Origin: an uncultured Veillonellaceae bacterium
GTDB lineage: Bacteria; Bacillota; Negativicutes; Veillonellales; Dialisteraceae
Assembly (NCBI GenBank): GCA_958348245.1
Contig: CATVYJ010000005.1
Coordinates: forward strand, 13,625 to 77,624
Length of the DNA stretch: 64,000 nucleotides
Reading direction: 5' to 3'
Shown: piece after piece, positions 1 through 64,000 of the stretch
How the letters are laid out: each line of letters begins with the position of its first letter
How positions within the stretch are numbered: the stretch's first letter is position 1
Made by a program: the position numbers and the translations under genes
Notes under the pieces: model-generated
Told to the model about the DNA's origin: nothing
The model's input: only the letters and a program-made list of their open reading frames with translations
Database searches by the model: none

Positions 1-332
1 CGAGATCGTCCCGCCAGTACTCTGCGGCGTCGGTTACTTCGTCCGCCAGTTCGCCGTCTTTGTAGATGCGGTAGCGGGGGATGTCGTGCCGGAGGTCCGC
101 TGCGGGCGCGGCGAGGCGCGGCACGGGGGAGCCCGCTTCGGTCACGTCGAGCACGGGGCAGGGCTTCCGGTTCCGCTGGGTAAAGAGAAGGAAATCAAAG
201 GCGAGGGTTTTCGGCAGGACGGCCAGATTGGCCTGAGCGTAGCCGGCGCACATGCCGCTGGTCTGGCCGGTGATTTCGCCGGTGCGGATGCGGGCGCGCA
301 CGTCCGCGGGCGAGGCAGCTGCGAGGTCCATG
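1..332 (-). CDS. DUF1445 / YcsI-like protein (putative hydro-lyase, D-glutamate cyclase-like). The start codon is inside the window (ATG at 330-332) and the gene runs off the window edge.
   Basis: Minus-strand translation MDLAAASPADVRARIRTGEITGQTSGMCAGYAQANLAVLPKTLAFDFLLFTQRNRKPCPVLDVTEAGSPVP... The SD aaaggagcaaattcc lies upstream. It is the last gene of the pxp/acc operon. This ORF is not in the track and was translated by hand. Confidence 0.55.
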
Positions 333-345
333 GAATTTGCTCCTT

Positions 346-1701
346 TCAGGTGTTTAGAATGGCTTCGAGGTGGTCTTCGAGGTCGCTGGTGTGCATATCG
401 CCCCGTCGAAAGACGGGGGTCTGGAGAATTTTTTTCTGCAGGGTGATATTGGTAAGCACCCCTTCGATCTTGAAATCGGAGAGGGCTTTTTCCATTTTTT
501 CGATGGCTTCGTCCCGCGTGGGGGCCCACACGATGAGCTTGGCGATCATGGAGTCGTAGAAGGGCGTGATGACGCAGCCCCGGTACATGGCGCTGTCTAC
601 GCGGATACCCCGGCCGAAGGGCGGCGTGTACCGCGTGAGGGTCCCCGGGCAGGGCATGAAATTATGCAGCGGGTCTTCCGCATTGATGCGGCATTCGATG
701 GCCCAGCCGTTCATGCGGATGTCCTGCTGGGTCCAGGGAAGTTTCTCTCCTGCGGCGACGGTGATCTGTGCTTTCACGAGGTCCACGCCGGTGACCATCT
801 CCGTCACGGGGTGTTCCACTTGGATGCGGGTGTTCATTTCCATGAAATAGAACTGCCCGTCGTCGGTGACGATAAATTCCACCGTGCCCGCGCCGCTGTA
901 GTCCACGGCTTTCGCGGCGAGGACGGCCGCTTCACCCATGCGTTTCCGGAGCGCGGGAGTCATGATGGGCGATGGGGATTCCTCGATGACTTTCTGGTGG
1001 CGCCGCTGGGTGGAGCAGTCGCGCTCGCCCAGGTAGACTACATCGCCGTAGTTGTCCGCCATAATCTGGATTTCCACGTGGCGCGACCGGGGGAGGTATT
1101 TCTCGAGGTACACCCCGGCGTTGCCGAAGGAGCGCTCCGCTTCCATGCTGGCCTGCCGGAGAGCCCGGGTGAGCTCGTCCGCGTCTTCTACGACGCGCAT
1201 GCCCTTGCCGCCTCCGCCGGCGGTGGCCTTGATGAGCACGGGGTAGTCGATGGCGTCGGCGGTGCGGCGCGCTTCCTCTTCGTCGCGGATGACGTCTTCC
1301 GTGCCGGGCACGACGGGGACGCCGGCGTGCATCATGGTGGCGCGGGCCATGGCTTTGTCGCCCATGCGGCGGATGGCTTCGCCGGACGCGCCGATGAAGG
1401 CGATACCGTAGTTGGCGCACACGTCGGCGAAGTCCGCGCTTTCCGAGAGGAAGCCGTAGCCGGGATGGATGGCATCCGCCTCGCACGCCCGGGCGGTCTC
1501 GATGAGGCGGGCCATGTCGAGGTAGCTCCGCTTCGCCTGCGAGGGGCCGATGCAGTATGCTTCGTCCGCGAGGCGCACGGGGAGGGAGTCCCGGTCCGCT
1601 TCGGAATAGACCGCGATGGCGGCGACGCCCATTTCGTGGCACGCGCGGATGATACGAGCCGCGATTTCGCCGCGGTTCGCGATGAGGATTTTTCTGAACA
1701 T
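346..1701 (-). CDS. accC: biotin carboxylase (acetyl-CoA carboxylase biotin carboxylase subunit family)
   Basis: 451-aa ORF MFRKILIANRGEIAARIIRACHEMGVAAIAVYSEADRDSLPV... with the ATP-grasp biotin carboxylase signature (GGGGKGMRVV, EMNTRIQVEHPVTE). Confidence 0.9.
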   Translation of the reverse strand: MFRKILIANRGEIAARIIRACHEMGVAAIAVYSEADRDSLPVRLADEAYCIGPSQAKRSYLDMARLIETARACEADAIHPGYGFLSESADFADVCANYGIAFIGASGEAIRRMGDKAMARATMMHAGVPVVPGTEDVIRDEEEARRTADAIDYPVLIKATAGGGGKGMRVVEDADELTRALRQASMEAERSFGNAGVYLEKYLPRSRHVEIQIMADNYGDVVYLGERDCSTQRRHQKVIEESPSPIMTPALRKRMGEAAVLAAKAVDYSGAGTVEFIVTDDGQFYFMEMNTRIQVEHPVTEMVTGVDLVKAQITVAAGEKLPWTQQDIRMNGWAIECRINAEDPLHNFMPCPGTLTRYTPPFGRGIRVDSAMYRGCVITPFYDSMIAKLIVWAPTRDEAIEKMEKALSDFKIEGVLTNITLQKKILQTPVFRRGDMHTSDLEDHLEAILNT

Positions 1702-1713
1702 GGTCCCACCTCC

Positions 1714-2163
1714 TCAGCTGGCGGCGGGGCTCTTTTTCACGCGGAAGAGGGGCTGGCCGAATTCCACGAAGTCCCCGTCTTTCACGAGGATGTCCGTGAT
1801 GTCTCCTTCCACTTCGGCTTCCACTTCGGAGAAAATTTTCATCGCTTCGAGGACGCACACCACGGAGCTGGGCGTGACGTGGGAGCCGGGCTTCACGAAG
1901 GGCGGGGCTTTCGGGTCGGGCGCGCTGTAGAAGGTGCCCACCATGGGGGCGGTGATGTCCACGGTCTGCGCGGATTCGGCCGGCGTGGGAGCGGGAGCGG
2001 CGGCTGCGGGCGCTGCCGGAGCGGGCGGCACGGCAGCCGGGGCGGAGAGGACCGCGGGGGCCGCGCCCTTCTCGAGGACCACGTGCCCGTCGGAGTAGGA
2101 CAGGTCAATTTTTGTGAGCGGCGAAGCTTCGAGGAGTTTCATCAGTTCTTTGATTTCATTCAG
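1714..2163 (-). CDS. accB: biotin carboxyl carrier protein (BCCP). Probable TTG start after the SD ggaggg; the track ORF extends to 2208.
   Basis: C-terminal biotinyl domain with the EAMKI/EAMKIFSEVEAE motif (biotin-attachment lysine context). N-terminus ...LSLNEIKELMKLLEAS as in BCCPs. The stretch between is Ala/Pro-rich linker. Confidence 0.8.
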   Translation of the reverse strand: MNEIKELMKLLEASPLTKIDLSYSDGHVVLEKGAAPAVLSAPAAVPPAPAAPAAAAPAPTPAESAQTVDITAPMVGTFYSAPDPKAPPFVKPGSHVTPSSVVCVLEAMKIFSEVEAEVEGDITDILVKDGDFVEFGQPLFRVKKSPAAS

Positions 2164-2185
2164 GGACAGCAAGTCAATCCCTCCT

Positions 2186-3184
2186 TTATAACATGCCTGC
2201 CACGGCAATTTTCACATTTTCCATGCACTGCTCCATGTCGAGGTAGAGCCGCTCCCCTTCTTCCTGGCTGATGAGGCGGAAGTAGAGGCGGTCCCCCGGC
2301 TTGAGCTGCGCCGCGCGGGCCGTATCCACGAGGGAGACCTGCGCGATGACCGGATAGCCTGCGGTGGTCTGGTGGTCCGCCATGAGGACGATGGGCTGGC
2401 CGTTCGGGGGGACCTGCACGGTGCCGAGGGGCGACGCTTCGGAGATCATCTCGAGGGGCTCCTTCAGGGCGAGCTTCGGCCCGGCGAGGCGGTAGCCCAT
2501 GCGGTCGGACTGGGTGGTGACGCGGAAGTCGGAATTGAAGAAATCGTACCGCGCCTGCTCGGTGAAGGCGTCGTACTGGAGGCCGGCCATGACGCGGAGA
2601 GGCTTGTGCAGGCGCTCCGCCGTGATGTGGCCCGGGCCGACGTGCCAGCGGGCCTGCTTGAAGGAGTGGGCCCCGCCGGAGAGCAGGTTGAACATCATCT
2701 TCTGCCCGTATTCGCCGGGCTCTCTCGTGGGGAGCACGTCTCCCTTTTCGAGGGCGCGCCCTTCCCAACCGCCAAAGCCGCCCCGGAGCGAGGTACTGCG
2801 GCTCCCCATGACGGGGGCGATGTCGTAGCCGCCGGATACGGCGAGGTAGGCCCGGCAGCCCAGGCGGCACGAGCCGAAGCGGAGGATGGCCCCCGCCTTC
2901 ACCGCCACAGGGCGGCGCATGGGCACGGCCTGCCCGTCGATGATGGGGGCGAAGTCCCCGCCGGTGATGGCGATGAGCGTGTCCGAGGTAAATTCGATGG
3001 TGGGTCCCGTGAGGTTGATCTCGAGAGCCGCTTCGTATTCGTCGTTGCCGGCGAGGATATTCGCCAGCCGGAGAGAGTAGACGTCCATCGCGCCGGAAGG
3101 GATGACGCCGATTTTCTGCCAGCCGTACCGGCCGCCGTCCTGCACGGTGGTCATGAGGCCGGGGCGTATGATGTGGAGGCTCAT
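2186..3184 (-). CDS. pxpC: 5-oxoprolinase subunit C (KipA / allophanate hydrolase subunit 2 family)
   Basis: Internal start MSLHIIRPGLMTTVQDGGRYGWQKIGVIPSGAMD... (typical PxpC N-terminus). The start ATGA-overlaps the pxpB stop. The upstream part of the 466-aa track ORF is Arg/Pro-rich junk. Confidence 0.85.
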   Translation of the reverse strand: MSLHIIRPGLMTTVQDGGRYGWQKIGVIPSGAMDVYSLRLANILAGNDEYEAALEINLTGPTIEFTSDTLIAITGGDFAPIIDGQAVPMRRPVAVKAGAILRFGSCRLGCRAYLAVSGGYDIAPVMGSRSTSLRGGFGGWEGRALEKGDVLPTREPGEYGQKMMFNLLSGGAHSFKQARWHVGPGHITAERLHKPLRVMAGLQYDAFTEQARYDFFNSDFRVTTQSDRMGYRLAGPKLALKEPLEMISEASPLGTVQVPPNGQPIVLMADHQTTAGYPVIAQVSLVDTARAAQLKPGDRLYFRLISQEEGERLYLDMEQCMENVKIAVAGML

Positions 3185-3906
3185 GGCTGTCCCTTCCTTT
3201 CTGCGAGGTATTCCTCTTCGGAAATGGCGTGGAATTTCACCAGGTCGCCCGCGTGGAGGAGGCTCGGGTCCGGATCGCTGGGACGGAAGAGCTCCACCGG
3301 GGTGCGGCCGATGAGCTGCCAGCCGCCGGGGGTGGAGATGGGATAGCCCCCGGTCTGGCAGCCGGCGATGCCGATGCTCCGCGCGGGGATGGACGTGCGG
3401 GGTGTCTGGCGGCGCGGCGCGGCGATGCGCGGGTCCATGCCGCCCATGTAGGGAAATCCCGGACAGAAGCCGATCATGTACACGAGGTACTGCGGCGCGG
3501 TGTGGAGGCGGATCACGTCGCCCACGGTGAGATGATTGTACTCCGCTACGAAGCCGATGTCCGGGCCGTACTCGCCGCCGTAGCATACGGGGATGTCCAC
3601 CACCCGGGGCGGCGTGGTCTCTCCCGCGCCCGCGGAGGGGATGGCCTCCTCCGTGAGGCGGTCCGACACGAGCTGGAAGGCGGATTTCCCCGAGCGGCCC
3701 CCGCGCTGCTTCACCGTGAAGGGATTGTAGTACACGGCGAGGCTCGTGTAGGAAATGACCGTCTCCACGAGACCGGGGAAGGGATGGGCGTCCAGCTCAT
3801 CCGCGAGGGCTTTTACCGCGTGGTGCACTTCGGGGCTGATGGCGTCGCCGAAGCGGACGAGGAGGCCCGCTTCTCCCAGCGGCAGAATGGTATAGTCGTG
3901 TTTCAC
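3181..3906 (-). CDS. pxpB: 5-oxoprolinase subunit B (KipI / allophanate hydrolase subunit 1 family)
   Basis: 241 aa, MKHDYTILPLGEAGLLVRFGD... with the cyclophilin-like AHS1 domain pattern. Confidence 0.85.
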   Translation of the reverse strand: MKHDYTILPLGEAGLLVRFGDAISPEVHHAVKALADELDAHPFPGLVETVISYTSLAVYYNPFTVKQRGGRSGKSAFQLVSDRLTEEAIPSAGAGETTPPRVVDIPVCYGGEYGPDIGFVAEYNHLTVGDVIRLHTAPQYLVYMIGFCPGFPYMGGMDPRIAAPRRQTPRTSIPARSIGIAGCQTGGYPISTPGGWQLIGRTPVELFRPSDPDPSLLHAGDLVKFHAISEEEYLAERKGQP

Positions 3907-3919
3907 GGGCGTCCCTCCT

Positions 3920-5107
3920 TTACATGAAGAGCTTCGGGAGCTGTTTCATCAGGGTGAGGCCGCCCATGTAGGCGGTCATGGCCACCACCACCGCGCCGAA
4001 GGCGGTCATCCAGAGCGGGTGTTTGTAGTCGCCCACGATGGATTTCTTGTGCGCCGCCACGAGCATCACGAGGAGCGTGATGGGGAGGATGAGGCCGTTC
4101 AGCGTGCCGACGACGATGAGGGTCTTTACCGGCTGGCCGACCACGGCGAAGACGAAGGTGGAGAAAATGATGAAGGCGATGACGAACCAGCGGTAATTCG
4201 CGTCGATCCATTTGTTGAACGTGCGGATGAAGGAAACGGAGGTGTACGCCGCGCCCACCACGGAGGAGATGGCCGCCGCCCACATGACGACGCCGAAGAC
4301 TTTATAGCCCGCGTTGCCCGCGGCGAGACGGAAGACGGACGCCGGAGGATTTGCGCTGTCCAGAGCGAGCCCCGCGCTCACCACGCCGAGGGTGGCGAGG
4401 AAGAGGAGCACGCGCATCACGCCCGTGAGGCACACGCCGGTGACGGCGGAGCGGGAAATTTCCGGCAGGGATTCTTTGCCGGTGATACCCGCGTCGATGA
4501 GGCGGTGTCCGCCGGAGAAGGTGATGTAGCCGCCTACGGTGCCGCCCACGATGGTGACGATGGTCATGGGGTCAATGGTATCGGGGATGATGGTTTTCTC
4601 GATGGCTTCTCCCACGGGCGGCGCGGAGGAAATGGCCACGTAGAGCGTGAGGGCGATCATGACGAAGCCCGCGCCCTGAGTGAATTTATCCATGAGTCGG
4701 CCCGCTTCCTTCACGATGAAGATGGAAATGGCGATGACCGCGCTGATGACCGCGCCGGTCACATTGTCCAGGCCGAAGAGCACATTGAAGCCCATGCCCG
4801 CGCCGGCGATGTTGCCGATATTGAAAGCCAGACCGCCCATGACGATGAGCAGCGCCACGAGGTAGCCCAGTCCGGGGAGGACCATATTCGCCACATCCTG
4901 CCCGCGCTTGCCGGAAATGCCGATGACGCGCCACACGTTGAGCTGCGCCCCGATGTCGAGGATGATGGTGGTGAGGATGACGAAGCCGAAGCTCGCCCGG
5001 AGCTGCTCCGTGAAGACCGTGGTCTGCGTGAGGAAGCCCGGCCCGATGGACGATGTGGCCATGAGAAACGCCGCGCCCAGAAGGACGCTCCAGTCAAATT
5101 TTTTCAT
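3920..5107 (-). CDS. NRAMP-family-like membrane protein (YcsG-like) encoded inside the pxp operon
   Basis: Internal start MKKFDWSVLLGAAFLMATSSIGPGFLTQTT... It is polytopic with a GPGFL motif. The position between pxpA and pxpB matches B. subtilis ycsG. The long upstream extension of the track ORF is rejected. Confidence 0.7.
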   Translation of the reverse strand: MKKFDWSVLLGAAFLMATSSIGPGFLTQTTVFTEQLRASFGFVILTTIILDIGAQLNVWRVIGISGKRGQDVANMVLPGLGYLVALLIVMGGLAFNIGNIAGAGMGFNVLFGLDNVTGAVISAVIAISIFIVKEAGRLMDKFTQGAGFVMIALTLYVAISSAPPVGEAIEKTIIPDTIDPMTIVTIVGGTVGGYITFSGGHRLIDAGITGKESLPEISRSAVTGVCLTGVMRVLLFLATLGVVSAGLALDSANPPASVFRLAAGNAGYKVFGVVMWAAAISSVVGAAYTSVSFIRTFNKWIDANYRWFVIAFIIFSTFVFAVVGQPVKTLIVVGTLNGLILPITLLVMLVAAHKKSIVGDYKHPLWMTAFGAVVVAMTAYMGGLTLMKQLPKLFM

Positions 5108-5154
5108 GGGAAATTCCCCCTCTCTTTTTTGAAATGGTTTGTATGTCAATTCCC

Positions 5155-5919
5155 TTACCGGTCGATAAAGGAAACGATTTCGATGCCTTCTTCCGTGAGG
5201 CGCTCCCGAATGCGGCGGGCGAAGGCGAGCGCTTTCGGGCTGTCCCCGTGAATGCACACCGTGTCCGCCCGGACGGGGATGACTGCGCCCGAGAGAGCCG
5301 TCACCGTGCCGCGCTCCACCATGTCCAGCACCTGCTCGATGGCCGCGTCGTCGTCGGTGATCATCGCCCCGGGCTGCGTGCGCGGCGTGAGCGACCCGTC
5401 GTCCTGATATGTGCGGTCCGCGAAAACTTCGCTCGCCGATGCGAGCCCGATGGCGTCCGCCGCTTCGATGAGGCAGCTCCCTGCAAGGCCGTAGAGGACG
5501 AGCGACGGGTCCTCGTCGTACACTGCGCGGGCGATGGCGTCGGCGAGCGCCCGGTCCTTCGCGGCCATGTTGTACAGCGCGCCGTGAGGCTTCACGTGCT
5601 GGAGCCGGCCTCCCTCCGCGCGGACGAAGGCGGCGAGCGCGCCTACCTGGTAGAGCACGAGGTCGTACGCCTCCTCGGGCTTCGTGGGAATCGTGCGCCG
5701 GCCGAAGCCCGCCAGATCCATCAGCCCCGGATGGGCCCCGACAGCCGCGCCGCGCTCCATGGCGAGCCGCACCGTGCGGTGCATTACGAAGGGGTCGCCC
5801 CCGTGCATGCCGCACGCCACATTCGCCGAGCTCACATATTTCAATACTTCGCTGTCATTGCCGATGGTGTACGCCCCGAAGCTCTCGCCGAGATCGCTGT
5901 TCAGATCGATTCGTTTCAT
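5155..5919 (-). CDS. pxpA: 5-oxoprolinase subunit A (LamB/YcsF family)
   Basis: 254 aa, [43 protein letters not shown]... This is the canonical LamB/YcsF N-terminus. Confidence 0.9.
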
Positions 5920-6324
5920 ACGGTCCTCCTGTACGAAAAAAGCCGCTCCCCGTGAGGAAGCGGCGTCTCTGCCGAAACGGAAAACGCCGGGGATGGGTCC
6001 GCGGCGTCTCTGCTCATTGTGAAATTGGAAACAGAAAGACGCCGCATGCCATGCACACAGCGCCTTTGCTTTTGGGAAGTAAATTTATGTACCGTATTAT
6101 ACGGGAGGGCCTGCGCCAGTGTCAACGGCGGGGGCCGGCACCGCCGGTATCCGCAGGCGGCCGGTTTTACAGTCGCTGGAGGCCGCTGCGGGAGAAATCC
6201 AGTTCATAGATACAGATAGAGGAGGGATTCCTCTTTATGGTAAAGAGAATACGGCAGGGCAGCGGGCGCGGCTATGGGGATTTCCTATGACGAATATAGC
6301 CGTCCGGTATGAAAAGGCCGGGCA

Positions 6325-6333
6325 TGCTATAAT
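6325..6333 (+). promoter_or_regulatory. extended -10 element (TGcTATAAT) upstream of nfo
   Basis: tgctataat lies about 25 nt upstream of the nfo SD ggagg. No clear -35. Confidence 0.35.
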
Positions 6334-6358
6334 GGGAAAAACGAAAACGGAGGCAAAT

Positions 6359-7195
6359 ATGTTTATCATCGGCTGTCATCTGTCTGTCTCGAAGGGGTAT
6401 CTCGCCATGGGGAAAGAGGCGACCGCGATCGGGGCGAATACGTTTCAGTTTTTCCCGCGCAATCCCCGGGGCGGCGCGTCGAAGCCGCTGGATGCGGACG
6501 ACGTGGAGGGGCTGCGCGCGTGGATGGAGGCGCATCATTTCGGGCCCATTCTCTGCCATGGGGCGTACACCATGAACGGCGCGGCGGCGAAGGAGGAGAC
6601 GCGGGACTTCGCGTTCCGCGCCATCCGGGAGGATCTGGCGAAGGCGGGCCGGCTGCCCCGGTGCCTCTATAATTTCCATCCCGGCGCGCATGTCAAGCAG
6701 GGCGCGGAGGCGGTCATCCCGCGCATCGCGGACATGGTGAATCAGGCCATGGATCAGGACCCCATCCCGCAGTACGTGCTCCTCGAGACCATGGCGGGCA
6801 AGGGGACGGAAGTGGGCCGCACCTTTGAAGAACTGGCGGCTATCATCGACCGGGTGGAGCGGAAAGACCGCATCGGCGTGTGCCTCGACACGTGCCACGT
6901 GTACGACGCGGGCTACGATATCGCAGGCGATCTGGACGGCGTGCTCCGCGCCTTCGACGCGATCATCGGCCTCGACCGCCTCCACGCGGTGCATCTCAAT
7001 GACGACAAGAATCCCCTCGGCAGCCACAAGGACCGGCACGAAAAAATCGGGAAGGGCACCCTCGGTACGGAAGCCCTGGCGCGCGTCATCAATCATCCCG
7101 CACTCCGGGACCTGCCCTTCTATCTGGAAACGCCGAACGAACTCCCGGGCTACGCCGCGGAAATCGCCCTTCTGAAGTCTTTGCGGAAGGAATGA
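6359..7195 (+). CDS. nfo: endonuclease IV (AP endonuclease, TIM barrel)
   Basis: Internal ATG after the SD ggagg. MFIIGCHLSVSKGY...HGAYTMN...ETMAGKGTEVGRTFEEL...CLDTCHVYDAGYDI...HLNDDKNPLGSHKDRHEKIG matches Nfo motifs. Confidence 0.9.
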   Translation: MFIIGCHLSVSKGYLAMGKEATAIGANTFQFFPRNPRGGASKPLDADDVEGLRAWMEAHHFGPILCHGAYTMNGAAAKEETRDFAFRAIREDLAKAGRLPRCLYNFHPGAHVKQGAEAVIPRIADMVNQAMDQDPIPQYVLLETMAGKGTEVGRTFEELAAIIDRVERKDRIGVCLDTCHVYDAGYDIAGDLDGVLRAFDAIIGLDRLHAVHLNDDKNPLGSHKDRHEKIGKGTLGTEALARVINHPALRDLPFYLETPNELPGYAAEIALLKSLRKE

Positions 7196-7307
7196 AGGAA
7201 AGAAATCGAAGAAGCGGCCGCCGGCCCCGCGCCTTGCAAAACCGGGCGGCTGTGGTAAAATAGAATTACATAAGATATATGGATGCTCTCCAAGGGGCAA
7301 AAGAAAA

Positions 7308-7335
7308 GACGGGTGGCACCCCGTCTTTTCTTTTG
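7308..7335 (+). terminator. intrinsic terminator (GACGGGtggcaCCCGTC + U-tract) after nfo. It is part of mini-cassette 1.
   Basis: Perfect 6-bp GC-rich stem followed by ttttcttttg. Confidence 0.6.
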
Positions 7336-7768
7336 ATTTTCAATTCCTGTGCCTGTGTTCAAACCAGAATTTAAAAATAATGGCGATACATTGCACAAGA
7401 ATCGGGGCAATCAAAGAGCCCCAAACCACTAGATATATGGATTGCTCCTCCAAGAAGCTCACCTCCTTTCATAAATGCCGGAGGTATGTCCTCATTGTAG
7501 CACATCTGTGCGGAAGTGCGGCGCAGTTCGGATAATTCTTGTGGATTTATGGAAAATAAATTTTATTTCAGAAATGTGTCTTGCATAATTTGCAGCACGG
7601 AATCGCTGTGGTAAAATAAAAACATTACCTAAGGTATGCTTCTCCGGAGGCGAAGAAGAGACGGACGATGTCCGTTTTTTCTTTTGGCCTCATTTGAGAA
7701 AATCGAGGACTGCGGTATAATACAGATATCGAAATACCATGATTGCTTCCAAGAGGCAAACGGAAAGA

Positions 7769-7792
7769 GACGGGCAGTACCCGTCTTTTTTC
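7769..7792 (+). terminator. intrinsic terminator (GACGGGcagtaCCCGTC + UUUUUU). It is part of mini-cassette 3.
   Basis: Same stem as at 7308 but a different loop, followed by tttttt. Confidence 0.6.
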
Positions 7793-7887
7793 GTGCAGTG
7801 CGGCGGATTTTCCCCGGCGGGCGGAGCGTGTATAATGCATATAAGAAAGAAAAACAAGCGGAGCGCGCGGCGCGGAAGGGAGCAGGG

Positions 7888-9027
7888 ATGAGATTCATAC
7901 ATACGGCGGACTGGCATCTGGGAAAACTTTTTTATGGACAGTACCTCACGGAGGAGCAGGAGTGGGTGCTGCGGGAGCGGTTCCTGCCTCTTGTGGACGA
8001 CGTGCGGCCCGACGTGATTCTCCTCGCGGGCGACGTGTACGACCGGTCCGTGCCGCCCGCGGAGGCGGTGGATCTCTTCGACGAGATGATTTCGGAAATC
8101 GTGGGCGTGCGGCACATCCCCTTCCTCGTCATCAGCGGCAATCACGACAGCAGCGGGCGGCTGTCTTTCGGGAGCCGGCTCCTCGCGGCGGAAGGGCTCT
8201 ACATGTGCGGAGACCTCACGCGCACCGTGCGGCCCGTCATCCTGTCCGATGCGTACGGCGACGTGGCCTTCGCGCCCATGCCCTACGCGGAGACGGCGGA
8301 CGTGCGCCGCGCGCTGGGCGACGAGACGATTCACGACCACGAAGCGGCGATGCGGGCGCTCTCGGAGCACCTTCTCGCGGCGATTCCCGCAGGCGTGCGG
8401 CGCATCGCCGCGGCCCACGATTTCATCGCCGGCGGCGCGCCGAGCGACAGCGAGCGGCCCCTCTCCATCGGCGGCGCGGACGTGATCTCCGCGGACATCT
8501 TCGCCCCTTACCACTACACGGCGCTGGGCCACCTCCACGGGCCGCAGAAGGCGGGCGGCTCGGAGATCATCCGCTACAGCGGCAGCCTCATGAAATATTC
8601 CTTCGGCGAAGCGCGCCAGAAAAAAGGCGTCGTCGTGGGCGACATGGACGGGCAGGGCCGCGTGACCACCGCGTTTTACCCCCTCGAGCCGCGGCGGGAC
8701 GTGCGGGTCGTCTCCGGCACGTTCGACGAACTCATGACGCGGCAGGACGACGCGCCGGACGATTTCCTCATGGCGGACCTCACGGACGAAGGGCCCGTCA
8801 TCGACGCCATGGCGCGGCTCCGGCAGAAATACCCCCACGTGATGGCGCTCCGCACGCATCTCGCCATCCGGGAAGACAGCGGCGCGCGGGCCGGCGTGCG
8901 GGAACAGGTGGATATGATGGACATGATGGAGACATTTTCCGAAGAATTTCAGGGGCGGCCCCTCACGGACGAAGAGCGGGCCTTCCTGAACAGCGTCCGG
9001 CAGGACATGAAGGAGGCGGAAGCATGA
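7888..9027 (+). CDS. sbcD: exonuclease SbcCD, nuclease subunit D (Mre11 family)
   Basis: MRFIHTADWHLGKLFYGQ...VILLAGDVYDR...ISGNHDS phosphoesterase motifs. Start after ggaagggagcaggg. Confidence 0.9.
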   Translation: MRFIHTADWHLGKLFYGQYLTEEQEWVLRERFLPLVDDVRPDVILLAGDVYDRSVPPAEAVDLFDEMISEIVGVRHIPFLVISGNHDSSGRLSFGSRLLAAEGLYMCGDLTRTVRPVILSDAYGDVAFAPMPYAETADVRRALGDETIHDHEAAMRALSEHLLAAIPAGVRRIAAAHDFIAGGAPSDSERPLSIGGADVISADIFAPYHYTALGHLHGPQKAGGSEIIRYSGSLMKYSFGEARQKKGVVVGDMDGQGRVTTAFYPLEPRRDVRVVSGTFDELMTRQDDAPDDFLMADLTDEGPVIDAMARLRQKYPHVMALRTHLAIREDSGARAGVREQVDMMDMMETFSEEFQGRPLTDEERAFLNSVRQDMKEAEA

Positions 9028-17515: not shown

Positions 17516-18778
17516 ATGGGTTTGATGAATATTATCGACGAATTGAAATGGCGCGGCGCGGTGAATCAGCAGACGGACGAGGAGGGGCTGTACGAGCTGG
17601 CGGGCTCGCAGGCGATTTCTCTCTACTGCGGCATCGATCCCACGGGGGACAGTATGCACATCGGGCATCTCATTCCCTTCATGATTCTGAAGCGGTTCCA
17701 GATGGCGGGGCATCATCCGTACATCGTCATCGGCGGCGGCACGGGGGCGATCGGCGATCCGTCGGGGCGCAAGACGGAGCGGGTGCTCCAGTCGGCGGAG
17801 CAGGTGCGGCACAATGCGGAGTGCCTCACGGCGCAGATGCAGAAGCTCTTCGGCGGGGACGGCACGTTTTCCATCGTGAATAATTACGACTGGCTGTCGA
17901 AGATTTCTCTGCTGGATTTCCTCCGGGACTACGGCAAGCTGTTCAGCGTGAACGCCATGCTGGCGAAGGACGTGGTGGCGTCGCGGCTGGAGACGGGGAT
18001 TTCCTTCACGGAGTTTTCGTACCAGATTCTCCAGTCGATCGACTATTACCAGCTGTACAAGACGTATCACATCCAGCTGCAGATCGGCGGGGCGGACCAG
18101 TGGGGCAATATCACGAACGGCATCGAGATGATGCGGAAGAAGGAGGGCATCACCGGCGTGTACGGCCTGACGATTCCGCTCATGCTGAAGGCGGACGGCA
18201 CGAAGTTCGGCAAGACCGCAGGCGGCGCGGTGTGGCTGGACCCGAAGAAGACGTCGCCGTATGAGTTCTACCAGTTCTGGTTCAATCAGGACGACCGGGA
18301 TGTGGTGAAGTATCTGAAGTATTTCACGTTCCTTTCTCACGAGGAGATCGACGCGCTGGATGCGGAGACGAAGGCGCATCCGGAGCACCGGGAGGCGCAG
18401 CGGCGTCTCGCGGAGGAGGTGACGCGCTTTGTGCACGGCGAGGAAGGACTCGCGGAGGCGGCGCGCGTGACGAAGGCGCTCTTTACGGGGGACGTGGCGG
18501 ATCTGTCCGGCGCGGAGATCGAGGGGGCGTTCCGCAATACGGCGGGCGGCGTGATTTCCGCCGCGCCCATGAATATCGTGGAGGCGCTCATCGAGGGCGG
18601 CGTGGAGACGTCGAAGCGGCAGGCCCGGGAGGATGTGAAGAACGGCGCGATCCGCGTGAACGGCGAGGCGGTGCGCGACACGGAGGCGGAGATCGCCGCG
18701 CATCCGCATACGGATGGAAAGTATGTCATCGTCCGCAAGGGCAAGAAGAAGTATTTCCTGCTGGAAGTGAAGGCGTAA
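17516..18778 (+). CDS. tyrS: tyrosine--tRNA ligase (true start may be the ATG at 17525, MNIIDELKWRG)
   Basis: HIGH motif (YCGIDPTGDSMHIGHL), KMSKS-like KFGKTAGGAVWL, C-terminal S4 domain. Confidence 0.9.
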   Translation: MGLMNIIDELKWRGAVNQQTDEEGLYELAGSQAISLYCGIDPTGDSMHIGHLIPFMILKRFQMAGHHPYIVIGGGTGAIGDPSGRKTERVLQSAEQVRHNAECLTAQMQKLFGGDGTFSIVNNYDWLSKISLLDFLRDYGKLFSVNAMLAKDVVASRLETGISFTEFSYQILQSIDYYQLYKTYHIQLQIGGADQWGNITNGIEMMRKKEGITGVYGLTIPLMLKADGTKFGKTAGGAVWLDPKKTSPYEFYQFWFNQDDRDVVKYLKYFTFLSHEEIDALDAETKAHPEHREAQRRLAEEVTRFVHGEEGLAEAARVTKALFTGDVADLSGAEIEGAFRNTAGGVISAAPMNIVEALIEGGVETSKRQAREDVKNGAIRVNGEAVRDTEAEIAAHPHTDGKYVIVRKGKKKYFLLEVKA

Positions 18779-18788
18779 GGAGGCGGCC

Positions 18789-19163
18789 ATGGAGTTTCGT
18801 TTCGATCATAACAATTACAATGTGCTGGATCTGGCAAAGAGCATCGCTTTTTACGAAGAGGCGCTGGGTCTCCGCGAGACGGGGCGCATCGAGGGGCCGG
18901 ACGGGGCGTTTCTCATCGTGTACATGGGGGACGGCGCGTCGAAGCAGCGGCTGGAGCTGACCTGGCTGCGGGACCGGAAGGAGCCGTACAATCTGGGGGA
19001 CAATGAGTTCCATCTGGCGTTTTCCACGCCGGACATGGCGGCGGCGCACGCGCTGCACGAGAAGATGGGCTGCATCTGCTATGAAAATCCGGAGATGGGC
19101 ATTTATTTCATCAGCGACCCCGACGGGTACTGGGTGGAAATCATCCCGGAAAAGGGCGAATGA
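18789..19163 (+). CDS. VOC-family / glyoxalase I-like protein
   Basis: 124 aa, MEFRFDHNNYNVLDLAKSIAFYEEALGL...HLAFSTPDMAAAHALHEKMGCICYENPEMGIYFISDPDGYWVEIIP. Confidence 0.75.
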   Translation: MEFRFDHNNYNVLDLAKSIAFYEEALGLRETGRIEGPDGAFLIVYMGDGASKQRLELTWLRDRKEPYNLGDNEFHLAFSTPDMAAAHALHEKMGCICYENPEMGIYFISDPDGYWVEIIPEKGE

Positions 19164-19852
19164 ATCCGCAGTGGGAGCGGACGGCCCGCGTCGTGGGGGA
19201 AGCGGGGGTCGCGCGGCTCGCGCAGGCGTCCGCGGCGGTCTTCGGCATCGGCGGGGTCGGCTCGTACGCGGCGGAGGCGCTGGTCCGCGCGGGGGTGGGG
19301 CGGCTCTGCTTCATCGACGCGGACACGGTGGAGCTGTCCAACCTGAACCGCCAGCTCGTGGCGGAGCGGGGGACGCTCGGCCGGGCGAAGGCGGAGGTCA
19401 TGGCGGAGCGCGCCGCCCGGGTGAATCCGGCCTGCGAGGCGCTGGCTTTCGTGCGCCGCTACGCGCCGGGGGATGAGGCGTTTCTCGCTTCGCTCGGCGT
19501 GGATTTCGTCATCGACGCCATCGACGACGTGCCGGCGAAGGTGTCGCTCGCGGCGGCGTGCGCGCGCCTTGCCGTGCCGGAGGCGGCGTCCATGGGGACG
19601 GGAAACCGGCTGCATCCGGAGATGCTGGCGGTGGCGGATATTTATGAGACGTCGGCGGACCCGCTCGCGCGGCGCATGCGGTGGGAGCTCCGCGCGGCGG
19701 GAGTGGCGCGCCTGACGGCGGTGTATTCGAAGGAGACGCCCGTGAAGACCGGCGCGGGCGCGGTGGGTTCGGTGTCGTTCGTGCCGCCCGCGGCGGGGAT
19801 GATTCTCGCGGGCATTGCCGTGCGGACGCTTCTCGGGGAGGAAACGCGATGA
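19160..19852 (+). CDS. tcdA: tRNA threonylcarbamoyladenosine dehydratase (ThiF/MoeB E1-like)
   Basis: GIGGVGSYAAEALVRAGVGRLCFIDADTVELSNLNRQ Rossmann/E1 motif, 230 aa. Confidence 0.8.
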   Translation: MNPQWERTARVVGEAGVARLAQASAAVFGIGGVGSYAAEALVRAGVGRLCFIDADTVELSNLNRQLVAERGTLGRAKAEVMAERAARVNPACEALAFVRRYAPGDEAFLASLGVDFVIDAIDDVPAKVSLAAACARLAVPEAASMGTGNRLHPEMLAVADIYETSADPLARRMRWELRAAGVARLTAVYSKETPVKTGAGAVGSVSFVPPAAGMILAGIAVRTLLGEETR

Positions 19853-20463
19853 GGTATGCGCTGCGCCATATGGAATGGATCACGCTCACGGTGGACGGCC
19901 GGCCGCACTACGGCTACGACCAGGAGTGGTACCCCGACCGGTGGCAGAAGCTCGCCGGGTGCGGGCCCACCACGGGCGCGGCGATTGCGGCGTATCTCGA
20001 GGCGGGGCAGCTCGGCCTCCGGGTGGCCACGCGGGAGGAGGCGGAGGCGAAGATGCTCGCCTTCTGGCCGTACGCCACGCCGCGCATGCACGGGCTGTAC
20101 AAGACGCGCTGGCTCATGGAGGGGCTTTCGGCGTATCTGGCGGACCACCGCCTCGCGGGGCGCGCGGAGATGATGCACATCCCGCTCCTGCGCCCGCTCC
20201 GTCCGTCCATGGACGCGCTGGGGCGGTTCATCGCGGAGGGGCTCGCGGCGGACGCGCCGCTGGGCTTTCTCTGCCTGCACAACGGCGGCAACGACGCGCT
20301 CTACAGCTGGCACTGGATGCCTTTCACCGCGCTGGCGCGGGAGGGAGACCGCTGGACGGGGACGGTGCTCGACGAAGGGCGGCAGATCGACTTCGACCTC
20401 GGGGCGTGGCTCGCGGCGAGCCGCTTCGGAGGGGGCTTCGTGCGCATCGCCGCAGGGACGTAA
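19849..20463 (+). CDS. hypothetical protein (Trp-rich, 204 aa) translationally coupled to tcdA (ATGA overlap)
   Basis: MRYALRHMEWITLTVDGRPHYGYDQEWYPDRWQKLAGCGPTTGAAIAAYLEAG... No family recognised. The upstream part of the track ORF is excluded. Confidence 0.45.
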   Translation: MRYALRHMEWITLTVDGRPHYGYDQEWYPDRWQKLAGCGPTTGAAIAAYLEAGQLGLRVATREEAEAKMLAFWPYATPRMHGLYKTRWLMEGLSAYLADHRLAGRAEMMHIPLLRPLRPSMDALGRFIAEGLAADAPLGFLCLHNGGNDALYSWHWMPFTALAREGDRWTGTVLDEGRQIDFDLGAWLAASRFGGGFVRIAAGT

Positions 20464-20480
20464 ACGGAAAAATAAAAAAG

Positions 20481-20507
20481 GAGCGCCGGGAGACCGGCGC
20501 TCTTTTG
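20481..20507 (+). terminator. intrinsic terminator
   Basis: gagcgccgg gaga ccggcgctc tttt. Confidence 0.6.
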
Positions 20508-20555
20508 TGATACAATGAAGAAAAATCCGGGCATGGCCCGCAAAGGAGGGATTGT

Positions 20556-21032
20556 ATGAAACAACTGACGGCGCTCGCGCTGGCGGCGTGCCTCGTGCCG
20601 GCCGCGGCGGGGGCGGTGAGCTCGCAGGAGCTGGCGGATACGGCGAAGTACCGCCCGATTTACATGAGCGAGGCGGGCGTGGTGTACGCGGATCTGGCGA
20701 GCATCAAGACGGGCGACCCCGTGGAAGGGCAGCTCCCGCTCATCCAGGCGGACATTTACATGGAGCAGTATCAGGCAGACCCCACGTACGAGAGCATCAC
20801 CGGCGAAGGGCTGGTGACGAATATTTTCGCGTACCACACGAAGCTCCTCGCGGTGCACCGCATGAACGACCGGGACGGCCTCCTCACGTACTACATTGAC
20901 AACCGGCTCTTCGGCATCTTCACGCCCGGAGGCCGGGCGGCGGACGTACCGCCCCAGGCGGGCGAGGCCCAGTCCTTCGCGCTCACGAATGAAGCGCAGG
21001 ACATCTATCTCAATCTCTACCGCTGCCTCTGA
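20556..21032 (+). CDS. secreted hypothetical protein (signal peptide MKQLTALALAACLVPAAAGA)
   Basis: 158 aa with an N-terminal signal peptide. No family recognised. Confidence 0.5.
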   Translation: MKQLTALALAACLVPAAAGAVSSQELADTAKYRPIYMSEAGVVYADLASIKTGDPVEGQLPLIQADIYMEQYQADPTYESITGEGLVTNIFAYHTKLLAVHRMNDRDGLLTYYIDNRLFGIFTPGGRAADVPPQAGEAQSFALTNEAQDIYLNLYRCL

Positions 21033-21158
21033 GCGCGGCGCAGATCCCCGGCGCGTCCGGGGATTTCGCGCGTCTGGACATGACAGGGGAAATATGATAC
21101 AGTAGGCTCAAAGCACTACGTGCGGCAACTGAATGAAAAGGCATCGATGGAGAAGCAT

Positions 21159-22229
21159 ATGAGACTCAGCATAGCAGGCGGCTGCGGCGATTTCGGGCGC
21201 AGCTGTTTTTTTGTATCTGGAAATCAGCACGCATACATTGTGGACTGCGGCGCGTCCACGGACGGCATGAACCGCGTGCCGGATCTCACCGCGGAGGAGC
21301 TCCGCAGCGCGGAATACCTTTTTCTCACCCATTCTCACCGGGACCACACGGGCGCGGTGGAGTGGGCGGAGGAGTCGGGCTTTCACGGGCAGATGATGAT
21401 GTCCGCCCAGACGTACCGGCAGCTCTCGTACAAGCCGAAGACGGCGGTCATCCTGGATTCGACGGCGCCCGAGGTGGAGCTGCTGCCGGATTTCTCTCTC
21501 CGGTGGGGCCGGACGGGCCACTGCTGCGGCGCGGTGTGGTACGCCATCACCTGCGAGGGGCGGACGGCATTCTTCTCCGGGGACTACCGCGAGGGCGACC
21601 CCTTCTACCGGAATGACCCCGTGCGGGATCTGGCGGCGGATATCGCCGTCATCGACGCGGCGTATCCCACGGACGACACGGGCGGGGCCATGCGGGAGGA
21701 ATTCCTCGCGCGGGCGCTCGCCATGGCGGAGGCGGGGCCGCTCATCCTGCCCGTGCCCCATTTCGGGCGGGGGCTGTCCATGGCGGCGGCGCTCTATGAA
21801 AAGACGGGCGGGGCGCTTCCCATGGCGATGGACGCGCGGCTTCTCCGGGAGTGGCGCACCTTTGCCCGGCGGAAGTATTTCGTCAATCCTTCCGTGTGGG
21901 ATGTGCCCGTGGAGGCGTTTCAGCCCTGGGACGGGGTGCACATCGACGGGCGGGGCGTCTATTTCCTCACGGACGCGCAGCTTTCCCGCGCGGAGAGCCG
22001 GCAGCTCGCGGACCGCGCGCCCGAGGCGCAGATCCTTCTCTCGGGGAGCCTGCACGGCTACGGCCGCGCGAAGGAGTACGTTGCGGCGGGCCGGGCGGAG
22101 CAGGCGCTCTGGCCGAACCACATGACGTACGGGGAGATGCGGGCCCTCGCCGGGGCCAACCGCTTCGCGCAGGTGGTGCCGTATCACGACCCGCGCCGCG
22201 CGCCGGACGCCTACATTTACGAATTCTAA
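21159..22229 (+). CDS. MBL-fold metallo-hydrolase
   Basis: HSHRDHTG (HxHxDH) motif. Start chosen after the SD ggagaag (the track ORF begins at 21120). Confidence 0.7.
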   Translation: MRLSIAGGCGDFGRSCFFVSGNQHAYIVDCGASTDGMNRVPDLTAEELRSAEYLFLTHSHRDHTGAVEWAEESGFHGQMMMSAQTYRQLSYKPKTAVILDSTAPEVELLPDFSLRWGRTGHCCGAVWYAITCEGRTAFFSGDYREGDPFYRNDPVRDLAADIAVIDAAYPTDDTGGAMREEFLARALAMAEAGPLILPVPHFGRGLSMAAALYEKTGGALPMAMDARLLREWRTFARRKYFVNPSVWDVPVEAFQPWDGVHIDGRGVYFLTDAQLSRAESRQLADRAPEAQILLSGSLHGYGRAKEYVAAGRAEQALWPNHMTYGEMRALAGANRFAQVVPYHDPRRAPDAYIYEF

Positions 22230-22376
22230 GAGCTTAGAGAAAAAGTGCTTCGCCGGTAATAGATTTTTTCTGTACAGGTCTGGCCGGCGGCGGCGATTCT
22301 CCCGAAGCGGGGAGCGCCGCCGCTGTGTTATAATACAGTAAGAAAGCAGTGACCAATCCGGAAAGGGGTGTCTCGA

Positions 22377-22823
22377 ATGATCAGTTACAAAAAAATTCTC
22401 GTTCCTTACGACGGCTCGGAACACGCGAAGAAAGCGCTGCAGCAGGCGGTGGATCTCGCGCAGGCCGGAAGCGGCGAGCTGGTCATCGCCAGCGTGTGCA
22501 ATATCGTGTCGGTGATGAGCAATTTCGACCAGGTGTCCATCGCGGAGGGGTGCCTCACGACGCAGCTGTCGCAGGACCTGGAGAAACAGTGCCGGGAAGA
22601 TCTGGCGGAAGCAGAAAAAGTGGTGCCGGAGGGCGTGAAGTACGAGACCCGCTTTGAAGTGGGCTCCCCCGGACCGGTGCTGCTGCAGCTGGCGGACGAG
22701 CTGGGCTGCGATCTCGTGGTGATGGGCAGCCGCGGCCTCGGACCGCTCAAAGGCATCTTCATGGGGTCCGTTTCGAGCTATCTCGTAAGCCGCGCGAAAT
22801 GTCCGGTATTGATCGTGAAATAA
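22377..22823 (+). CDS. universal stress protein (UspA family)
   Basis: MISYKKILVPYDGSEHAKKALQQAVDLA...VVMGSRGLGPLKGIFMGSVSSYLVSRAKCPVLIVK. Confidence 0.85.
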   Translation: MISYKKILVPYDGSEHAKKALQQAVDLAQAGSGELVIASVCNIVSVMSNFDQVSIAEGCLTTQLSQDLEKQCREDLAEAEKVVPEGVKYETRFEVGSPGPVLLQLADELGCDLVVMGSRGLGPLKGIFMGSVSSYLVSRAKCPVLIVK

Positions 22824-22890
22824 GGAAAGGGGCCGCTTTGCGGCCTTTCTTTTTTGGCGGAACCGTTCCGGCGGAGAAAGGGGGCAGACT

Positions 22891-24234
22891 GTGAATTCGC
22901 ACTGGCAGTGGCTGAAAGGCGAGCTGGACGCGTGGACGGCGGAGGGCATCCTCTCGGAGGAAGCGGCGGAGGCGATCCGCGCGCGGTGCGGCCGCATGAG
23001 GGCATTTTCCTGGACGGGGCCGCTCGCGCTGTGCGCCGCGGCGTGTCTGGCCGCGGGGGCGGTCTTCACCGCCGCGGGCCTGTGGGGCGCGCTCTCGCAG
23101 GATCAGCGCTTCGTCCTCGCCATGGGGCCGCTCGTCGCGTCGCTTCTCGCGGCGGCGCTGTTCCTCCTCGGGGAGGGCGCGTTCGCCCGGCCGGCCCGGC
23201 GCGGGGAGGACGGCGCGGTGTCCCCGGCGCGGCAGGGATTTCCCCTGTGGCTCCGGGAGAGCGCGGGGGTCTTTCACGGCGCGGCGGCGACGGCCGCGGT
23301 ATGGATGGTGCACGATTCCTACATGGTGGACAGCGACAGCTCGGCGCTCTTCGCGGTGCTGGCGCTCTGCCTGGTGGTGATGCTGTACCTGCTCCGCTCG
23401 GCGGGGCTGGGGATGATCGCCGCGGCGGATGCGGCGTACGCGGCGTGGATCTGCCCGGCGGGCGGCTGGGTGGACGGCGCGGCGTGGGTGCTTCTCGCGG
23501 CGGCGTTCCCGTTCCTTTTCTTCCTCATCCGGGAGCGGCGGGAGCGGGGCGGCATCGCCTTTGCCTGGGGATGGATCGCGGCGGTGCTGGCGCTCACCTT
23601 CTTCACCGCGTCGTCGGCCCTGTGGCAGGCGGTCTTCTTCGCTATCGCGGCGTCGCTCACATGGCTCGCGGGATCGGCGCTCCGGGACTTCGGCTGGGTG
23701 GGCGCGGCGTTCCGCTTCTTCGGGGGCGCGGCGGTCTTTGCGGCGCTTCTGGCGGCGTCGTTCGGCTCGTCCTGGCGCGGCGCGGACGGCGGGGCGCTCC
23801 TGTGGGTGCTGCTTCTCCTCTTCCTCGCGGCGGACGGGGCGCTTCTCCTGAAAGCGGCGGCCCGCCGGGAGTGGCTCAGCACGGCGGCGGGGCTCACGCC
23901 CTTCGTGATGGCCGCGGGGGCGCTCCTTGCGCTGTGGGACGCGAGCGGCGTCTCCTCGGCGGTGCTCGTGTCGTGCTTCACGGCTTTCCTCGCGGCGGCG
24001 GTTATCGCCCGGGGATACCAGACGGACCGGGAGTGGCAGATGGGCGCGGGCCTGCTGATCCTCCTCGCCGGCGGGGGCGTGCGCCTCGTGGATTCGGCGC
24101 TCACCTTCGGGCAGCGGGGCGCGTTCTTCCTGACGGCGGGCGTGGTGGCGGCAGTGCTCTGCGCGCTCCTGCGTACGCCCGGGAAGCGGGGGAAGCGCCG
24201 GGACGCAGAGGAAGGAGGCGGCGGCGATGCGTAG
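22891..24234 (+). CDS. polytopic membrane protein (DUF2157-like)
   Basis: 447 aa with a hydrophobic Ala/Leu-rich multi-TM profile. Its 3' end overlaps the next gene. Confidence 0.5.
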   Translation: MNSHWQWLKGELDAWTAEGILSEEAAEAIRARCGRMRAFSWTGPLALCAAACLAAGAVFTAAGLWGALSQDQRFVLAMGPLVASLLAAALFLLGEGAFARPARRGEDGAVSPARQGFPLWLRESAGVFHGAAATAAVWMVHDSYMVDSDSSALFAVLALCLVVMLYLLRSAGLGMIAAADAAYAAWICPAGGWVDGAAWVLLAAAFPFLFFLIRERRERGGIAFAWGWIAAVLALTFFTASSALWQAVFFAIAASLTWLAGSALRDFGWVGAAFRFFGGAAVFAALLAASFGSSWRGADGGALLWVLLLLFLAADGALLLKAAARREWLSTAAGLTPFVMAAGALLALWDASGVSSAVLVSCFTAFLAAAVIARGYQTDREWQMGAGLLILLAGGGVRLVDSALTFGQRGAFFLTAGVVAAVLCALLRTPGKRGKRRDAEEGGGGDA

Positions 24235-24886
24235 GAAATGGGTATGGATCTTTTTCCTTCTCGCCGCGGCGGCGGAAATCTGCCTCCTCGTGTGGGTGCG
24301 CGGGGAGTACCGCACGGTCCTCGCGGAAGGGAAGACTTACGTCACGCCTGTGACGGTCAATTTTAACGAAAATTTCTACGAAAAGAATTACATCCCGCTT
24401 CATGTGCCCGTCGATAAGGCCCAGTGGAACAGCCAGGCCGCGCCGGCGGAAGGGGAAGAGGTGTACCTCGCCGTCGCGGGCGGAAAGAATCAGGAGATGC
24501 AGGTGCTCCGGGCGCAGCTCGAGCCGCCGCAGGGCGACTGGATCCTCGTGCGGGCCAAGCGCCTCGACGGCGACGTGCTCCATTTCGATTTCCCCGCGGA
24601 CCGGCTGTATATGAACGCTGCGGACATCCGCAAGATCTCCATCACGGAGCTCGCCGAGCGCGTGCAGGTGAAAAATCCCGACACGGGCCGGGTGGAGACG
24701 CGCATGAAGAACGCGCTCACGGCGAAGCTCCGCGTGAAGGACGGGCGCGTGGTCATTGAAGACCTGCTGGTGAACGGCAGTCCCGCCACCGCGGCGTACG
24801 CCACTGTGGGGCAGAATGCGGACGTGAAGTACGCCGCCAGCGGGAAGGAAAAAGACGAAGTGCTGCCCATGGGAAGAGAGACCTGA
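24227..24886 (+). CDS. GDYXXLXY-domain protein (membrane-anchored partner of DUF2157 proteins)
   Basis: N-terminal TM segment MRRKWVWIFFLLAAAAEICLLVW, then ...PQGDWILVRAKRLDGDVLHFDFPADRLYMNA. Confidence 0.45.
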   Translation: MRRKWVWIFFLLAAAAEICLLVWVRGEYRTVLAEGKTYVTPVTVNFNENFYEKNYIPLHVPVDKAQWNSQAAPAEGEEVYLAVAGGKNQEMQVLRAQLEPPQGDWILVRAKRLDGDVLHFDFPADRLYMNAADIRKISITELAERVQVKNPDTGRVETRMKNALTAKLRVKDGRVVIEDLLVNGSPATAAYATVGQNADVKYAASGKEKDEVLPMGRET

Positions 24887-24915
24887 CGGGCCTTTGCGAA
24901 AGGCAGGGACGATCC

Positions 24916-25383
24916 ATGTACATCATCTGTATGAGACACGGCGCGGCGGAGCCGGAGAGCGAGACGGTCGCCAACCGGGACCGCCGGCTCACCGACAAGG
25001 GCGTGCGCGGCGCGGGGCGCACGGCGGACATCCTGCGCCATTTCCTCAAGGGAAACCGCCTCACCATTTACACCAGCCCGTACCGCCGGACAAAGCAGAC
25101 CGCGGAGATCGCGGCGGACATCTGCGGCGGCTCCGTGCAGGCGGCGGAAGAGCTGCTCCAGAGCGCGTGGGGCCCCATCGCGGCGCACTGCCTGGCCGGC
25201 GGCGGGCCCATCCTCCTCGTGGGGCATCAGCCCTTTCTCCAGAGCTATCTCATGACCGTTGCCGGCGCGGCCCTCAAATTTGCCCCCGCCGCGGCGGCCG
25301 TGGTGGACTACGATCCGGAATGGCGGCAGGGAAAACTGATCGGCTATATCTCGCCGGACCTGAAAAAACTCCGGAAACGCTGA
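24916..25383 (+). CDS. histidine phosphatase family protein (SixA-like phosphohistidine phosphatase)
   Basis: MYIICMRHGAAEPES...RLTDKG... RHG catalytic motif. 155 aa. Confidence 0.7.
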   Translation: MYIICMRHGAAEPESETVANRDRRLTDKGVRGAGRTADILRHFLKGNRLTIYTSPYRRTKQTAEIAADICGGSVQAAEELLQSAWGPIAAHCLAGGGPILLVGHQPFLQSYLMTVAGAALKFAPAAAAVVDYDPEWRQGKLIGYISPDLKKLRKR

Positions 25384-25429
25384 CAGGGGCGGCCCGCGGG
25401 CTGCCTCTTTTTTTCAGAAAGGAATCTCC

Positions 25430-26239
25430 ATGAAACAACTTCTCACCATCGCCGGCTCCGATCCCACCGGCGGCGCGGGCATCCAGGCGGACCTGAAAAC
25501 CTTCGCCGCCCTCGGGACGTACGGCATGAGCTGTATCTGCGCCGTCGTGGCGGAAAATACCACCCGCGTCACCGCCGTGCAGAATATCACCCCCGACATG
25601 GTCACGGCCCAGCTTACGGACGTATACGACGACATCCCGCCGGACGCGGTGAAGACGGGGATGCTCTCCACGCCGGCCATCGTCCGCGCCGTGGCGGATT
25701 TCCTCCGCGCCCGCCGGGGGCCGCCCGTCGTGGTGGACCCGGTTATGGTGGCCACCTCGGGGGGCCTGCTTCTCGAGCCGGAAGCGGTGGACATTTACAA
25801 AGAAGCGCTCTTTCCCGAAGCGGCGCTCATCACGCCGAACATCCCCGAAGCGGAGGTGCTCACGGGCATGACCATCCGCAATGCGGACGACATGGCCCGC
25901 GCGGCGGAGGCGCTCCTCTCGTACGGCTGCGGGGCGGCGCTCGTCAAGGGCGGGCACCGCGTGGAGGACGCGCTGGACGTGCTCGCCGACGGCAGAGGCG
26001 TCCACACCTTCCGGGGGCGGCGCGTGGACACGAAGAACACCCACGGCACGGGCTGCACCCTTTCGAGCGCCCTTGCGGTCTTCCTCGCCCGGGGGCTTGC
26101 CCTCGAAGACGCGGTGGCCGCGGCGAAATCCTATCTCACGGGCGCGCTGGAGAGCGCGGCGAAAGGCTCCGTGGGGAAGGGCAGCGGCCCCGTGGACCAC
26201 TTCTGGTTCTACGGCAAACGGTGGGGCGTGATGGAATGA
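25430..26239 (+). CDS. thiD: hydroxymethylpyrimidine/phosphomethylpyrimidine kinase
   Basis: MKQLLTIAGSDPTGGAGIQADLKTF...DPVMVATSGG...THGTGCTLSSALA. Confidence 0.85.
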   Translation: MKQLLTIAGSDPTGGAGIQADLKTFAALGTYGMSCICAVVAENTTRVTAVQNITPDMVTAQLTDVYDDIPPDAVKTGMLSTPAIVRAVADFLRARRGPPVVVDPVMVATSGGLLLEPEAVDIYKEALFPEAALITPNIPEAEVLTGMTIRNADDMARAAEALLSYGCGAALVKGGHRVEDALDVLADGRGVHTFRGRRVDTKNTHGTGCTLSSALAVFLARGLALEDAVAAAKSYLTGALESAAKGSVGKGSGPVDHFWFYGKRWGVME

Positions 26240-26823
26240 ACCATTTCTTCGCCTACATGGCGCGCCTCAAGTACATCCGCCGGTGGGGCCTCATGCGGAA
26301 CACCGTCCCCGAAAACGACGCGGAGCACACCCTGCAGACCGCGATGATCGCCCACGGCCTCGCGCTCATCCGGCGGGAAATCTTCCGCGAGCCCTGCGAT
26401 CCTGACCGGTGCGCCGTGCTCGCCCTTTACCACGACGCGAGCGAAGTCTTCACAGGCGATCTGCCCACGCCCGTGAAATATTTCAGCGGCGCGCTCCGCG
26501 GCCAGTACGGGGAAATCGAGCGCATGGCGCGGCAGCGGCTCCTCGCGACGCTCCCCGAGGCGCTGCGCCCGGCGTACCGCCCCTTCGTGGAGGACATGGA
26601 GAGCGATCCCCTCTGGCCGCTCGTCAAGGCGGCGGACACCCTCTCGGCGTATCTCAAGTGCCGGGAAGAACAGCAGGCGGGCAATCCCGAATTTGACGAA
26701 GCGGCGCGCAGCACCGAAGACAAACTGCGCGGCCTCGGCCTGAAAGAAGTGGACTGGTTCCTCGCGCACTTCGCGGGGAGCTTCGCCCTCACCCTCGACG
26801 AAATGAACCGCCAGTCCGAATAA
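26236..26823 (+). CDS. HD-domain 5'-deoxynucleotidase (YfbR-like)
   Basis: MNHFFAYMARLKYIRRWGLMRNTVPENDAEHTLQTAMIAHGLA...YHDASEVFTGDLPTP. Confidence 0.75.
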   Translation: MNHFFAYMARLKYIRRWGLMRNTVPENDAEHTLQTAMIAHGLALIRREIFREPCDPDRCAVLALYHDASEVFTGDLPTPVKYFSGALRGQYGEIERMARQRLLATLPEALRPAYRPFVEDMESDPLWPLVKAADTLSAYLKCREEQQAGNPEFDEAARSTEDKLRGLGLKEVDWFLAHFAGSFALTLDEMNRQSE

Positions 26824-26997
26824 AGCGCCGGCCCCTCCGCGGGCCGGTTTTTGCGTGCGGGGCCATAAAAAATCCGCGTCTCCGCCGGCGGGGGCGTCCG
26901 GGCGGGCCTCCTCCCGCTCTTCCGGTGGCCGCCCGGAAAAATTTTCTATATAATAAAAAGAAAAGCCCCGCGAATGGGGAGAAAAGAGGTGCGGACC

Positions 26998-27648
26998 ATG
27001 AAAAAAATCTGGCTGGCGGCGGCGCTCGCCGCGGCGGTGCTCTGCGGGGGCGCGGCGGAAGCGGCGCAGCCCGGTCTGATGGACGGCGCGGCGCAGATCG
27101 AGACGGCGGCGCCGCAGATTCTCACGGATTTCGACGCGAAGATTCCCGTGTGGCGGGGCGGCACGGCGCTCCAGCGGGCGCGGGTGAACGCCGCCGTCGA
27201 AGCGGAGACGGCGCGCTTCACCGCGCGTCTCACAAACCTGCGCAAAAACGGCGAGGTGTCCGGCTGGCTGAGCTGGCAGGCGGGGCGCGCGGACGCGGAC
27301 CTCGTGAGCCTGGTGCTCTTCGAGTCGGTGTATTTCAAGGGCGCGGCCCATCCGTCCACCACGGTGGTGGGCCTAACGTTCGATGCGAAGGGCGAGCCGG
27401 TCACGCGGGAGGACGCCATCGCCCGGGCGGTGCCGCAGACGGCGGAGGAGATCAACGCCGCCATTGAGCAGCAGGGAGAGGCGCGGGATCTCATGCTCTT
27501 CCGGCCGGAGTGGCGCGAGGTGCAGGGCTGGCCGCAGGAATTCTACGTCGGCGCGGACGGCCGTCTGTATTTCATCTTCCAGCAGTATGCCATCGCGCCG
27601 TACGCGGCGGGATGGATCGCCATCGATGCGGGGCCGTGGACGGCGTGA
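26998..27648 (+). CDS. secreted protein with DUF3298/DUF4163-like (RsiV-type) fold
   Basis: Signal peptide MKKIWLAAALAAAVLCGGAAEA, ...FESVYFKGAAHP...QQYAIAPYAAGWIAI. Confidence 0.5.
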   Translation: MKKIWLAAALAAAVLCGGAAEAAQPGLMDGAAQIETAAPQILTDFDAKIPVWRGGTALQRARVNAAVEAETARFTARLTNLRKNGEVSGWLSWQAGRADADLVSLVLFESVYFKGAAHPSTTVVGLTFDAKGEPVTREDAIARAVPQTAEEINAAIEQQGEARDLMLFRPEWREVQGWPQEFYVGADGRLYFIFQQYAIAPYAAGWIAIDAGPWTA

Positions 27649-27663
27649 CGCGCACATAAAAAA

Positions 27664-27698
27664 GACCTGTCTCCTTTTTCGGGAGGCAGGTTTTTATT
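27664..27698. terminator. bidirectional intrinsic terminator between the convergent genes
   Basis: acctgtctcc tttttcg ggaggcaggt tttt. Confidence 0.55.
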
Positions 27699-27705
27699 TG
27701 GTATT

Positions 27706-28329
27706 TCACAGGAAGAGGAGGCCCGCGGCGATGAAGGTGAGGATGCCGCCTTCCACGCGGCTCATGATGAGCGAGAACTTTTTGATGCCCAGGATGCGGT
27801 CCCGGATTTTTCCCGCGCAGAACGCCACGAGGGAGAAGCAGCAGAAGGCCTGTACGGCGAAGGTCGCGCCGAGCACGGCGAGCTGGGCCGACGGGGAGAG
27901 GCCGGCGGCGGGGTCCACGAACTGCGGCAGGAGCGCGAGGAAGAAGAGGAGCACCTTCGGATTGAGGGCGTTCATGATGAGGCCCCGCCGGTAGAGCGCG
28001 CCTTTATTGTACGCGTCTTCCGCGCCGGGGAGCGCCAGCGGCTCGGGCTTCGCGCGGAATGCGCCCCACGCGAGGTAGAGGAGGTACGCAGCGCCGAGAT
28101 AGGTGAGCACGTGGAACGCGGTGGGCGAGCTCTGGATGAAGGCGGCCACGCCGATGACCACGAGGGCCGTGTGGAAGAGGGGGCCCGTGGCGAGGCCCGC
28201 CGCGAGGGTCACACCCTGCCTCGTGCCGGAGCGGAGGCTCTTCGCGAGGAGGTACATGATGTCCGGCCCGGGCATGAAGGTGAGAAGGATCGCCGCCGCC
28301 GTGAAGGAGAGCCAGTCGATGGGATTCAT
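27706..28329 (-). CDS. LysE/RhtB-family amino-acid exporter
   Basis: MNPIDWLSFTAAAILLTFMPGPDIMYLLAKSLRSGTRQG... Start taken at the internal ATG (28329). Confidence 0.8.
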   Translation of the reverse strand: MNPIDWLSFTAAAILLTFMPGPDIMYLLAKSLRSGTRQGVTLAAGLATGPLFHTALVVIGVAAFIQSSPTAFHVLTYLGAAYLLYLAWGAFRAKPEPLALPGAEDAYNKGALYRRGLIMNALNPKVLLFFLALLPQFVDPAAGLSPSAQLAVLGATFAVQAFCCFSLVAFCAGKIRDRILGIKKFSLIMSRVEGGILTFIAAGLLFL

Positions 28330-28805
28330 TCCGCCGCCTGCCAGTTCTTGCACACGTCCACCCAGCCGAGGGACTTCGAGGTTGTTTCCAGTTCGGGGAG
28401 GGAGAGGCGCACCGCGCTGTGGTCCGTGCCCGCCGCGGGGTAGACCGTCTCGAAGCGCCGGAGCGACACGTCGAGGTAGACCGGCACGCCGTCCGGCAGG
28501 CAGAAGGGACACACCCCGCCCGGGCGGTGGCCGATGTATTTCTCGCAGTCCGCGCCGGGAATCATCTTCGCCTTCGTGTGGAAGGTCTCCTTGAATTTGT
28601 GATTGTCGATTTTCGCGTCGCCCGCGGTGACGATGATGAGCGGCGCGTCGCCCGCGAGGAAGGACATGGTCTTGGCGATGTGCGCTTCCTCACAGCCGAG
28701 GGCGCGGGCGGCGAGCGCCACCGTGGCGGACGATTCGGAGAGGTCGATCACCCGGTCTTCGAGACCGAGGGACGCGAAATAGGATTTGACAGCTTCAAAC
28801 GACAT
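28326..28805 (-). CDS. YbaK/ProX-type aminoacyl-tRNA deacylase (Cys-tRNA(Pro) deacylase-like)
   Basis: MSFEAVKSYFASLGLEDRVIDLSESSATVALAARALGCEEAHIAKTMSFLAGDAPLIIVTAGDAKIDNHKFKE... Confidence 0.75.
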   Translation of the reverse strand: MSFEAVKSYFASLGLEDRVIDLSESSATVALAARALGCEEAHIAKTMSFLAGDAPLIIVTAGDAKIDNHKFKETFHTKAKMIPGADCEKYIGHRPGGVCPFCLPDGVPVYLDVSLRRFETVYPAAGTDHSAVRLSLPELETTSKSLGWVDVCKNWQAAE

Positions 28806-28948
28806 GACGATACGCTCCTTCTTATTTTTATGCGTAAATCCAGTATAGCATCTCCGCCGGGGCCGCTTCAAGACGGATATACAAAACGGGCGCGCCGTGT
28901 TATGGTAAAGGAGAACCCCTGTGTTTTCTGAGCAAAGGAGGCATTTCC

Positions 28949-29332
28949 ATGGAAATCATTCATTCTGACCACGCGCCGGCCGCTCTCGGCCCGTATTCGC
29001 AGGCCATCCGCACGGGCGGCCTCGTCTTCTGCTCGGGCCAGCTCGGTCTCGACCCTGCCACGGGCAAGCTCGCTGGCGCGACCGTAGAGGAGCAGGCGGA
29101 GCAGGCCTGCCGCAACGTGGAGGCTGTACTCATCGCCGCGGGCCTCTCGCTGAACGACGTGGTGAAGACCACGTGCTTCCTCGCGGACATGGGCGATTTC
29201 GCGGCGTTTAACGCGGTGTATGCGAAATATTTCGTGAGCAAGCCCGCGCGGAGCTGCTTCGCCGTGAAGGCGCTGCCCTCGGGCGGCCTCTGCGAGATCG
29301 AAGCGGTGGCGGCCGTGCCGCTGGACGACTGA
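28949..29332 (+). CDS. ridA: RidA/YjgF-family reactive-intermediate deaminase
   Basis: MEIIHSDHAPAALGPYSQAIRTGGLVFCSGQLGLDPATGKL...KTTCFLADMGDFAAFNAVYAKYF. Confidence 0.9.
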   Translation: MEIIHSDHAPAALGPYSQAIRTGGLVFCSGQLGLDPATGKLAGATVEEQAEQACRNVEAVLIAAGLSLNDVVKTTCFLADMGDFAAFNAVYAKYFVSKPARSCFAVKALPSGGLCEIEAVAAVPLDD

Positions 29333-29343
29333 GGAGGCGCGCC

Positions 29344-29919
29344 ATGACAATGACGGAACTGGCCCTCGCCTGCCGCACGTACCGGCGCTTCACGCAGGAC
29401 GAGGTGCCGCAGGAGCTGCTGGCCATGATGGTGGAGAACGCCCGCATTTCGAACAGCGCCATGAACCAGCAGCCGCTGCGCTACGTGGTGGTGCGCGAGC
29501 CGGAGCTGGTGGCGGCCATGCAGCCGCTGCTCCACTGGGCGGCGAAGCTCCCGAAGGAGATCGGCACGCCGAAGGAAGGCGAGCAGCCTACGGCCTTCAT
29601 CGTGGTCTGCACGGAAGGGCGCGACACGCCGTACACGGGCGTGGACATGGGCATCGCCGTGCGCACCATGACGCTCACTGCCTGCGAGGGCGGCGTGGGG
29701 AGCTGCATCATGGGCGCGGTGGAATTTCCGAAGGTGGCGGAGCTCCTGGAAATCCCCGCGGAGTGGCGGCCCCGCCTCGTGCTCTCGCTGGGCTACCCGG
29801 ACCACGCGAGCGTCGTCACGGACCTGCCGGAGAGCGGGAAGACGGACTACTACGTCAACGAAGACCGGGACTACTTCGTCCCGAAACGGAGCCAGGAGGA
29901 TATTGTCCTCTGGCGGTGA
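29344..29919 (+). CDS. nitroreductase-family protein
   Basis: 191 aa, ...RRFTQDEVPQELLAMMVENARISNSAMNQQPLRYVVV... Confidence 0.7.
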   Translation: MTMTELALACRTYRRFTQDEVPQELLAMMVENARISNSAMNQQPLRYVVVREPELVAAMQPLLHWAAKLPKEIGTPKEGEQPTAFIVVCTEGRDTPYTGVDMGIAVRTMTLTACEGGVGSCIMGAVEFPKVAELLEIPAEWRPRLVLSLGYPDHASVVTDLPESGKTDYYVNEDRDYFVPKRSQEDIVLWR

Positions 29920-29929
29920 ATCGTACAGG

Positions 29930-29953
29930 AAAGCGGCCGCGCGCCGCTTTTTC
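29930..29953 (+). terminator. intrinsic terminator
   Basis: aaagcggccgcgcgccgcttttt. Confidence 0.55.
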
Positions 29954-30039
29954 TGTTTCTAATAAAAAAATAATCGGAAAATCCGCCGCGCCTCTCTTGC
30001 CAGCGGAAAATTTTTCTGCTATCATTACTCATGTTGTAT

Positions 30040-30115
30040 TCCTGAATAGCTCAGTTGGTAGAGCAATCGGCTGTTAACCGATCGGTCGTAGGTTCGAGTC
30101 CTACTTCAGGAGCCA
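30040..30115 (+). tRNA. tRNA-Asn (anticodon GTT)
   Basis: tcctgaatagctcagttggtagagcaatcggctGTTaaccgatcggtcgtaggttcgagtcctacttcaggagcca cloverleaf with a 7-bp acceptor stem and CCA end. Confidence 0.9.
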
Positions 30116-30116
30116 T

Positions 30117-30191
30117 GGCCTGTTCGTCAAGTGGTTAAGACACCGCCCTTTCACGGCGGGTTCGGGGGTTCGAATCCCCCACAGGTCACCA
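30117..30191 (+). tRNA. tRNA-Glu (anticodon TTC)
   Basis: ggcctgttcgtcaagtggttaagacaccgcccttTCacggcgggttcgggggttcgaatcccccacaggtcacca. Confidence 0.85.
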
Positions 30192-30200
30192 TTTTTTTAT

Positions 30201-30276
30201 GGGCGATTAGCTCAGCTGGGAGAGCGCCTGCCTTACAAGCAGGATGTCAGCAGTTCGATCCTGTTATCGCCCACCA
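30201..30276 (+). tRNA. tRNA-Val (anticodon TAC)
   Basis: gggcgattagctcagctgggagagcgcctgcctTACaagcaggatgtcagcagttcgatcctgttatcgcccacca. Confidence 0.9.
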
Positions 30277-30285
30277 CGGGAAGAA

Positions 30286-30320
30286 AGCAGTCTGCCGCGT
30301 CATGCCGGACTGCTTTTTTT
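30286..30320 (+). terminator. intrinsic terminator after the tRNA cluster
   Basis: agcagtc tgccgcgtcatgccg gactgc ttttttt. Confidence 0.55.
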
Positions 30321-30331
30321 CGTGCGGAAAA

Positions 30332-30360
30332 CCCGCCTCCTTTTCGAGGCGGGCTTTTAT
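30332..30360. terminator. second hairpin/U-tract, likely also the bidirectional terminator for the convergent tetR gene
   Basis: cccgcctc cttttc gaggcggg cttttat. Confidence 0.5.
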
Positions 30361-30953
30361 TTTGCCTTTCCTTTCTGCAGGGACGCGAGGCCGCCCAGCT
30401 TGAAGCGGAAGATCAGGTCCTGCATGGCGTACCACCGGTCGTTCTGCTCCCACCCGAGAGCGGTATTCACGGCGAAGCTTCCCTGCAGGAGGAAGCGGAA
30501 AAGAATCTCCGCCTCGGGCCGGGACAGGGAGGCGGTGCGCATGATGACGGGCACCATGGAGTCTTTCGCCATGTCGTACAGGAAGGACAGGATGGGGCCG
30601 GGGAGGTCCGGGTCGAGGAGGAGCGCCCGGTATTTCGGTGACTCCGCCGCGCGCTGGCAGAGGGGGAGAAAGCTGTCCTCCGTGAGGCGGCCCGCCTCGG
30701 CGGTCTGCCGCAGCCGGGCGAAAAAATGGGCGCTCGTTTCCTCCTGAATCTGGAACGCGTCCATCAGCACGTCGGTGAGCACTTCGTCCAGATTGGCGTA
30801 GTGCAGGTAGAAGGTGGCGCGGGCGATGTCCGCCTTCCGGCACAGGAGCGTCACCGACAGGCGGCGCCAGCCGCCCTTGGCGACGAGTTCGAGGAAGGCG
30901 TCCTTGATGGCGGCGCGCGTGTACTGCGTCCGCCGGCTGCTTCGTTCGGTCAT
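30357..30953 (-). CDS. TetR/AcrR-family transcriptional regulator
   Basis: MTERSSRRTQYTRAAIKDAFLELVAKGGWRRLSVTLLCRKADIARATFYLHYANLDEVL. Internal start; divergent from the deacetylase operon. Confidence 0.85.
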   Translation of the reverse strand: MTERSSRRTQYTRAAIKDAFLELVAKGGWRRLSVTLLCRKADIARATFYLHYANLDEVLTDVLMDAFQIQEETSAHFFARLRQTAEAGRLTEDSFLPLCQRAAESPKYRALLLDPDLPGPILSFLYDMAKDSMVPVIMRTASLSRPEAEILFRFLLQGSFAVNTALGWEQNDRWYAMQDLIFRFKLGGLASLQKGKAK

Positions 30954-31098
30954 GGGGAGCTCCTTTCGTGGACAAAAATGAAAAGCTGTATGAAAAATAG
31001 ACAGATCCCGCGGGCTGTACTTGGCCCCGGCCGGCATTTCTCTATAATGATTATAGACAAGGTGTCCAGAAAAAGGAAAGAAAAGAAAGGAGACTCTC

Positions 31099-32229
31099 AT
31101 GACGGAAACAAAACCGACCGGCCTAATGTACAGCGAGGAATTCAACGAGCACAACCCCTGCGCGGGGGCGCTGCTTTTCCCCGCGGCGTACAACAAATGG
31201 CTCGAGCAGGACGATTACTACGACAATCCGAAGCGCCTGCGCCCTACGTACCGTCTTCTCGTGCGGAGCGGCCTTGCGGCGCGGCTCGCGCCCATCGCGC
31301 CGCGCATGGCCTCGGAGGAGGAGCTGCTCTATTTCCATACGCCGGCCTATCTGGAAAAACTGAAAACGCTCAGCGAAGGAGCGGGCGGCTCCGCCGGTCC
31401 CTGCGCGTGGGTGGGCCACGGCTCGTACGACGTCATCCGTCTCGCCGTGGGCGGCGACCTCGAGGCGGTAGACGCGGTCATGCGGGGCGACGTGCGGAAC
31501 GCTTTCTGCCTCCAGCGGCCGCCGGGCGCGCACGCCTGCCGGGACGAAGGATTCGGCTTCTGCATCGTGAACTGCTTCAACATCATGGCGGAGTACGCCC
31601 GCCGGAAGTACGGCCTCCGGCGCATCCTCATCGTGGATTTCGACAACCATTACAAGATGGGCGTGCAGCAGGCGTGGTACGGCAGCCCGGAGGTGCTCTA
31701 CGCGGAAATCCATCAGACGGGACTCTCGGCCATCAATTCGCCCCACGACGTGGACGCGCTCCACGTGGGCGAAGGGGCGGGCCGCGGGTACAACGTGCCC
31801 ATCCCCATGACCGCCGGCGCGGGGGACAAGGCGTATCTCAAAGCTTTCCGGGAAATCATCGAGCCCATCGCCGACCAGTACCGGCCCGAGCTGGTGCTCC
31901 TCGTGGCGGGCTACGCGTCGAACATCTGCGACCCGCTCTGCCGGCAGCAGCTCACCGCCGAAGGCTACCGGGCGCTCACGGGCATCGTCATGGGCATCGC
32001 CGAGCGCCACTGCGAAGGCCGCCTCGTGGCCGTCATGGAAGGCGGGCAGGGCGTGTACATGCCCTTCTGCGTGCTCCGCACTCTCGAGGCGCTCTCCGGC
32101 GAGACCACGGAGGTGGACGACCCCATCGAGGCGTTCATCGACCCCGTACACGGCAACGACGTCACCGTCGATCAGGAGCGCCGCATCGAAGAGGCGAAGC
32201 GCATCCAGAGCGCGTTCTGGAAATTGTGA
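31099..32229 (+). CDS. histone deacetylase-family protein (AcuC / acetylpolyamine amidohydrolase-like)
   Basis: 376 aa, ...FCLQRPPGAHACRDEGFGFCIVN...ILIVDFDNHYKMG...GYNVPIPM... arginase/deacetylase fold motifs. Confidence 0.75.
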   Translation: MTETKPTGLMYSEEFNEHNPCAGALLFPAAYNKWLEQDDYYDNPKRLRPTYRLLVRSGLAARLAPIAPRMASEEELLYFHTPAYLEKLKTLSEGAGGSAGPCAWVGHGSYDVIRLAVGGDLEAVDAVMRGDVRNAFCLQRPPGAHACRDEGFGFCIVNCFNIMAEYARRKYGLRRILIVDFDNHYKMGVQQAWYGSPEVLYAEIHQTGLSAINSPHDVDALHVGEGAGRGYNVPIPMTAGAGDKAYLKAFREIIEPIADQYRPELVLLVAGYASNICDPLCRQQLTAEGYRALTGIVMGIAERHCEGRLVAVMEGGQGVYMPFCVLRTLEALSGETTEVDDPIEAFIDPVHGNDVTVDQERRIEEAKRIQSAFWKL

Positions 32230-32247
32230 CATACAGGAGGTCTGTCT

Positions 32248-33054
32248 ATGAAGATTCAGCTCATTCGCAATGCAATGATCAAAATCACCTGCGGCGGCGT
32301 CACCTTCCTCGTGGACCCGTGGCTCGCGGAGAAGGGAAGCATGGGCACCTTCCGCCAGCTCCGGGCAGCGGGTATGGATTTCAGCCCCGCCGTCGAAGAG
32401 CAGTGGGACATCCCCATGCCCATGTGCGCCCTGCCGCTCCAGCGGGAGACCGTCCTCGCCGGCGTGGACGCATACATCGTGACGCACCTTCACCCGGACC
32501 ATGTGGACATGCTGCTTGACGGCACCGTGGGCGCGCCTCTCGACCACAGCGTGCCTCTCTTCGTGCAGAGCGCGGACGACGGCGCGGTCTTCACGAAGTC
32601 CGGTTTCACCGATGTGCGTGTCCTCTCGGAGGGAGGAACCGATTTCGGCGGCGTGCGCCTCACGAAGACGCCCGGACGCCACGGTACGGAGACGCCCTGC
32701 GGCCCGTCGTGCGGCTTCCTCCTCGAAGCGCCGGGCGAGCCCGTCCTCTACGCCGCGGGCGACACCATCTGGTACGACGGCGTGGCGGAGACCCTCGCGG
32801 CGCATCGGCCCGGCGTGATCGTCCTCAATGCGTGCGCCGCGCGGCTGGAAGGGTACGGCCGCCTCATCATGGACGGACGCGACGTGGGCGAAGTGCGCCG
32901 CGCCGCTCCGGACGCGGACATCGCGGTGGTGCACATGGACACGGTGGCCCACGCGTGCCTCACCCGCCAGTCCCTGCGGCTCTATCTCGACGCGCACGGC
33001 CTCGGCGATGTGCGCATGCCCGCCGACGGGGAGACGCTCGCCTTCACGAAGTGA
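32248..33054 (+). CDS. MBL-fold metallo-hydrolase
   Basis: THLHPDHVDML (HxHxDH), 268 aa. Confidence 0.7.
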   Translation: MKIQLIRNAMIKITCGGVTFLVDPWLAEKGSMGTFRQLRAAGMDFSPAVEEQWDIPMPMCALPLQRETVLAGVDAYIVTHLHPDHVDMLLDGTVGAPLDHSVPLFVQSADDGAVFTKSGFTDVRVLSEGGTDFGGVRLTKTPGRHGTETPCGPSCGFLLEAPGEPVLYAAGDTIWYDGVAETLAAHRPGVIVLNACAARLEGYGRLIMDGRDVGEVRRAAPDADIAVVHMDTVAHACLTRQSLRLYLDAHGLGDVRMPADGETLAFTK

Positions 33055-33291
33055 GGGCGCGGATGCCGGAGCGTTTCATTTGACGGGGCGCCGCAATTCC
33101 GCTATAATCGGGATGTAAAATTTGAGTGGACTTTTCCGGATTTCCCGTCATCTTTTTGCCACACAGCGATGTGAACGCTGTGTGGCTTTTTTGTACCCCC
33201 GATGCGGAAAGGCCGGAGGAAGGAGGCTATCCATGAAAGACAGGAAAGGGGCGGGCCGCCCCGTGCGAAAGAAAGGAGGGAGAGGGGACGC

Positions 33292-34656
33292 ATGACCTCT
33301 GCCAATAAGATGGCGGCTGCGCCCATGGGCCGCCTCCTCTGCGGGATGTCCGCGCCGCCGCTGCTCTCCATGGGCCTGCAGTATTCCTACAATCTGGTGG
33401 ACAGCGCCTTCGTGGCGCAGCTCGGGGAGAACGCGCTCGCGGCGGTGTCCCTGTCCTTTCCCATCACGACGCTCATGAACGCGGCGTCCATCTGGATCGG
33501 CGTGGGCGTGAACGTCGTGATTGCCGGGTATCTCGGCCGGAGGGAGCCGGAGCGGGCCGATGCGGCGGTCACGCACGGGCTGATTCTGGCGCTTCTCGTG
33601 GGCGCGCTCCTCAATGCGCTTTCTCTCTGGATCATGGAGCCGTATTTCCGCGCCTTCACCGGCAATGCGGACATCTGCGCGCTGGGCGTGGCCTACATGG
33701 GAATCTGCTCCTTCATGCAGATCCCGAACATGGTGCATATCGCCATCCAGAAAATGATCCAGGCCACGGGAAATATGGTGGGCCCCATGTGGTTCCAGCT
33801 CGCGGGCGTGGCGGTCAATTTCGTGCTGAACCCGCTCCTGATCTTCGGGCTGTGCGGATTCCCCGCCATGGGCATCTGCGGCTCGGCCGTGGCGACGGTG
33901 ACAGGTTACGCGGTGTCCACGGTCTTCGCGCTGGCCATGCTCCTCGGGACGAGGCAGGACGTGCGCGTGAAGGTCCGGGGCTTCCGCGTGGAGCCGCAGA
34001 TGATCAGGCGCATCTTCGCGCTGGGCCTGCCGTCCTTCCTCATGAACGCCCTCAGCTCGTTCATGGTGACCCTCGCGAACGGCTTCCTCGTCTCTTACTC
34101 CGATACGGCGGTGGCCTTCTTCGGCGCGTATTTCAAAGTGCAGCAGCTCATCGTCATGACGGTGAACGGCCTGATCCAGGGCGTCCTGCCGGTGATGAGC
34201 TTCAACCACGGCGCGGGGGACCGGGCGCGCCTCCGCAGCGCCTTCTGCTGGGGCACCGCGCTGGTCACGGCCATGATGGCGCTGGGGACGGCGGCGGTGG
34301 AGCTTTTCCCGGCGGAAATCCTCCGCGCCTTCGACGCGTCGGATGCGATGCTTGCCTTCGGGGTGCCCGCCATGCGGATCATGGCGGCGAGCTACCTCTT
34401 CTGCGGCTTTTCCACGATGATCGCCACCTATTTCCAGGCGGTGGGCCGGGTGGGGGCCAGCATGGGCATCCAGCTGTGCCGGCAGCTGCTCTTCCTCGCG
34501 CCCGTCATGTGGGGACTGGAGCGGTGGCTCCATCTGGACGGCGTCTGGCTCGCTTTCCCCGCGGCGGAAGCCGCCGCCCTGGCCGCGGCCCTTGCCCTGA
34601 TGGCGCGGCGTCATGAAAACGTCCCGGCCTGCACGGGCCGGAAGGAGGAACGATGA
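33292..34656 (+). CDS. MATE-family efflux transporter
   Basis: Start after aaaggagggagagggg. Typical MATE 12-TM pattern. Tandem with the next paralog. Confidence 0.8.
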   Translation: MTSANKMAAAPMGRLLCGMSAPPLLSMGLQYSYNLVDSAFVAQLGENALAAVSLSFPITTLMNAASIWIGVGVNVVIAGYLGRREPERADAAVTHGLILALLVGALLNALSLWIMEPYFRAFTGNADICALGVAYMGICSFMQIPNMVHIAIQKMIQATGNMVGPMWFQLAGVAVNFVLNPLLIFGLCGFPAMGICGSAVATVTGYAVSTVFALAMLLGTRQDVRVKVRGFRVEPQMIRRIFALGLPSFLMNALSSFMVTLANGFLVSYSDTAVAFFGAYFKVQQLIVMTVNGLIQGVLPVMSFNHGAGDRARLRSAFCWGTALVTAMMALGTAAVELFPAEILRAFDASDAMLAFGVPAMRIMAASYLFCGFSTMIATYFQAVGRVGASMGIQLCRQLLFLAPVMWGLERWLHLDGVWLAFPAAEAAALAAALALMARRHENVPACTGRKEER

Positions 34657-36029
34657 AAAACGATACCTTTATGAAAGAAAAGCCGGTACTGCCGCTCCTT
34701 CTCTCGATGTCGCTTCCCATGGTCCTGTCCATGATGGTCAACTCCCTCTACAACATCGTGGACAGCTTCTTCGTGGCGCAGATCAGCGAGGACGCCATGA
34801 CCGCGCTGTCGCTGGTCTTCCCCGTGCAGAATTTCATCAACGCCGCGGCGATCGGCTTCGGCGTGGGGATCAATGCGGTCACTGCCTTTTATCTGGGCGC
34901 GGGGGAGGTAGACAAGGCGGACCGCGCGGCCTCGCAGGGGCTCCTCCTGTCCTTACTCCACAGCGCGGTGCTGACCGTCGTCTGCATCGCCGTCATGCCC
35001 ACATTCCTGCGTCTCTTCACCTCCTCGGAGAATGTGGCGGCGCTCGGCTTCCGCTACTCGGTCGTCGCTTTCGCCTTCACGGGCATCATCATCACGGGTC
35101 TGACCTTCGAGAAACTCTTTCAGGCGGTGGGGCGCATGAAACTCACCATGGCGAGCCTCATGTGCGGTTGCGCGGCGAATATCGTCCTTGACCCCGTGCT
35201 CATCTTCGGCTGGGGCCCCTTCCCGGCCATGGGCATCGAAGGGGCGGCGCTGGCCACGGGCATCGGGCAGGTCCTGACGCTTGCCATTTACCTTTTCGTC
35301 TACCGGACGCAGCCCATCCGCGTGCACATCCGCCGGAGTTACATGACTCTCGACCAGCCGATGGCGCTCAAACTGTACTCCATCGGCATCCCCGCCACGC
35401 TGAACCTCGCCCTGCCGTCGCTCCTCGTGTCCGCGCTCAACGCGCTCCTTTCGGCCTACTCCGAAGTGTATGTTCTGGTGCTCGGCATCTATTACAAACT
35501 GCAGACCTTCATCTATCTCCCGGCGAATGGCATCGTGCAGGGCATGCGCCCCCTCGTCGGCTACAACTACGGCGCGGGCGAATCCCGGCGGGTCGATCAG
35601 ATCTACCGCATCGCCCTCTGCATGAGCGGCGCCATCATGGCCGTGGGCACCGTGCTCTGCCTGATTTTCCCGGAGACGCTGATGGGACTTTTCACCCATA
35701 CGGACGAGGCCATCCGGGCCGGGGAGACCGCCCTCCGGATCATCAGCGCAGGCTTCCTCGTCTCCGCCGTCTCCGTCACCGCCTCCGGCGCGCTGGAAGG
35801 GCTGGGCAAAGGCGGCCCCTCCCTCCTCATCTCGCTCTGCCGGTACGTGCTCGTCATCCTCCCCGCGGCGGTCCTGCTGAGCCGCCTCTTCGGCGCCGTC
35901 GGCGTCTGGCACGCCTTCTGGGTCTCCGAAGCCGTCACCGCCGTCCTCGCCGCCCTCATCTACCGCCGCGCCTCCGCCCGGCATCCTGACTCTGTCCGCT
36001 CCCTCCGCCCCGCCCTGCGGCAGCGCTGA
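34653..36029 (+). CDS. MATE-family efflux transporter (paralog)
   Basis: MKNDTFMKEKPVLPLLLSMSLPMVLSMMVNSLYNIVDSFFVAQISEDAMTALSLVFPVQNFINAAAIGFGVG... Confidence 0.8.
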   Translation: MKNDTFMKEKPVLPLLLSMSLPMVLSMMVNSLYNIVDSFFVAQISEDAMTALSLVFPVQNFINAAAIGFGVGINAVTAFYLGAGEVDKADRAASQGLLLSLLHSAVLTVVCIAVMPTFLRLFTSSENVAALGFRYSVVAFAFTGIIITGLTFEKLFQAVGRMKLTMASLMCGCAANIVLDPVLIFGWGPFPAMGIEGAALATGIGQVLTLAIYLFVYRTQPIRVHIRRSYMTLDQPMALKLYSIGIPATLNLALPSLLVSALNALLSAYSEVYVLVLGIYYKLQTFIYLPANGIVQGMRPLVGYNYGAGESRRVDQIYRIALCMSGAIMAVGTVLCLIFPETLMGLFTHTDEAIRAGETALRIISAGFLVSAVSVTASGALEGLGKGGPSLLISLCRYVLVILPAAVLLSRLFGAVGVWHAFWVSEAVTAVLAALIYRRASARHPDSVRSLRPALRQR

Positions 36030-36245
36030 ATCCAAACGGATGCAGGTCCGCTTCCTCACGAGAAAGAACAATCCCATAAGGGGGCCGCGAAGCGGCGACA
36101 CAAAAATTTCCCGCGCCGCCTGCACAGAAAGTTTTTCCACGTATGTGGGTCCGCACCCCTATGAGAAAGTTCATTGGCCTCGCAGATGCGTCCGCACCGA
36201 CAGCTCCGGGCGCGGAGCTATCCCCTGCGCCCTCGAAGAGAGCGC

Positions 36246-36292
36246 AAAAAAATCCCGCAGGAAAGGATGAATTCCTTCCCGCGGGATTTTTT
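36246..36292. terminator. bidirectional terminator (A7-hairpin-U7)
   Basis: aaaaaaatcccgcaggaaaggatgaattccttcccgcgggatttttt. Confidence 0.6.
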
Positions 36293-36981
36293 CATGCGAT
36301 CTCGTAGACCACCGTCACCTGCGCGGTGATCTCCTGCTTATCCGGCGAGAGCGTCGTGCCCGGCGCGGCGTCGGCGGCCATGTTCATGACGGACCGGCCG
36401 TAGGGCGCGGCGGAGACGGACTGGGTGGAGACGGCGAGCACGCCCGTCACGGTGCAGCGGAGGCTCCCCGCGATGGCGTCCGCCTTGGCCTCTGCGTCTT
36501 TCGCGGCGGCGCGGAGCGCCCGGTCTTTGTACGCTTCCTCATCGGAGAGAGAGAAGATGACCGATCCGATGCGGCTCGCCCCCGCTTGGAGCGCCGCGTC
36601 GGAGACGTCTCCCGTGCGGGCGAGGTCTTTCACTTCCACTTTCAGGGAGTTCTGCACGCGGTAGGCGGCGGTTTTCATTTCCCCTTTCGGGTCGTATTCG
36701 GGATAGAGTGCGTAGTTTGCCGTGGAGAGTCCGTCGCTGGACGCGCCGGCGGCGATGACGGCATTGTACACGCGGGCGGAGATGTCCGCATTGTCCCGCG
36801 CGGCCCGGGCGGCGGTGTCCGATTTCGTTTCGATCACCACGTAGAGCGTGGCCGTGTCTGCGGCGGCGGTGACGTTTCCCGTGCCGGTGACGGTGAGGGT
36901 GCGCGGGTCGGCCGCGTATCCGGAAAGGCTGCCCGCCAGGACGAGTCCCGCGGTCAGAAGGGCGATGGCTGTGCGTTTCAT
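36292..36981 (-). CDS. SIMPL-domain (DUF541, BP26/OMP28-like) periplasmic protein
   Basis: Internal start MKRTAIALLTAGLVLAGSLSGYAADPRTLTVTGTGNV... after gaggagg. Confidence 0.7.
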   Translation of the reverse strand: MKRTAIALLTAGLVLAGSLSGYAADPRTLTVTGTGNVTAAADTATLYVVIETKSDTAARAARDNADISARVYNAVIAAGASSDGLSTANYALYPEYDPKGEMKTAAYRVQNSLKVEVKDLARTGDVSDAALQAGASRIGSVIFSLSDEEAYKDRALRAAAKDAEAKADAIAGSLRCTVTGVLAVSTQSVSAAPYGRSVMNMAADAAPGTTLSPDKQEITAQVTVVYEIA

Positions 36982-36991
36982 GGGAGCCTCC

Positions 36992-37696
36992 TCAGAGCAA
37001 TTCATAGGTGACGGTGAGCTGGGCGGAGACGGTCTGCGCGCCCGCTTCCACAGGGGTGACGGCGGAGCCGGCGGAGGAAGCCTTCGCGAGGAAGACCGCA
37101 TCCCGGCGCAGGACCGGCGGCGTATAGCCCGTCTCGGTGACGGTGAGCGCCGGGCCGAGGGAGAGACAGAGTGTGTCCGCGAGGGCCTGGGCCTGCCGGC
37201 GCGCGTCTTCTGCGGCGGCGGCGTAGGCCCGCAGGCGGTAGGGCGCGCCGTCTGCGGTCTGGAACTGGAGCGAGTCGATGCGGTCCGCGCCGTGTTCCGC
37301 GGCGGCGTCGATGAGGAATCCCGTGAGCGACAGGTAGGGCACGCGCACCTTCATCTGGTTCACCGCGCGGTAGCCCCGGAGGAGGGACGTGCCTTTCTTC
37401 TGGTCGTACACGTAGATGGGATTCACTGTATAGTTTTCCGTGGTGAGCTGGTCCATGCGGGCGCCCGCGGCGAGGAGCGCCTCCCGGAGGGCCCGGGTGC
37501 GGCGGGCGTTCTGCGCGGCCGCTTCCTGCTGGGTGTCCGCGGTGGTCTCCACGTAGGCGGAGAAGGACGCGGAGCCCGCTTCGGCGGCGATGCGCCCCGT
37601 GCCGGTGACGGTCACTGTGCGCGGCGCGGCGGAGGCGGTGAGGCCCGCTCCCGCGAGAAGCGCCGCCGCCATGATGAGCGTGGTGAGTGGTTTCAT
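36992..37696 (-). CDS. SIMPL-domain periplasmic protein (paralog)
   Basis: MKPLTTLIMAAALLAGAGLTASAAPRTVTVTGTGRIAAEA...QLTVTYELL. Confidence 0.7.
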   Translation of the reverse strand: MKPLTTLIMAAALLAGAGLTASAAPRTVTVTGTGRIAAEAGSASFSAYVETTADTQQEAAAQNARRTRALREALLAAGARMDQLTTENYTVNPIYVYDQKKGTSLLRGYRAVNQMKVRVPYLSLTGFLIDAAAEHGADRIDSLQFQTADGAPYRLRAYAAAAEDARRQAQALADTLCLSLGPALTVTETGYTPPVLRRDAVFLAKASSAGSAVTPVEAGAQTVSAQLTVTYELL

Positions 37697-37952
37697 GATG
37701 CTTTCCTTTCTGCACTGGGCAAATCGGCGGAGTCGCCGTTTCCTTCATTGTATGATTAGTAATAATAACCTGTCAACGGGCGGCGCCTTTCCCTTTTGGC
37801 ATGGAAGGGGCGGGGGCGGCGTCCGGCGCATGGAGGAAATTTTTCCCCGCGGTCCCGGGCGGGCGCGGCGTGCCTTTTTGCCCTGCGATGTGATAAGATA
37901 TAGCTGTATAAGCATGGCATCGGTTCAGTGCAGAGAGGGAGGAGTGTTTCCT

Positions 37953-40900
37953 GTGTCCGATATCAGACGTGTATATGTACGGAAAAAAGAAGGATTCCGG
38001 CAGGAAGAGGAGCGGCTCGCGGCAGAGCTCGCCGAATTTCTGGGAGACCGCATCCGGGGGGCGGCCATCTACCACCGCTACGATGTGGAGGGACTCGACG
38101 CGGAGGAATACGAGAAGGCGCGCATCACGGTCTTCTCCGAACCGCCGGTGGACGAGACGGAAGAGACCCTGCCCGCAGGCGACATGGTGCTCGCCGTGGA
38201 ATTCCTGCCCGGCCAGTACGATCAGCGCGCGGATTCGGCGGAGCAGTGCCTCGCCATTCTCACCGGCAAGGACGGCATCCATGTGCGGTGCGCCCTCGTG
38301 TACGCCCTGACGGGAACGTTTGCGGAAGGCGACCGGGAAGCGGTGCTGAAATTCCTCGTAAACCCCGTGGAATCCCGCGAAGCGTCGCTCGCGCCGGCGG
38401 AGACGCTGGACCTGCCCTATGAAGAGCCGCAGGCCGTCCCTGTCGTCGAAGGCTTCCGCTCCATGGATGAAGCGGCGCTCCGGGGCCTCATGAGCGGCAT
38501 GGGCCTTGCCATGAGCTATGACGATCTGGCGTTCATCCAGGCCCACTACCGGGACGAGGAACGGCGCGATCCCACCGTGACAGAGATCCGCGTATTCGAC
38601 ACGTACTGGTCGGATCACTGCCGCCACACCACCTTCGGTACGGCGCTCTCGTCCGTCACCGTGGACGAAGGGCGCTATGCGAAGCCCATCGAGGCGGCGC
38701 TCGCCGATTACCGCGCGGCGCGGGACGATCTCTACGGCGCGGACACGAAGCGCCCGGTGACGCTCATGGACATGGCTACCGCCGCGGTGAAAGCCCTCCG
38801 CAAAGAAGGCAGGCTCCAGGAAATGGACCAGTCCGATGAAATCAACGCGTGCACCATCAAGGTGAAGGTGGATACGGACCACGGCGAAGAAGACTGGCTG
38901 CTCCTCTTCAAAAATGAAACGCACAACCATCCCACGGAGATCGAACCGTTCGGCGGCGCGGCGACCTGCCTCGGCGGCTGCATCCGCGACCCTCTCTCCG
39001 GCCGGGCCTATGTGTATCAGGCCATGCGCGTCACCGGCGCGGGCGATCCCCGCACGCCCCTTGCGGAGACGCTGCCGGGCAAGCTCCCTCAGCGGACGCT
39101 TACGGTGACGGCCGCAAAGGGCTACAGCTCCTACGGCAACCAGATCGGCCTGGCCACGGGCGAAGTGACCGAATACTATCATCCGGGCTTCGTGGCCAAG
39201 CGCATGGAAATCGGCGCGGTGGTCGCGGCGGCCCCGCAGGAAAATGTGGTGCGCCTCACTCCGCAGCCGGGCGACGTGGTCATCATGGTGGGCGGCGCGA
39301 CGGGCCGCGACGGCATGGGCGGCGCGACGGGCTCCTCGAAGGAGCTCAATACGGAGTCCATCGAGACCTGCGGCGCGGAAGTGCAGAAGGGCAACCCGCT
39401 CACGGAGCGCAAGATCCAGTGCCTCTTCCGCCGGGGCGAAGCGACCCGCCTCATCAAGCGGAGCAACGACTTCGGCGCGGGCGGCGTATCCGTCGCGGTG
39501 GGCGAGCTCACCGACGGCGTGGATATCGACCTGGACACGCTCCCGAAGAAATACGAAGGGCTCGACGGGACGGAGCTTGCCATTTCCGAATCGCAGGAAC
39601 GGATGGCCGTGGTGGTGGCCGCGAAGGACGCGGACGAATTTATCCGTTATGCCGCAGAGGAAAATCTCGAAGCCACCGTGGTGGCCCGCGTGACCGACAA
39701 GGGCCGCCTCACCATGCGCTGGCGGGGGGATGTCATCGTGGACATCAGCCGGGCCTTCCTCGACACGAACGGCGTCACCCAGACGAAGGAAGCGGAGATC
39801 GCCGCGCCGGCGGAGACCGATCCCTTTGCGCTTCCCGCCGTGTCCTCCGTGAAGGACAAATGGCTCGGCGAGATGGGTGCGCTCAATAACGCCTCCGAAC
39901 AGGGGCTGGGCGAGCGCTTCGACGGCACCATCGGCGCGGCCACGGTGCTCATGCCCTACGGCGGCCATTACCAGAAGACCCCCGCGGACGGCATGGCGGC
40001 GAAACTCCCCGTGCGGAAGGGCGAGACCGACACGGCGAGCTTCATGACCCACGGGTACGATCCGGACCTCGCGGTGTGGAGCCCCTTCCACGGCGCGGCC
40101 TGCGCGGTGCTCCTCTCGGCGGCGCGCCTGACCGCCCTCGGCGCGGACTGGCGGAAGGCCTATCTCACGCTGCAGGAATATTTTGAAAAACTCACCGACC
40201 GGAAGAGCTGGGGCAAGCCCGCGGCGGCGCTCCTCGGGGCGTTCGCCATGCAGCGCCGCCTCGGCCTCGGCGCCATCGGCGGCAAGGACTCCATGAGCGG
40301 CACCTTCAACGATCTTCACGTGCCGCCGACCCTCGTATCCTTCGCGGTCGCGCCGGGCCGGGCGTCCGAAGCGGTGAGCCAGGAATGGAAAGAGGCGGGG
40401 CACGCGCTGGTGCTCTTCGACGTACCGCACGACGAGGCGGGCATGCCCGATACGGACGTCTTTGCGGCGCACGGCGATTTTCTCTATCAGGAAGTCCGGG
40501 CCGGCCATATCGCGGCCATGAAGGCCGTGGGCCGCGGCGGCATCGCGGTCACCGCGGCGAAGATGGCCTTCGGCAACGGCATCGGCGCGGCCTTCAACGA
40601 CGCACTCGCCCCGGCGGAATATTTCCGGCTCCGCTATGGCGCGCTCCTCGTGGAGACGACGCAGGAGCTCGCGGCGGAATACGCGAAGCGGGACCACGTG
40701 ACGGTCATCGCGCGGCTCGGCGGCACGGACATGGCGCTCGGCGGCGAAACGGTCTCCGTGGCGGACCTCCTCGCCGCGTCGGAAAAGACGCTCGACCCGA
40801 TCTTCCCGCTCCGCGCGGCGGATCTTCCCGGCGAAGTGCCGGCGCTGCCGAAGTACGCCGGCGCGCAGGTGGCCTATCACGGCGCGGCCGCCGCGCGGCC

Positions 40901-41696
40901 CCGGGTCTTCATCCCGGTCATGCCCGGCACAAACTGCGAAGTGGACAGCGCCCGCGCCTTTGAACGGGCCGGGGCGGACGCGGATATTTTCATCGTGCGC
41001 AACCGCGACCAGGCGGAGCTGAAAGCCTCCGTGGAAGCCATGGCGGCGCGCATCCGGGAGGCGCAGATCGTCATGTTCCCGGGCGGCTTCTCCGCCGGGG
41101 ACGAACCGGACGGCAGCGGCAAATTCATCGCCGCCCTCTTCCGGAATCCGCTCCTCGAACACGCCCTGGGCGACCTCCTCAATAACCGGGACGGCCTCGT
41201 GCTCGGCATCTGCAACGGCTTCCAGGCGCTCATCAAGCTCGGCCTCGTGCCCTACGGCGAATTCAAGCCGCTCACGGGCGGCGCGCCGACCCTCACCTTC
41301 AATACCATCGGCCGCCATCTCTCGCGGTACGTCACCACCCGCGTGGTGTCCACGAAATCCCCGTGGCTTGCGCTCTGTAAAGAAGGCGACCTCCACAGCA
41401 TCGCCATCAGCCACGGCGAAGGGCGCTTCATCGCCTCCGACGAGCAGATCCGCGCCTGGGCGGCGAACGGTCAGATCGCCACGCAGTACACCGACTTCGA
41501 AGGCCGCCCGACCTACGACAGCCGGTACAATCCGAACGGCTCCGCCTGGGCCGTCGAGGGCATCACCAGCCCGGACGGCCGCGTGCTGGGCAAGATGGGC
41601 CACAGCGAACGGTACGGCGCGAATATCGCAAAGAACATCGACGGCGAAAAATACCAGCCGCTCTTCGCGGCGGGCGTCGCCTATTTCAGGGGGTGA
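37953..41696 (+). CDS. purL: phosphoribosylformylglycinamidine synthase, single-chain large type (PurL with C-terminal glutaminase domain). Probable GTG start.
   Basis: VSDIRRVYVRKKEGFRQEEE... N-terminus as in long-form FGAM synthases. GICNGFQALIKLG glutamine amidotransferase cysteine at the C-terminus. An alternative ATG lies at about 37915. Confidence 0.85.
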   Translation: MSDIRRVYVRKKEGFRQEEERLAAELAEFLGDRIRGAAIYHRYDVEGLDAEEYEKARITVFSEPPVDETEETLPAGDMVLAVEFLPGQYDQRADSAEQCLAILTGKDGIHVRCALVYALTGTFAEGDREAVLKFLVNPVESREASLAPAETLDLPYEEPQAVPVVEGFRSMDEAALRGLMSGMGLAMSYDDLAFIQAHYRDEERRDPTVTEIRVFDTYWSDHCRHTTFGTALSSVTVDEGRYAKPIEAALADYRAARDDLYGADTKRPVTLMDMATAAVKALRKEGRLQEMDQSDEINACTIKVKVDTDHGEEDWLLLFKNETHNHPTEIEPFGGAATCLGGCIRDPLSGRAYVYQAMRVTGAGDPRTPLAETLPGKLPQRTLTVTAAKGYSSYGNQIGLATGEVTEYYHPGFVAKRMEIGAVVAAAPQENVVRLTPQPGDVVIMVGGATGRDGMGGATGSSKELNTESIETCGAEVQKGNPLTERKIQCLFRRGEATRLIKRSNDFGAGGVSVAVGELTDGVDIDLDTLPKKYEGLDGTELAISESQERMAVVVAAKDADEFIRYAAEENLEATVVARVTDKGRLTMRWRGDVIVDISRAFLDTNGVTQTKEAEIAAPAETDPFALPAVSSVKDKWLGEMGALNNASEQGLGERFDGTIGAATVLMPYGGHYQKTPADGMAAKLPVRKGETDTASFMTHGYDPDLAVWSPFHGAACAVLLSAARLTALGADWRKAYLTLQEYFEKLTDRKSWGKPAAALLGAFAMQRRLGLGAIGGKDSMSGTFNDLHVPPTLVSFAVAPGRASEAVSQEWKEAGHALVLFDVPHDEAGMPDTDVFAAHGDFLYQEVRAGHIAAMKAVGRGGIAVTAAKMAFGNGIGAAFNDALAPAEYFRLRYGALLVETTQELAAEYAKRDHVTVIARLGGTDMALGGETVSVADLLAASEKTLDPIFPLRAADLPGEVPALPKYAGAQVAYHGAAAARPRVFIPVMPGTNCEVDSARAFERAGADADIFIVRNRDQAELKASVEAMAARIREAQIVMFPGGFSAGDEPDGSGKFIAALFRNPLLEHALGDLLNNRDGLVLGICNGFQALIKLGLVPYGEFKPLTGGAPTLTFNTIGRHLSRYVTTRVVSTKSPWLALCKEGDLHSIAISHGEGRFIASDEQIRAWAANGQIATQYTDFEGRPTYDSRYNPNGSAWAVEGITSPDGRVLGKMGHSERYGANIAKNIDGEKYQPLFAAGVAYFRG

Positions 41697-41702
41697 TTTC
41701 CA

Positions 41703-41957
41703 ATGAAGACCATCGATTACACCACGCACGGCACGTGCTCCCGGGCCATCCACATCGAGCTCGACGGGAACACCATTCATAAAGTGGCTTTCGACGGGGG
41801 CTGCCCGGGCAATACGCAGGGCATCTGCCATCTCGTGGAGGGGATGGACGCGGACGAAGTGATCCGCCGCCTGAAAGGCATCCCCTGCCGGGGCAAGACC
41901 ACGTCCTGCCCGGACCAGCTGGCCCGCGCGCTGGAAGAAGCGAAGCAGCAGGGCTGA
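41703..41957 (+). CDS. TSCPD-domain small protein
   Basis: 84 aa, ...GKTTSCPDQLARALEEA contains the eponymous TSCPD motif plus GGCPGNTQGICH. Confidence 0.6.
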   Translation: MKTIDYTTHGTCSRAIHIELDGNTIHKVAFDGGCPGNTQGICHLVEGMDADEVIRRLKGIPCRGKTTSCPDQLARALEEAKQQG

Positions 41958-42016
41958 ATCCAGATCAGGGAGGCAGACGGAATCCGTCTGTCTCTTTTCC
42001 GTGAAAGGAGAGCGGC

Positions 42017-42739
42017 ATGCTCAAAGGAAAACGAATCATCATCTGCGACATGGACGGCACGCTCATCGATTCGCTCGGCGTGTGGGACTCGGTGGACGCG
42101 GCCCTCATCGAAGCGCTGGGCGGCGCGGTTTCGCGGGCAGACGTGGGGCCGCAGCGGGAGCGCCTGCTCCGCGCGCTCCGGGCGGAGAAGAATCCCTACC
42201 TCGCCTACTGCCGCGAGCTGGGGCGGCTCTGCGGCTCGGCGCTGGCGGCGGAGGAAATCCTCGCCCTCCGAGACCGCATCGCCGGGAGAAAGCTCACCTG
42301 CGAGGTGCGCTATAAGCCCGGCGCGGCAGAAGCGGCGCGGTATCTGAAAGGGAAAGGCTTCGTCCTGGGCATCGCCACCACCACCCGCCGGCGCAACATG
42401 GAGATCTACCGCCTGCATAATGAGAATCTCCGCGCGGCGCTTCCCATCGACGACTGGTTTTCCTTCGTCTATACGAGAGAGGACGTGGCGGCCATCAAGC
42501 CGGACCCGGAAGTGCATGAAAAAGTCCTGGCCGGCCTCGGCGCGCGGCCGGAGGACTGCTTCATCATGGAAGACTCCCTCTCGGGCGTGCTCGCCGCGAA
42601 GAACGCCCGCATCGACTGCGCGGCGCTCTACGACAGCTACTCCGAGGGCGACTGGCCGGAGATCGTGCACACCGCGCCGTACCATTTCCCCGGCTGGGAG
42701 GCGTTCCTCGCCGCGGCGCAGGACGAACTGGGCGAATAG
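42017..42739 (+). CDS. HAD-IA family hydrolase (phosphatase / beta-phosphoglucomutase-like)
   Basis: MLKGKRIIICDMDGTLIDS (DxDGT motif). Confidence 0.75.
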   Translation: MLKGKRIIICDMDGTLIDSLGVWDSVDAALIEALGGAVSRADVGPQRERLLRALRAEKNPYLAYCRELGRLCGSALAAEEILALRDRIAGRKLTCEVRYKPGAAEAARYLKGKGFVLGIATTTRRRNMEIYRLHNENLRAALPIDDWFSFVYTREDVAAIKPDPEVHEKVLAGLGARPEDCFIMEDSLSGVLAAKNARIDCAALYDSYSEGDWPEIVHTAPYHFPGWEAFLAAAQDELGE

Positions 42740-42789
42740 CATACAAAAAGAAATCCGCAGGGATTGTTCCCTGCGGATTTTTTGCATGT

Positions 42790-43824
42790 TTATTTTTTAT
42801 GCGTCGGAAGGACGGCGGCAAGGGCATCCACCGCCGCTTCTTCCGTGGCCCAGCTTGTGGCGAAGCGCACCACCTGATCGTCTCCGTGAGGCTCCCAGTA
42901 TTCATACCGGGCGTGTTTCCCGATTTCCTCCGCTTCTTCTTTCGTGAGGATGACGAATTGCTGGTTTGTGGGAGAGTCAATGTAGAGCGGATAGCCCCGG
43001 TCGAGGAAGAGCTGCTTCAGCTTCATGGCCATGGCGACGGCGTGGCGGCTGATGGAGAAGTACAGATCGTCCGTGAAGAGCGCGTCGAACTGCACGCCCA
43101 GGAGGCGTCCTTTCGCGAGGAGCGCCCCGTGCTGTTTCACGTGGGTGAAGAAATGGGCCGGCGCGCCGTGCGGGAAGACCACCGCTTCGCCGCAGAGCGC
43201 GCCCACCTTCGTGCCGCCGATGTAGAAGACGTCGCAGAGCGCGGCCAGCTCGGGGAGCGTCACGTCGCACGCGGGGCTCGCGAGGCCGTAGCCGAGGCGC
43301 GCCCCGTCGATATAGAGGGGCAGGCCGTAGCGGTGCGCCGCATCGGAGAGGGCGCGGAGCTCGTCCTTCGTATAGAGCGTGCCGTATTCCGTGGGATAGG
43401 AAATGTACACCATCCCCGGGAAGACCATCGCTTCGTGGTTCGGGTCCGCGTAGTACGCGGCGAGATAGGCTTCGAGCTCGGCCGCGTCCAGTTTGCCTTC
43501 ATGCGCGGGGAGGGCGAGCACCTTGTGCCCGCTGTGCTCGATGGCGCCCGCCTCGTGCACGGCGATGTGCCCGGTGGCGCACGCAATGGCCCCTTCGTAG
43601 GAGCGGAGATACGCCGAGATGACGGTCTCATTTGTCTGGGTCCCGCCGGAAATGAAGAAGACGTCGCCGTCCGGGCAGCCCGCCGCGGCGAGGATTTTCT
43701 CCTTCGCCCGCTGCGTGTACGGGTCCGCGCCGTAGCCGGAGAGAGACTCCCGGTTCGTTTCCGCCAGATGACGGAGCACCGCTTCGTGCGCCCCTTCGCC
43801 GTAGTCGTTCACAAAGAAAAGCAT
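42790..43824 (-). CDS. ltaE: low-specificity L-threonine aldolase (PLP-dependent)
   Basis: MLFFVNDYGEGAHEAVLRHLAETN...ISGGTQTNETVISAYL...YIGGTKVGA. Confidence 0.8.
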   Translation of the reverse strand: MLFFVNDYGEGAHEAVLRHLAETNRESLSGYGADPYTQRAKEKILAAAGCPDGDVFFISGGTQTNETVISAYLRSYEGAIACATGHIAVHEAGAIEHSGHKVLALPAHEGKLDAAELEAYLAAYYADPNHEAMVFPGMVYISYPTEYGTLYTKDELRALSDAAHRYGLPLYIDGARLGYGLASPACDVTLPELAALCDVFYIGGTKVGALCGEAVVFPHGAPAHFFTHVKQHGALLAKGRLLGVQFDALFTDDLYFSISRHAVAMAMKLKQLFLDRGYPLYIDSPTNQQFVILTKEEAEEIGKHARYEYWEPHGDDQVVRFATSWATEEAAVDALAAVLPTHKK

Positions 43825-44000
43825 GAGGATTCCTTCTTTCTGATCCAGTTTTTTCCCATTATAGCAGAAAGCGCCCGCTTCCAGAAGACGACGGGATGGA
43901 ATGTGAATGCGGATAAAATGTCAACATTGACAATTCGGCGGAGTTGTTATATTCTTGCAGATGTAAACCAGTATAAATTTTCTTAGAGACAATCGAGGCG

Positions 44001-44579
44001 GTGCATATGATACAGGCGGCAGGACAGGCGCGGACCCGCACGCGGGACATGGTGCTCTTCGGACTGTTTACGGCGCTCACCGCGGTGGGGGCGTTCATCC
44101 GGGTGCCCGTGCCGGTGTGCCCCTTCACGCTGCAGCTGCTCTTCACCACGCTCGCCGGGCTCGTTCTGGGCAGCCGGCGCGGCGCGGCGGCGGTGGCGCT
44201 CTATGTGGCGCTGGGGCTTCTCGGCGTGCCTGTCTTCACCGAAGGAGGCGGGCCGGGCTACATCTTCCAGCCCACCTTCGGCTATCTGGCGGGATTTGTC
44301 GGCGGGGCGTGGCTCACGGGGAAGATCCGCGAAGGCGCGGAGGGGATGCCGTCGCTTTCGCGTCTGCTCTTCGCCGATTTCGCGGGCCTGGCCGTGGTGT
44401 ATCTCTGCGGCATGGCCTACGTGTACGTTCTCTCGAATTATTATCTGGGCACGCCCATCGGCGTCTGGCCGGTGATTCTCTACTGCTTCCTCCTCGCCGT
44501 GCCCGGGGATATCTGCCTGTGCGTGCTCGCGGCGCTTCTCGCGCGGCGGCTCTTCCGGGCGGAAGGCATCCTGCATTGA
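44001..44579 (+). CDS. bioY: biotin transporter BioY (the start may be a downstream in-frame ATG)
   Basis: ...DMVLFGLFTALTAVGAFIRVPVPVCPFTLQLLFTTLAGLVLGSRRGAAAVALYVALGLLGVPVF... Confidence 0.8.
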   Translation: MHMIQAAGQARTRTRDMVLFGLFTALTAVGAFIRVPVPVCPFTLQLLFTTLAGLVLGSRRGAAAVALYVALGLLGVPVFTEGGGPGYIFQPTFGYLAGFVGGAWLTGKIREGAEGMPSLSRLLFADFAGLAVVYLCGMAYVYVLSNYYLGTPIGVWPVILYCFLLAVPGDICLCVLAALLARRLFRAEGILH

Positions 44580-44637
44580 AAGGGGCGCTCCGGCGGGCGC
44601 TCTTTTTCATAGAACAACAAAGAAAGAAGGAATGACC

Positions 44638-45306
44638 ATGGGGAAAGGATTATTCATCACCGGCACCGATACGGACATCGGCAAGACCTACGTGACGGCG
44701 CTGCTCGTGAAGACGCTCCGCAGCGCGGGGTACGACGTGGGCTATTACAAGGCGGCCATCAGCGGGGCGGACTCCGTCGCGGAAAGCGACGCGGGCTTTG
44801 TAAACCGCTTCGCGCATATCGGCGAGCCGGAGGACATGCTCCTCTCGTATCTGTATAAAAACGCCGTGTCGCCCCATCTGGCGGCGCGCATCGAAGGGCA
44901 TCCCGTGGAGAAGGACGTGATTCTCGCGGGATGGCAGCGCGCGGCGGCGAAATATCCCTACGTCACCATGGAGGGGAGCGGCGGCATCTGCTGCCCCATC
45001 CGGCACGACGAGACCGCCGTGTACTACCTGGAGGATATCATCCGCTGGCTGCGCCTGCCCGTGCTCATCGTGGCCGACGCGGGCCTGGGCACCATCAATC
45101 ACGTGGCGCTGACCGCGTTTTATATGAAAGAGCGCGGCCTCACCGCGAAGGGCGTCCTCCTCAATAACTGGAAGGGCGGCCTCATGGAAGAAGACAATGT
45201 GAACATGATCGAGGAAATGACGGGCCTCCCCGTGCTGGCGAAAATCCGCCGGGGCGACACGGCGCTCGACGCGGACCCGGCGCTCCTGGCGTCGCTTTAC
45301 GAATGA
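44638..45306 (+). CDS. bioD: dethiobiotin synthetase
   Basis: MGKGLFITGTDTDIGKTYVTALL (P-loop), 223 aa. The start is the second ATG, after agaaagaagg. Confidence 0.85.
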   Translation: MGKGLFITGTDTDIGKTYVTALLVKTLRSAGYDVGYYKAAISGADSVAESDAGFVNRFAHIGEPEDMLLSYLYKNAVSPHLAARIEGHPVEKDVILAGWQRAAAKYPYVTMEGSGGICCPIRHDETAVYYLEDIIRWLRLPVLIVADAGLGTINHVALTAFYMKERGLTAKGVLLNNWKGGLMEEDNVNMIEEMTGLPVLAKIRRGDTALDADPALLASLYE

Positions 45307-45316
45307 GGAGGACAGC

Positions 45317-46687
45317 ATGGACGAAAAACAGACCTGGCCGGAGATCGACTGGGAAAAAGAGGATGAGAAATATATCTGGCACCCGGCGCAGCAGATGAAG
45401 GACGCGGAAGTCTTTCCGCCGGTGGTGATCGACCACGCGGAGGGGCTCTACCTGTACGACACGAAAGGGAAAGCCTATCTCGACATCATCAGCTCCTGGT
45501 GGTGCAATCTCCTCGGCCACTGCAACCCGGAGATCAACGAAGCCGTCAAGAAGCAGGTGGACGAGCTGGAGCACGTGATCTTCACGAATTTCTCCCACCG
45601 GCCCGCCATCGAGCTCTGCCGCGAGCTCGCGCCGCTCCTGCCGGAAGGGCTGTGCCGGTTCAGCTTCCACGACAACGGGTCTTCCGCGGTGGAAGCGGCC
45701 CTGAAGATGGCCTTCCAGTACCATTACCAGACGGGCCATCCCGAGCGGCAGCGCTTCATGTGCCTCGCCGACTCCTACCACGGCGAGACCATCGGCGCGC
45801 TCTCCGTGGGCGGCATGGACATGTACGCGAAGATTTATCAGCCCATGATGATGCACAACATCCATTTCGACGGGCTCGACTGCTTCCGCTGCCCCTACGG
45901 GAAGACCCGCGATACCTGCGCGTGCGAATGCTTCGAGAGCGCGGAGCAGGCCTTTGAGACATACGGGAAGCAGACCGCCGCGGTCATCGTGGAACCCATC
46001 CTGCAGGGCGCGGCGGGCATGCGCATCTATCCCGCGGAGTACCTCAGGAAACTCAGGAAGCTCTGCGACGCATACGGCGTCCTCCTGATCGACGACGAGA
46101 TCGCCGCGGGCTTCGGCCGCACGGGGAAACTCTTCGCCATCGAACACGCCGGCATCAGCCCGGACATTCTCTGCACCTCCAAAGGGCTCACCGGCGGATA
46201 CCTCCCCATGTCCATCACCATCACTACGGACAGGATTTACAACGCCTTCTACGACGACTACGGCACGCACAAAGCCTTCGTGCACAGCCATACCTACGCG
46301 GGCAATCCCATCGGCTGCGCCGCGGCGCTCGCCGTGCTGCGCATCCTGAAGCGCGACCATATCCTCGAGAAAGCCGCCGAAGTGGGCGTCTATCTCCATG
46401 AGGAGCTGGAGAAGGCCCTCGGCGGCCATCCGAATATGGGCGAGATCCGGCACATCGGCCTCATCAACGCCATGGAGCTCGTGGAAGACCGGAAGACGAA
46501 GAAGCCTTTTGATCCGAAGCGGCGCATCGGCTGGCAGATTTTCCGCCGCGCCATGGCCCGGGGCCTCGTGCTCCGTCCCATGGGGGATGTGATCTATTTC
46601 AACCCGCCTCTCACGCTCGATAAGGAAACGGCGAAGAAGGCGGTGGACCTCTGCCGGGAATCGGTGGAGGATGTGCTCGGAAAGTAA
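45317..46687 (+). CDS. bioA: adenosylmethionine-8-amino-7-oxononanoate aminotransferase
   Basis: 456 aa class-III aminotransferase, ...LLIDDEIAAGFGRTGKLFA... Confidence 0.85.
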   Translation: MDEKQTWPEIDWEKEDEKYIWHPAQQMKDAEVFPPVVIDHAEGLYLYDTKGKAYLDIISSWWCNLLGHCNPEINEAVKKQVDELEHVIFTNFSHRPAIELCRELAPLLPEGLCRFSFHDNGSSAVEAALKMAFQYHYQTGHPERQRFMCLADSYHGETIGALSVGGMDMYAKIYQPMMMHNIHFDGLDCFRCPYGKTRDTCACECFESAEQAFETYGKQTAAVIVEPILQGAAGMRIYPAEYLRKLRKLCDAYGVLLIDDEIAAGFGRTGKLFAIEHAGISPDILCTSKGLTGGYLPMSITITTDRIYNAFYDDYGTHKAFVHSHTYAGNPIGCAAALAVLRILKRDHILEKAAEVGVYLHEELEKALGGHPNMGEIRHIGLINAMELVEDRKTKKPFDPKRRIGWQIFRRAMARGLVLRPMGDVIYFNPPLTLDKETAKKAVDLCRESVEDVLGK

Positions 46688-46964
46688 TACGACCCTCTGT
46701 AAATGAGACAGCGGCATCAGTCAAGGCCGCTGTCTTTTATTACACCTGGACAATTTTTTCTAAATTCTTTTATAAACACAGAATAAATCATATAAAGAAA
46801 GAGAAAAACATCGACAGACAAGGCCCCTGGGAAAGAAGAAGGGGCCGTTTTTACGGCCCAATTCATAAATACGAGATTATGGGATAAGGCAGAGAAGGGC
46901 ATGATTCGGAAAGGGATATAAAATAAATCTGGCAGAAGACAACAGCCATACATAGTCTTATGCA

Positions 46965-46993
46965 TTGACAGGTAAAGCCGCCTCCCGTACAAT
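46965..46993 (+). promoter_or_regulatory. sigma70 promoter TTGACA-N17-TACAAT driving cassette 1
   Basis: ttgaca ggtaaagccgcctcccg tacaat gaaaac, in an AT-rich 0.5-kb intergenic region. Confidence 0.65.
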
Positions 46994-47030
46994 GAAAACG
47001 TGGTTATTGAGATTACGAAACTCAATCATC

Positions 47031-47070
47031 ATGTATTCTATGGTCAAAAAGGAGGATAGCAGATAAGACC
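47031..47070 (+). promoter_or_regulatory. conserved leader hairpin motif (copy 1) in the roughly 190-nt 5'UTR of cassette 1
   Basis: gtATTCTatGGTCaaAAAGGAGGatagcagataaGACCg. See the copies at 50211 and 58877. Confidence 0.4.
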
Positions 47071-47193
47071 GAAATTTGTAAGTAGTTATAAACTGCATGA
47101 TTTATGATATTGATAGAAAATGACGAGTAATGATTTATAATCATGTAGACTTATAACGAATGTACAAACTCAGTTAGAGGAGGATTTGTTATT

Positions 47194-48357
47194 ATGATGG
47201 ACACTCTGGCTCAGAACAGCCATCTGTTTGATGAACTGTTTCAGGGCGTATACGGCGTCGCGGACATCGGCATCCTGTCCATGTTCGTCATCGGCTTTAT
47301 CCTGATGTTCCTCGCCGTCAGATACGACTATGAACCGATGCTGCTCTTCCCGATGGGCGTCGGCTGTATTCTGGCCAACATCCCCGGTCACTATGCCGTA
47401 CTGCAGGAACCGGGCGCGGAAGGCTTCCTTTTCGTTCTCTACAAAGCAGGCATTGCCAATGAACTTTTCCCGGTCATGATCTTTATCGCCATCGGCGCGA
47501 TGTGCGAATTCAGCCCGCTTATGAGAAAACCCTACGTGATGTTCTTCGCGGCGGCTGCGCAGTTCGGTATCTTCATGACGGCGTTCCTCGCGGCGCTGGT
47601 AGGCTTCCCCTTCAACCAGGCGGCCTCCATCGGCATCATCGGCGCGGCTGACGGCCCGACCACCATTTTCGTCGCTTCCCGTTATGCGCAGGAAATGCTC
47701 GGACCGTTGTCCGTAGCGGCGTACTGCTACATGTCCCTCGTACCGGTCATCCAGCCCCCGATCATCAAGCTGCTCACCACGAAGAAAGAACGCCAGATCC
47801 GCATGCCCTTCACCGGCGACACCCCGGTATCTGACCGCGCTCTCTTCATTTTCCCGCTGATGATCGTCATGGTCGCCGGCATCGTGGCTCCCATGTCCGT
47901 ACCGCTCATCGGCGCCCTCATGTTCGGCAACCTGCTGAAAGTGTCCGGCTGCACGGATCAGCTCGCGAACTGCGCGAAGGATGACCTGTCCAACCTCGTC
48001 ACCCTGTTCCTCGGTCTGGTCGTAGGCTCCACCATGACGGCGGAAAACTTCCTGACCTTCGACGTGTTCAAGATCCTCTGCCTCGGCGCGGTGGCCTTCG
48101 TATTCGATACGGCAGGCGGCGTCCTCTTCGCAAAGATCCTGAACCTCTTCCTCGCGAAGAAGATCAACCCCATGATCGGCGCGTGCGGCATCTCCGCATT
48201 CCCCATGTCCGGCCGTGTTATCGCTAAAATGGCGCTGAAAGACGATCCCACGAACTTCATCGTGCAGGATGCCATCGGCGTCAACGTAGCCGGCCAGATC
48301 GCATCCGTCGTCGCAGGCGGTCTCGTTGTCTGCATGATTCCGATGCTGTCCAAGTAA
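47194..48357 (+). CDS. Na+-translocating decarboxylase beta subunit (OadB/GcdB/MmdB family), paralog A1
   Basis: 387 aa, ...AASIGIIGAADGPTTIFVASRYA...LVPVIQPPIIKLLTTKKERQIRM...FGNLLKVSG...KINPMIGACGISAFPMSGRV... These are the hallmark OadB motifs (compare AAAIGIIGGADGPTAIY, LIQPPIMKALTT..ERKIRM, INPLIGSAGVSAVPMAARV). Confidence 0.8.
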   Translation: MMDTLAQNSHLFDELFQGVYGVADIGILSMFVIGFILMFLAVRYDYEPMLLFPMGVGCILANIPGHYAVLQEPGAEGFLFVLYKAGIANELFPVMIFIAIGAMCEFSPLMRKPYVMFFAAAAQFGIFMTAFLAALVGFPFNQAASIGIIGAADGPTTIFVASRYAQEMLGPLSVAAYCYMSLVPVIQPPIIKLLTTKKERQIRMPFTGDTPVSDRALFIFPLMIVMVAGIVAPMSVPLIGALMFGNLLKVSGCTDQLANCAKDDLSNLVTLFLGLVVGSTMTAENFLTFDVFKILCLGAVAFVFDTAGGVLFAKILNLFLAKKINPMIGACGISAFPMSGRVIAKMALKDDPTNFIVQDAIGVNVAGQIASVVAGGLVVCMIPMLSK

Positions 48358-48372
48358 GGAGGCCTTTCATAC

Positions 48373-48492
48373 ATGGAACCGACAAGTGCAGCTCTTTTCC
48401 AGATGGTGGTCTGCGTACCGCTCATGTTCGTCGTCATCGGCATTTTCGTTCTGCTCACCAAGGGCCTGACGAAACTGTTCCCGGCGAAATAA
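48373..48492 (+). CDS. 39-aa single-TM peptide, OadG (gamma subunit) N-terminal-anchor-like. It is below the ORF-track size cutoff.
   Basis: MEPTSAALFQMVVCVPLMFVVIGIFVLLTKGLTKLFPAK, SD aaggagg 10 nt upstream. Compare the OadG N-terminus ...[41 protein letters not shown]. Confidence 0.6.
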   Translation: MEPTSAALFQMVVCVPLMFVVIGIFVLLTKGLTKLFPAK

Positions 48493-48630
48493 TCCGGCTG
48501 GAATTCTGAAACATTCGGAATGAGGGGGGCCCTCGAAAGCCTTCCGCGTCCCTCAAGGCGCGCTCCCGCCTTTCTTCCGGGAAAGCGCGGGAACACACCT
48601 CTTTTACCTGAAAAGGCGGTGTAAATCCCA
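48493..48630 (+). promoter_or_regulatory. conserved structured intercistronic spacer (nested hairpins + U-rich tail) between the mini-peptide gene and the Dcu gene. It is a candidate attenuator or RNA-processing site.
   Basis: gaggggggccctc, then cgcgcuCCCGccuuucuuCCGGGaaagcgcg, then acacaccucuuuuacc. It is about 95% identical to 51665-51804, more than the flanking coding DNA. Confidence 0.45.
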
Positions 48631-49941
48631 ATGGATATTTCGACTCCCGCTCTTGCCTCCATCATCGTACTGGTGGCAATCGTCGTATTCTCCTGCTTCC
48701 GCGATATCAACGTAGGTATCCTCGGCACGGCAGGGGGCCTTCTGGTCGGCATGATGTTTGCCGGCATGAAAATCAGCGAAGTCTACAAAGGCTGGCCGCT
48801 GTCCCTGTTCATGATCCTCGTGGGCGTTACGTTCATGTTCTCCGCCGCGCAGGTGAACGGCACCATGGAGAAATTCTCCGCGGTGTGCGTCCGTCTCGCC
48901 AAGGGCAACGTGGCTCTCATCCCGATCATTCTCTTCGTTCTCGTGACCTTCATCACCACCATCGGCCCCGGCAACATTGCCTCCACGGCCCTGATGGCTC
49001 CCATGTGCATGGCCATTGCAGGCCGCATCGGCCTCTCCCCGTTCTGCATGACGCTGCTCGTCGTCGGCGCGGCAAACGGCGCGGCCCTGTCTCCTTTCGC
49101 TCCGACCGGCATCATCTCCAACGGCCTCATCGCCCAGTGGGCGCCCCAGGTGGGCATCCCCACGGAGGAACTGTCCGGCATCGCCTGGAAGATTCACTGG
49201 AACTCTGAAATCGTACAGAGCGTCGTCAACTTCGGCGGCTTCTTCCTCACCGGCGGCCTCGCCTGGATGAGCAAGGCCAAGAGCGGCGGCGCGGACTTCG
49301 ACATCGACTCCATCGCTCCGAAGCCGGAACCCTTCGACTGGAAACAGAAGTACACCCTCTTCACGATGCTCGTCCTCGTGTGCGGCGTCATTTTCTTCAA
49401 ACTCGACGTAGGCATGCTCGCCTTCTGCATCGGCACCACCTTCATCCTCTTCAACATCGCGGATGACGGCGAAGCCGTGAAGAAAATGCCCTGGGGCGTC
49501 ATCGTCATGGTCTGCGGCATGTCCGTCCTGATCAACGTCATGGATAAGGCGGGCGGCCTGAACGCCCTCGTCGACATGATCGCCGTCGTATCCAACGGCA
49601 CGACCATCACCGGCGTCGTAGGCTTCATCGCGGGCCTGCTCTCCGCATACTCCAGCTCCTCCGGCGTCATCATGCCCATGTTCCTCAGCATGGTGCCGGG
49701 GCTCCTTGAAGCGGTGAATACCGTCGATGCGGACCACGCGGTCCGTCTGGCATCCGCCATCGACATCGGCGCTCACCTCGTCGATACGTCCCCGCTGTCC
49801 ACGCTGGGCGCGCTGTGCATCGCCAACGCGGTCACCGAAGACAAGGGCATTCTCTTCCGCAATCTGCTCCTGTGGGGGCTCTCCATGTCCGTCGTAGGCG
49901 GCGTCGTCTGCTACGTGGCCTTCGGTCTGCTCGGCCTGTAA
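48631..49941 (+). CDS. Dcu-family (DcuA/DcuB-like) anaerobic C4-dicarboxylate transporter, paralog B1
   Basis: 436 aa polytopic. It matches the DcuA/B N-terminal pattern (IIVLVAIVVFSCFRD.NVGILGTAGGLLVG versus DcuA VELIIVLLAIFLGARLGGIGIGFAGGLGV), a central ...TIGPGNIAS...LSPFAPTG, and the C-terminus. Confidence 0.6.
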   Translation: MDISTPALASIIVLVAIVVFSCFRDINVGILGTAGGLLVGMMFAGMKISEVYKGWPLSLFMILVGVTFMFSAAQVNGTMEKFSAVCVRLAKGNVALIPIILFVLVTFITTIGPGNIASTALMAPMCMAIAGRIGLSPFCMTLLVVGAANGAALSPFAPTGIISNGLIAQWAPQVGIPTEELSGIAWKIHWNSEIVQSVVNFGGFFLTGGLAWMSKAKSGGADFDIDSIAPKPEPFDWKQKYTLFTMLVLVCGVIFFKLDVGMLAFCIGTTFILFNIADDGEAVKKMPWGVIVMVCGMSVLINVMDKAGGLNALVDMIAVVSNGTTITGVVGFIAGLLSAYSSSSGVIMPMFLSMVPGLLEAVNTVDADHAVRLASAIDIGAHLVDTSPLSTLGALCIANAVTEDKGILFRNLLLWGLSMSVVGGVVCYVAFGLLGL

Positions 49942-49983
49942 GGCTGTCAACCGGACGCGGAAGAAAACAGACAGATGACAGAA

Positions 49984-50020
49984 AACTGGAAACGTACTTC
50001 GTGTCGTTTCCAGTTTTTTT
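49984..50020 (+). terminator. intrinsic terminator of cassette 1
   Basis: aactggaaacg tacttcgtgt cgtttccagtt ttttt. Confidence 0.7.
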
Positions 50021-50146
50021 GTGCGTAAAATAGACAGTGCAAATGATAACAAATCGTATATAAATCCGTCATTTCTCTATCCACGGAAACAACCATTTGT
50101 CAAATCGCATTTCTAAACCGGCCGGAGCGGGGGAAATCCCCTCTGA

Positions 50147-50175
50147 TTGACACCCAAAATGGCAAATCTTACAAT
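50147..50175 (+). promoter_or_regulatory. sigma70 promoter TTGACA-N17-TACAAT driving cassette 2
   Basis: ttgaca cccaaaatggcaaatct tacaat gaaacc. Confidence 0.6.
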
Positions 50176-50210
50176 GAAACCGTACTTATGGGCCACCAGA
50201 CCCGGCGTAC

Positions 50211-50250
50211 GCATTCTATGGTCGAAAAGGAGGGCAGCAGACAAGACCGA
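50211..50250 (+). promoter_or_regulatory. conserved leader hairpin motif (copy 2)
   Basis: gcATTCTatGGTCgaAAAGGAGGgcagcagacaaGACCg. Confidence 0.4.
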
Positions 50251-50371
50251 CAATGGCTGCGCGTTATAAACGCGTCTTTTATGAAGTCGATAGAATTACG
50301 GAAATGTCCTTCATGAAGACGAGAGAAAAATAACGGCGCGCAATATTTTCCTAAGAGGAGGAATTTTTAAC

Positions 50372-51532
50372 ATGGACACTCTGGCTCAGAACAGCGGTCT
50401 GTTTGACGAGCTTTTCCAGGGCATTTACGGACTGGCAGATGTGGGCATCCTCGCGATGTTCGTCGTCGGCTTCATCCTCATGTTCCTCGCCGTCAGATAC
50501 GACTATGAACCGATGCTGCTCTTCCCGATGGGCATCGGCTGCGTTCTTGCAAACATTCCCGGACACTACGCAGTGCTCCAGGATCCCGGAAGCGAAGGCT
50601 TCCTGTACGTTCTCTACAAAGCGGGTATCGCAAACGAACTTTTCCCGGTCATGATCTTTATCGCCATTGGTGCAATGTGCGAATTTGACCCGCTTATGAG
50701 AAAGCCGTTCGTCATGCTCTTCGCAGCAGCGGCTCAGTTCGGTATCTTCATGACTGCGTTCCTCGCGACGCTCCTCGGCTTCCCCTTCAACCAGGCGGCA
50801 GCCATCGGCATCATCGGCGCAGCTGACGGCCCGACCACGATCTTCGTCGCTTCCCGCTATGCGCAGGAAATGCTTGGACCGTTGTCCGTAGCGGCGTACT
50901 GCTACATGTCCCTCGTACCGGTTATTCAGCCTCCGATCATCAAACTGCTCACCACCAAACATGAACGCAAGATCCGTATGCCGTTCACCGGTGAAGCTCC
51001 GGTTTCTGATCGCGCACTCTTCATTTTCCCGCTGATGATCGTCATGGTCGCCGGCGTTGTAGCTCCTATTTCCGTACCGCTCATCGGCGCTCTCATGTTC
51101 GGCAACCTGCTGAAGGTATCCGGCTGCACCGACGACCTGGCAGACTGCGCGAAGGATGACCTGTCCAACCTCGTCACCCTGTTCCTCGGCCTGGTCGTAG
51201 GCTCCACCATGACGGCGGAAAACTTCCTGACCTTCGACGTATTCAAGATCCTCTGCCTCGGCGCGGTCGCATTCGTATTCGATACCGCCGGCGGCGTCAT
51301 CTTCGCGAAGATCGTCAATCTGTTCCTGACCAAGAAGATCAACCCGATGATCGGCGCATGCGGCATCTCCGCATTCCCGATGTCCGGCCGTGTTATCGCC
51401 AAGATGGCGCTGAAAGAAGATCCGACGAACTTCATCGTCCAGGATGCTATCGGCGTCAACGTAGCTGGTCAGATCGCCTCCGTTGTTGCCGGCGGCCTCG
51501 TGCTCTGCATGATCCCGCTGCTGTCTAAATAA
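50372..51532 (+). CDS. Na+-translocating decarboxylase beta subunit (OadB family), paralog A2
   Basis: 386 aa. About 85% identical to A1. From about residue 100 it is identical to A3 in protein and, over more than 600 bp, in DNA. Confidence 0.8.
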   Translation: MDTLAQNSGLFDELFQGIYGLADVGILAMFVVGFILMFLAVRYDYEPMLLFPMGIGCVLANIPGHYAVLQDPGSEGFLYVLYKAGIANELFPVMIFIAIGAMCEFDPLMRKPFVMLFAAAAQFGIFMTAFLATLLGFPFNQAAAIGIIGAADGPTTIFVASRYAQEMLGPLSVAAYCYMSLVPVIQPPIIKLLTTKHERKIRMPFTGEAPVSDRALFIFPLMIVMVAGVVAPISVPLIGALMFGNLLKVSGCTDDLADCAKDDLSNLVTLFLGLVVGSTMTAENFLTFDVFKILCLGAVAFVFDTAGGVIFAKIVNLFLTKKINPMIGACGISAFPMSGRVIAKMALKEDPTNFIVQDAIGVNVAGQIASVVAGGLVLCMIPLLSK

Positions 51533-51544
51533 GGAGGTCTTAGT

Positions 51545-51664
51545 ATGAATCCTGTAAGTGCAGCTCTTTTCCAGATGGTGGTCTGCGTACCGCTCATGTT
51601 CGTCGTTATCGGCGTTTTCGTTCTGCTCACCAAGGGCCTGACGAAAATGTTCCCGGCGAAATAA
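51545..51664 (+). CDS. 39-aa OadG-anchor-like mini-peptide (copy 2)
   Basis: MNPVSAALFQMVVCVPLMFVVIGVFVLLTKGLTKMFPAK, SD aaggagg. Confidence 0.6.
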   Translation: MNPVSAALFQMVVCVPLMFVVIGVFVLLTKGLTKMFPAK

Positions 51665-51804
51665 TCTGGCTGGAATTCTGAAACATTCGGAATGAGGGGG
51701 GCCCTCGAAAGCCTCCCGCGTCCCTCAAGGCGCGCTCCCGCGCTTTCTCACGGGAAGGCGCGGGAACACACCTCTTTTTACCTGAAAAGGTGGTGTAAAT
51801 CCCA

Positions 51805-53118
51805 ATGGATATTTCGACCCCGGCACTTGCCTCCATCATCGTACTGGTGGCAATCGTCCTGTTCTCCTGCTTCCGGGATATCAACGTAGGTATCCTCGGC
51901 ACCGCAGGCGGTCTGATTGTCGGCATGGTATTCTCCGGCATGAAGATCAATGAAGTCTACAAAGGCTGGCCGCTGTCCCTGTTCATGATCCTCGTCGGCG
52001 TAACGTTCATGTTCTCCGCCGCACAGGTTAACGGCACGATGGAGAAATTCTCCGCGATCTGCGTACGTCTTGCGAAAGCAAACATCCGCCTGATTCCGTT
52101 CATTCTGTTCTTCCTCGTGACCTTCATCACGACCATCGGCCCCGGCAACATCGCAACCACCGCTCTGATGGCTCCGATGTGCATGGCCATTGCAGGCCGT
52201 ATCGGCCTCTCCCCGTTCTGCATGACGCTGCTCGTAGTCGGCGCGGCAAACGGCGCGGCCTTCTCTCCTTTCGCTCCGACCGGCATCATTTCCAACGGCA
52301 TCATCGCCAGCTGGGCTCCGCAGGTCGGCATTCCTCAGGAAGCTCTTTCCGGTCTCGGCTGGAAGATTCACTGGAACTCTGAAATCGCTCAGGGCGTCGT
52401 CAACTTCGGCGGCTTCTTCCTGACCGGCGGCCTTGCCTGGATGGGCAAAGCCAAAGGCGGCGCGGACTTCGACATCGATTCCATCGCTCCGAAGCCGGAC
52501 GCATTTGACTGGAAGCAGAAGTACACCCTCTTCACGATGGTCGTACTGGTTGTAGGCGTTATCGCCTTCCACCTGGACGTAGGCATGCTTTCCTTCGTTA
52601 TCGGCACGACCTACATCCTCTTCAACATTGCTGACGACGGCGAAGCCGTAAAGAAAATGCCCTGGGGCGTCATCGTCATGGTCTGCGGTATGTCTGTCCT
52701 GATCAACGTCATGGATAAGGCAGGCGGCCTGAACGCTCTCATCGACATGATCGCCATCGTGTCCAACGGCACGACCATCAACGGCGTGGTCGGCTTCATC
52801 GCAGGTCTGATTTCCGCATACTCCAGCTCCTCCGGCGTTGTCATGCCGATGTTCCTGAACATGGTTCCCGGCCTGCTGCAGGCTGTGGGCACCTTTGATG
52901 CAGATCATGCGGTTCGTCTCGCATCCTCCATCAATATCGGCGCTCACCTCGTAGATACCTCCCCGCTGTCCACCCTCGGCGCGCTCTGCATTGCAAACGC
53001 GGCTGTAGACGACAAGGCGAAGGGCGTACTCTTCCGGAACCTCCTGTTCTGGGGTCTGTCCATGTCCGTCGTAGGCGCAGTGGTCTGCTACGTATTCTTC
53101 GGTCTGCTCGGCCTGTAA
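51805..53118 (+). CDS. Dcu-family C4-dicarboxylate transporter, paralog B2
   Basis: 437 aa, MDISTPALASIIVLVAIVLFSCFRDINVGILGTAGGLIVG... About 95% identical to B4, with 100% DNA-identical tracts. Confidence 0.6.
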   Translation: MDISTPALASIIVLVAIVLFSCFRDINVGILGTAGGLIVGMVFSGMKINEVYKGWPLSLFMILVGVTFMFSAAQVNGTMEKFSAICVRLAKANIRLIPFILFFLVTFITTIGPGNIATTALMAPMCMAIAGRIGLSPFCMTLLVVGAANGAAFSPFAPTGIISNGIIASWAPQVGIPQEALSGLGWKIHWNSEIAQGVVNFGGFFLTGGLAWMGKAKGGADFDIDSIAPKPDAFDWKQKYTLFTMVVLVVGVIAFHLDVGMLSFVIGTTYILFNIADDGEAVKKMPWGVIVMVCGMSVLINVMDKAGGLNALIDMIAIVSNGTTINGVVGFIAGLISAYSSSSGVVMPMFLNMVPGLLQAVGTFDADHAVRLASSINIGAHLVDTSPLSTLGALCIANAAVDDKAKGVLFRNLLFWGLSMSVVGAVVCYVFFGLLGL

Positions 53119-53142
53119 TCCTTTACAGCGCAGGCAGCTGAT

Positions 53143-53180
53143 AAAAAACACAGCTTTCTTCGGAAGGCTGTGTTTTTTTG
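53143..53180 (+). terminator. intrinsic terminator of cassette 2
   Basis: aaaaaacacagctttcttcggaaggctgtgtttttttg. Confidence 0.7.
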
Positions 53181-53194
53181 CGCGCCCGCGGCAA

Positions 53195-53460
53195 AGCGCG
53201 GCCCGGCATACAGAGAACAGAAAAGAAACGGACGGCGCGGGAAACGGAGGATGGAAAAGGAGAAAACGGAGACGGGAGAGGGCGGAGGCAGCCGGAAGCG
53301 GGGAGGAACGGAAACGAGGCGGGAAGCGCGGAGACCGGGAAAGGCGGAGGGCCCGCGCTTCCGCCCGGCGCTTCGATGAGGGCCGCGGACAAGGGGGCGG
53401 AGAACGGGTGTGCGGCCCTTCCGCGGCGGACGTCCGCAGAAGAGCGGGCAGGGAGAATAT
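53195..53460 (+). repeat. roughly 260-nt strongly purine-skewed (GA-rich) low-complexity tract
   Basis: acagagaacagaaaagaaacggacggcgcgggaaacggaggatggaaaaggagaaaacggagacgggagagggcggaggcagccggaagcggggaggaacggaaacgaggcgggaagcgcggagaccgggaaaggcggaggg... Almost no pyrimidines on the + strand. Confidence 0.6.
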
Positions 53461-53566
53461 AAATAAAAACTTTCGGAAAATACAAATAAAAAGAAAAAGA
53501 GAGCGCATCCGGAACGGCTATTAAAGAAATCTATAAGAGGACATGTCAAAATTCTTTCAAAATGAA

Positions 53567-53595
53567 TTGACTGTATAGACGGGCTTTGCTATGAT
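53567..53595 (+). promoter_or_regulatory. sigma70 promoter TTGACT-N17-TATGAT for the solitary Dcu gene B3
   Basis: ttgact gtatagacgggctttgc tatgat. Confidence 0.55.
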
Positions 53596-53774
53596 AGGCG
53601 GGCAATGCCCAAAACCGGCCAGTGTACCGTATGATACACACCGGAAAAGAAGACGGGCGAGCGGCGCAGTTTACAGATCTCATTCCTATTTTTCTTCCGC
53701 GCGCTCCCGCCTCGGGCAGGCAGCCGGTTCAGGCAGGGGACATCCCCGCCATTTCTCACGACGGACTCCGCATG

Positions 53775-53800
53775 GGCGGGCCCGCTTTCTTTTCAAGGTG
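53775..53800 (+). promoter_or_regulatory. hairpin + U-tract (attenuator-like) just upstream of the B3 RBS
   Basis: catgggcgggcccgctttcttttcaagg, then ggtggtgtaaag RBS. Confidence 0.4.
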
Positions 53801-53813
53801 GTGTAAAGTTTTA

Positions 53814-55127
53814 ATGGAAATTTCAACCCCGGCTCTTGCCTCCATCATCGTACTGGTGGCAATCGTCCTGTTTTCCTGCTTCCGGGATATCAACGTAGGT
53901 ATCCTCGGCACGGCAGGCGGTCTGCTGGTGGGCATGCTCTTCTCGGGCATGAAAATCAGCGAAGTCTACGAGGGCTGGCCTCTCAGCCTCTTCATGATCC
54001 TCGTGGGCGTGACGTTCATGTTCTCCTGCGCGCAGGTGAACGGCACCATGGAAAAATTCTCCGCGGTGTGCGTCCGTCTGGCCAAGGCGAATGTGGCGCT
54101 CATTCCGATCATCATGTTCCTGCTGACCACGTTCATCGTGACCATCGGCCCCGGCAACATTGCGGGCACGGCGCTCCTCGCGCCGGTCGCCATGGCGATC
54201 GCCGGCCGTATCGGCCTCTCCCCGTTCTGCATGACGCTGCTCGTGGTCGGCGCGGCAAACGGCGCGGCTTTCTCTCCTTTCGCACCGACGGGCATCATCT
54301 CCAACGGCATCATCGCCGGCTGGGCTCCGCAGGTAGGCATTCCGGCGGATCAGCTGGACAGCCTGGCCTGGAAAGTGCATTTCAACTCTGAAATCGCGCA
54401 GGGCATCGTCAACTTCGGCGGCTTCTTCCTCACGGGCGGCGCGGCATGGATGATGCGCGCCCGCAAAGACGCGAGCTTCGACATCGACTCCATCGCTCCG
54501 AAGCCGGGCGCTTTCGACTGGAAGCAGAAGTACACCCTTCTCACCATGGTCGTTCTCGTGGTGGGCGTCATTTTCTTCAAACTTGACGTAGGCATGCTCT
54601 CCTTCATCATCGGCACCACCTACATTCTCTTCAACATCGCCGACGACGGCGAAGCCGTGAAGAAAATGCCCTGGGGCGTCATCGTCATGGTCTGCGGTAT
54701 GTCTGTCCTGATCAACGTCATGGACCAGGCGGGCGGCCTGAACGCGCTCGTCCAGATGATCGCCGTCGTATCGAACGACACCACCGTGACCGGCGTGGTG
54801 GGCTTCATCTCCGGCCTCATCTCCGCGTACTCCAGCTCCTCCGGCGTCGTCATGCCCATGTTCCTCAACATGGTGCCCGGCCTGCTCGAAGCAGTGGGCA
54901 CGGTGGACGCGGACCATGCGATCCGTCTCGCTTCTTCCATCAACATCGGCTCCCACCTGGTGGATACGTCTCCGCTGTCCACGCTGGGCGCGCTCTGCAT
55001 CGCGAACGCCGCTGTAGACGACAAGGCGAAGGGCATCCTCTTCCGGAATCTGCTCTTCTGGGGCCTCTCCATGTCCATCGTGGGCGGCTTCGTGTGCTAC
55101 GTCGCATTCGGCCTGCTCGGCCTCTGA
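53814..55127 (+). CDS. Dcu-family C4-dicarboxylate transporter, paralog B3 (solitary, with no OadB partner)
   Basis: 437 aa, MEISTPALASIIVLVAIVLFSCFRDINVGILGTAGGLLVG... Internal start; the upstream part of the 501-aa track ORF is leader. Confidence 0.6.
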   Translation: MEISTPALASIIVLVAIVLFSCFRDINVGILGTAGGLLVGMLFSGMKISEVYEGWPLSLFMILVGVTFMFSCAQVNGTMEKFSAVCVRLAKANVALIPIIMFLLTTFIVTIGPGNIAGTALLAPVAMAIAGRIGLSPFCMTLLVVGAANGAAFSPFAPTGIISNGIIAGWAPQVGIPADQLDSLAWKVHFNSEIAQGIVNFGGFFLTGGAAWMMRARKDASFDIDSIAPKPGAFDWKQKYTLLTMVVLVVGVIFFKLDVGMLSFIIGTTYILFNIADDGEAVKKMPWGVIVMVCGMSVLINVMDQAGGLNALVQMIAVVSNDTTVTGVVGFISGLISAYSSSSGVVMPMFLNMVPGLLEAVGTVDADHAIRLASSINIGSHLVDTSPLSTLGALCIANAAVDDKAKGILFRNLLFWGLSMSIVGGFVCYVAFGLLGL

Positions 55128-55156
55128 TATCCATGTATAGTGCCTGAACCGCACGC

Positions 55157-55185
55157 AACCGCAGCCATGCCGGCTGCGGTTTTTG
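55157..55185 (+). terminator. intrinsic terminator after B3
   Basis: aaccgcagcc atgcc ggctgcggtt tttg. Confidence 0.65.
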
Positions 55186-55354
55186 CGTGCGCGGGAAAAG
55201 CGGGCGGCGCGGTATAATAGAGAAAAAGGCGGACGGGCCGGCCCCGGAAGCCTTCGGGCGGGCGTTCGCGGGCATGACCGGGAACGTCCGCGCCATGGAA
55301 GCGCGCGGGCGGGATTTTCCTGCGGGCCGCGGGCGGCATCGGGAGGGAAGAGGG

Positions 55355-55846
55355 ATGACGGTGGAAATCATTCCCGGCTGGGAACGGCCGGACGACGTGC
55401 GGGCGCTTTTTGCGGAGTATACGGCGCTGCTCGTTCGCGGGGACCCGGCGTTTGCCGGCTATCTGGAATTGCAGAAGTACGACGACGAGCTGAAACATCT
55501 GCGCCGGAAATACGGACCGCCCGCGGGGCGTCTCTATGCGGCGTATGCGGACGGCGCACCCGCCGGATGCGCCGCCCTGAAGCCGATCGACGGCGCATCG
55601 TGCGAATTGAAGCGGCTCTATGTGCGGCCTGCGTACCGCGGAAACCGTCTCGGCCGCCTTCTCGTGGAGCGGATTCTCGAGGACGCCCGGACCATCGGGT
55701 ATGCGGCGGTCTATCTGGATACGCTTCCCTTCCTGCGGGACGCGATCCGCCTGTACCGGCAGTGCGGATTCCGGGACGTCCCCAAATGGAACGACAGCCC
55801 CATGGAGGCGGCTCTTTATATGAAACTGGATTTGGAGGATATATAA
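55355..55846 (+). CDS. GNAT-family N-acetyltransferase
   Basis: MTVEIIPGWERPDDV...ELKRLYVRPAYRGNRLGRLLVERILEDARTIGYAAVYLDT (acetyl-CoA binding Q/RxxGxG/A motif). Confidence 0.75.
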   Translation: MTVEIIPGWERPDDVRALFAEYTALLVRGDPAFAGYLELQKYDDELKHLRRKYGPPAGRLYAAYADGAPAGCAALKPIDGASCELKRLYVRPAYRGNRLGRLLVERILEDARTIGYAAVYLDTLPFLRDAIRLYRQCGFRDVPKWNDSPMEAALYMKLDLEDI

Positions 55847-55898
55847 ATAAGAAAAAATAGAGAAACCGCCGGAGCGGCGGAGGAAGGAGGGGCAGACG

Positions 55899-56573
55899 AT
55901 GGAAGCCTTTGCGGCGGGCGGGAAAACCGTGACGCTCTATCCGGCGGATGCGGCGGACGCGCCGGTGCTGGTCCTGCCCGTGTACGATGGAGACGGGGCG
56001 GACGTGGCGCAGGCCCTCGCCGGGCGGCAGGCTCCGCCGGCGCATCTCGCCGTGATCGGCGGCCTCGACTGGGGCGGGGACATGACGCCCTGGCCGTGCC
56101 CGCCGCTCTCGAGATATGACGCGCCCTGTACGGGCGGGGCGGACCGTTGTCTCGCCGGGCTGACGGAGCGCATCCTTCCCGAAGCGGAGCGCCGCATGGG
56201 CGCGCGGCCCTGCTGGCGGGGGATCGCGGGGTATTCGCTGGCGGGGCTCTTCGCGCTCTACGCGCTGTACCGGACGGACGTCTTTTCCCGCGCGGCATCC
56301 GTGTCGGGCTCGCTCTGGTTTCCCCGCTTTCTGGAATACGCGGAGACGCATGCCATGGCTGCAAAGCCTTCGCGGGTCTATTTCTCGCTGGGCGGACGGG
56401 AAGCGCGCACGCGCCATCCCCTGATGAAGACGGTGCAGGCGCGGACGGAGGCCGTGGAGCGCCTCTTCCGTGCGCGCGGGGCGGAGACGGTTTTTGTGCA
56501 GAACCGGGGCGGCCATTTCACCGATCCCGCGGGGCGCACGGCGGCGGGCATCGACTGGCTGCTGCGCGGGTAG
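55899..56573 (+). CDS. alpha/beta-hydrolase esterase (putative-esterase family)
   Basis: ...WRGIAGYSLAGLFALYA (GxSxG nucleophile elbow), 224 aa. Confidence 0.6.
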   Translation: MEAFAAGGKTVTLYPADAADAPVLVLPVYDGDGADVAQALAGRQAPPAHLAVIGGLDWGGDMTPWPCPPLSRYDAPCTGGADRCLAGLTERILPEAERRMGARPCWRGIAGYSLAGLFALYALYRTDVFSRAASVSGSLWFPRFLEYAETHAMAAKPSRVYFSLGGREARTRHPLMKTVQARTEAVERLFRARGAETVFVQNRGGHFTDPAGRTAAGIDWLLRG

Positions 56574-56753
56574 CATTGGAGCGGGAGGAAACGGGAACGG
56601 AAGAGCCTTGCCGGAGGAGGCGGAGACCTTTGCGGGTTTCCGCTTTTTGCATGCGCGTTCCGCATTGTACGGCGGCGGGGCGGTGTGATATAATGCACGG
56701 CGTCTCTGTCTTGAAGAGACGGTATATATAAGTAGACAGAAAGAGGGGACGCA

Positions 56754-57695
56754 ATGATTCGGAATATTCCTGTACCGGCGGCGGGGGTCATGCTCGGGCT
56801 GGCCGCGCTGGGGCATCTGCTGGCGCCGTACGGCCTGCCGCTCAAATATCTCTGCGGCGTGTGCGCGCTGTTTCTGGGGCTGCTTCTGCTGGCCCGCGCG
56901 GCGCGCTATCCGCGGGCGCTTCTGCAGGATCTGAACGGCAGCTCCGTCCTGGGGAGCGTGGCCGCCACGTTTTTCATGGCGTGGGTGCAGCTCGCAGCCT
57001 ATGCCGCGCCGTTTGCGCCGGGCGCGGGGCATGCGCTGTGGCTGGCTGCGGCGGCGGGCCATACGGCGCTCATGGGATGGTTTACGGCGCGCTATCTGCG
57101 CAGGCCCGCGCTGCGCGACGTGTTTCCCACCTATTTCATCGCCTACGTGGGGCTCATCGCGGCGTCGGTCACCGCGCCGGCTTTTGGCGAAGAGGCGCTG
57201 GGCGCGTGGATTTTCCGCTTCGGGTTCGCGGCGTATGTGGCGCTCTTCGTGCTCGTCACCGTGCGCTATCTGAAAGAGAGGGACATCCCCGAGCCGGCGC
57301 GGCCTCTCTTCTGCATTTACGCCGCGCCCATGAGCCTGTCGCTCGCGGGGTATCTCGCGTGCATGCCGGAGAAATCGACGGAGGCGGTGCTGCTCATGGC
57401 GGGGCTCGCGCAGATTTTCTACGCGGTGGTGATCGTCCGCCTGCCCGGCCTGCTCCGCCTGCCTTTCTATCCGAGCTATGCGGCCTTTACCTTTCCCTGC
57501 GTGATTTCCGCGGCGGCGCTCCGGCAGGCGCTGATGCATCTGGACGGCGCGGGCGTGGCGGTGCCGGCGGCGTATCATCTGCTGGCGGAAGCGGAAACGG
57601 CGGTGGCCGCGGCGGTCGTCTTCTATGTGTTCGCCCGGTACCTGCATTTCCTGTTCCGCCGCGCTCCGGCGCGGGCCGCTGAGGGGGCGGCGTAA
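56754..57695 (+). CDS. TDT-family transporter (TehA/Mae1-like C4-dicarboxylate / tellurite-resistance transporter)
   Basis: 313 aa, 10-TM profile, MIRNIPVPAAGVMLGLAALGHLLAPYG... typical of TehA/TDT proteins. Confidence 0.6.
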   Translation: MIRNIPVPAAGVMLGLAALGHLLAPYGLPLKYLCGVCALFLGLLLLARAARYPRALLQDLNGSSVLGSVAATFFMAWVQLAAYAAPFAPGAGHALWLAAAAGHTALMGWFTARYLRRPALRDVFPTYFIAYVGLIAASVTAPAFGEEALGAWIFRFGFAAYVALFVLVTVRYLKERDIPEPARPLFCIYAAPMSLSLAGYLACMPEKSTEAVLLMAGLAQIFYAVVIVRLPGLLRLPFYPSYAAFTFPCVISAAALRQALMHLDGAGVAVPAAYHLLAEAETAVAAAVVFYVFARYLHFLFRRAPARAAEGAA

Positions 57696-57700
57696 ACATT

Positions 57701-57754
57701 CCCAAATAAAAAAGAACGGACGCGTGACGGCGTATCCGTTCTTTTTTATTTGGG
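57701..57754. terminator. bidirectional terminator (near-perfect palindrome with A/T-runs on both sides)
   Basis: cccaaataaaaaagaacggacgcgtgacggcgtatccgttcttttttatttggg. Confidence 0.7.
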
Positions 57755-57758
57755 ACGT

Positions 57759-58598
57759 TTATTTTTCTTTCGGCAGGGCCGCTGTCTGCGCGGCGTCCGT
57801 GCCCTCTTCGGAGGACGGTTCCGCTTCGGCTGCGGGGACCGCGCCGCTTTCTCCGGCGTCTGCTGCCGGCGCTTCCGCGGCTTCGCCGGTCTCCGGCGCT
57901 TGTGCTGCGGCTTCATTCACCGGTTCCGCCTCATGGGCCGCCGGATGGGCGGTCGGTTTTTCCGTGTCCTCTGCGGCGGCGTCCTTCGCTTCTTCCGCGG
58001 CGAGCGCGGCGGCTTCCGCCTTCTTCGCGCGGTTGCGGTTCTTCTTCTGCTCCGCGCCGCTGATGTAATGGAACGCGTGCTTCAGCACTTCATTCTGGGA
58101 GACGCGGATGCGTCCGGGCACGCGCTTTTCAAATTCTTCCCAGAATTCGTCCGACGCTTTCATGAGCACCCGGGAGACCTTGTCCGTGCCGGGCATATTG
58201 TATACGAGCGACCAGATGTCCCGCTTGTCCAGATTGCCGTACATGCGGTACGTGTGCCGGTAGGAGATCGCCTTGATGGGCTCCACCTTGAAATGGAAGG
58301 CCCCGTCCATGGCGCTGTAGGGGATGGCCATTTTCCGTGTGCGGAAGAGCGACGCCTTGATGATGACCAGCTCTTTCGCGTGGAGTTCGTATGTGGTGCG
58401 GGTGAGCGTCATGCTCAGGAGGAAGAGCAGGAGCAGCGCTTCCGTGAGAATGTCCAGCCACGGCATCTGATGATTGTTGTAGATATACCGCACCGTCATC
58501 ATCACATACCCCAGGAGGCAGATGCCCAGCGTGCCGTAGACGTACATGTACGTGCGGTGCACTTCGGAGCGTTCCGTTACGATTTTTTCTTCCTTCAT
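57759..58598 (-). CDS. hypothetical membrane protein with an acidic Ala/Glu-rich low-complexity C-terminal tail
   Basis: 279 aa, MKEEKIVTERSEVHRTYMYVYGTLGICLLGYVMMTVRYIY...; tail ...AEEAKDAAAEDTEKPTAHPAAHEAEPVNEAAAQAPETGEAAEAPAADAGE... Confidence 0.5.
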   Translation of the reverse strand: MKEEKIVTERSEVHRTYMYVYGTLGICLLGYVMMTVRYIYNNHQMPWLDILTEALLLLFLLSMTLTRTTYELHAKELVIIKASLFRTRKMAIPYSAMDGAFHFKVEPIKAISYRHTYRMYGNLDKRDIWSLVYNMPGTDKVSRVLMKASDEFWEEFEKRVPGRIRVSQNEVLKHAFHYISGAEQKKNRNRAKKAEAAALAAEEAKDAAAEDTEKPTAHPAAHEAEPVNEAAAQAPETGEAAEAPAADAGESGAVPAAEAEPSSEEGTDAAQTAALPKEK

Positions 58599-58806
58599 AG
58601 AGACTCCTTTGATTCGCAGAATATACGGGAAATATACAGACCTATTTTACACCAAAACCATGAATAAATCATAACAAAATGAGCAATAAAAAATGTAACA
58701 GAAAATCTACAGAATAAAACGATCAAGTTACTGTAAGATAAAATATAAACTGGAGCGTTAGAGAAAAAAGAGACATGCAATATTATCTAAACAAAAATAT
58801 TTCATA

Positions 58807-58835
58807 TTGACGAAGAAAAGTTTAGCGATTAGAAT
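58807..58835 (+). promoter_or_regulatory. sigma70 promoter TTGACG-N17-TAGAAT driving cassette 4
   Basis: ttgacg aagaaaagtttagcgat tagaat, in an AT-rich 0.4-kb intergenic region. Confidence 0.6.
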
Positions 58836-58876
58836 CGAGGCATGACAGGGTGTACGGACCCCGTACGCCCCGCCGC

Positions 58877-58916
58877 ATTCTCAGCCGGAAAGGAGGACAG
58901 TGGGTCAGGCTGGAAT
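58877..58916 (+). promoter_or_regulatory. conserved leader hairpin motif (copy 3, with compensatory stem change)
   Basis: gcATTCTcAGCCggAAAGGAGGacagtgggtcaGGCTgg. The stem AGCC/GGCT replaces GGTC/GACC of copies 1 and 2. Confidence 0.4.
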
Positions 58917-59033
58917 TTCATCCCGGGCGCTCCGGCGGAACCCATCAATCCAAAACTTGCAAAATCACAAATCCTGTTTCCGCAGGGGAAGAGGGGATGA
59001 AAGAAATATCTTTCTTCATAAGGAGGACTTATC

Positions 59034-60194
59034 ATGGATATGTTGGCACAGAATAGCCAGCTGTTTGACGAGCTTTTCCAGGGCGTGTACGGACTGGCCG
59101 ACGTCGGCGTGCTGTCGATGTTTGTCGTAGGCTTCATCCTCATGTTCCTCGCCGTCAAATACGATTATGAACCGGTCCTGCTGTTCCCGATGGGCATCGG
59201 ATGCATTCTTGCAAACATCCCGGGCCATTACGCAGTACTCCAGGATCCCGGAAGCGAAGGCTTCCTGTATGTGCTTTATCAGGCGGGTGTCGCAAACGAA
59301 CTTTTCCCGGTCATGATTTTTATCGCCATTGGTGCAATGTGCGAATTTGACCCGCTGATGAGAAAGCCTTTCGTCATGCTCTTCGCAGCAGCCGCTCAGT
59401 TTGGTATCTTCATGACCGCGTTCCTCGCGACGCTCCTCGGCTTCCCCTTCAACCAGGCGGCGGCTATCGGCATCATCGGCGCGGCTGACGGCCCGACCAC
59501 GATCTTCGTCGCTTCCCGCTATGCGCAGGAAATGCTTGGACCGTTGTCCGTAGCGGCGTACTGCTACATGTCCCTCGTACCGGTTATTCAGCCTCCGATC
59601 ATCAAACTGCTCACCACCAAACATGAACGCAAGATCCGTATGCCGTTCACCGGTGAAGCTCCGGTTTCTGATCGCGCACTCTTCATTTTCCCGCTGATGA
59701 TCGTCATGGTCGCCGGCGTTGTAGCTCCTATTTCCGTACCGCTCATCGGCGCTCTCATGTTCGGCAACCTGCTGAAGGTATCCGGCTGCACCGACGACCT
59801 GGCAGACTGCGCGAAGGATGACCTGTCCAACCTCGTCACCCTGTTCCTCGGCCTGGTCGTAGGCTCCACCATGACGGCGGAAAACTTCCTGACCTTCGAC
59901 GTATTCAAGATCCTCTGCCTCGGCGCGGTCGCATTCGTATTCGATACCGCCGGCGGCGTCATCTTCGCGAAGATCGTCAATCTGTTCCTGACCAAGAAGA
60001 TCAACCCGATGATCGGCGCATGCGGCATCTCCGCATTCCCGATGTCCGGCCGTGTTATCGCCAAGATGGCGCTGAAAGAAGATCCGACGAACTTCATCGT
60101 CCAGGATGCTATCGGCGTCAACGTAGCTGGTCAGATCGCATCGGTCGTTGCAGGCGGCCTCGTCCTCTGCATGATCCCGATGCTTATGCAGTGA
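59034..60194 (+). CDS. Na+-translocating decarboxylase beta subunit (OadB family), paralog A3
   Basis: 386 aa, MDMLAQNSQLFDELFQGVYGLADVGVLSMFVVGFILMFLAVKYDYEP... The 3' two-thirds are identical to A2. Confidence 0.8.
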   Translation: MDMLAQNSQLFDELFQGVYGLADVGVLSMFVVGFILMFLAVKYDYEPVLLFPMGIGCILANIPGHYAVLQDPGSEGFLYVLYQAGVANELFPVMIFIAIGAMCEFDPLMRKPFVMLFAAAAQFGIFMTAFLATLLGFPFNQAAAIGIIGAADGPTTIFVASRYAQEMLGPLSVAAYCYMSLVPVIQPPIIKLLTTKHERKIRMPFTGEAPVSDRALFIFPLMIVMVAGVVAPISVPLIGALMFGNLLKVSGCTDDLADCAKDDLSNLVTLFLGLVVGSTMTAENFLTFDVFKILCLGAVAFVFDTAGGVIFAKIVNLFLTKKINPMIGACGISAFPMSGRVIAKMALKEDPTNFIVQDAIGVNVAGQIASVVAGGLVLCMIPMLMQ

Positions 60195-60209
60195 TTGGAG
60201 GGATAAGTT

Positions 60210-60329
60210 ATGAATCCAGTAGCAGCATCCCTTTTCCAGATGGTGGTATGCGTACCGCTGATGTTCCTGGTCATCCTCATTTTCGTGGGTCTCACGAAGC
60301 TCCTCACGAAGATGTTCCCCGCAGAATAA
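60210..60329 (+). CDS. 39-aa OadG-anchor-like mini-peptide (copy 3)
   Basis: MNPVAASLFQMVVCVPLMFLVILIFVGLTKLLTKMFPAE, SD ggaggg. Confidence 0.6.
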   Translation: MNPVAASLFQMVVCVPLMFLVILIFVGLTKLLTKMFPAE

Positions 60330-60424
60330 TTCTGCCCGATCCTTTATTTTCCACATAAAGGCGTGCCCCCGTATCCGCGAGGGTGCGGGGACCCACCTCT
60401 TCCATGCAAAGGTGGTGTAAACCA

Positions 60425-61738
60425 ATGGATATTTCGACCCCGGCTCTTGCCTCCATCATCGTACTGGTGGCAATCGTCCTGTTCTCCTGCTTCCGGGACT
60501 GCAACGTAGGTATTCTCGGCACGGCAGGGGGCCTTCTGGTCGGCATGGTCTTCGCAGGCATGAAGATCAGCGCTGTCTACAAAGGCTGGCCGCTGTCTCT
60601 GTTCATGATCCTCGTCGGCGTAACGTTCATGTTCTCCGCCGCACAGGTCAACGGCACGATGGAAAAATTCTCGGCTGTGTGCGTACGTCTTGCGAAAGCA
60701 AACATTCGCCTGATTCCGTTCATTCTGTTCTTCCTCGTGACCTTCATTACGACCATCGGCCCCGGCAACATCGCTTCCACCGCTCTGATGGCTCCGATGT
60801 GCATGGCTATCGCTGGCCGTATCGGCCTCTCCCCGTTCTGCATGACGCTGCTCGTAGTCGGCGCGGCAAACGGCGCGGCCTTCTCTCCTTTCGCTCCGAC
60901 CGGCATCATTTCCAACGGCATCATCGCCAGCTGGGCTCCGCAGGTCGGCATTCCTCAGGAAGCTCTTTCCGGTCTCGGCTGGAAGATTCACTGGAACTCT
61001 GAAATCGCTCAGGGCGTCGTCAACTTCGGCGGCTTCTTCCTCACCGGCGGCCTTGCCTGGATGGCAAAGGCCAAAGGCGGCGCGGACTTCGACATCGATT
61101 CCATCGCTCCGAAGCCGGAACCCTTCGACTGGAAGCAGAAATACACCCTGCTCTCCATGGTCGTCCTGGTAGTAGGCGTTATTTTCTTCAAACTCGACGT
61201 AGGCATGCTCTCCTTCTGCATCGGCACCACGTACATCCTCTTCAACATTGCGGATGACGGCGATGCAGTGAAGAAAATGCCCTGGGGCGTCATCACCATG
61301 GTCTGCGGTATGTCTGTCCTGATCAACGTCATGGACGAGGCAGGCGGCCTGAACGCTCTCGTTGATATGATCGCTGTCGTTTCCAACGGCACGACCGTCA
61401 ACGGCGTGGTCGGCTTCATCGCAGGTCTGATTTCCGCATACTCCAGCTCCTCCGGCGTTGTCATGCCGATGTTCCTGAACATGGTTCCCGGCCTGCTGCA
61501 GGCTGTGGGCACCTTTGATGCAGATCATGCGGTTCGTCTCGCATCCTCCATCAATATCGGCGCTCACCTCGTAGATACCTCCCCGCTGTCCACCCTCGGC
61601 GCGCTCTGCATTGCAAACGCGGCTGTAGACGACAAGGCGAAGGGCGTCCTCTTCAGAAACCTCCTCTTCTGGGGCCTGTCCATGTCCATTGTCGGCGCAG
61701 TGGTCTGCTATGTCTTCTTCGGTCTCCTCGGACTGTAA
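60425..61738 (+). CDS. Dcu-family C4-dicarboxylate transporter, paralog B4
   Basis: 437 aa, MDISTPALASIIVLVAIVLFSCFRDCNVGILGTAGGLLVG... Internal start after aaaggtggtgtaaacca. Confidence 0.6.
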   Translation: MDISTPALASIIVLVAIVLFSCFRDCNVGILGTAGGLLVGMVFAGMKISAVYKGWPLSLFMILVGVTFMFSAAQVNGTMEKFSAVCVRLAKANIRLIPFILFFLVTFITTIGPGNIASTALMAPMCMAIAGRIGLSPFCMTLLVVGAANGAAFSPFAPTGIISNGIIASWAPQVGIPQEALSGLGWKIHWNSEIAQGVVNFGGFFLTGGLAWMAKAKGGADFDIDSIAPKPEPFDWKQKYTLLSMVVLVVGVIFFKLDVGMLSFCIGTTYILFNIADDGDAVKKMPWGVITMVCGMSVLINVMDEAGGLNALVDMIAVVSNGTTVNGVVGFIAGLISAYSSSSGVVMPMFLNMVPGLLQAVGTFDADHAVRLASSINIGAHLVDTSPLSTLGALCIANAAVDDKAKGVLFRNLLFWGLSMSIVGAVVCYVFFGLLGL

Positions 61739-61783
61739 GATAGAACGCGGCAGTGTCGGAAGCGCAGGCTTCTGAATGCGCGG

Positions 61784-61820
61784 AAAACCGTGATTGTCTT
61801 TTGACAGTCACGGTTTTTTT
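61784..61820 (+). terminator. intrinsic terminator of cassette 4
   Basis: aaaaccgtgattgtcttttgacagtcacggttttttt. Confidence 0.7.
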
Positions 61821-61890
61821 GTGCGCGGAAAACGGGCGCGGCGGCGGTGCGCCCGCGTGCGGGGCAATAAAAAAAGACCGGAGCGTCCGG

Positions 61891-63000
61891 TCATTTTTCA
61901 TGCGGCCCGCCGCCGCGCTGCTGCGCCTCCCGCAGATAGTCGAAGAGCGTCTTGCGCATGGCGCTGCCGTCGGGGCGGTCGTCCGCGTCGTGGATGTCCG
62001 AGAGCGTCTGGATGGCGGCGAGGCGCTCCGCTACGGCGCGGCGGAAATGTTCGCGGATAAAGGCGAGCGCGTACGGCGCGTGGAGCGATTCATTTTTCCG
62101 GCGGAGCGGCACGAAAATGGGCAGCCGGTCCGGGAGGATCTCCAGCTCCAGCGGGAAGGACGGCCCGCGGTCGCCGTCCACATTCGTCCACAGCTCTTCG
62201 CCGTTCGTGAGGGAAATGCGCGCTTTCTTCACGTTGATGACCGAGAGGAGCTCCGTCCCCATCTGCAGCCCCGCGAGAAGCATCGGCCCCTGCCGCAGGA
62301 GGCGGAGCCAGTCCAGATCGCGGAAGAGCGCCAGCTTGATGACGCCCTTATTGCGGTCTTCCGGCGGGAGAAGATTGCGGAAGCTGCCCGCCGAGTCCGT
62401 GAGCATGGCCGCCATGAGAGGAGACGCCATGCGGATGGACGCGCCGCCGTCCGTCTCGATGAGGAAACGGTACGATTTCTGCCGGGGCAGCGCCTGCAGC
62501 CCCTTCATGAAATAGGCGAGCGAGCCGAAGAGCGTCTTCTCCTTGATGGATACCTGGCTCACCGCCTCCGGGATGAGGCCCGCCGCGACGATATTGATGA
62601 AGTAGCGTCCGTTTACCCGGCCCACGTCGATCTTCGTTTCCTCCGCCGTCTCCAGCATGCGGATGGCCCCGCGGGGCGAGCGGGGAATGTGCAGCGCCCG
62701 CGCGAGGTCGTTCACCGTGCCGAAGGGGATGAACGCGAAGACCGACGGGCTCTCCACCTGCATCATGCCGTTGATGACTTCGTTGATGGTGCCGTCGCCG
62801 CCCATACAGACGATATTGTAATGCCGCTCGGCGGCGCTCTTCGCGAAATCAGAGGCGTCGCCCGCCTTTTCCGTCTCCCGCGTGATCACATGGGCGTAGC
62901 GCCTGGCCAGCACCTCCTGCAGCAGCGGCAGATACCGCGGCGCCCGTTCCCGGCCCGACGTGGGATTGATGATGATGACCGCAGTGTCCGTCTGGTTCAC
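61891..63000 (-). CDS. diacylglycerol-kinase-family lipid kinase (DagK/YegS-like), GTG start
   Basis: VNQTDTAVIIINPTSGRE...NIVCMGGDGTINEV. The start follows gaggagg. Confidence 0.75.
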   Translation of the reverse strand: MNQTDTAVIIINPTSGRERAPRYLPLLQEVLARRYAHVITRETEKAGDASDFAKSAAERHYNIVCMGGDGTINEVINGMMQVESPSVFAFIPFGTVNDLARALHIPRSPRGAIRMLETAEETKIDVGRVNGRYFINIVAAGLIPEAVSQVSIKEKTLFGSLAYFMKGLQALPRQKSYRFLIETDGGASIRMASPLMAAMLTDSAGSFRNLLPPEDRNKGVIKLALFRDLDWLRLLRQGPMLLAGLQMGTELLSVINVKKARISLTNGEELWTNVDGDRGPSFPLELEILPDRLPIFVPLRRKNESLHAPYALAFIREHFRRAVAERLAAIQTLSDIHDADDRPDGSAMRKTLFDYLREAQQRGGGPHEK

Positions 63001-63189
63001 GGCGTCCTCCTCGCAGCAAAATCCGTAAATACATATTTTTTTATTATAACATGGGACAGGGACGGAAGAAACGGCGCGCCGCCATTTTCCTCCGCCCGGC
63101 CGGAACGGCGCGTTTTCATAGGAAAACGGCACCGGAAGGCGGGGAAGCTATAGAAAATGAGCATGCATGCCAAATCCGGGGAGAACGGC

Positions 63190-63218
63190 TTGACAAGGAA
63201 ATGACGCCGCGATAGAAT
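63190..63218 (+). promoter_or_regulatory. sigma70 promoter TTGACA-N17-TAGAAT for the T-box leader / ABC transporter
   Basis: ttgaca aggaaatgacgccgcga tagaat. Confidence 0.55.
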
Positions 63219-63566
63219 AAGCACATCAACCAATACCAAAAACGTACAAATGCAATGAACGAGATAAACGGAAGCTGACAAGCCTCTGCAGAGAGCCGAT
63301 GACAGGTGCAAATCGGCGTGGCCCGGCGGACAGACATCACTCGCGAGCACTTTTTCTGAATGGAGTAGGAAAAGGCGGAACGTTCCCGTTACGAACAGAG
63401 CCCAAGTACAATGTAGGGTGGTACCGCGCACAGCGCCCCTATCTTCAGCAGAAGCTGAGGGTAGGATTTTTTAGTATCACCGGTACGGCGGCTTCCGAGT
63501 AAGAAATCAGGGTGGTACCGCGCACAGCGCCTCTGTCTCCGCAAAAGGAGGCGGGGCGTTTTTTTG
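63219..63566 (+). ncRNA. T-box riboswitch leader with a duplicated T-box/terminator module
   Basis: Two copies of the canonical T-box sequence AGGGTGGTACCGCG (63414-63427 and about 63509-63522). Each is followed by a GC hairpin + U-run (…gagggtaggatttttt and cgcctc…gaggcggggcgttttttt). An AGAGA box lies upstream. Confidence 0.65.
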
Positions 63567-63629
63567 TACGGGTTGGCAGAAATTTCAGCAGGGCTGAAGA
63601 GTGGCATTTGCAGAAAGAGGGCAAAGACT

Positions 63630-64000: not shown

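Follow-up and report, generated by a model that had tools for sequence, protein, structure and literature searches.

Partial concerted evolution, probably by gene conversion, of tandem cassettes encoding predicted decarboxylase beta subunits and carboxylate carriers in a gut Veillonellaceae bacterium

How two operon cassettes on one chromosome, each preceded by a leader of its own, come to share long stretches of identical DNA is the question raised by an array at 47.2-61.7 kb of the 64-kb stretch analysed here (the window), from an uncultured human-gut Veillonellaceae bacterium. The array comprised three cassettes, each made up of gene A, a small ORF (s) and gene B, and one solitary carrier gene (B3), giving three copies of A and four of B in the window. 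They were ordered A1-s-B1 / A2-s-B2 / B3 / A3-s-B4 and bounded by bioA and by a single-copy DAGK_cat/YegS-like kinase gene (61891..63000, -), the conserved downstream limit of the array. Cassettes 2 and 4 were in direct orientation with 8662 nt between the starts of A2 and A3, in agreement with the spacing of about 8.7 kb given in the preliminary description of this DNA. Between B3 and cassette 4 lay genes for a GNAT (55355-55846, +), an esterase (55899-56573, +) and a SLAC1/TDT-family transporter (56754-57695, +), a block (55355..57695, +) found in the window species and missing in its sister species, and a 279-aa ORF without a family match (57759..58598, -) was situated upstream of the cassette-4 leader.

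A1 (387 aa; 47194..48357, +), A2 (386 aa; 50372..51532, +) and A3 (386 aa; 59034..60194, +) encode predicted beta subunits of a Na+-translocating decarboxylase (OadB, MmdB, GcdB family). All three matched TIGR01109 at 380-383 bits (cutoff 190.6; A1, 380 bits), A2 matched PF03977 over its full length (457.5 bits; cutoff 31.6), and the structure match of A2 was OadB (PDB 6IVA; 1e-82). The subunit was ~70% identical to homologues from Veillonella, Acidaminococcus, Dialister and Phascolarctobacterium. Residues E40, D203, Y229, R304, N311, N373, G377, S382, N412 and S419 are essential in StOadB/KpOadB (PMC7274780), and eight of these ten were kept in A. The R304 position was not kept, and is also variable in the homologues from Veillonella and Acidaminococcus; Asn311 of StOadB was replaced by Asp in A1, A2 and A3. 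The B genes, B1 (436 aa; 48631..49941, +), B2 (437 aa; 51805..53118, +), B3 (53814..55127, +) and B4 (437 aa; 60425..61738, +), encode predicted MatC/CitMHS-family carboxylate carriers, with Pfam scores of 104-106 bits for MatC_N (cutoff 23) and 56-63 bits for CitMHS (cutoff 31.9), and no match to B among NCBIfam models. A Dcu identity, the label first given to the solitary carrier, was rejected, as a Pfam search at E <= 0.001 gave MatC_N and CitMHS only. B3 was the copy furthest diverged (83% identical to B2/B4) and had its own promoter-like site (53567-53595).

Each cassette also encoded a 39-aa OadG-related ORF (s1, 48373..48492; s2, 51545..51664; s3, 60210..60329; all +). The single-helix s1 was preceded by AAGGAGG, is annotated as a gene in related contigs, and scored 20.3 bits against NF040909 (OadG_rel_small), under the cutoff of 25. 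Every cassette had its own predicted promoter and a leader of ~200 nt. The sigma70-like sites were TTGACA-17-TACAAT in cassette 1 (46965..46993, +; ~200 nt upstream of A1 and supported by leader alignment), TTGACA-17-TACAAT in cassette 2 (50147..50175, +) and TTGACG-17-TAGAAT in cassette 4 (58807..58835, +), and a terminator-like hairpin at 53143..53178 (+) was specific to cassette 2.

Homology between cassettes 2 and 4 ran from ~15-20 nt before the A start codon to the B stop codon; the leaders, already described as different, the flanks beyond the B stop codon and, within the cassettes, a large part of the A-B spacer were unalignable or only ~35-67% identical. In the A and B genes, alignment returned long identical blocks with the differences clustered, as opposed to uniformly spread. 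A2 and A3 were 94.7% identical, and their 61 differences fell in the first ~453 nt (48) and the last ~55 nt (13), leaving between them a 656-nt tract with 100% identity (50822..51477 = 59484..60139, +). B2 and B4 (93.4% identical) shared two such perfect tracts, of 227 nt (52195..52421 = 60815..61041, +) and 250 nt (52778..53027 = 61398..61647, +). A2 and A3 of the window agreed at 130 consecutive polymorphic columns, which none of 200,000 shuffles reached (maximum 73) and for which a uniform-placement estimate gave a chance of ~5e-21; a GENECONV-like permutation for the A and B pairs of the window gave 0/20,000. The identical tracts of the preliminary description are therefore upheld as lying far beyond chance. 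Its account of the differing 5' part of A2 and A3 stood as to the nature of the changes, which are mostly conservative in the proteins (13 residues differ, ten in the first 86 aa and three in the last four), but not as to the length, which is ~450 nt and not ~300. The antisense ORFs at 50926-51459 and 59588-60121 do have the same translations; this is trivial, since both lie wholly inside the identical tract.

The copies themselves are not young. A sister species had the same array order, A1-s-B1 / A2-s-B2 / B3 / A3-s-B4, between bioA and the DAGK gene, and leaders 1 and 4 were orthologous across species at 73-76% identity (76% over 337 nt for the cassette-4 leader), with flanking single-copy genes 78-87% identical between species compared to 97-98% within species. 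Since two species whose flanks are only 78-87% identical have this array in common, down to its orthologous unique leaders, its duplication is old, and the copies are older than a speciation event. A2 and A3 within one genome were nevertheless only 2-98 nt apart, whereas orthologues of different species were 105-125 nt apart; for B2 and B4, the corresponding figures were 5-106 nt and 159-172 nt. By genome, A2/A3 differences numbered 61 in the window, 25 in L099, nine in L102, and two each in L100, L101 and L005. A four-taxon window test restricted to the single-contig genomes L094 and L099 found converted windows with 0-5 differences per 150 nt between paralogues of A versus 10-16 between orthologues, and 0-8 versus 21-24 for B. 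GENECONV-like permutation of the same genomes gave P values of 0.025 (A) and 0.0009 (B) for L094, and 0.009 (A) and 0.007 (B) for L099. In the sister species, the A gene was homogenised over its whole length. We consider it likely that A2/A3 and B2/B4 evolve in concert by interlocus (ectopic) gene conversion, in which the copies keep overwriting one another and so maintain the identical stretches in cassettes 2 and 4.

Differences between close strains are visible at the same place. Clade-I strains were only ~0.4-3% apart at orthologous copies and flanking genes, and their A tracts occupied alignment columns 454-1109 in the window, 454-1031 in L095, 388-1019 in L092, 436-893 in L091 and 700-1031 in L002, while A2 and A3 of L094 had no run of >= 150 nt. 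At columns 568-690, A2 and A3 carried two different sequence states (x/y) in L094 and L002, shared the first (x/x) in the window and L095, and shared the second (y/y) in L092 and L091. Donor direction varies by strain, from A2 to A3 in some and from A3 to A2 in others, with A1 sometimes the donor; these states are to be read with the caveat that most of the compared assemblies are short-read. A1 was 87.5% identical to A2 in the window and has passed blocks to A2/A3 in other strains, and thus cassette 1 takes part in the exchange too. The sister species likewise had A3-to-A2 and A1-to-A2/A3 blocks. With an old array, copies evolving in concert, and tract ends and direction specific to strains, the earlier suggestion of ongoing gene conversion between direct repeats has held.

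An alternative that deserves weight is that the identity in the window is largely an assembly artefact, and that within the tracts the real A2/A3 and B2/B4 sequences of this strain are not identical, which is the situation in L094. Here the assembler would have merged paralogous variants as bulges and then reused one consensus edge twice. The window derives from a SPAdes-style short-read metagenome contig (NODE_55_length_184667_cov_39.58), and metaSPAdes collapses larger bulges into a consensus backbone by design (PMC5411777), so part of the identity in the window and some of the 'strain-specific' states could be assembler products. The longest perfect A run was 458-1153 nt in short-read assemblies versus 104 nt in L094 and 284 nt in L099, two genomes whose contig size and naming are our sole grounds for taking them as long-read assemblies. 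Breaks at the identical tract occur in many contigs, confirming the assembly hazard that had been foreseen, and contigs L103 and L104 have swapped spacers resembling mis-phasing; phasing across the repeat thus fails. On the other side, one short-read pipeline (ASCI21-1) yielded unconverted and converted genomes alike, resolving an x/y block of 17-21 differences in L002 yet giving y/y in L092, and L102, a 918-kb contig from NCBI, has a perfect A2/A3 run of 969 nt. Spacers in the window agree with the phasing of L094 (sp2 99.6% and sp4 97.8% identical), and both the mosaic and the closer relation of paralogues than of orthologues persist with the two single-contig genomes alone. We regard a largely artefactual identity as unlikely. 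The exact 656-nt length of the perfect run may be inflated in part by the assembler, which could extend tracts; the concerted evolution behind them cannot be its product. In any case, short-read metagenome assembly, strain calling and SNP calling are all liable to go wrong at these cassettes, through breaks, mis-phased spacers and possibly merged variants, and gene-content or variant analyses of this gut Veillonellaceae lineage need care at 47-62 kb.

Gene conversion at this locus would proceed by homologous recombination of the direct repeats, either on the same chromosome or across sister chromosomes, with a stretch of one paralogue copied over the other repeatedly and non-reciprocally. We infer the recombination machinery, and likewise which way each event went and whether it has selective value; the exchange would be RecA-type and limited by homology. 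In the window species, tracts would stop where divergence is high, at the 5' ~450 nt of A (~10%), the A-B spacer and the unique leaders, and because they stop there, divergence of these parts may be self-reinforcing. Function would not demand divergence of the 5' part of A, as the full-length gene is homogenised in the sister species. If these intermediates were resolved with a crossover, the 8.7-kb unit would be lost or amplified, two outcomes that had been predicted. Loss has a candidate in the L004 scaffold, where a single hybrid cassette had a 5' flank and first ~900 nt of A of cassette-2 type and a spacer and 3' flank of cassette-4 type, and B2, B3 and the intervening gene were gone. The crossover mapped to the interval 10897-11068 in the 3' portion of A, inside the A tract. 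This single case could also be an assembly path jump across the identical tract. No amplified form was found among the compared contigs. L102 had a 389-nt piece of cassette 2 inserted in cassette 4. Integron-type or otherwise mobile gene cassettes were considered separately and rejected, because homology stops at the stop codon and the terminator hairpin and leader are unique to each cassette; we found no att-like sites or common flanks at the cassettes and no integrase within the array in the window.

Several tandem mosaic paralogues with frequent exchange and variability between strains might also be expected of programmed diversity-generating cassettes, selected for variant proteins in an antigenic or phase-variation-like manner, as in pilE/pilS or vlsE. 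This is very improbable here, as all copies are intact and each has a Shine-Dalgarno sequence and a promoter-like site of its own, without a silent donor or a single expression site, and no specialised cis elements were found. Moreover, the genes encode inner-membrane proteins in a diderm bacterium, the exchange homogenises these and does not diversify them, and the differences are largely synonymous, 13 amino acid changes resulting from 61 nt differences.

Rejected as scarcely credible is a very recent 2.7-kb segmental duplication, offered in the preliminary description beside gene conversion, by which cassette 4 was made from cassette 2, or the reverse, and the diverged parts were replaced or mutated later. 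Such an event would suit an overall identity of 93-95%, direct orientation and a separation of 8.7 kb, but both cassettes occupy equal positions in the sister species despite its 78-87% identical flanks, with the cassette-4 leader orthologous and the DAGK boundary common. The 5' ~450 nt of A2 and A3 have diverged by ~10.6%, the same as orthologues between species, and alignment fails for the leaders, the terminators and a large part of the spacer; L094, with flanks 97-98% identical to those of the window, is without long tracts. Extreme purifying selection or codon constraint in place of recombination has a negligible probability: although the tract spans the conserved beta-subunit core, including D203 and S382 of the Na+ site and core-fold N373, synonymous sites are identical as well, and the same 656 nt can vary, given that A1 and A2 differ at 63 sites inside them, sister-species orthologues at 55-57 and A2 and A3 of L094 at 39.

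Gene conversion is a well-known process, and the array is a new instance of it, with no new mechanism. Concertedly evolving bacterial paralogues such as tufA/tufB and the rrn operons (surveyed in PMC6053082; rates in PMC8022953) likewise combine an old duplication and differing flanks with a mosaic in which paralogues are closer than orthologues, synonymous sites included. The decarboxylase is a stable multisubunit complex, beta3gamma3 (PMC7274780), and fits the tendency towards stable-complex products reported in PMC6053082, which surveys 26 concertedly evolving genes and in whose main text the words 'decarboxylase' and 'transporter' are absent. Unlike in tufA/tufB, what evolves in concert here is an operon cassette of three genes, present in tandem three to four times; the genes are homogenised only in part in the window species, and polymorphic, polarity-resolved tracts are visible among co-circulating gut strains. 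The L004 hybrid cassette is alike to products of unequal crossing-over between tandem paralogues, known here from that one scaffold. The locus is thus a well-resolved natural case of concerted evolution of whole operon cassettes, with unconverted and oppositely converted states co-existing in human-gut strains.

In Na+-translocating biotin-dependent decarboxylase operons of Negativicutes, the small ORF seen in the cassettes here also comes after the beta gene, and Phascolarctobacterium and Pectinatus keep the A-s-B architecture with one to three carrier genes after the small ORF. In the Veillonella mmd operon, genes for alpha, a gamma-like subunit and a biotin carrier immediately precede beta, whereas the cassettes lack them: no carboxyltransferase alpha, OAD_gamma-type or matching biotin-carrier gene was found in the cassettes or the 64-kb window, where the sole biotinyl-domain match was a biotin carboxylase / BCCP / CT_A_B cluster (346-3586, -). 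A succinate-pathway cluster of P. faecium has a transporter gene after the beta gene, and it is this transporter gene that is highly expressed when the bacterium is co-cultured with succinate-producing Bacteroides (PMC7568257). By analogy, A probably supplies Na+ export and B Na+-coupled uptake of dicarboxylates (e.g., succinate) in a decarboxylation-driven energy metabolism, and several near-redundant copies are probably kept for dosage or for differential regulation. Three pump-subunit and four carrier copies point to a heavy investment in Na+-coupled dicarboxylate metabolism. A bolder and unlikely idea is that beta subunit, 39-aa peptide and carrier together act as a Na+-cycling module, complete in itself and under its own regulation, and that the array is an adaptive recombination hot spot. 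If so, the cell would make the pump subunit together with a Na+-coupled dicarboxylate importer, to which it might also bind, and the module would be genetically uncoupled from the alpha (catalytic) and biotin-carrier subunits. The hot spot would let this gut specialist tune copy number and shuffle module parts between differently regulated promoters, making conversion, deletion and insertion variants among strains adaptive standing variation and not neutral by-products.

Between cassettes 1 and 2, the spacers (48384..48630 and 51556-51804, +) were 95.6% identical and are a separate homogenised tract, which was seen in the single-contig genome L094 as well.

The array of this uncultured human gut Veillonellaceae (Negativicutes) comprises three copies of a gene A (A1 to A3; 47194-48357, 50372-51532 and 59034-60194) and four of a gene B (B1 to B4; 48631-49941, 51805-53118, 53814-55127 and 60425-61738), with a 39-aa single-helix ORF, s, after each A behind a strong Shine-Dalgarno sequence (48373-48492, 51545-51664 and 60210-60329). 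A encodes the beta subunit of a Na+-translocating decarboxylase, matching PF03977 (457 bits), TIGR01109 (380 bits) and the solved Salmonella OadB structure 6IVA (1e-82), and it keeps 8 of the 10 residues shown or cited as essential (list from PMC7274780); the R304 position in A is variable in bona fide Negativicutes homologues too. In all three copies, Asp stands at the position of Asn311, which is essential in Salmonella OadB; Asn is retained there in homologues from Veillonella, Acidaminococcus, Phascolarctobacterium and Pectinatus (AKDDL here versus AQNEL). B, labelled Dcu in the preliminary description, is instead a MatC_N/CitMHS carrier. Pfam searches of the s ORFs returned only noise and no family, and NCBIfam gave a sub-threshold match to OadG_rel_small ('OadG-related small transporter subunit'). 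The ORF is conserved, lying 3' of every beta-subunit gene also in Veillonella, Acidaminococcus, Dialister, Phascolarctobacterium and Pectinatus. It may represent a small subunit that has escaped recognition, whether of the Na+ decarboxylases of Negativicutes or of the carrier next to it.

Cassettes 2 (A2-s-B2) and 4 (A3-s-B4) are homologous from ~15-20 nt 5' of the A start codon to the B stop codon, and their identity is strongly clustered. A2 and A3 are 94.7% identical, with 61 mostly synonymous differences (13 amino acid changes), of which 48 fall in the first ~453 nt and 13 in the last ~55 nt; between them lies a single perfect run of 656 nt as assembled in the short-read contig (50822-51477 = 59484-60139). 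The long identical block and the diverged 5' part proposed earlier are thus both present, the latter extending over ~453 nt and not roughly 300 bp. B2 and B4 (93.4% identity) likewise share the expected identical tracts, as perfect runs of 227 nt (52195-52421 = 60815-61041) and 250 nt (52778-53027 = 61398-61647). Leaders, which had been described as different, terminators and much of the A-B spacer could not be aligned between cassettes. In a GENECONV-style permutation of 282 polymorphic columns, none of 200,000 shuffles (maximum 73) reached the observed 130 consecutive concordant sites. The antisense ORFs with identical translations (50926-51459 and 59588-60121), previously offered as confirmation, sit within the identical tract as by-products of its high G+C and add no independent evidence.

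Perfect identity of this kind could in part be produced by an assembler, since metaSPAdes collapses bulges into a consensus by design (PMC5411777). The window derives from a short-read SPAdes-style metagenome contig (ena:ERZ18534352:NODE_55_length_184667_cov_39.58), the longest perfect runs among the related contigs and genomes compared (L-numbers) were all in short-read assemblies, and the shortest were in two genomes assembled as single contigs, L094 (1.93 Mb; 104 nt in A, 133 nt in B) and L099 (1.75 Mb; 284 nt in A, 200 nt in B). We therefore reran the central tests using only these two genomes. Paralogues differed at 0-5 positions per 150 nt and orthologues at 10-16 in A windows from columns 301, 451 and 751, and at 0-8 versus 21-24 in B windows from columns 151 and 301; clustering was significant in both genomes (P = 0.025 to 0.0009). 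A wholly artefactual origin is further opposed by two observations: one pipeline (ASCI21-1) resolved different A2 and A3 haplotypes in L002 but gave the same haplotype in both copies in L092, and the spacer phasing of the window agrees with L094. A 969-nt run in L102 (GCA_025544315.1) was not counted as long-read evidence because its assembly provenance was not found in the literature. Gene conversion in the array is real, and the exact 656-nt length in the window hangs on reads. The predicted assembly hazard was borne out by the many contigs that end at the tract or carry swapped spacers, a practical warning for anyone assembling the locus or calling variants in it.

Conversion between the direct repeats, as first proposed, is further supported by comparison across strains. 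The window's own species is represented by L094, whose flanking genes are 97-98% identical, and by L002, L091, L092, L093 and L095, assigned by cassette genes of 98-99% identity; flanking-gene identity drops to 78-87% in a sister species (L003/L099, L004-L010, L100-L102). A orthologues differ between species at 105-125 nt, whereas A2 and A3 differ within genomes at 98 nt in L094, 61 in the window, 25 in L099, 9 in L102 and only 2 in L100, L101 and L005. Similarly, B2 and B4 orthologues differ at 159-172 nt and B2 from B4 within genomes at 5-106 nt. Within the window species, every strain retains stable copy-specific sequence in the first ~390 nt and the last ~55 nt of A. Haplotype blocks move between copies in the middle, and tract ends vary by strain, the tract spanning columns 454-1109 in the window, 454-1031 in L095, 388-1019 in L092, 436-893 in L091 and 700-1031 in L002. 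At columns 568-690, one haplotype (x) occupies A2 and another (y) A3 in L094 and L002, while the window and L095 carry x in both copies and L092 and L091 carry y in both, so conversion has run both ways in different strains. An A1-like block was found in A2 of L094 and L091, in A3 of L093 and, in the sister species, in both copies of L100 and L101, where L102 also has an A3-type middle block in A2. Spacers 1 and 2 are 95.6% identical, although identity between A1 and A2 is only 87.5%, and L094 shows the same pattern. Together with the A1-like blocks, these near-identical spacers make the whole array an exchange network, of which cassettes 2 and 4 are merely the most conspicuous pair.

Selection alone does not account for the identity, since A1 differs from A2 at 63 positions within the same 656 nt and the two species differ there at 55-57, so that the stretch is not intrinsically invariant. 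The alternative in the preliminary description, a very recent 2.7-kb segmental duplication, is excluded: gene order (A1-s-B1, A2-s-B2, B3, an unrelated minus-strand ORF, A3-s-B4) is the same in both species, bounded in both by bioY-bioD-bioA and a DAGK gene, and the unique leaders 1 and 4 are orthologous (73-76% over 340-510 nt), so the duplication predates speciation. A programmed variation system is rejected because all copies are intact with promoter-like sites and their differences are mostly synonymous, and integron-like cassettes because the array in the window has no att-like or conserved recombination sites, inverted repeats at cassette ends, integrase or shared flanks. The process is probably ordinary homology-dependent ectopic conversion, as in the paralogues tufA/tufB and the rrn operons (PMC6053082, PMC8022953). 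Conversion tracts stop where divergence is high, and the 5' divergence of A in the window species would form a self-reinforcing barrier to recombination. It is probably such a barrier and not a functional requirement, we infer, since homogenisation in the sister species covers all of A. Prokaryotic genes that evolve in concert tend to encode complex subunits (PMC6053082), a tendency fitted by A, as the beta subunit works in a beta3gamma3 complex (PMC7274780). Neither 'decarboxylase' nor 'transporter' appears in the main text of that survey of 26 genes (PMC6053082). The kind of process is known; its setting in this gene family and organism is new.

Recombination between the repeats had been predicted to delete or amplify the intervening segment. 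The L004 scaffold carries one hybrid cassette whose upstream flank and A to ~nt 900 are of cassette-2 type and whose A 3' end, spacer and downstream flank are of cassette-4 type, with B2, B3 and the intervening ORF missing and the crossover between positions 10897 and 11068, within the homogenised part of A. This is the predicted deletion product, although with one scaffold as its source it may instead reflect a jump in the assembly path. Amplified forms were absent from the compared assemblies, and one DAGK-anchored metagenome scan for more variants yielded only three close loci, none reaching deep enough into the array. In L102 (regions 1942-3149 and 14219-14700), cassette 4 contains an inserted 389-nt copy of that genome's own A2 3' end and spacer 2, and B4 lacks its first ~310 nt; an IS element (rve integrase) lies upstream of A1. 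Between B3 and a 279-aa ORF, the window has a GNAT, esterase and SLAC1/TDT-transporter block (55355-57695, 63-67% G+C) that is missing in the sister species, in which B3 is followed by another ORF, of 253 aa; the block is an indel within the inter-repeat segment. The array as a whole (46000-62000) has 53-60% G+C versus ~62-70% in the rest of the window, which could reflect membrane-protein composition or foreign origin.

Probing the 64-kb window with Veillonella operon proteins recovered no alpha or biotin-carrier partners, the only match being the BCCP of an unrelated biotin carboxylase, BCCP and CT_A_B (PxpC/KipA-like) cluster at the window start (346-3586, minus strand). Biotin supply genes (bioY-bioD-bioA, 44001-46687, plus strand) directly adjoin the beta-subunit cassettes on the 5' side, next to subunits of a biotin-dependent pump. 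A-s-B also occurs in Phascolarctobacterium (as A-s-B-B), Pectinatus and Acidaminococcales, whereas Veillonella, Acidaminococcus and Dialister have A-s without B; in Veillonella, A-s closes a complete operon of Carboxyl_trans, OAD_gamma and Biotin_lipoyl genes. In P. faecium, a transporter gene directly 3' of a beta-subunit gene shows high expression when the organism is co-cultured with succinate-producing Bacteroides (PMC7568257).

Strong sigma70-like sites lie ~200 nt 5' of the start codon in every cassette and at the solitary B3. The four ~200-nt leaders (46960-47200, 50142-50378, 53562-53820 and 58802-59040) are unique apart from the promoter and one further shared element, a Shine-Dalgarno-like AAAGGAGG motif ~60 nt 3' of the -10. 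In leaders 1 and 2, complementary GGTC...GACC arms lie on either side of this motif. The element may be a regulatory hairpin or the ribosome-binding site of a leader peptide. An Rfam scan of 43.8-64 kb gave no match in the cassette leaders; its sole strong match was a T-box leader (63246-63443, plus strand; 86.3 bits, just below the gathering score of 93, E = 8e-18) upstream of a gene annotated in related contigs as a periplasmic binding protein (Peripla_BP_6). Ordinary features on the plus strand include an SbcC-like ATPase ORF (AAA_23 / SbcC Walker B, 7962-11654) and a tRNA-Asn/Glu/Val cluster (30040-30276). A 1226-aa YadA-type trimeric autotransporter adhesin (12035-15715, plus strand) contains internal direct repeats (13425-14020 and 13646/14969) of ~250-nt units, 83% identical and 345 nt apart.
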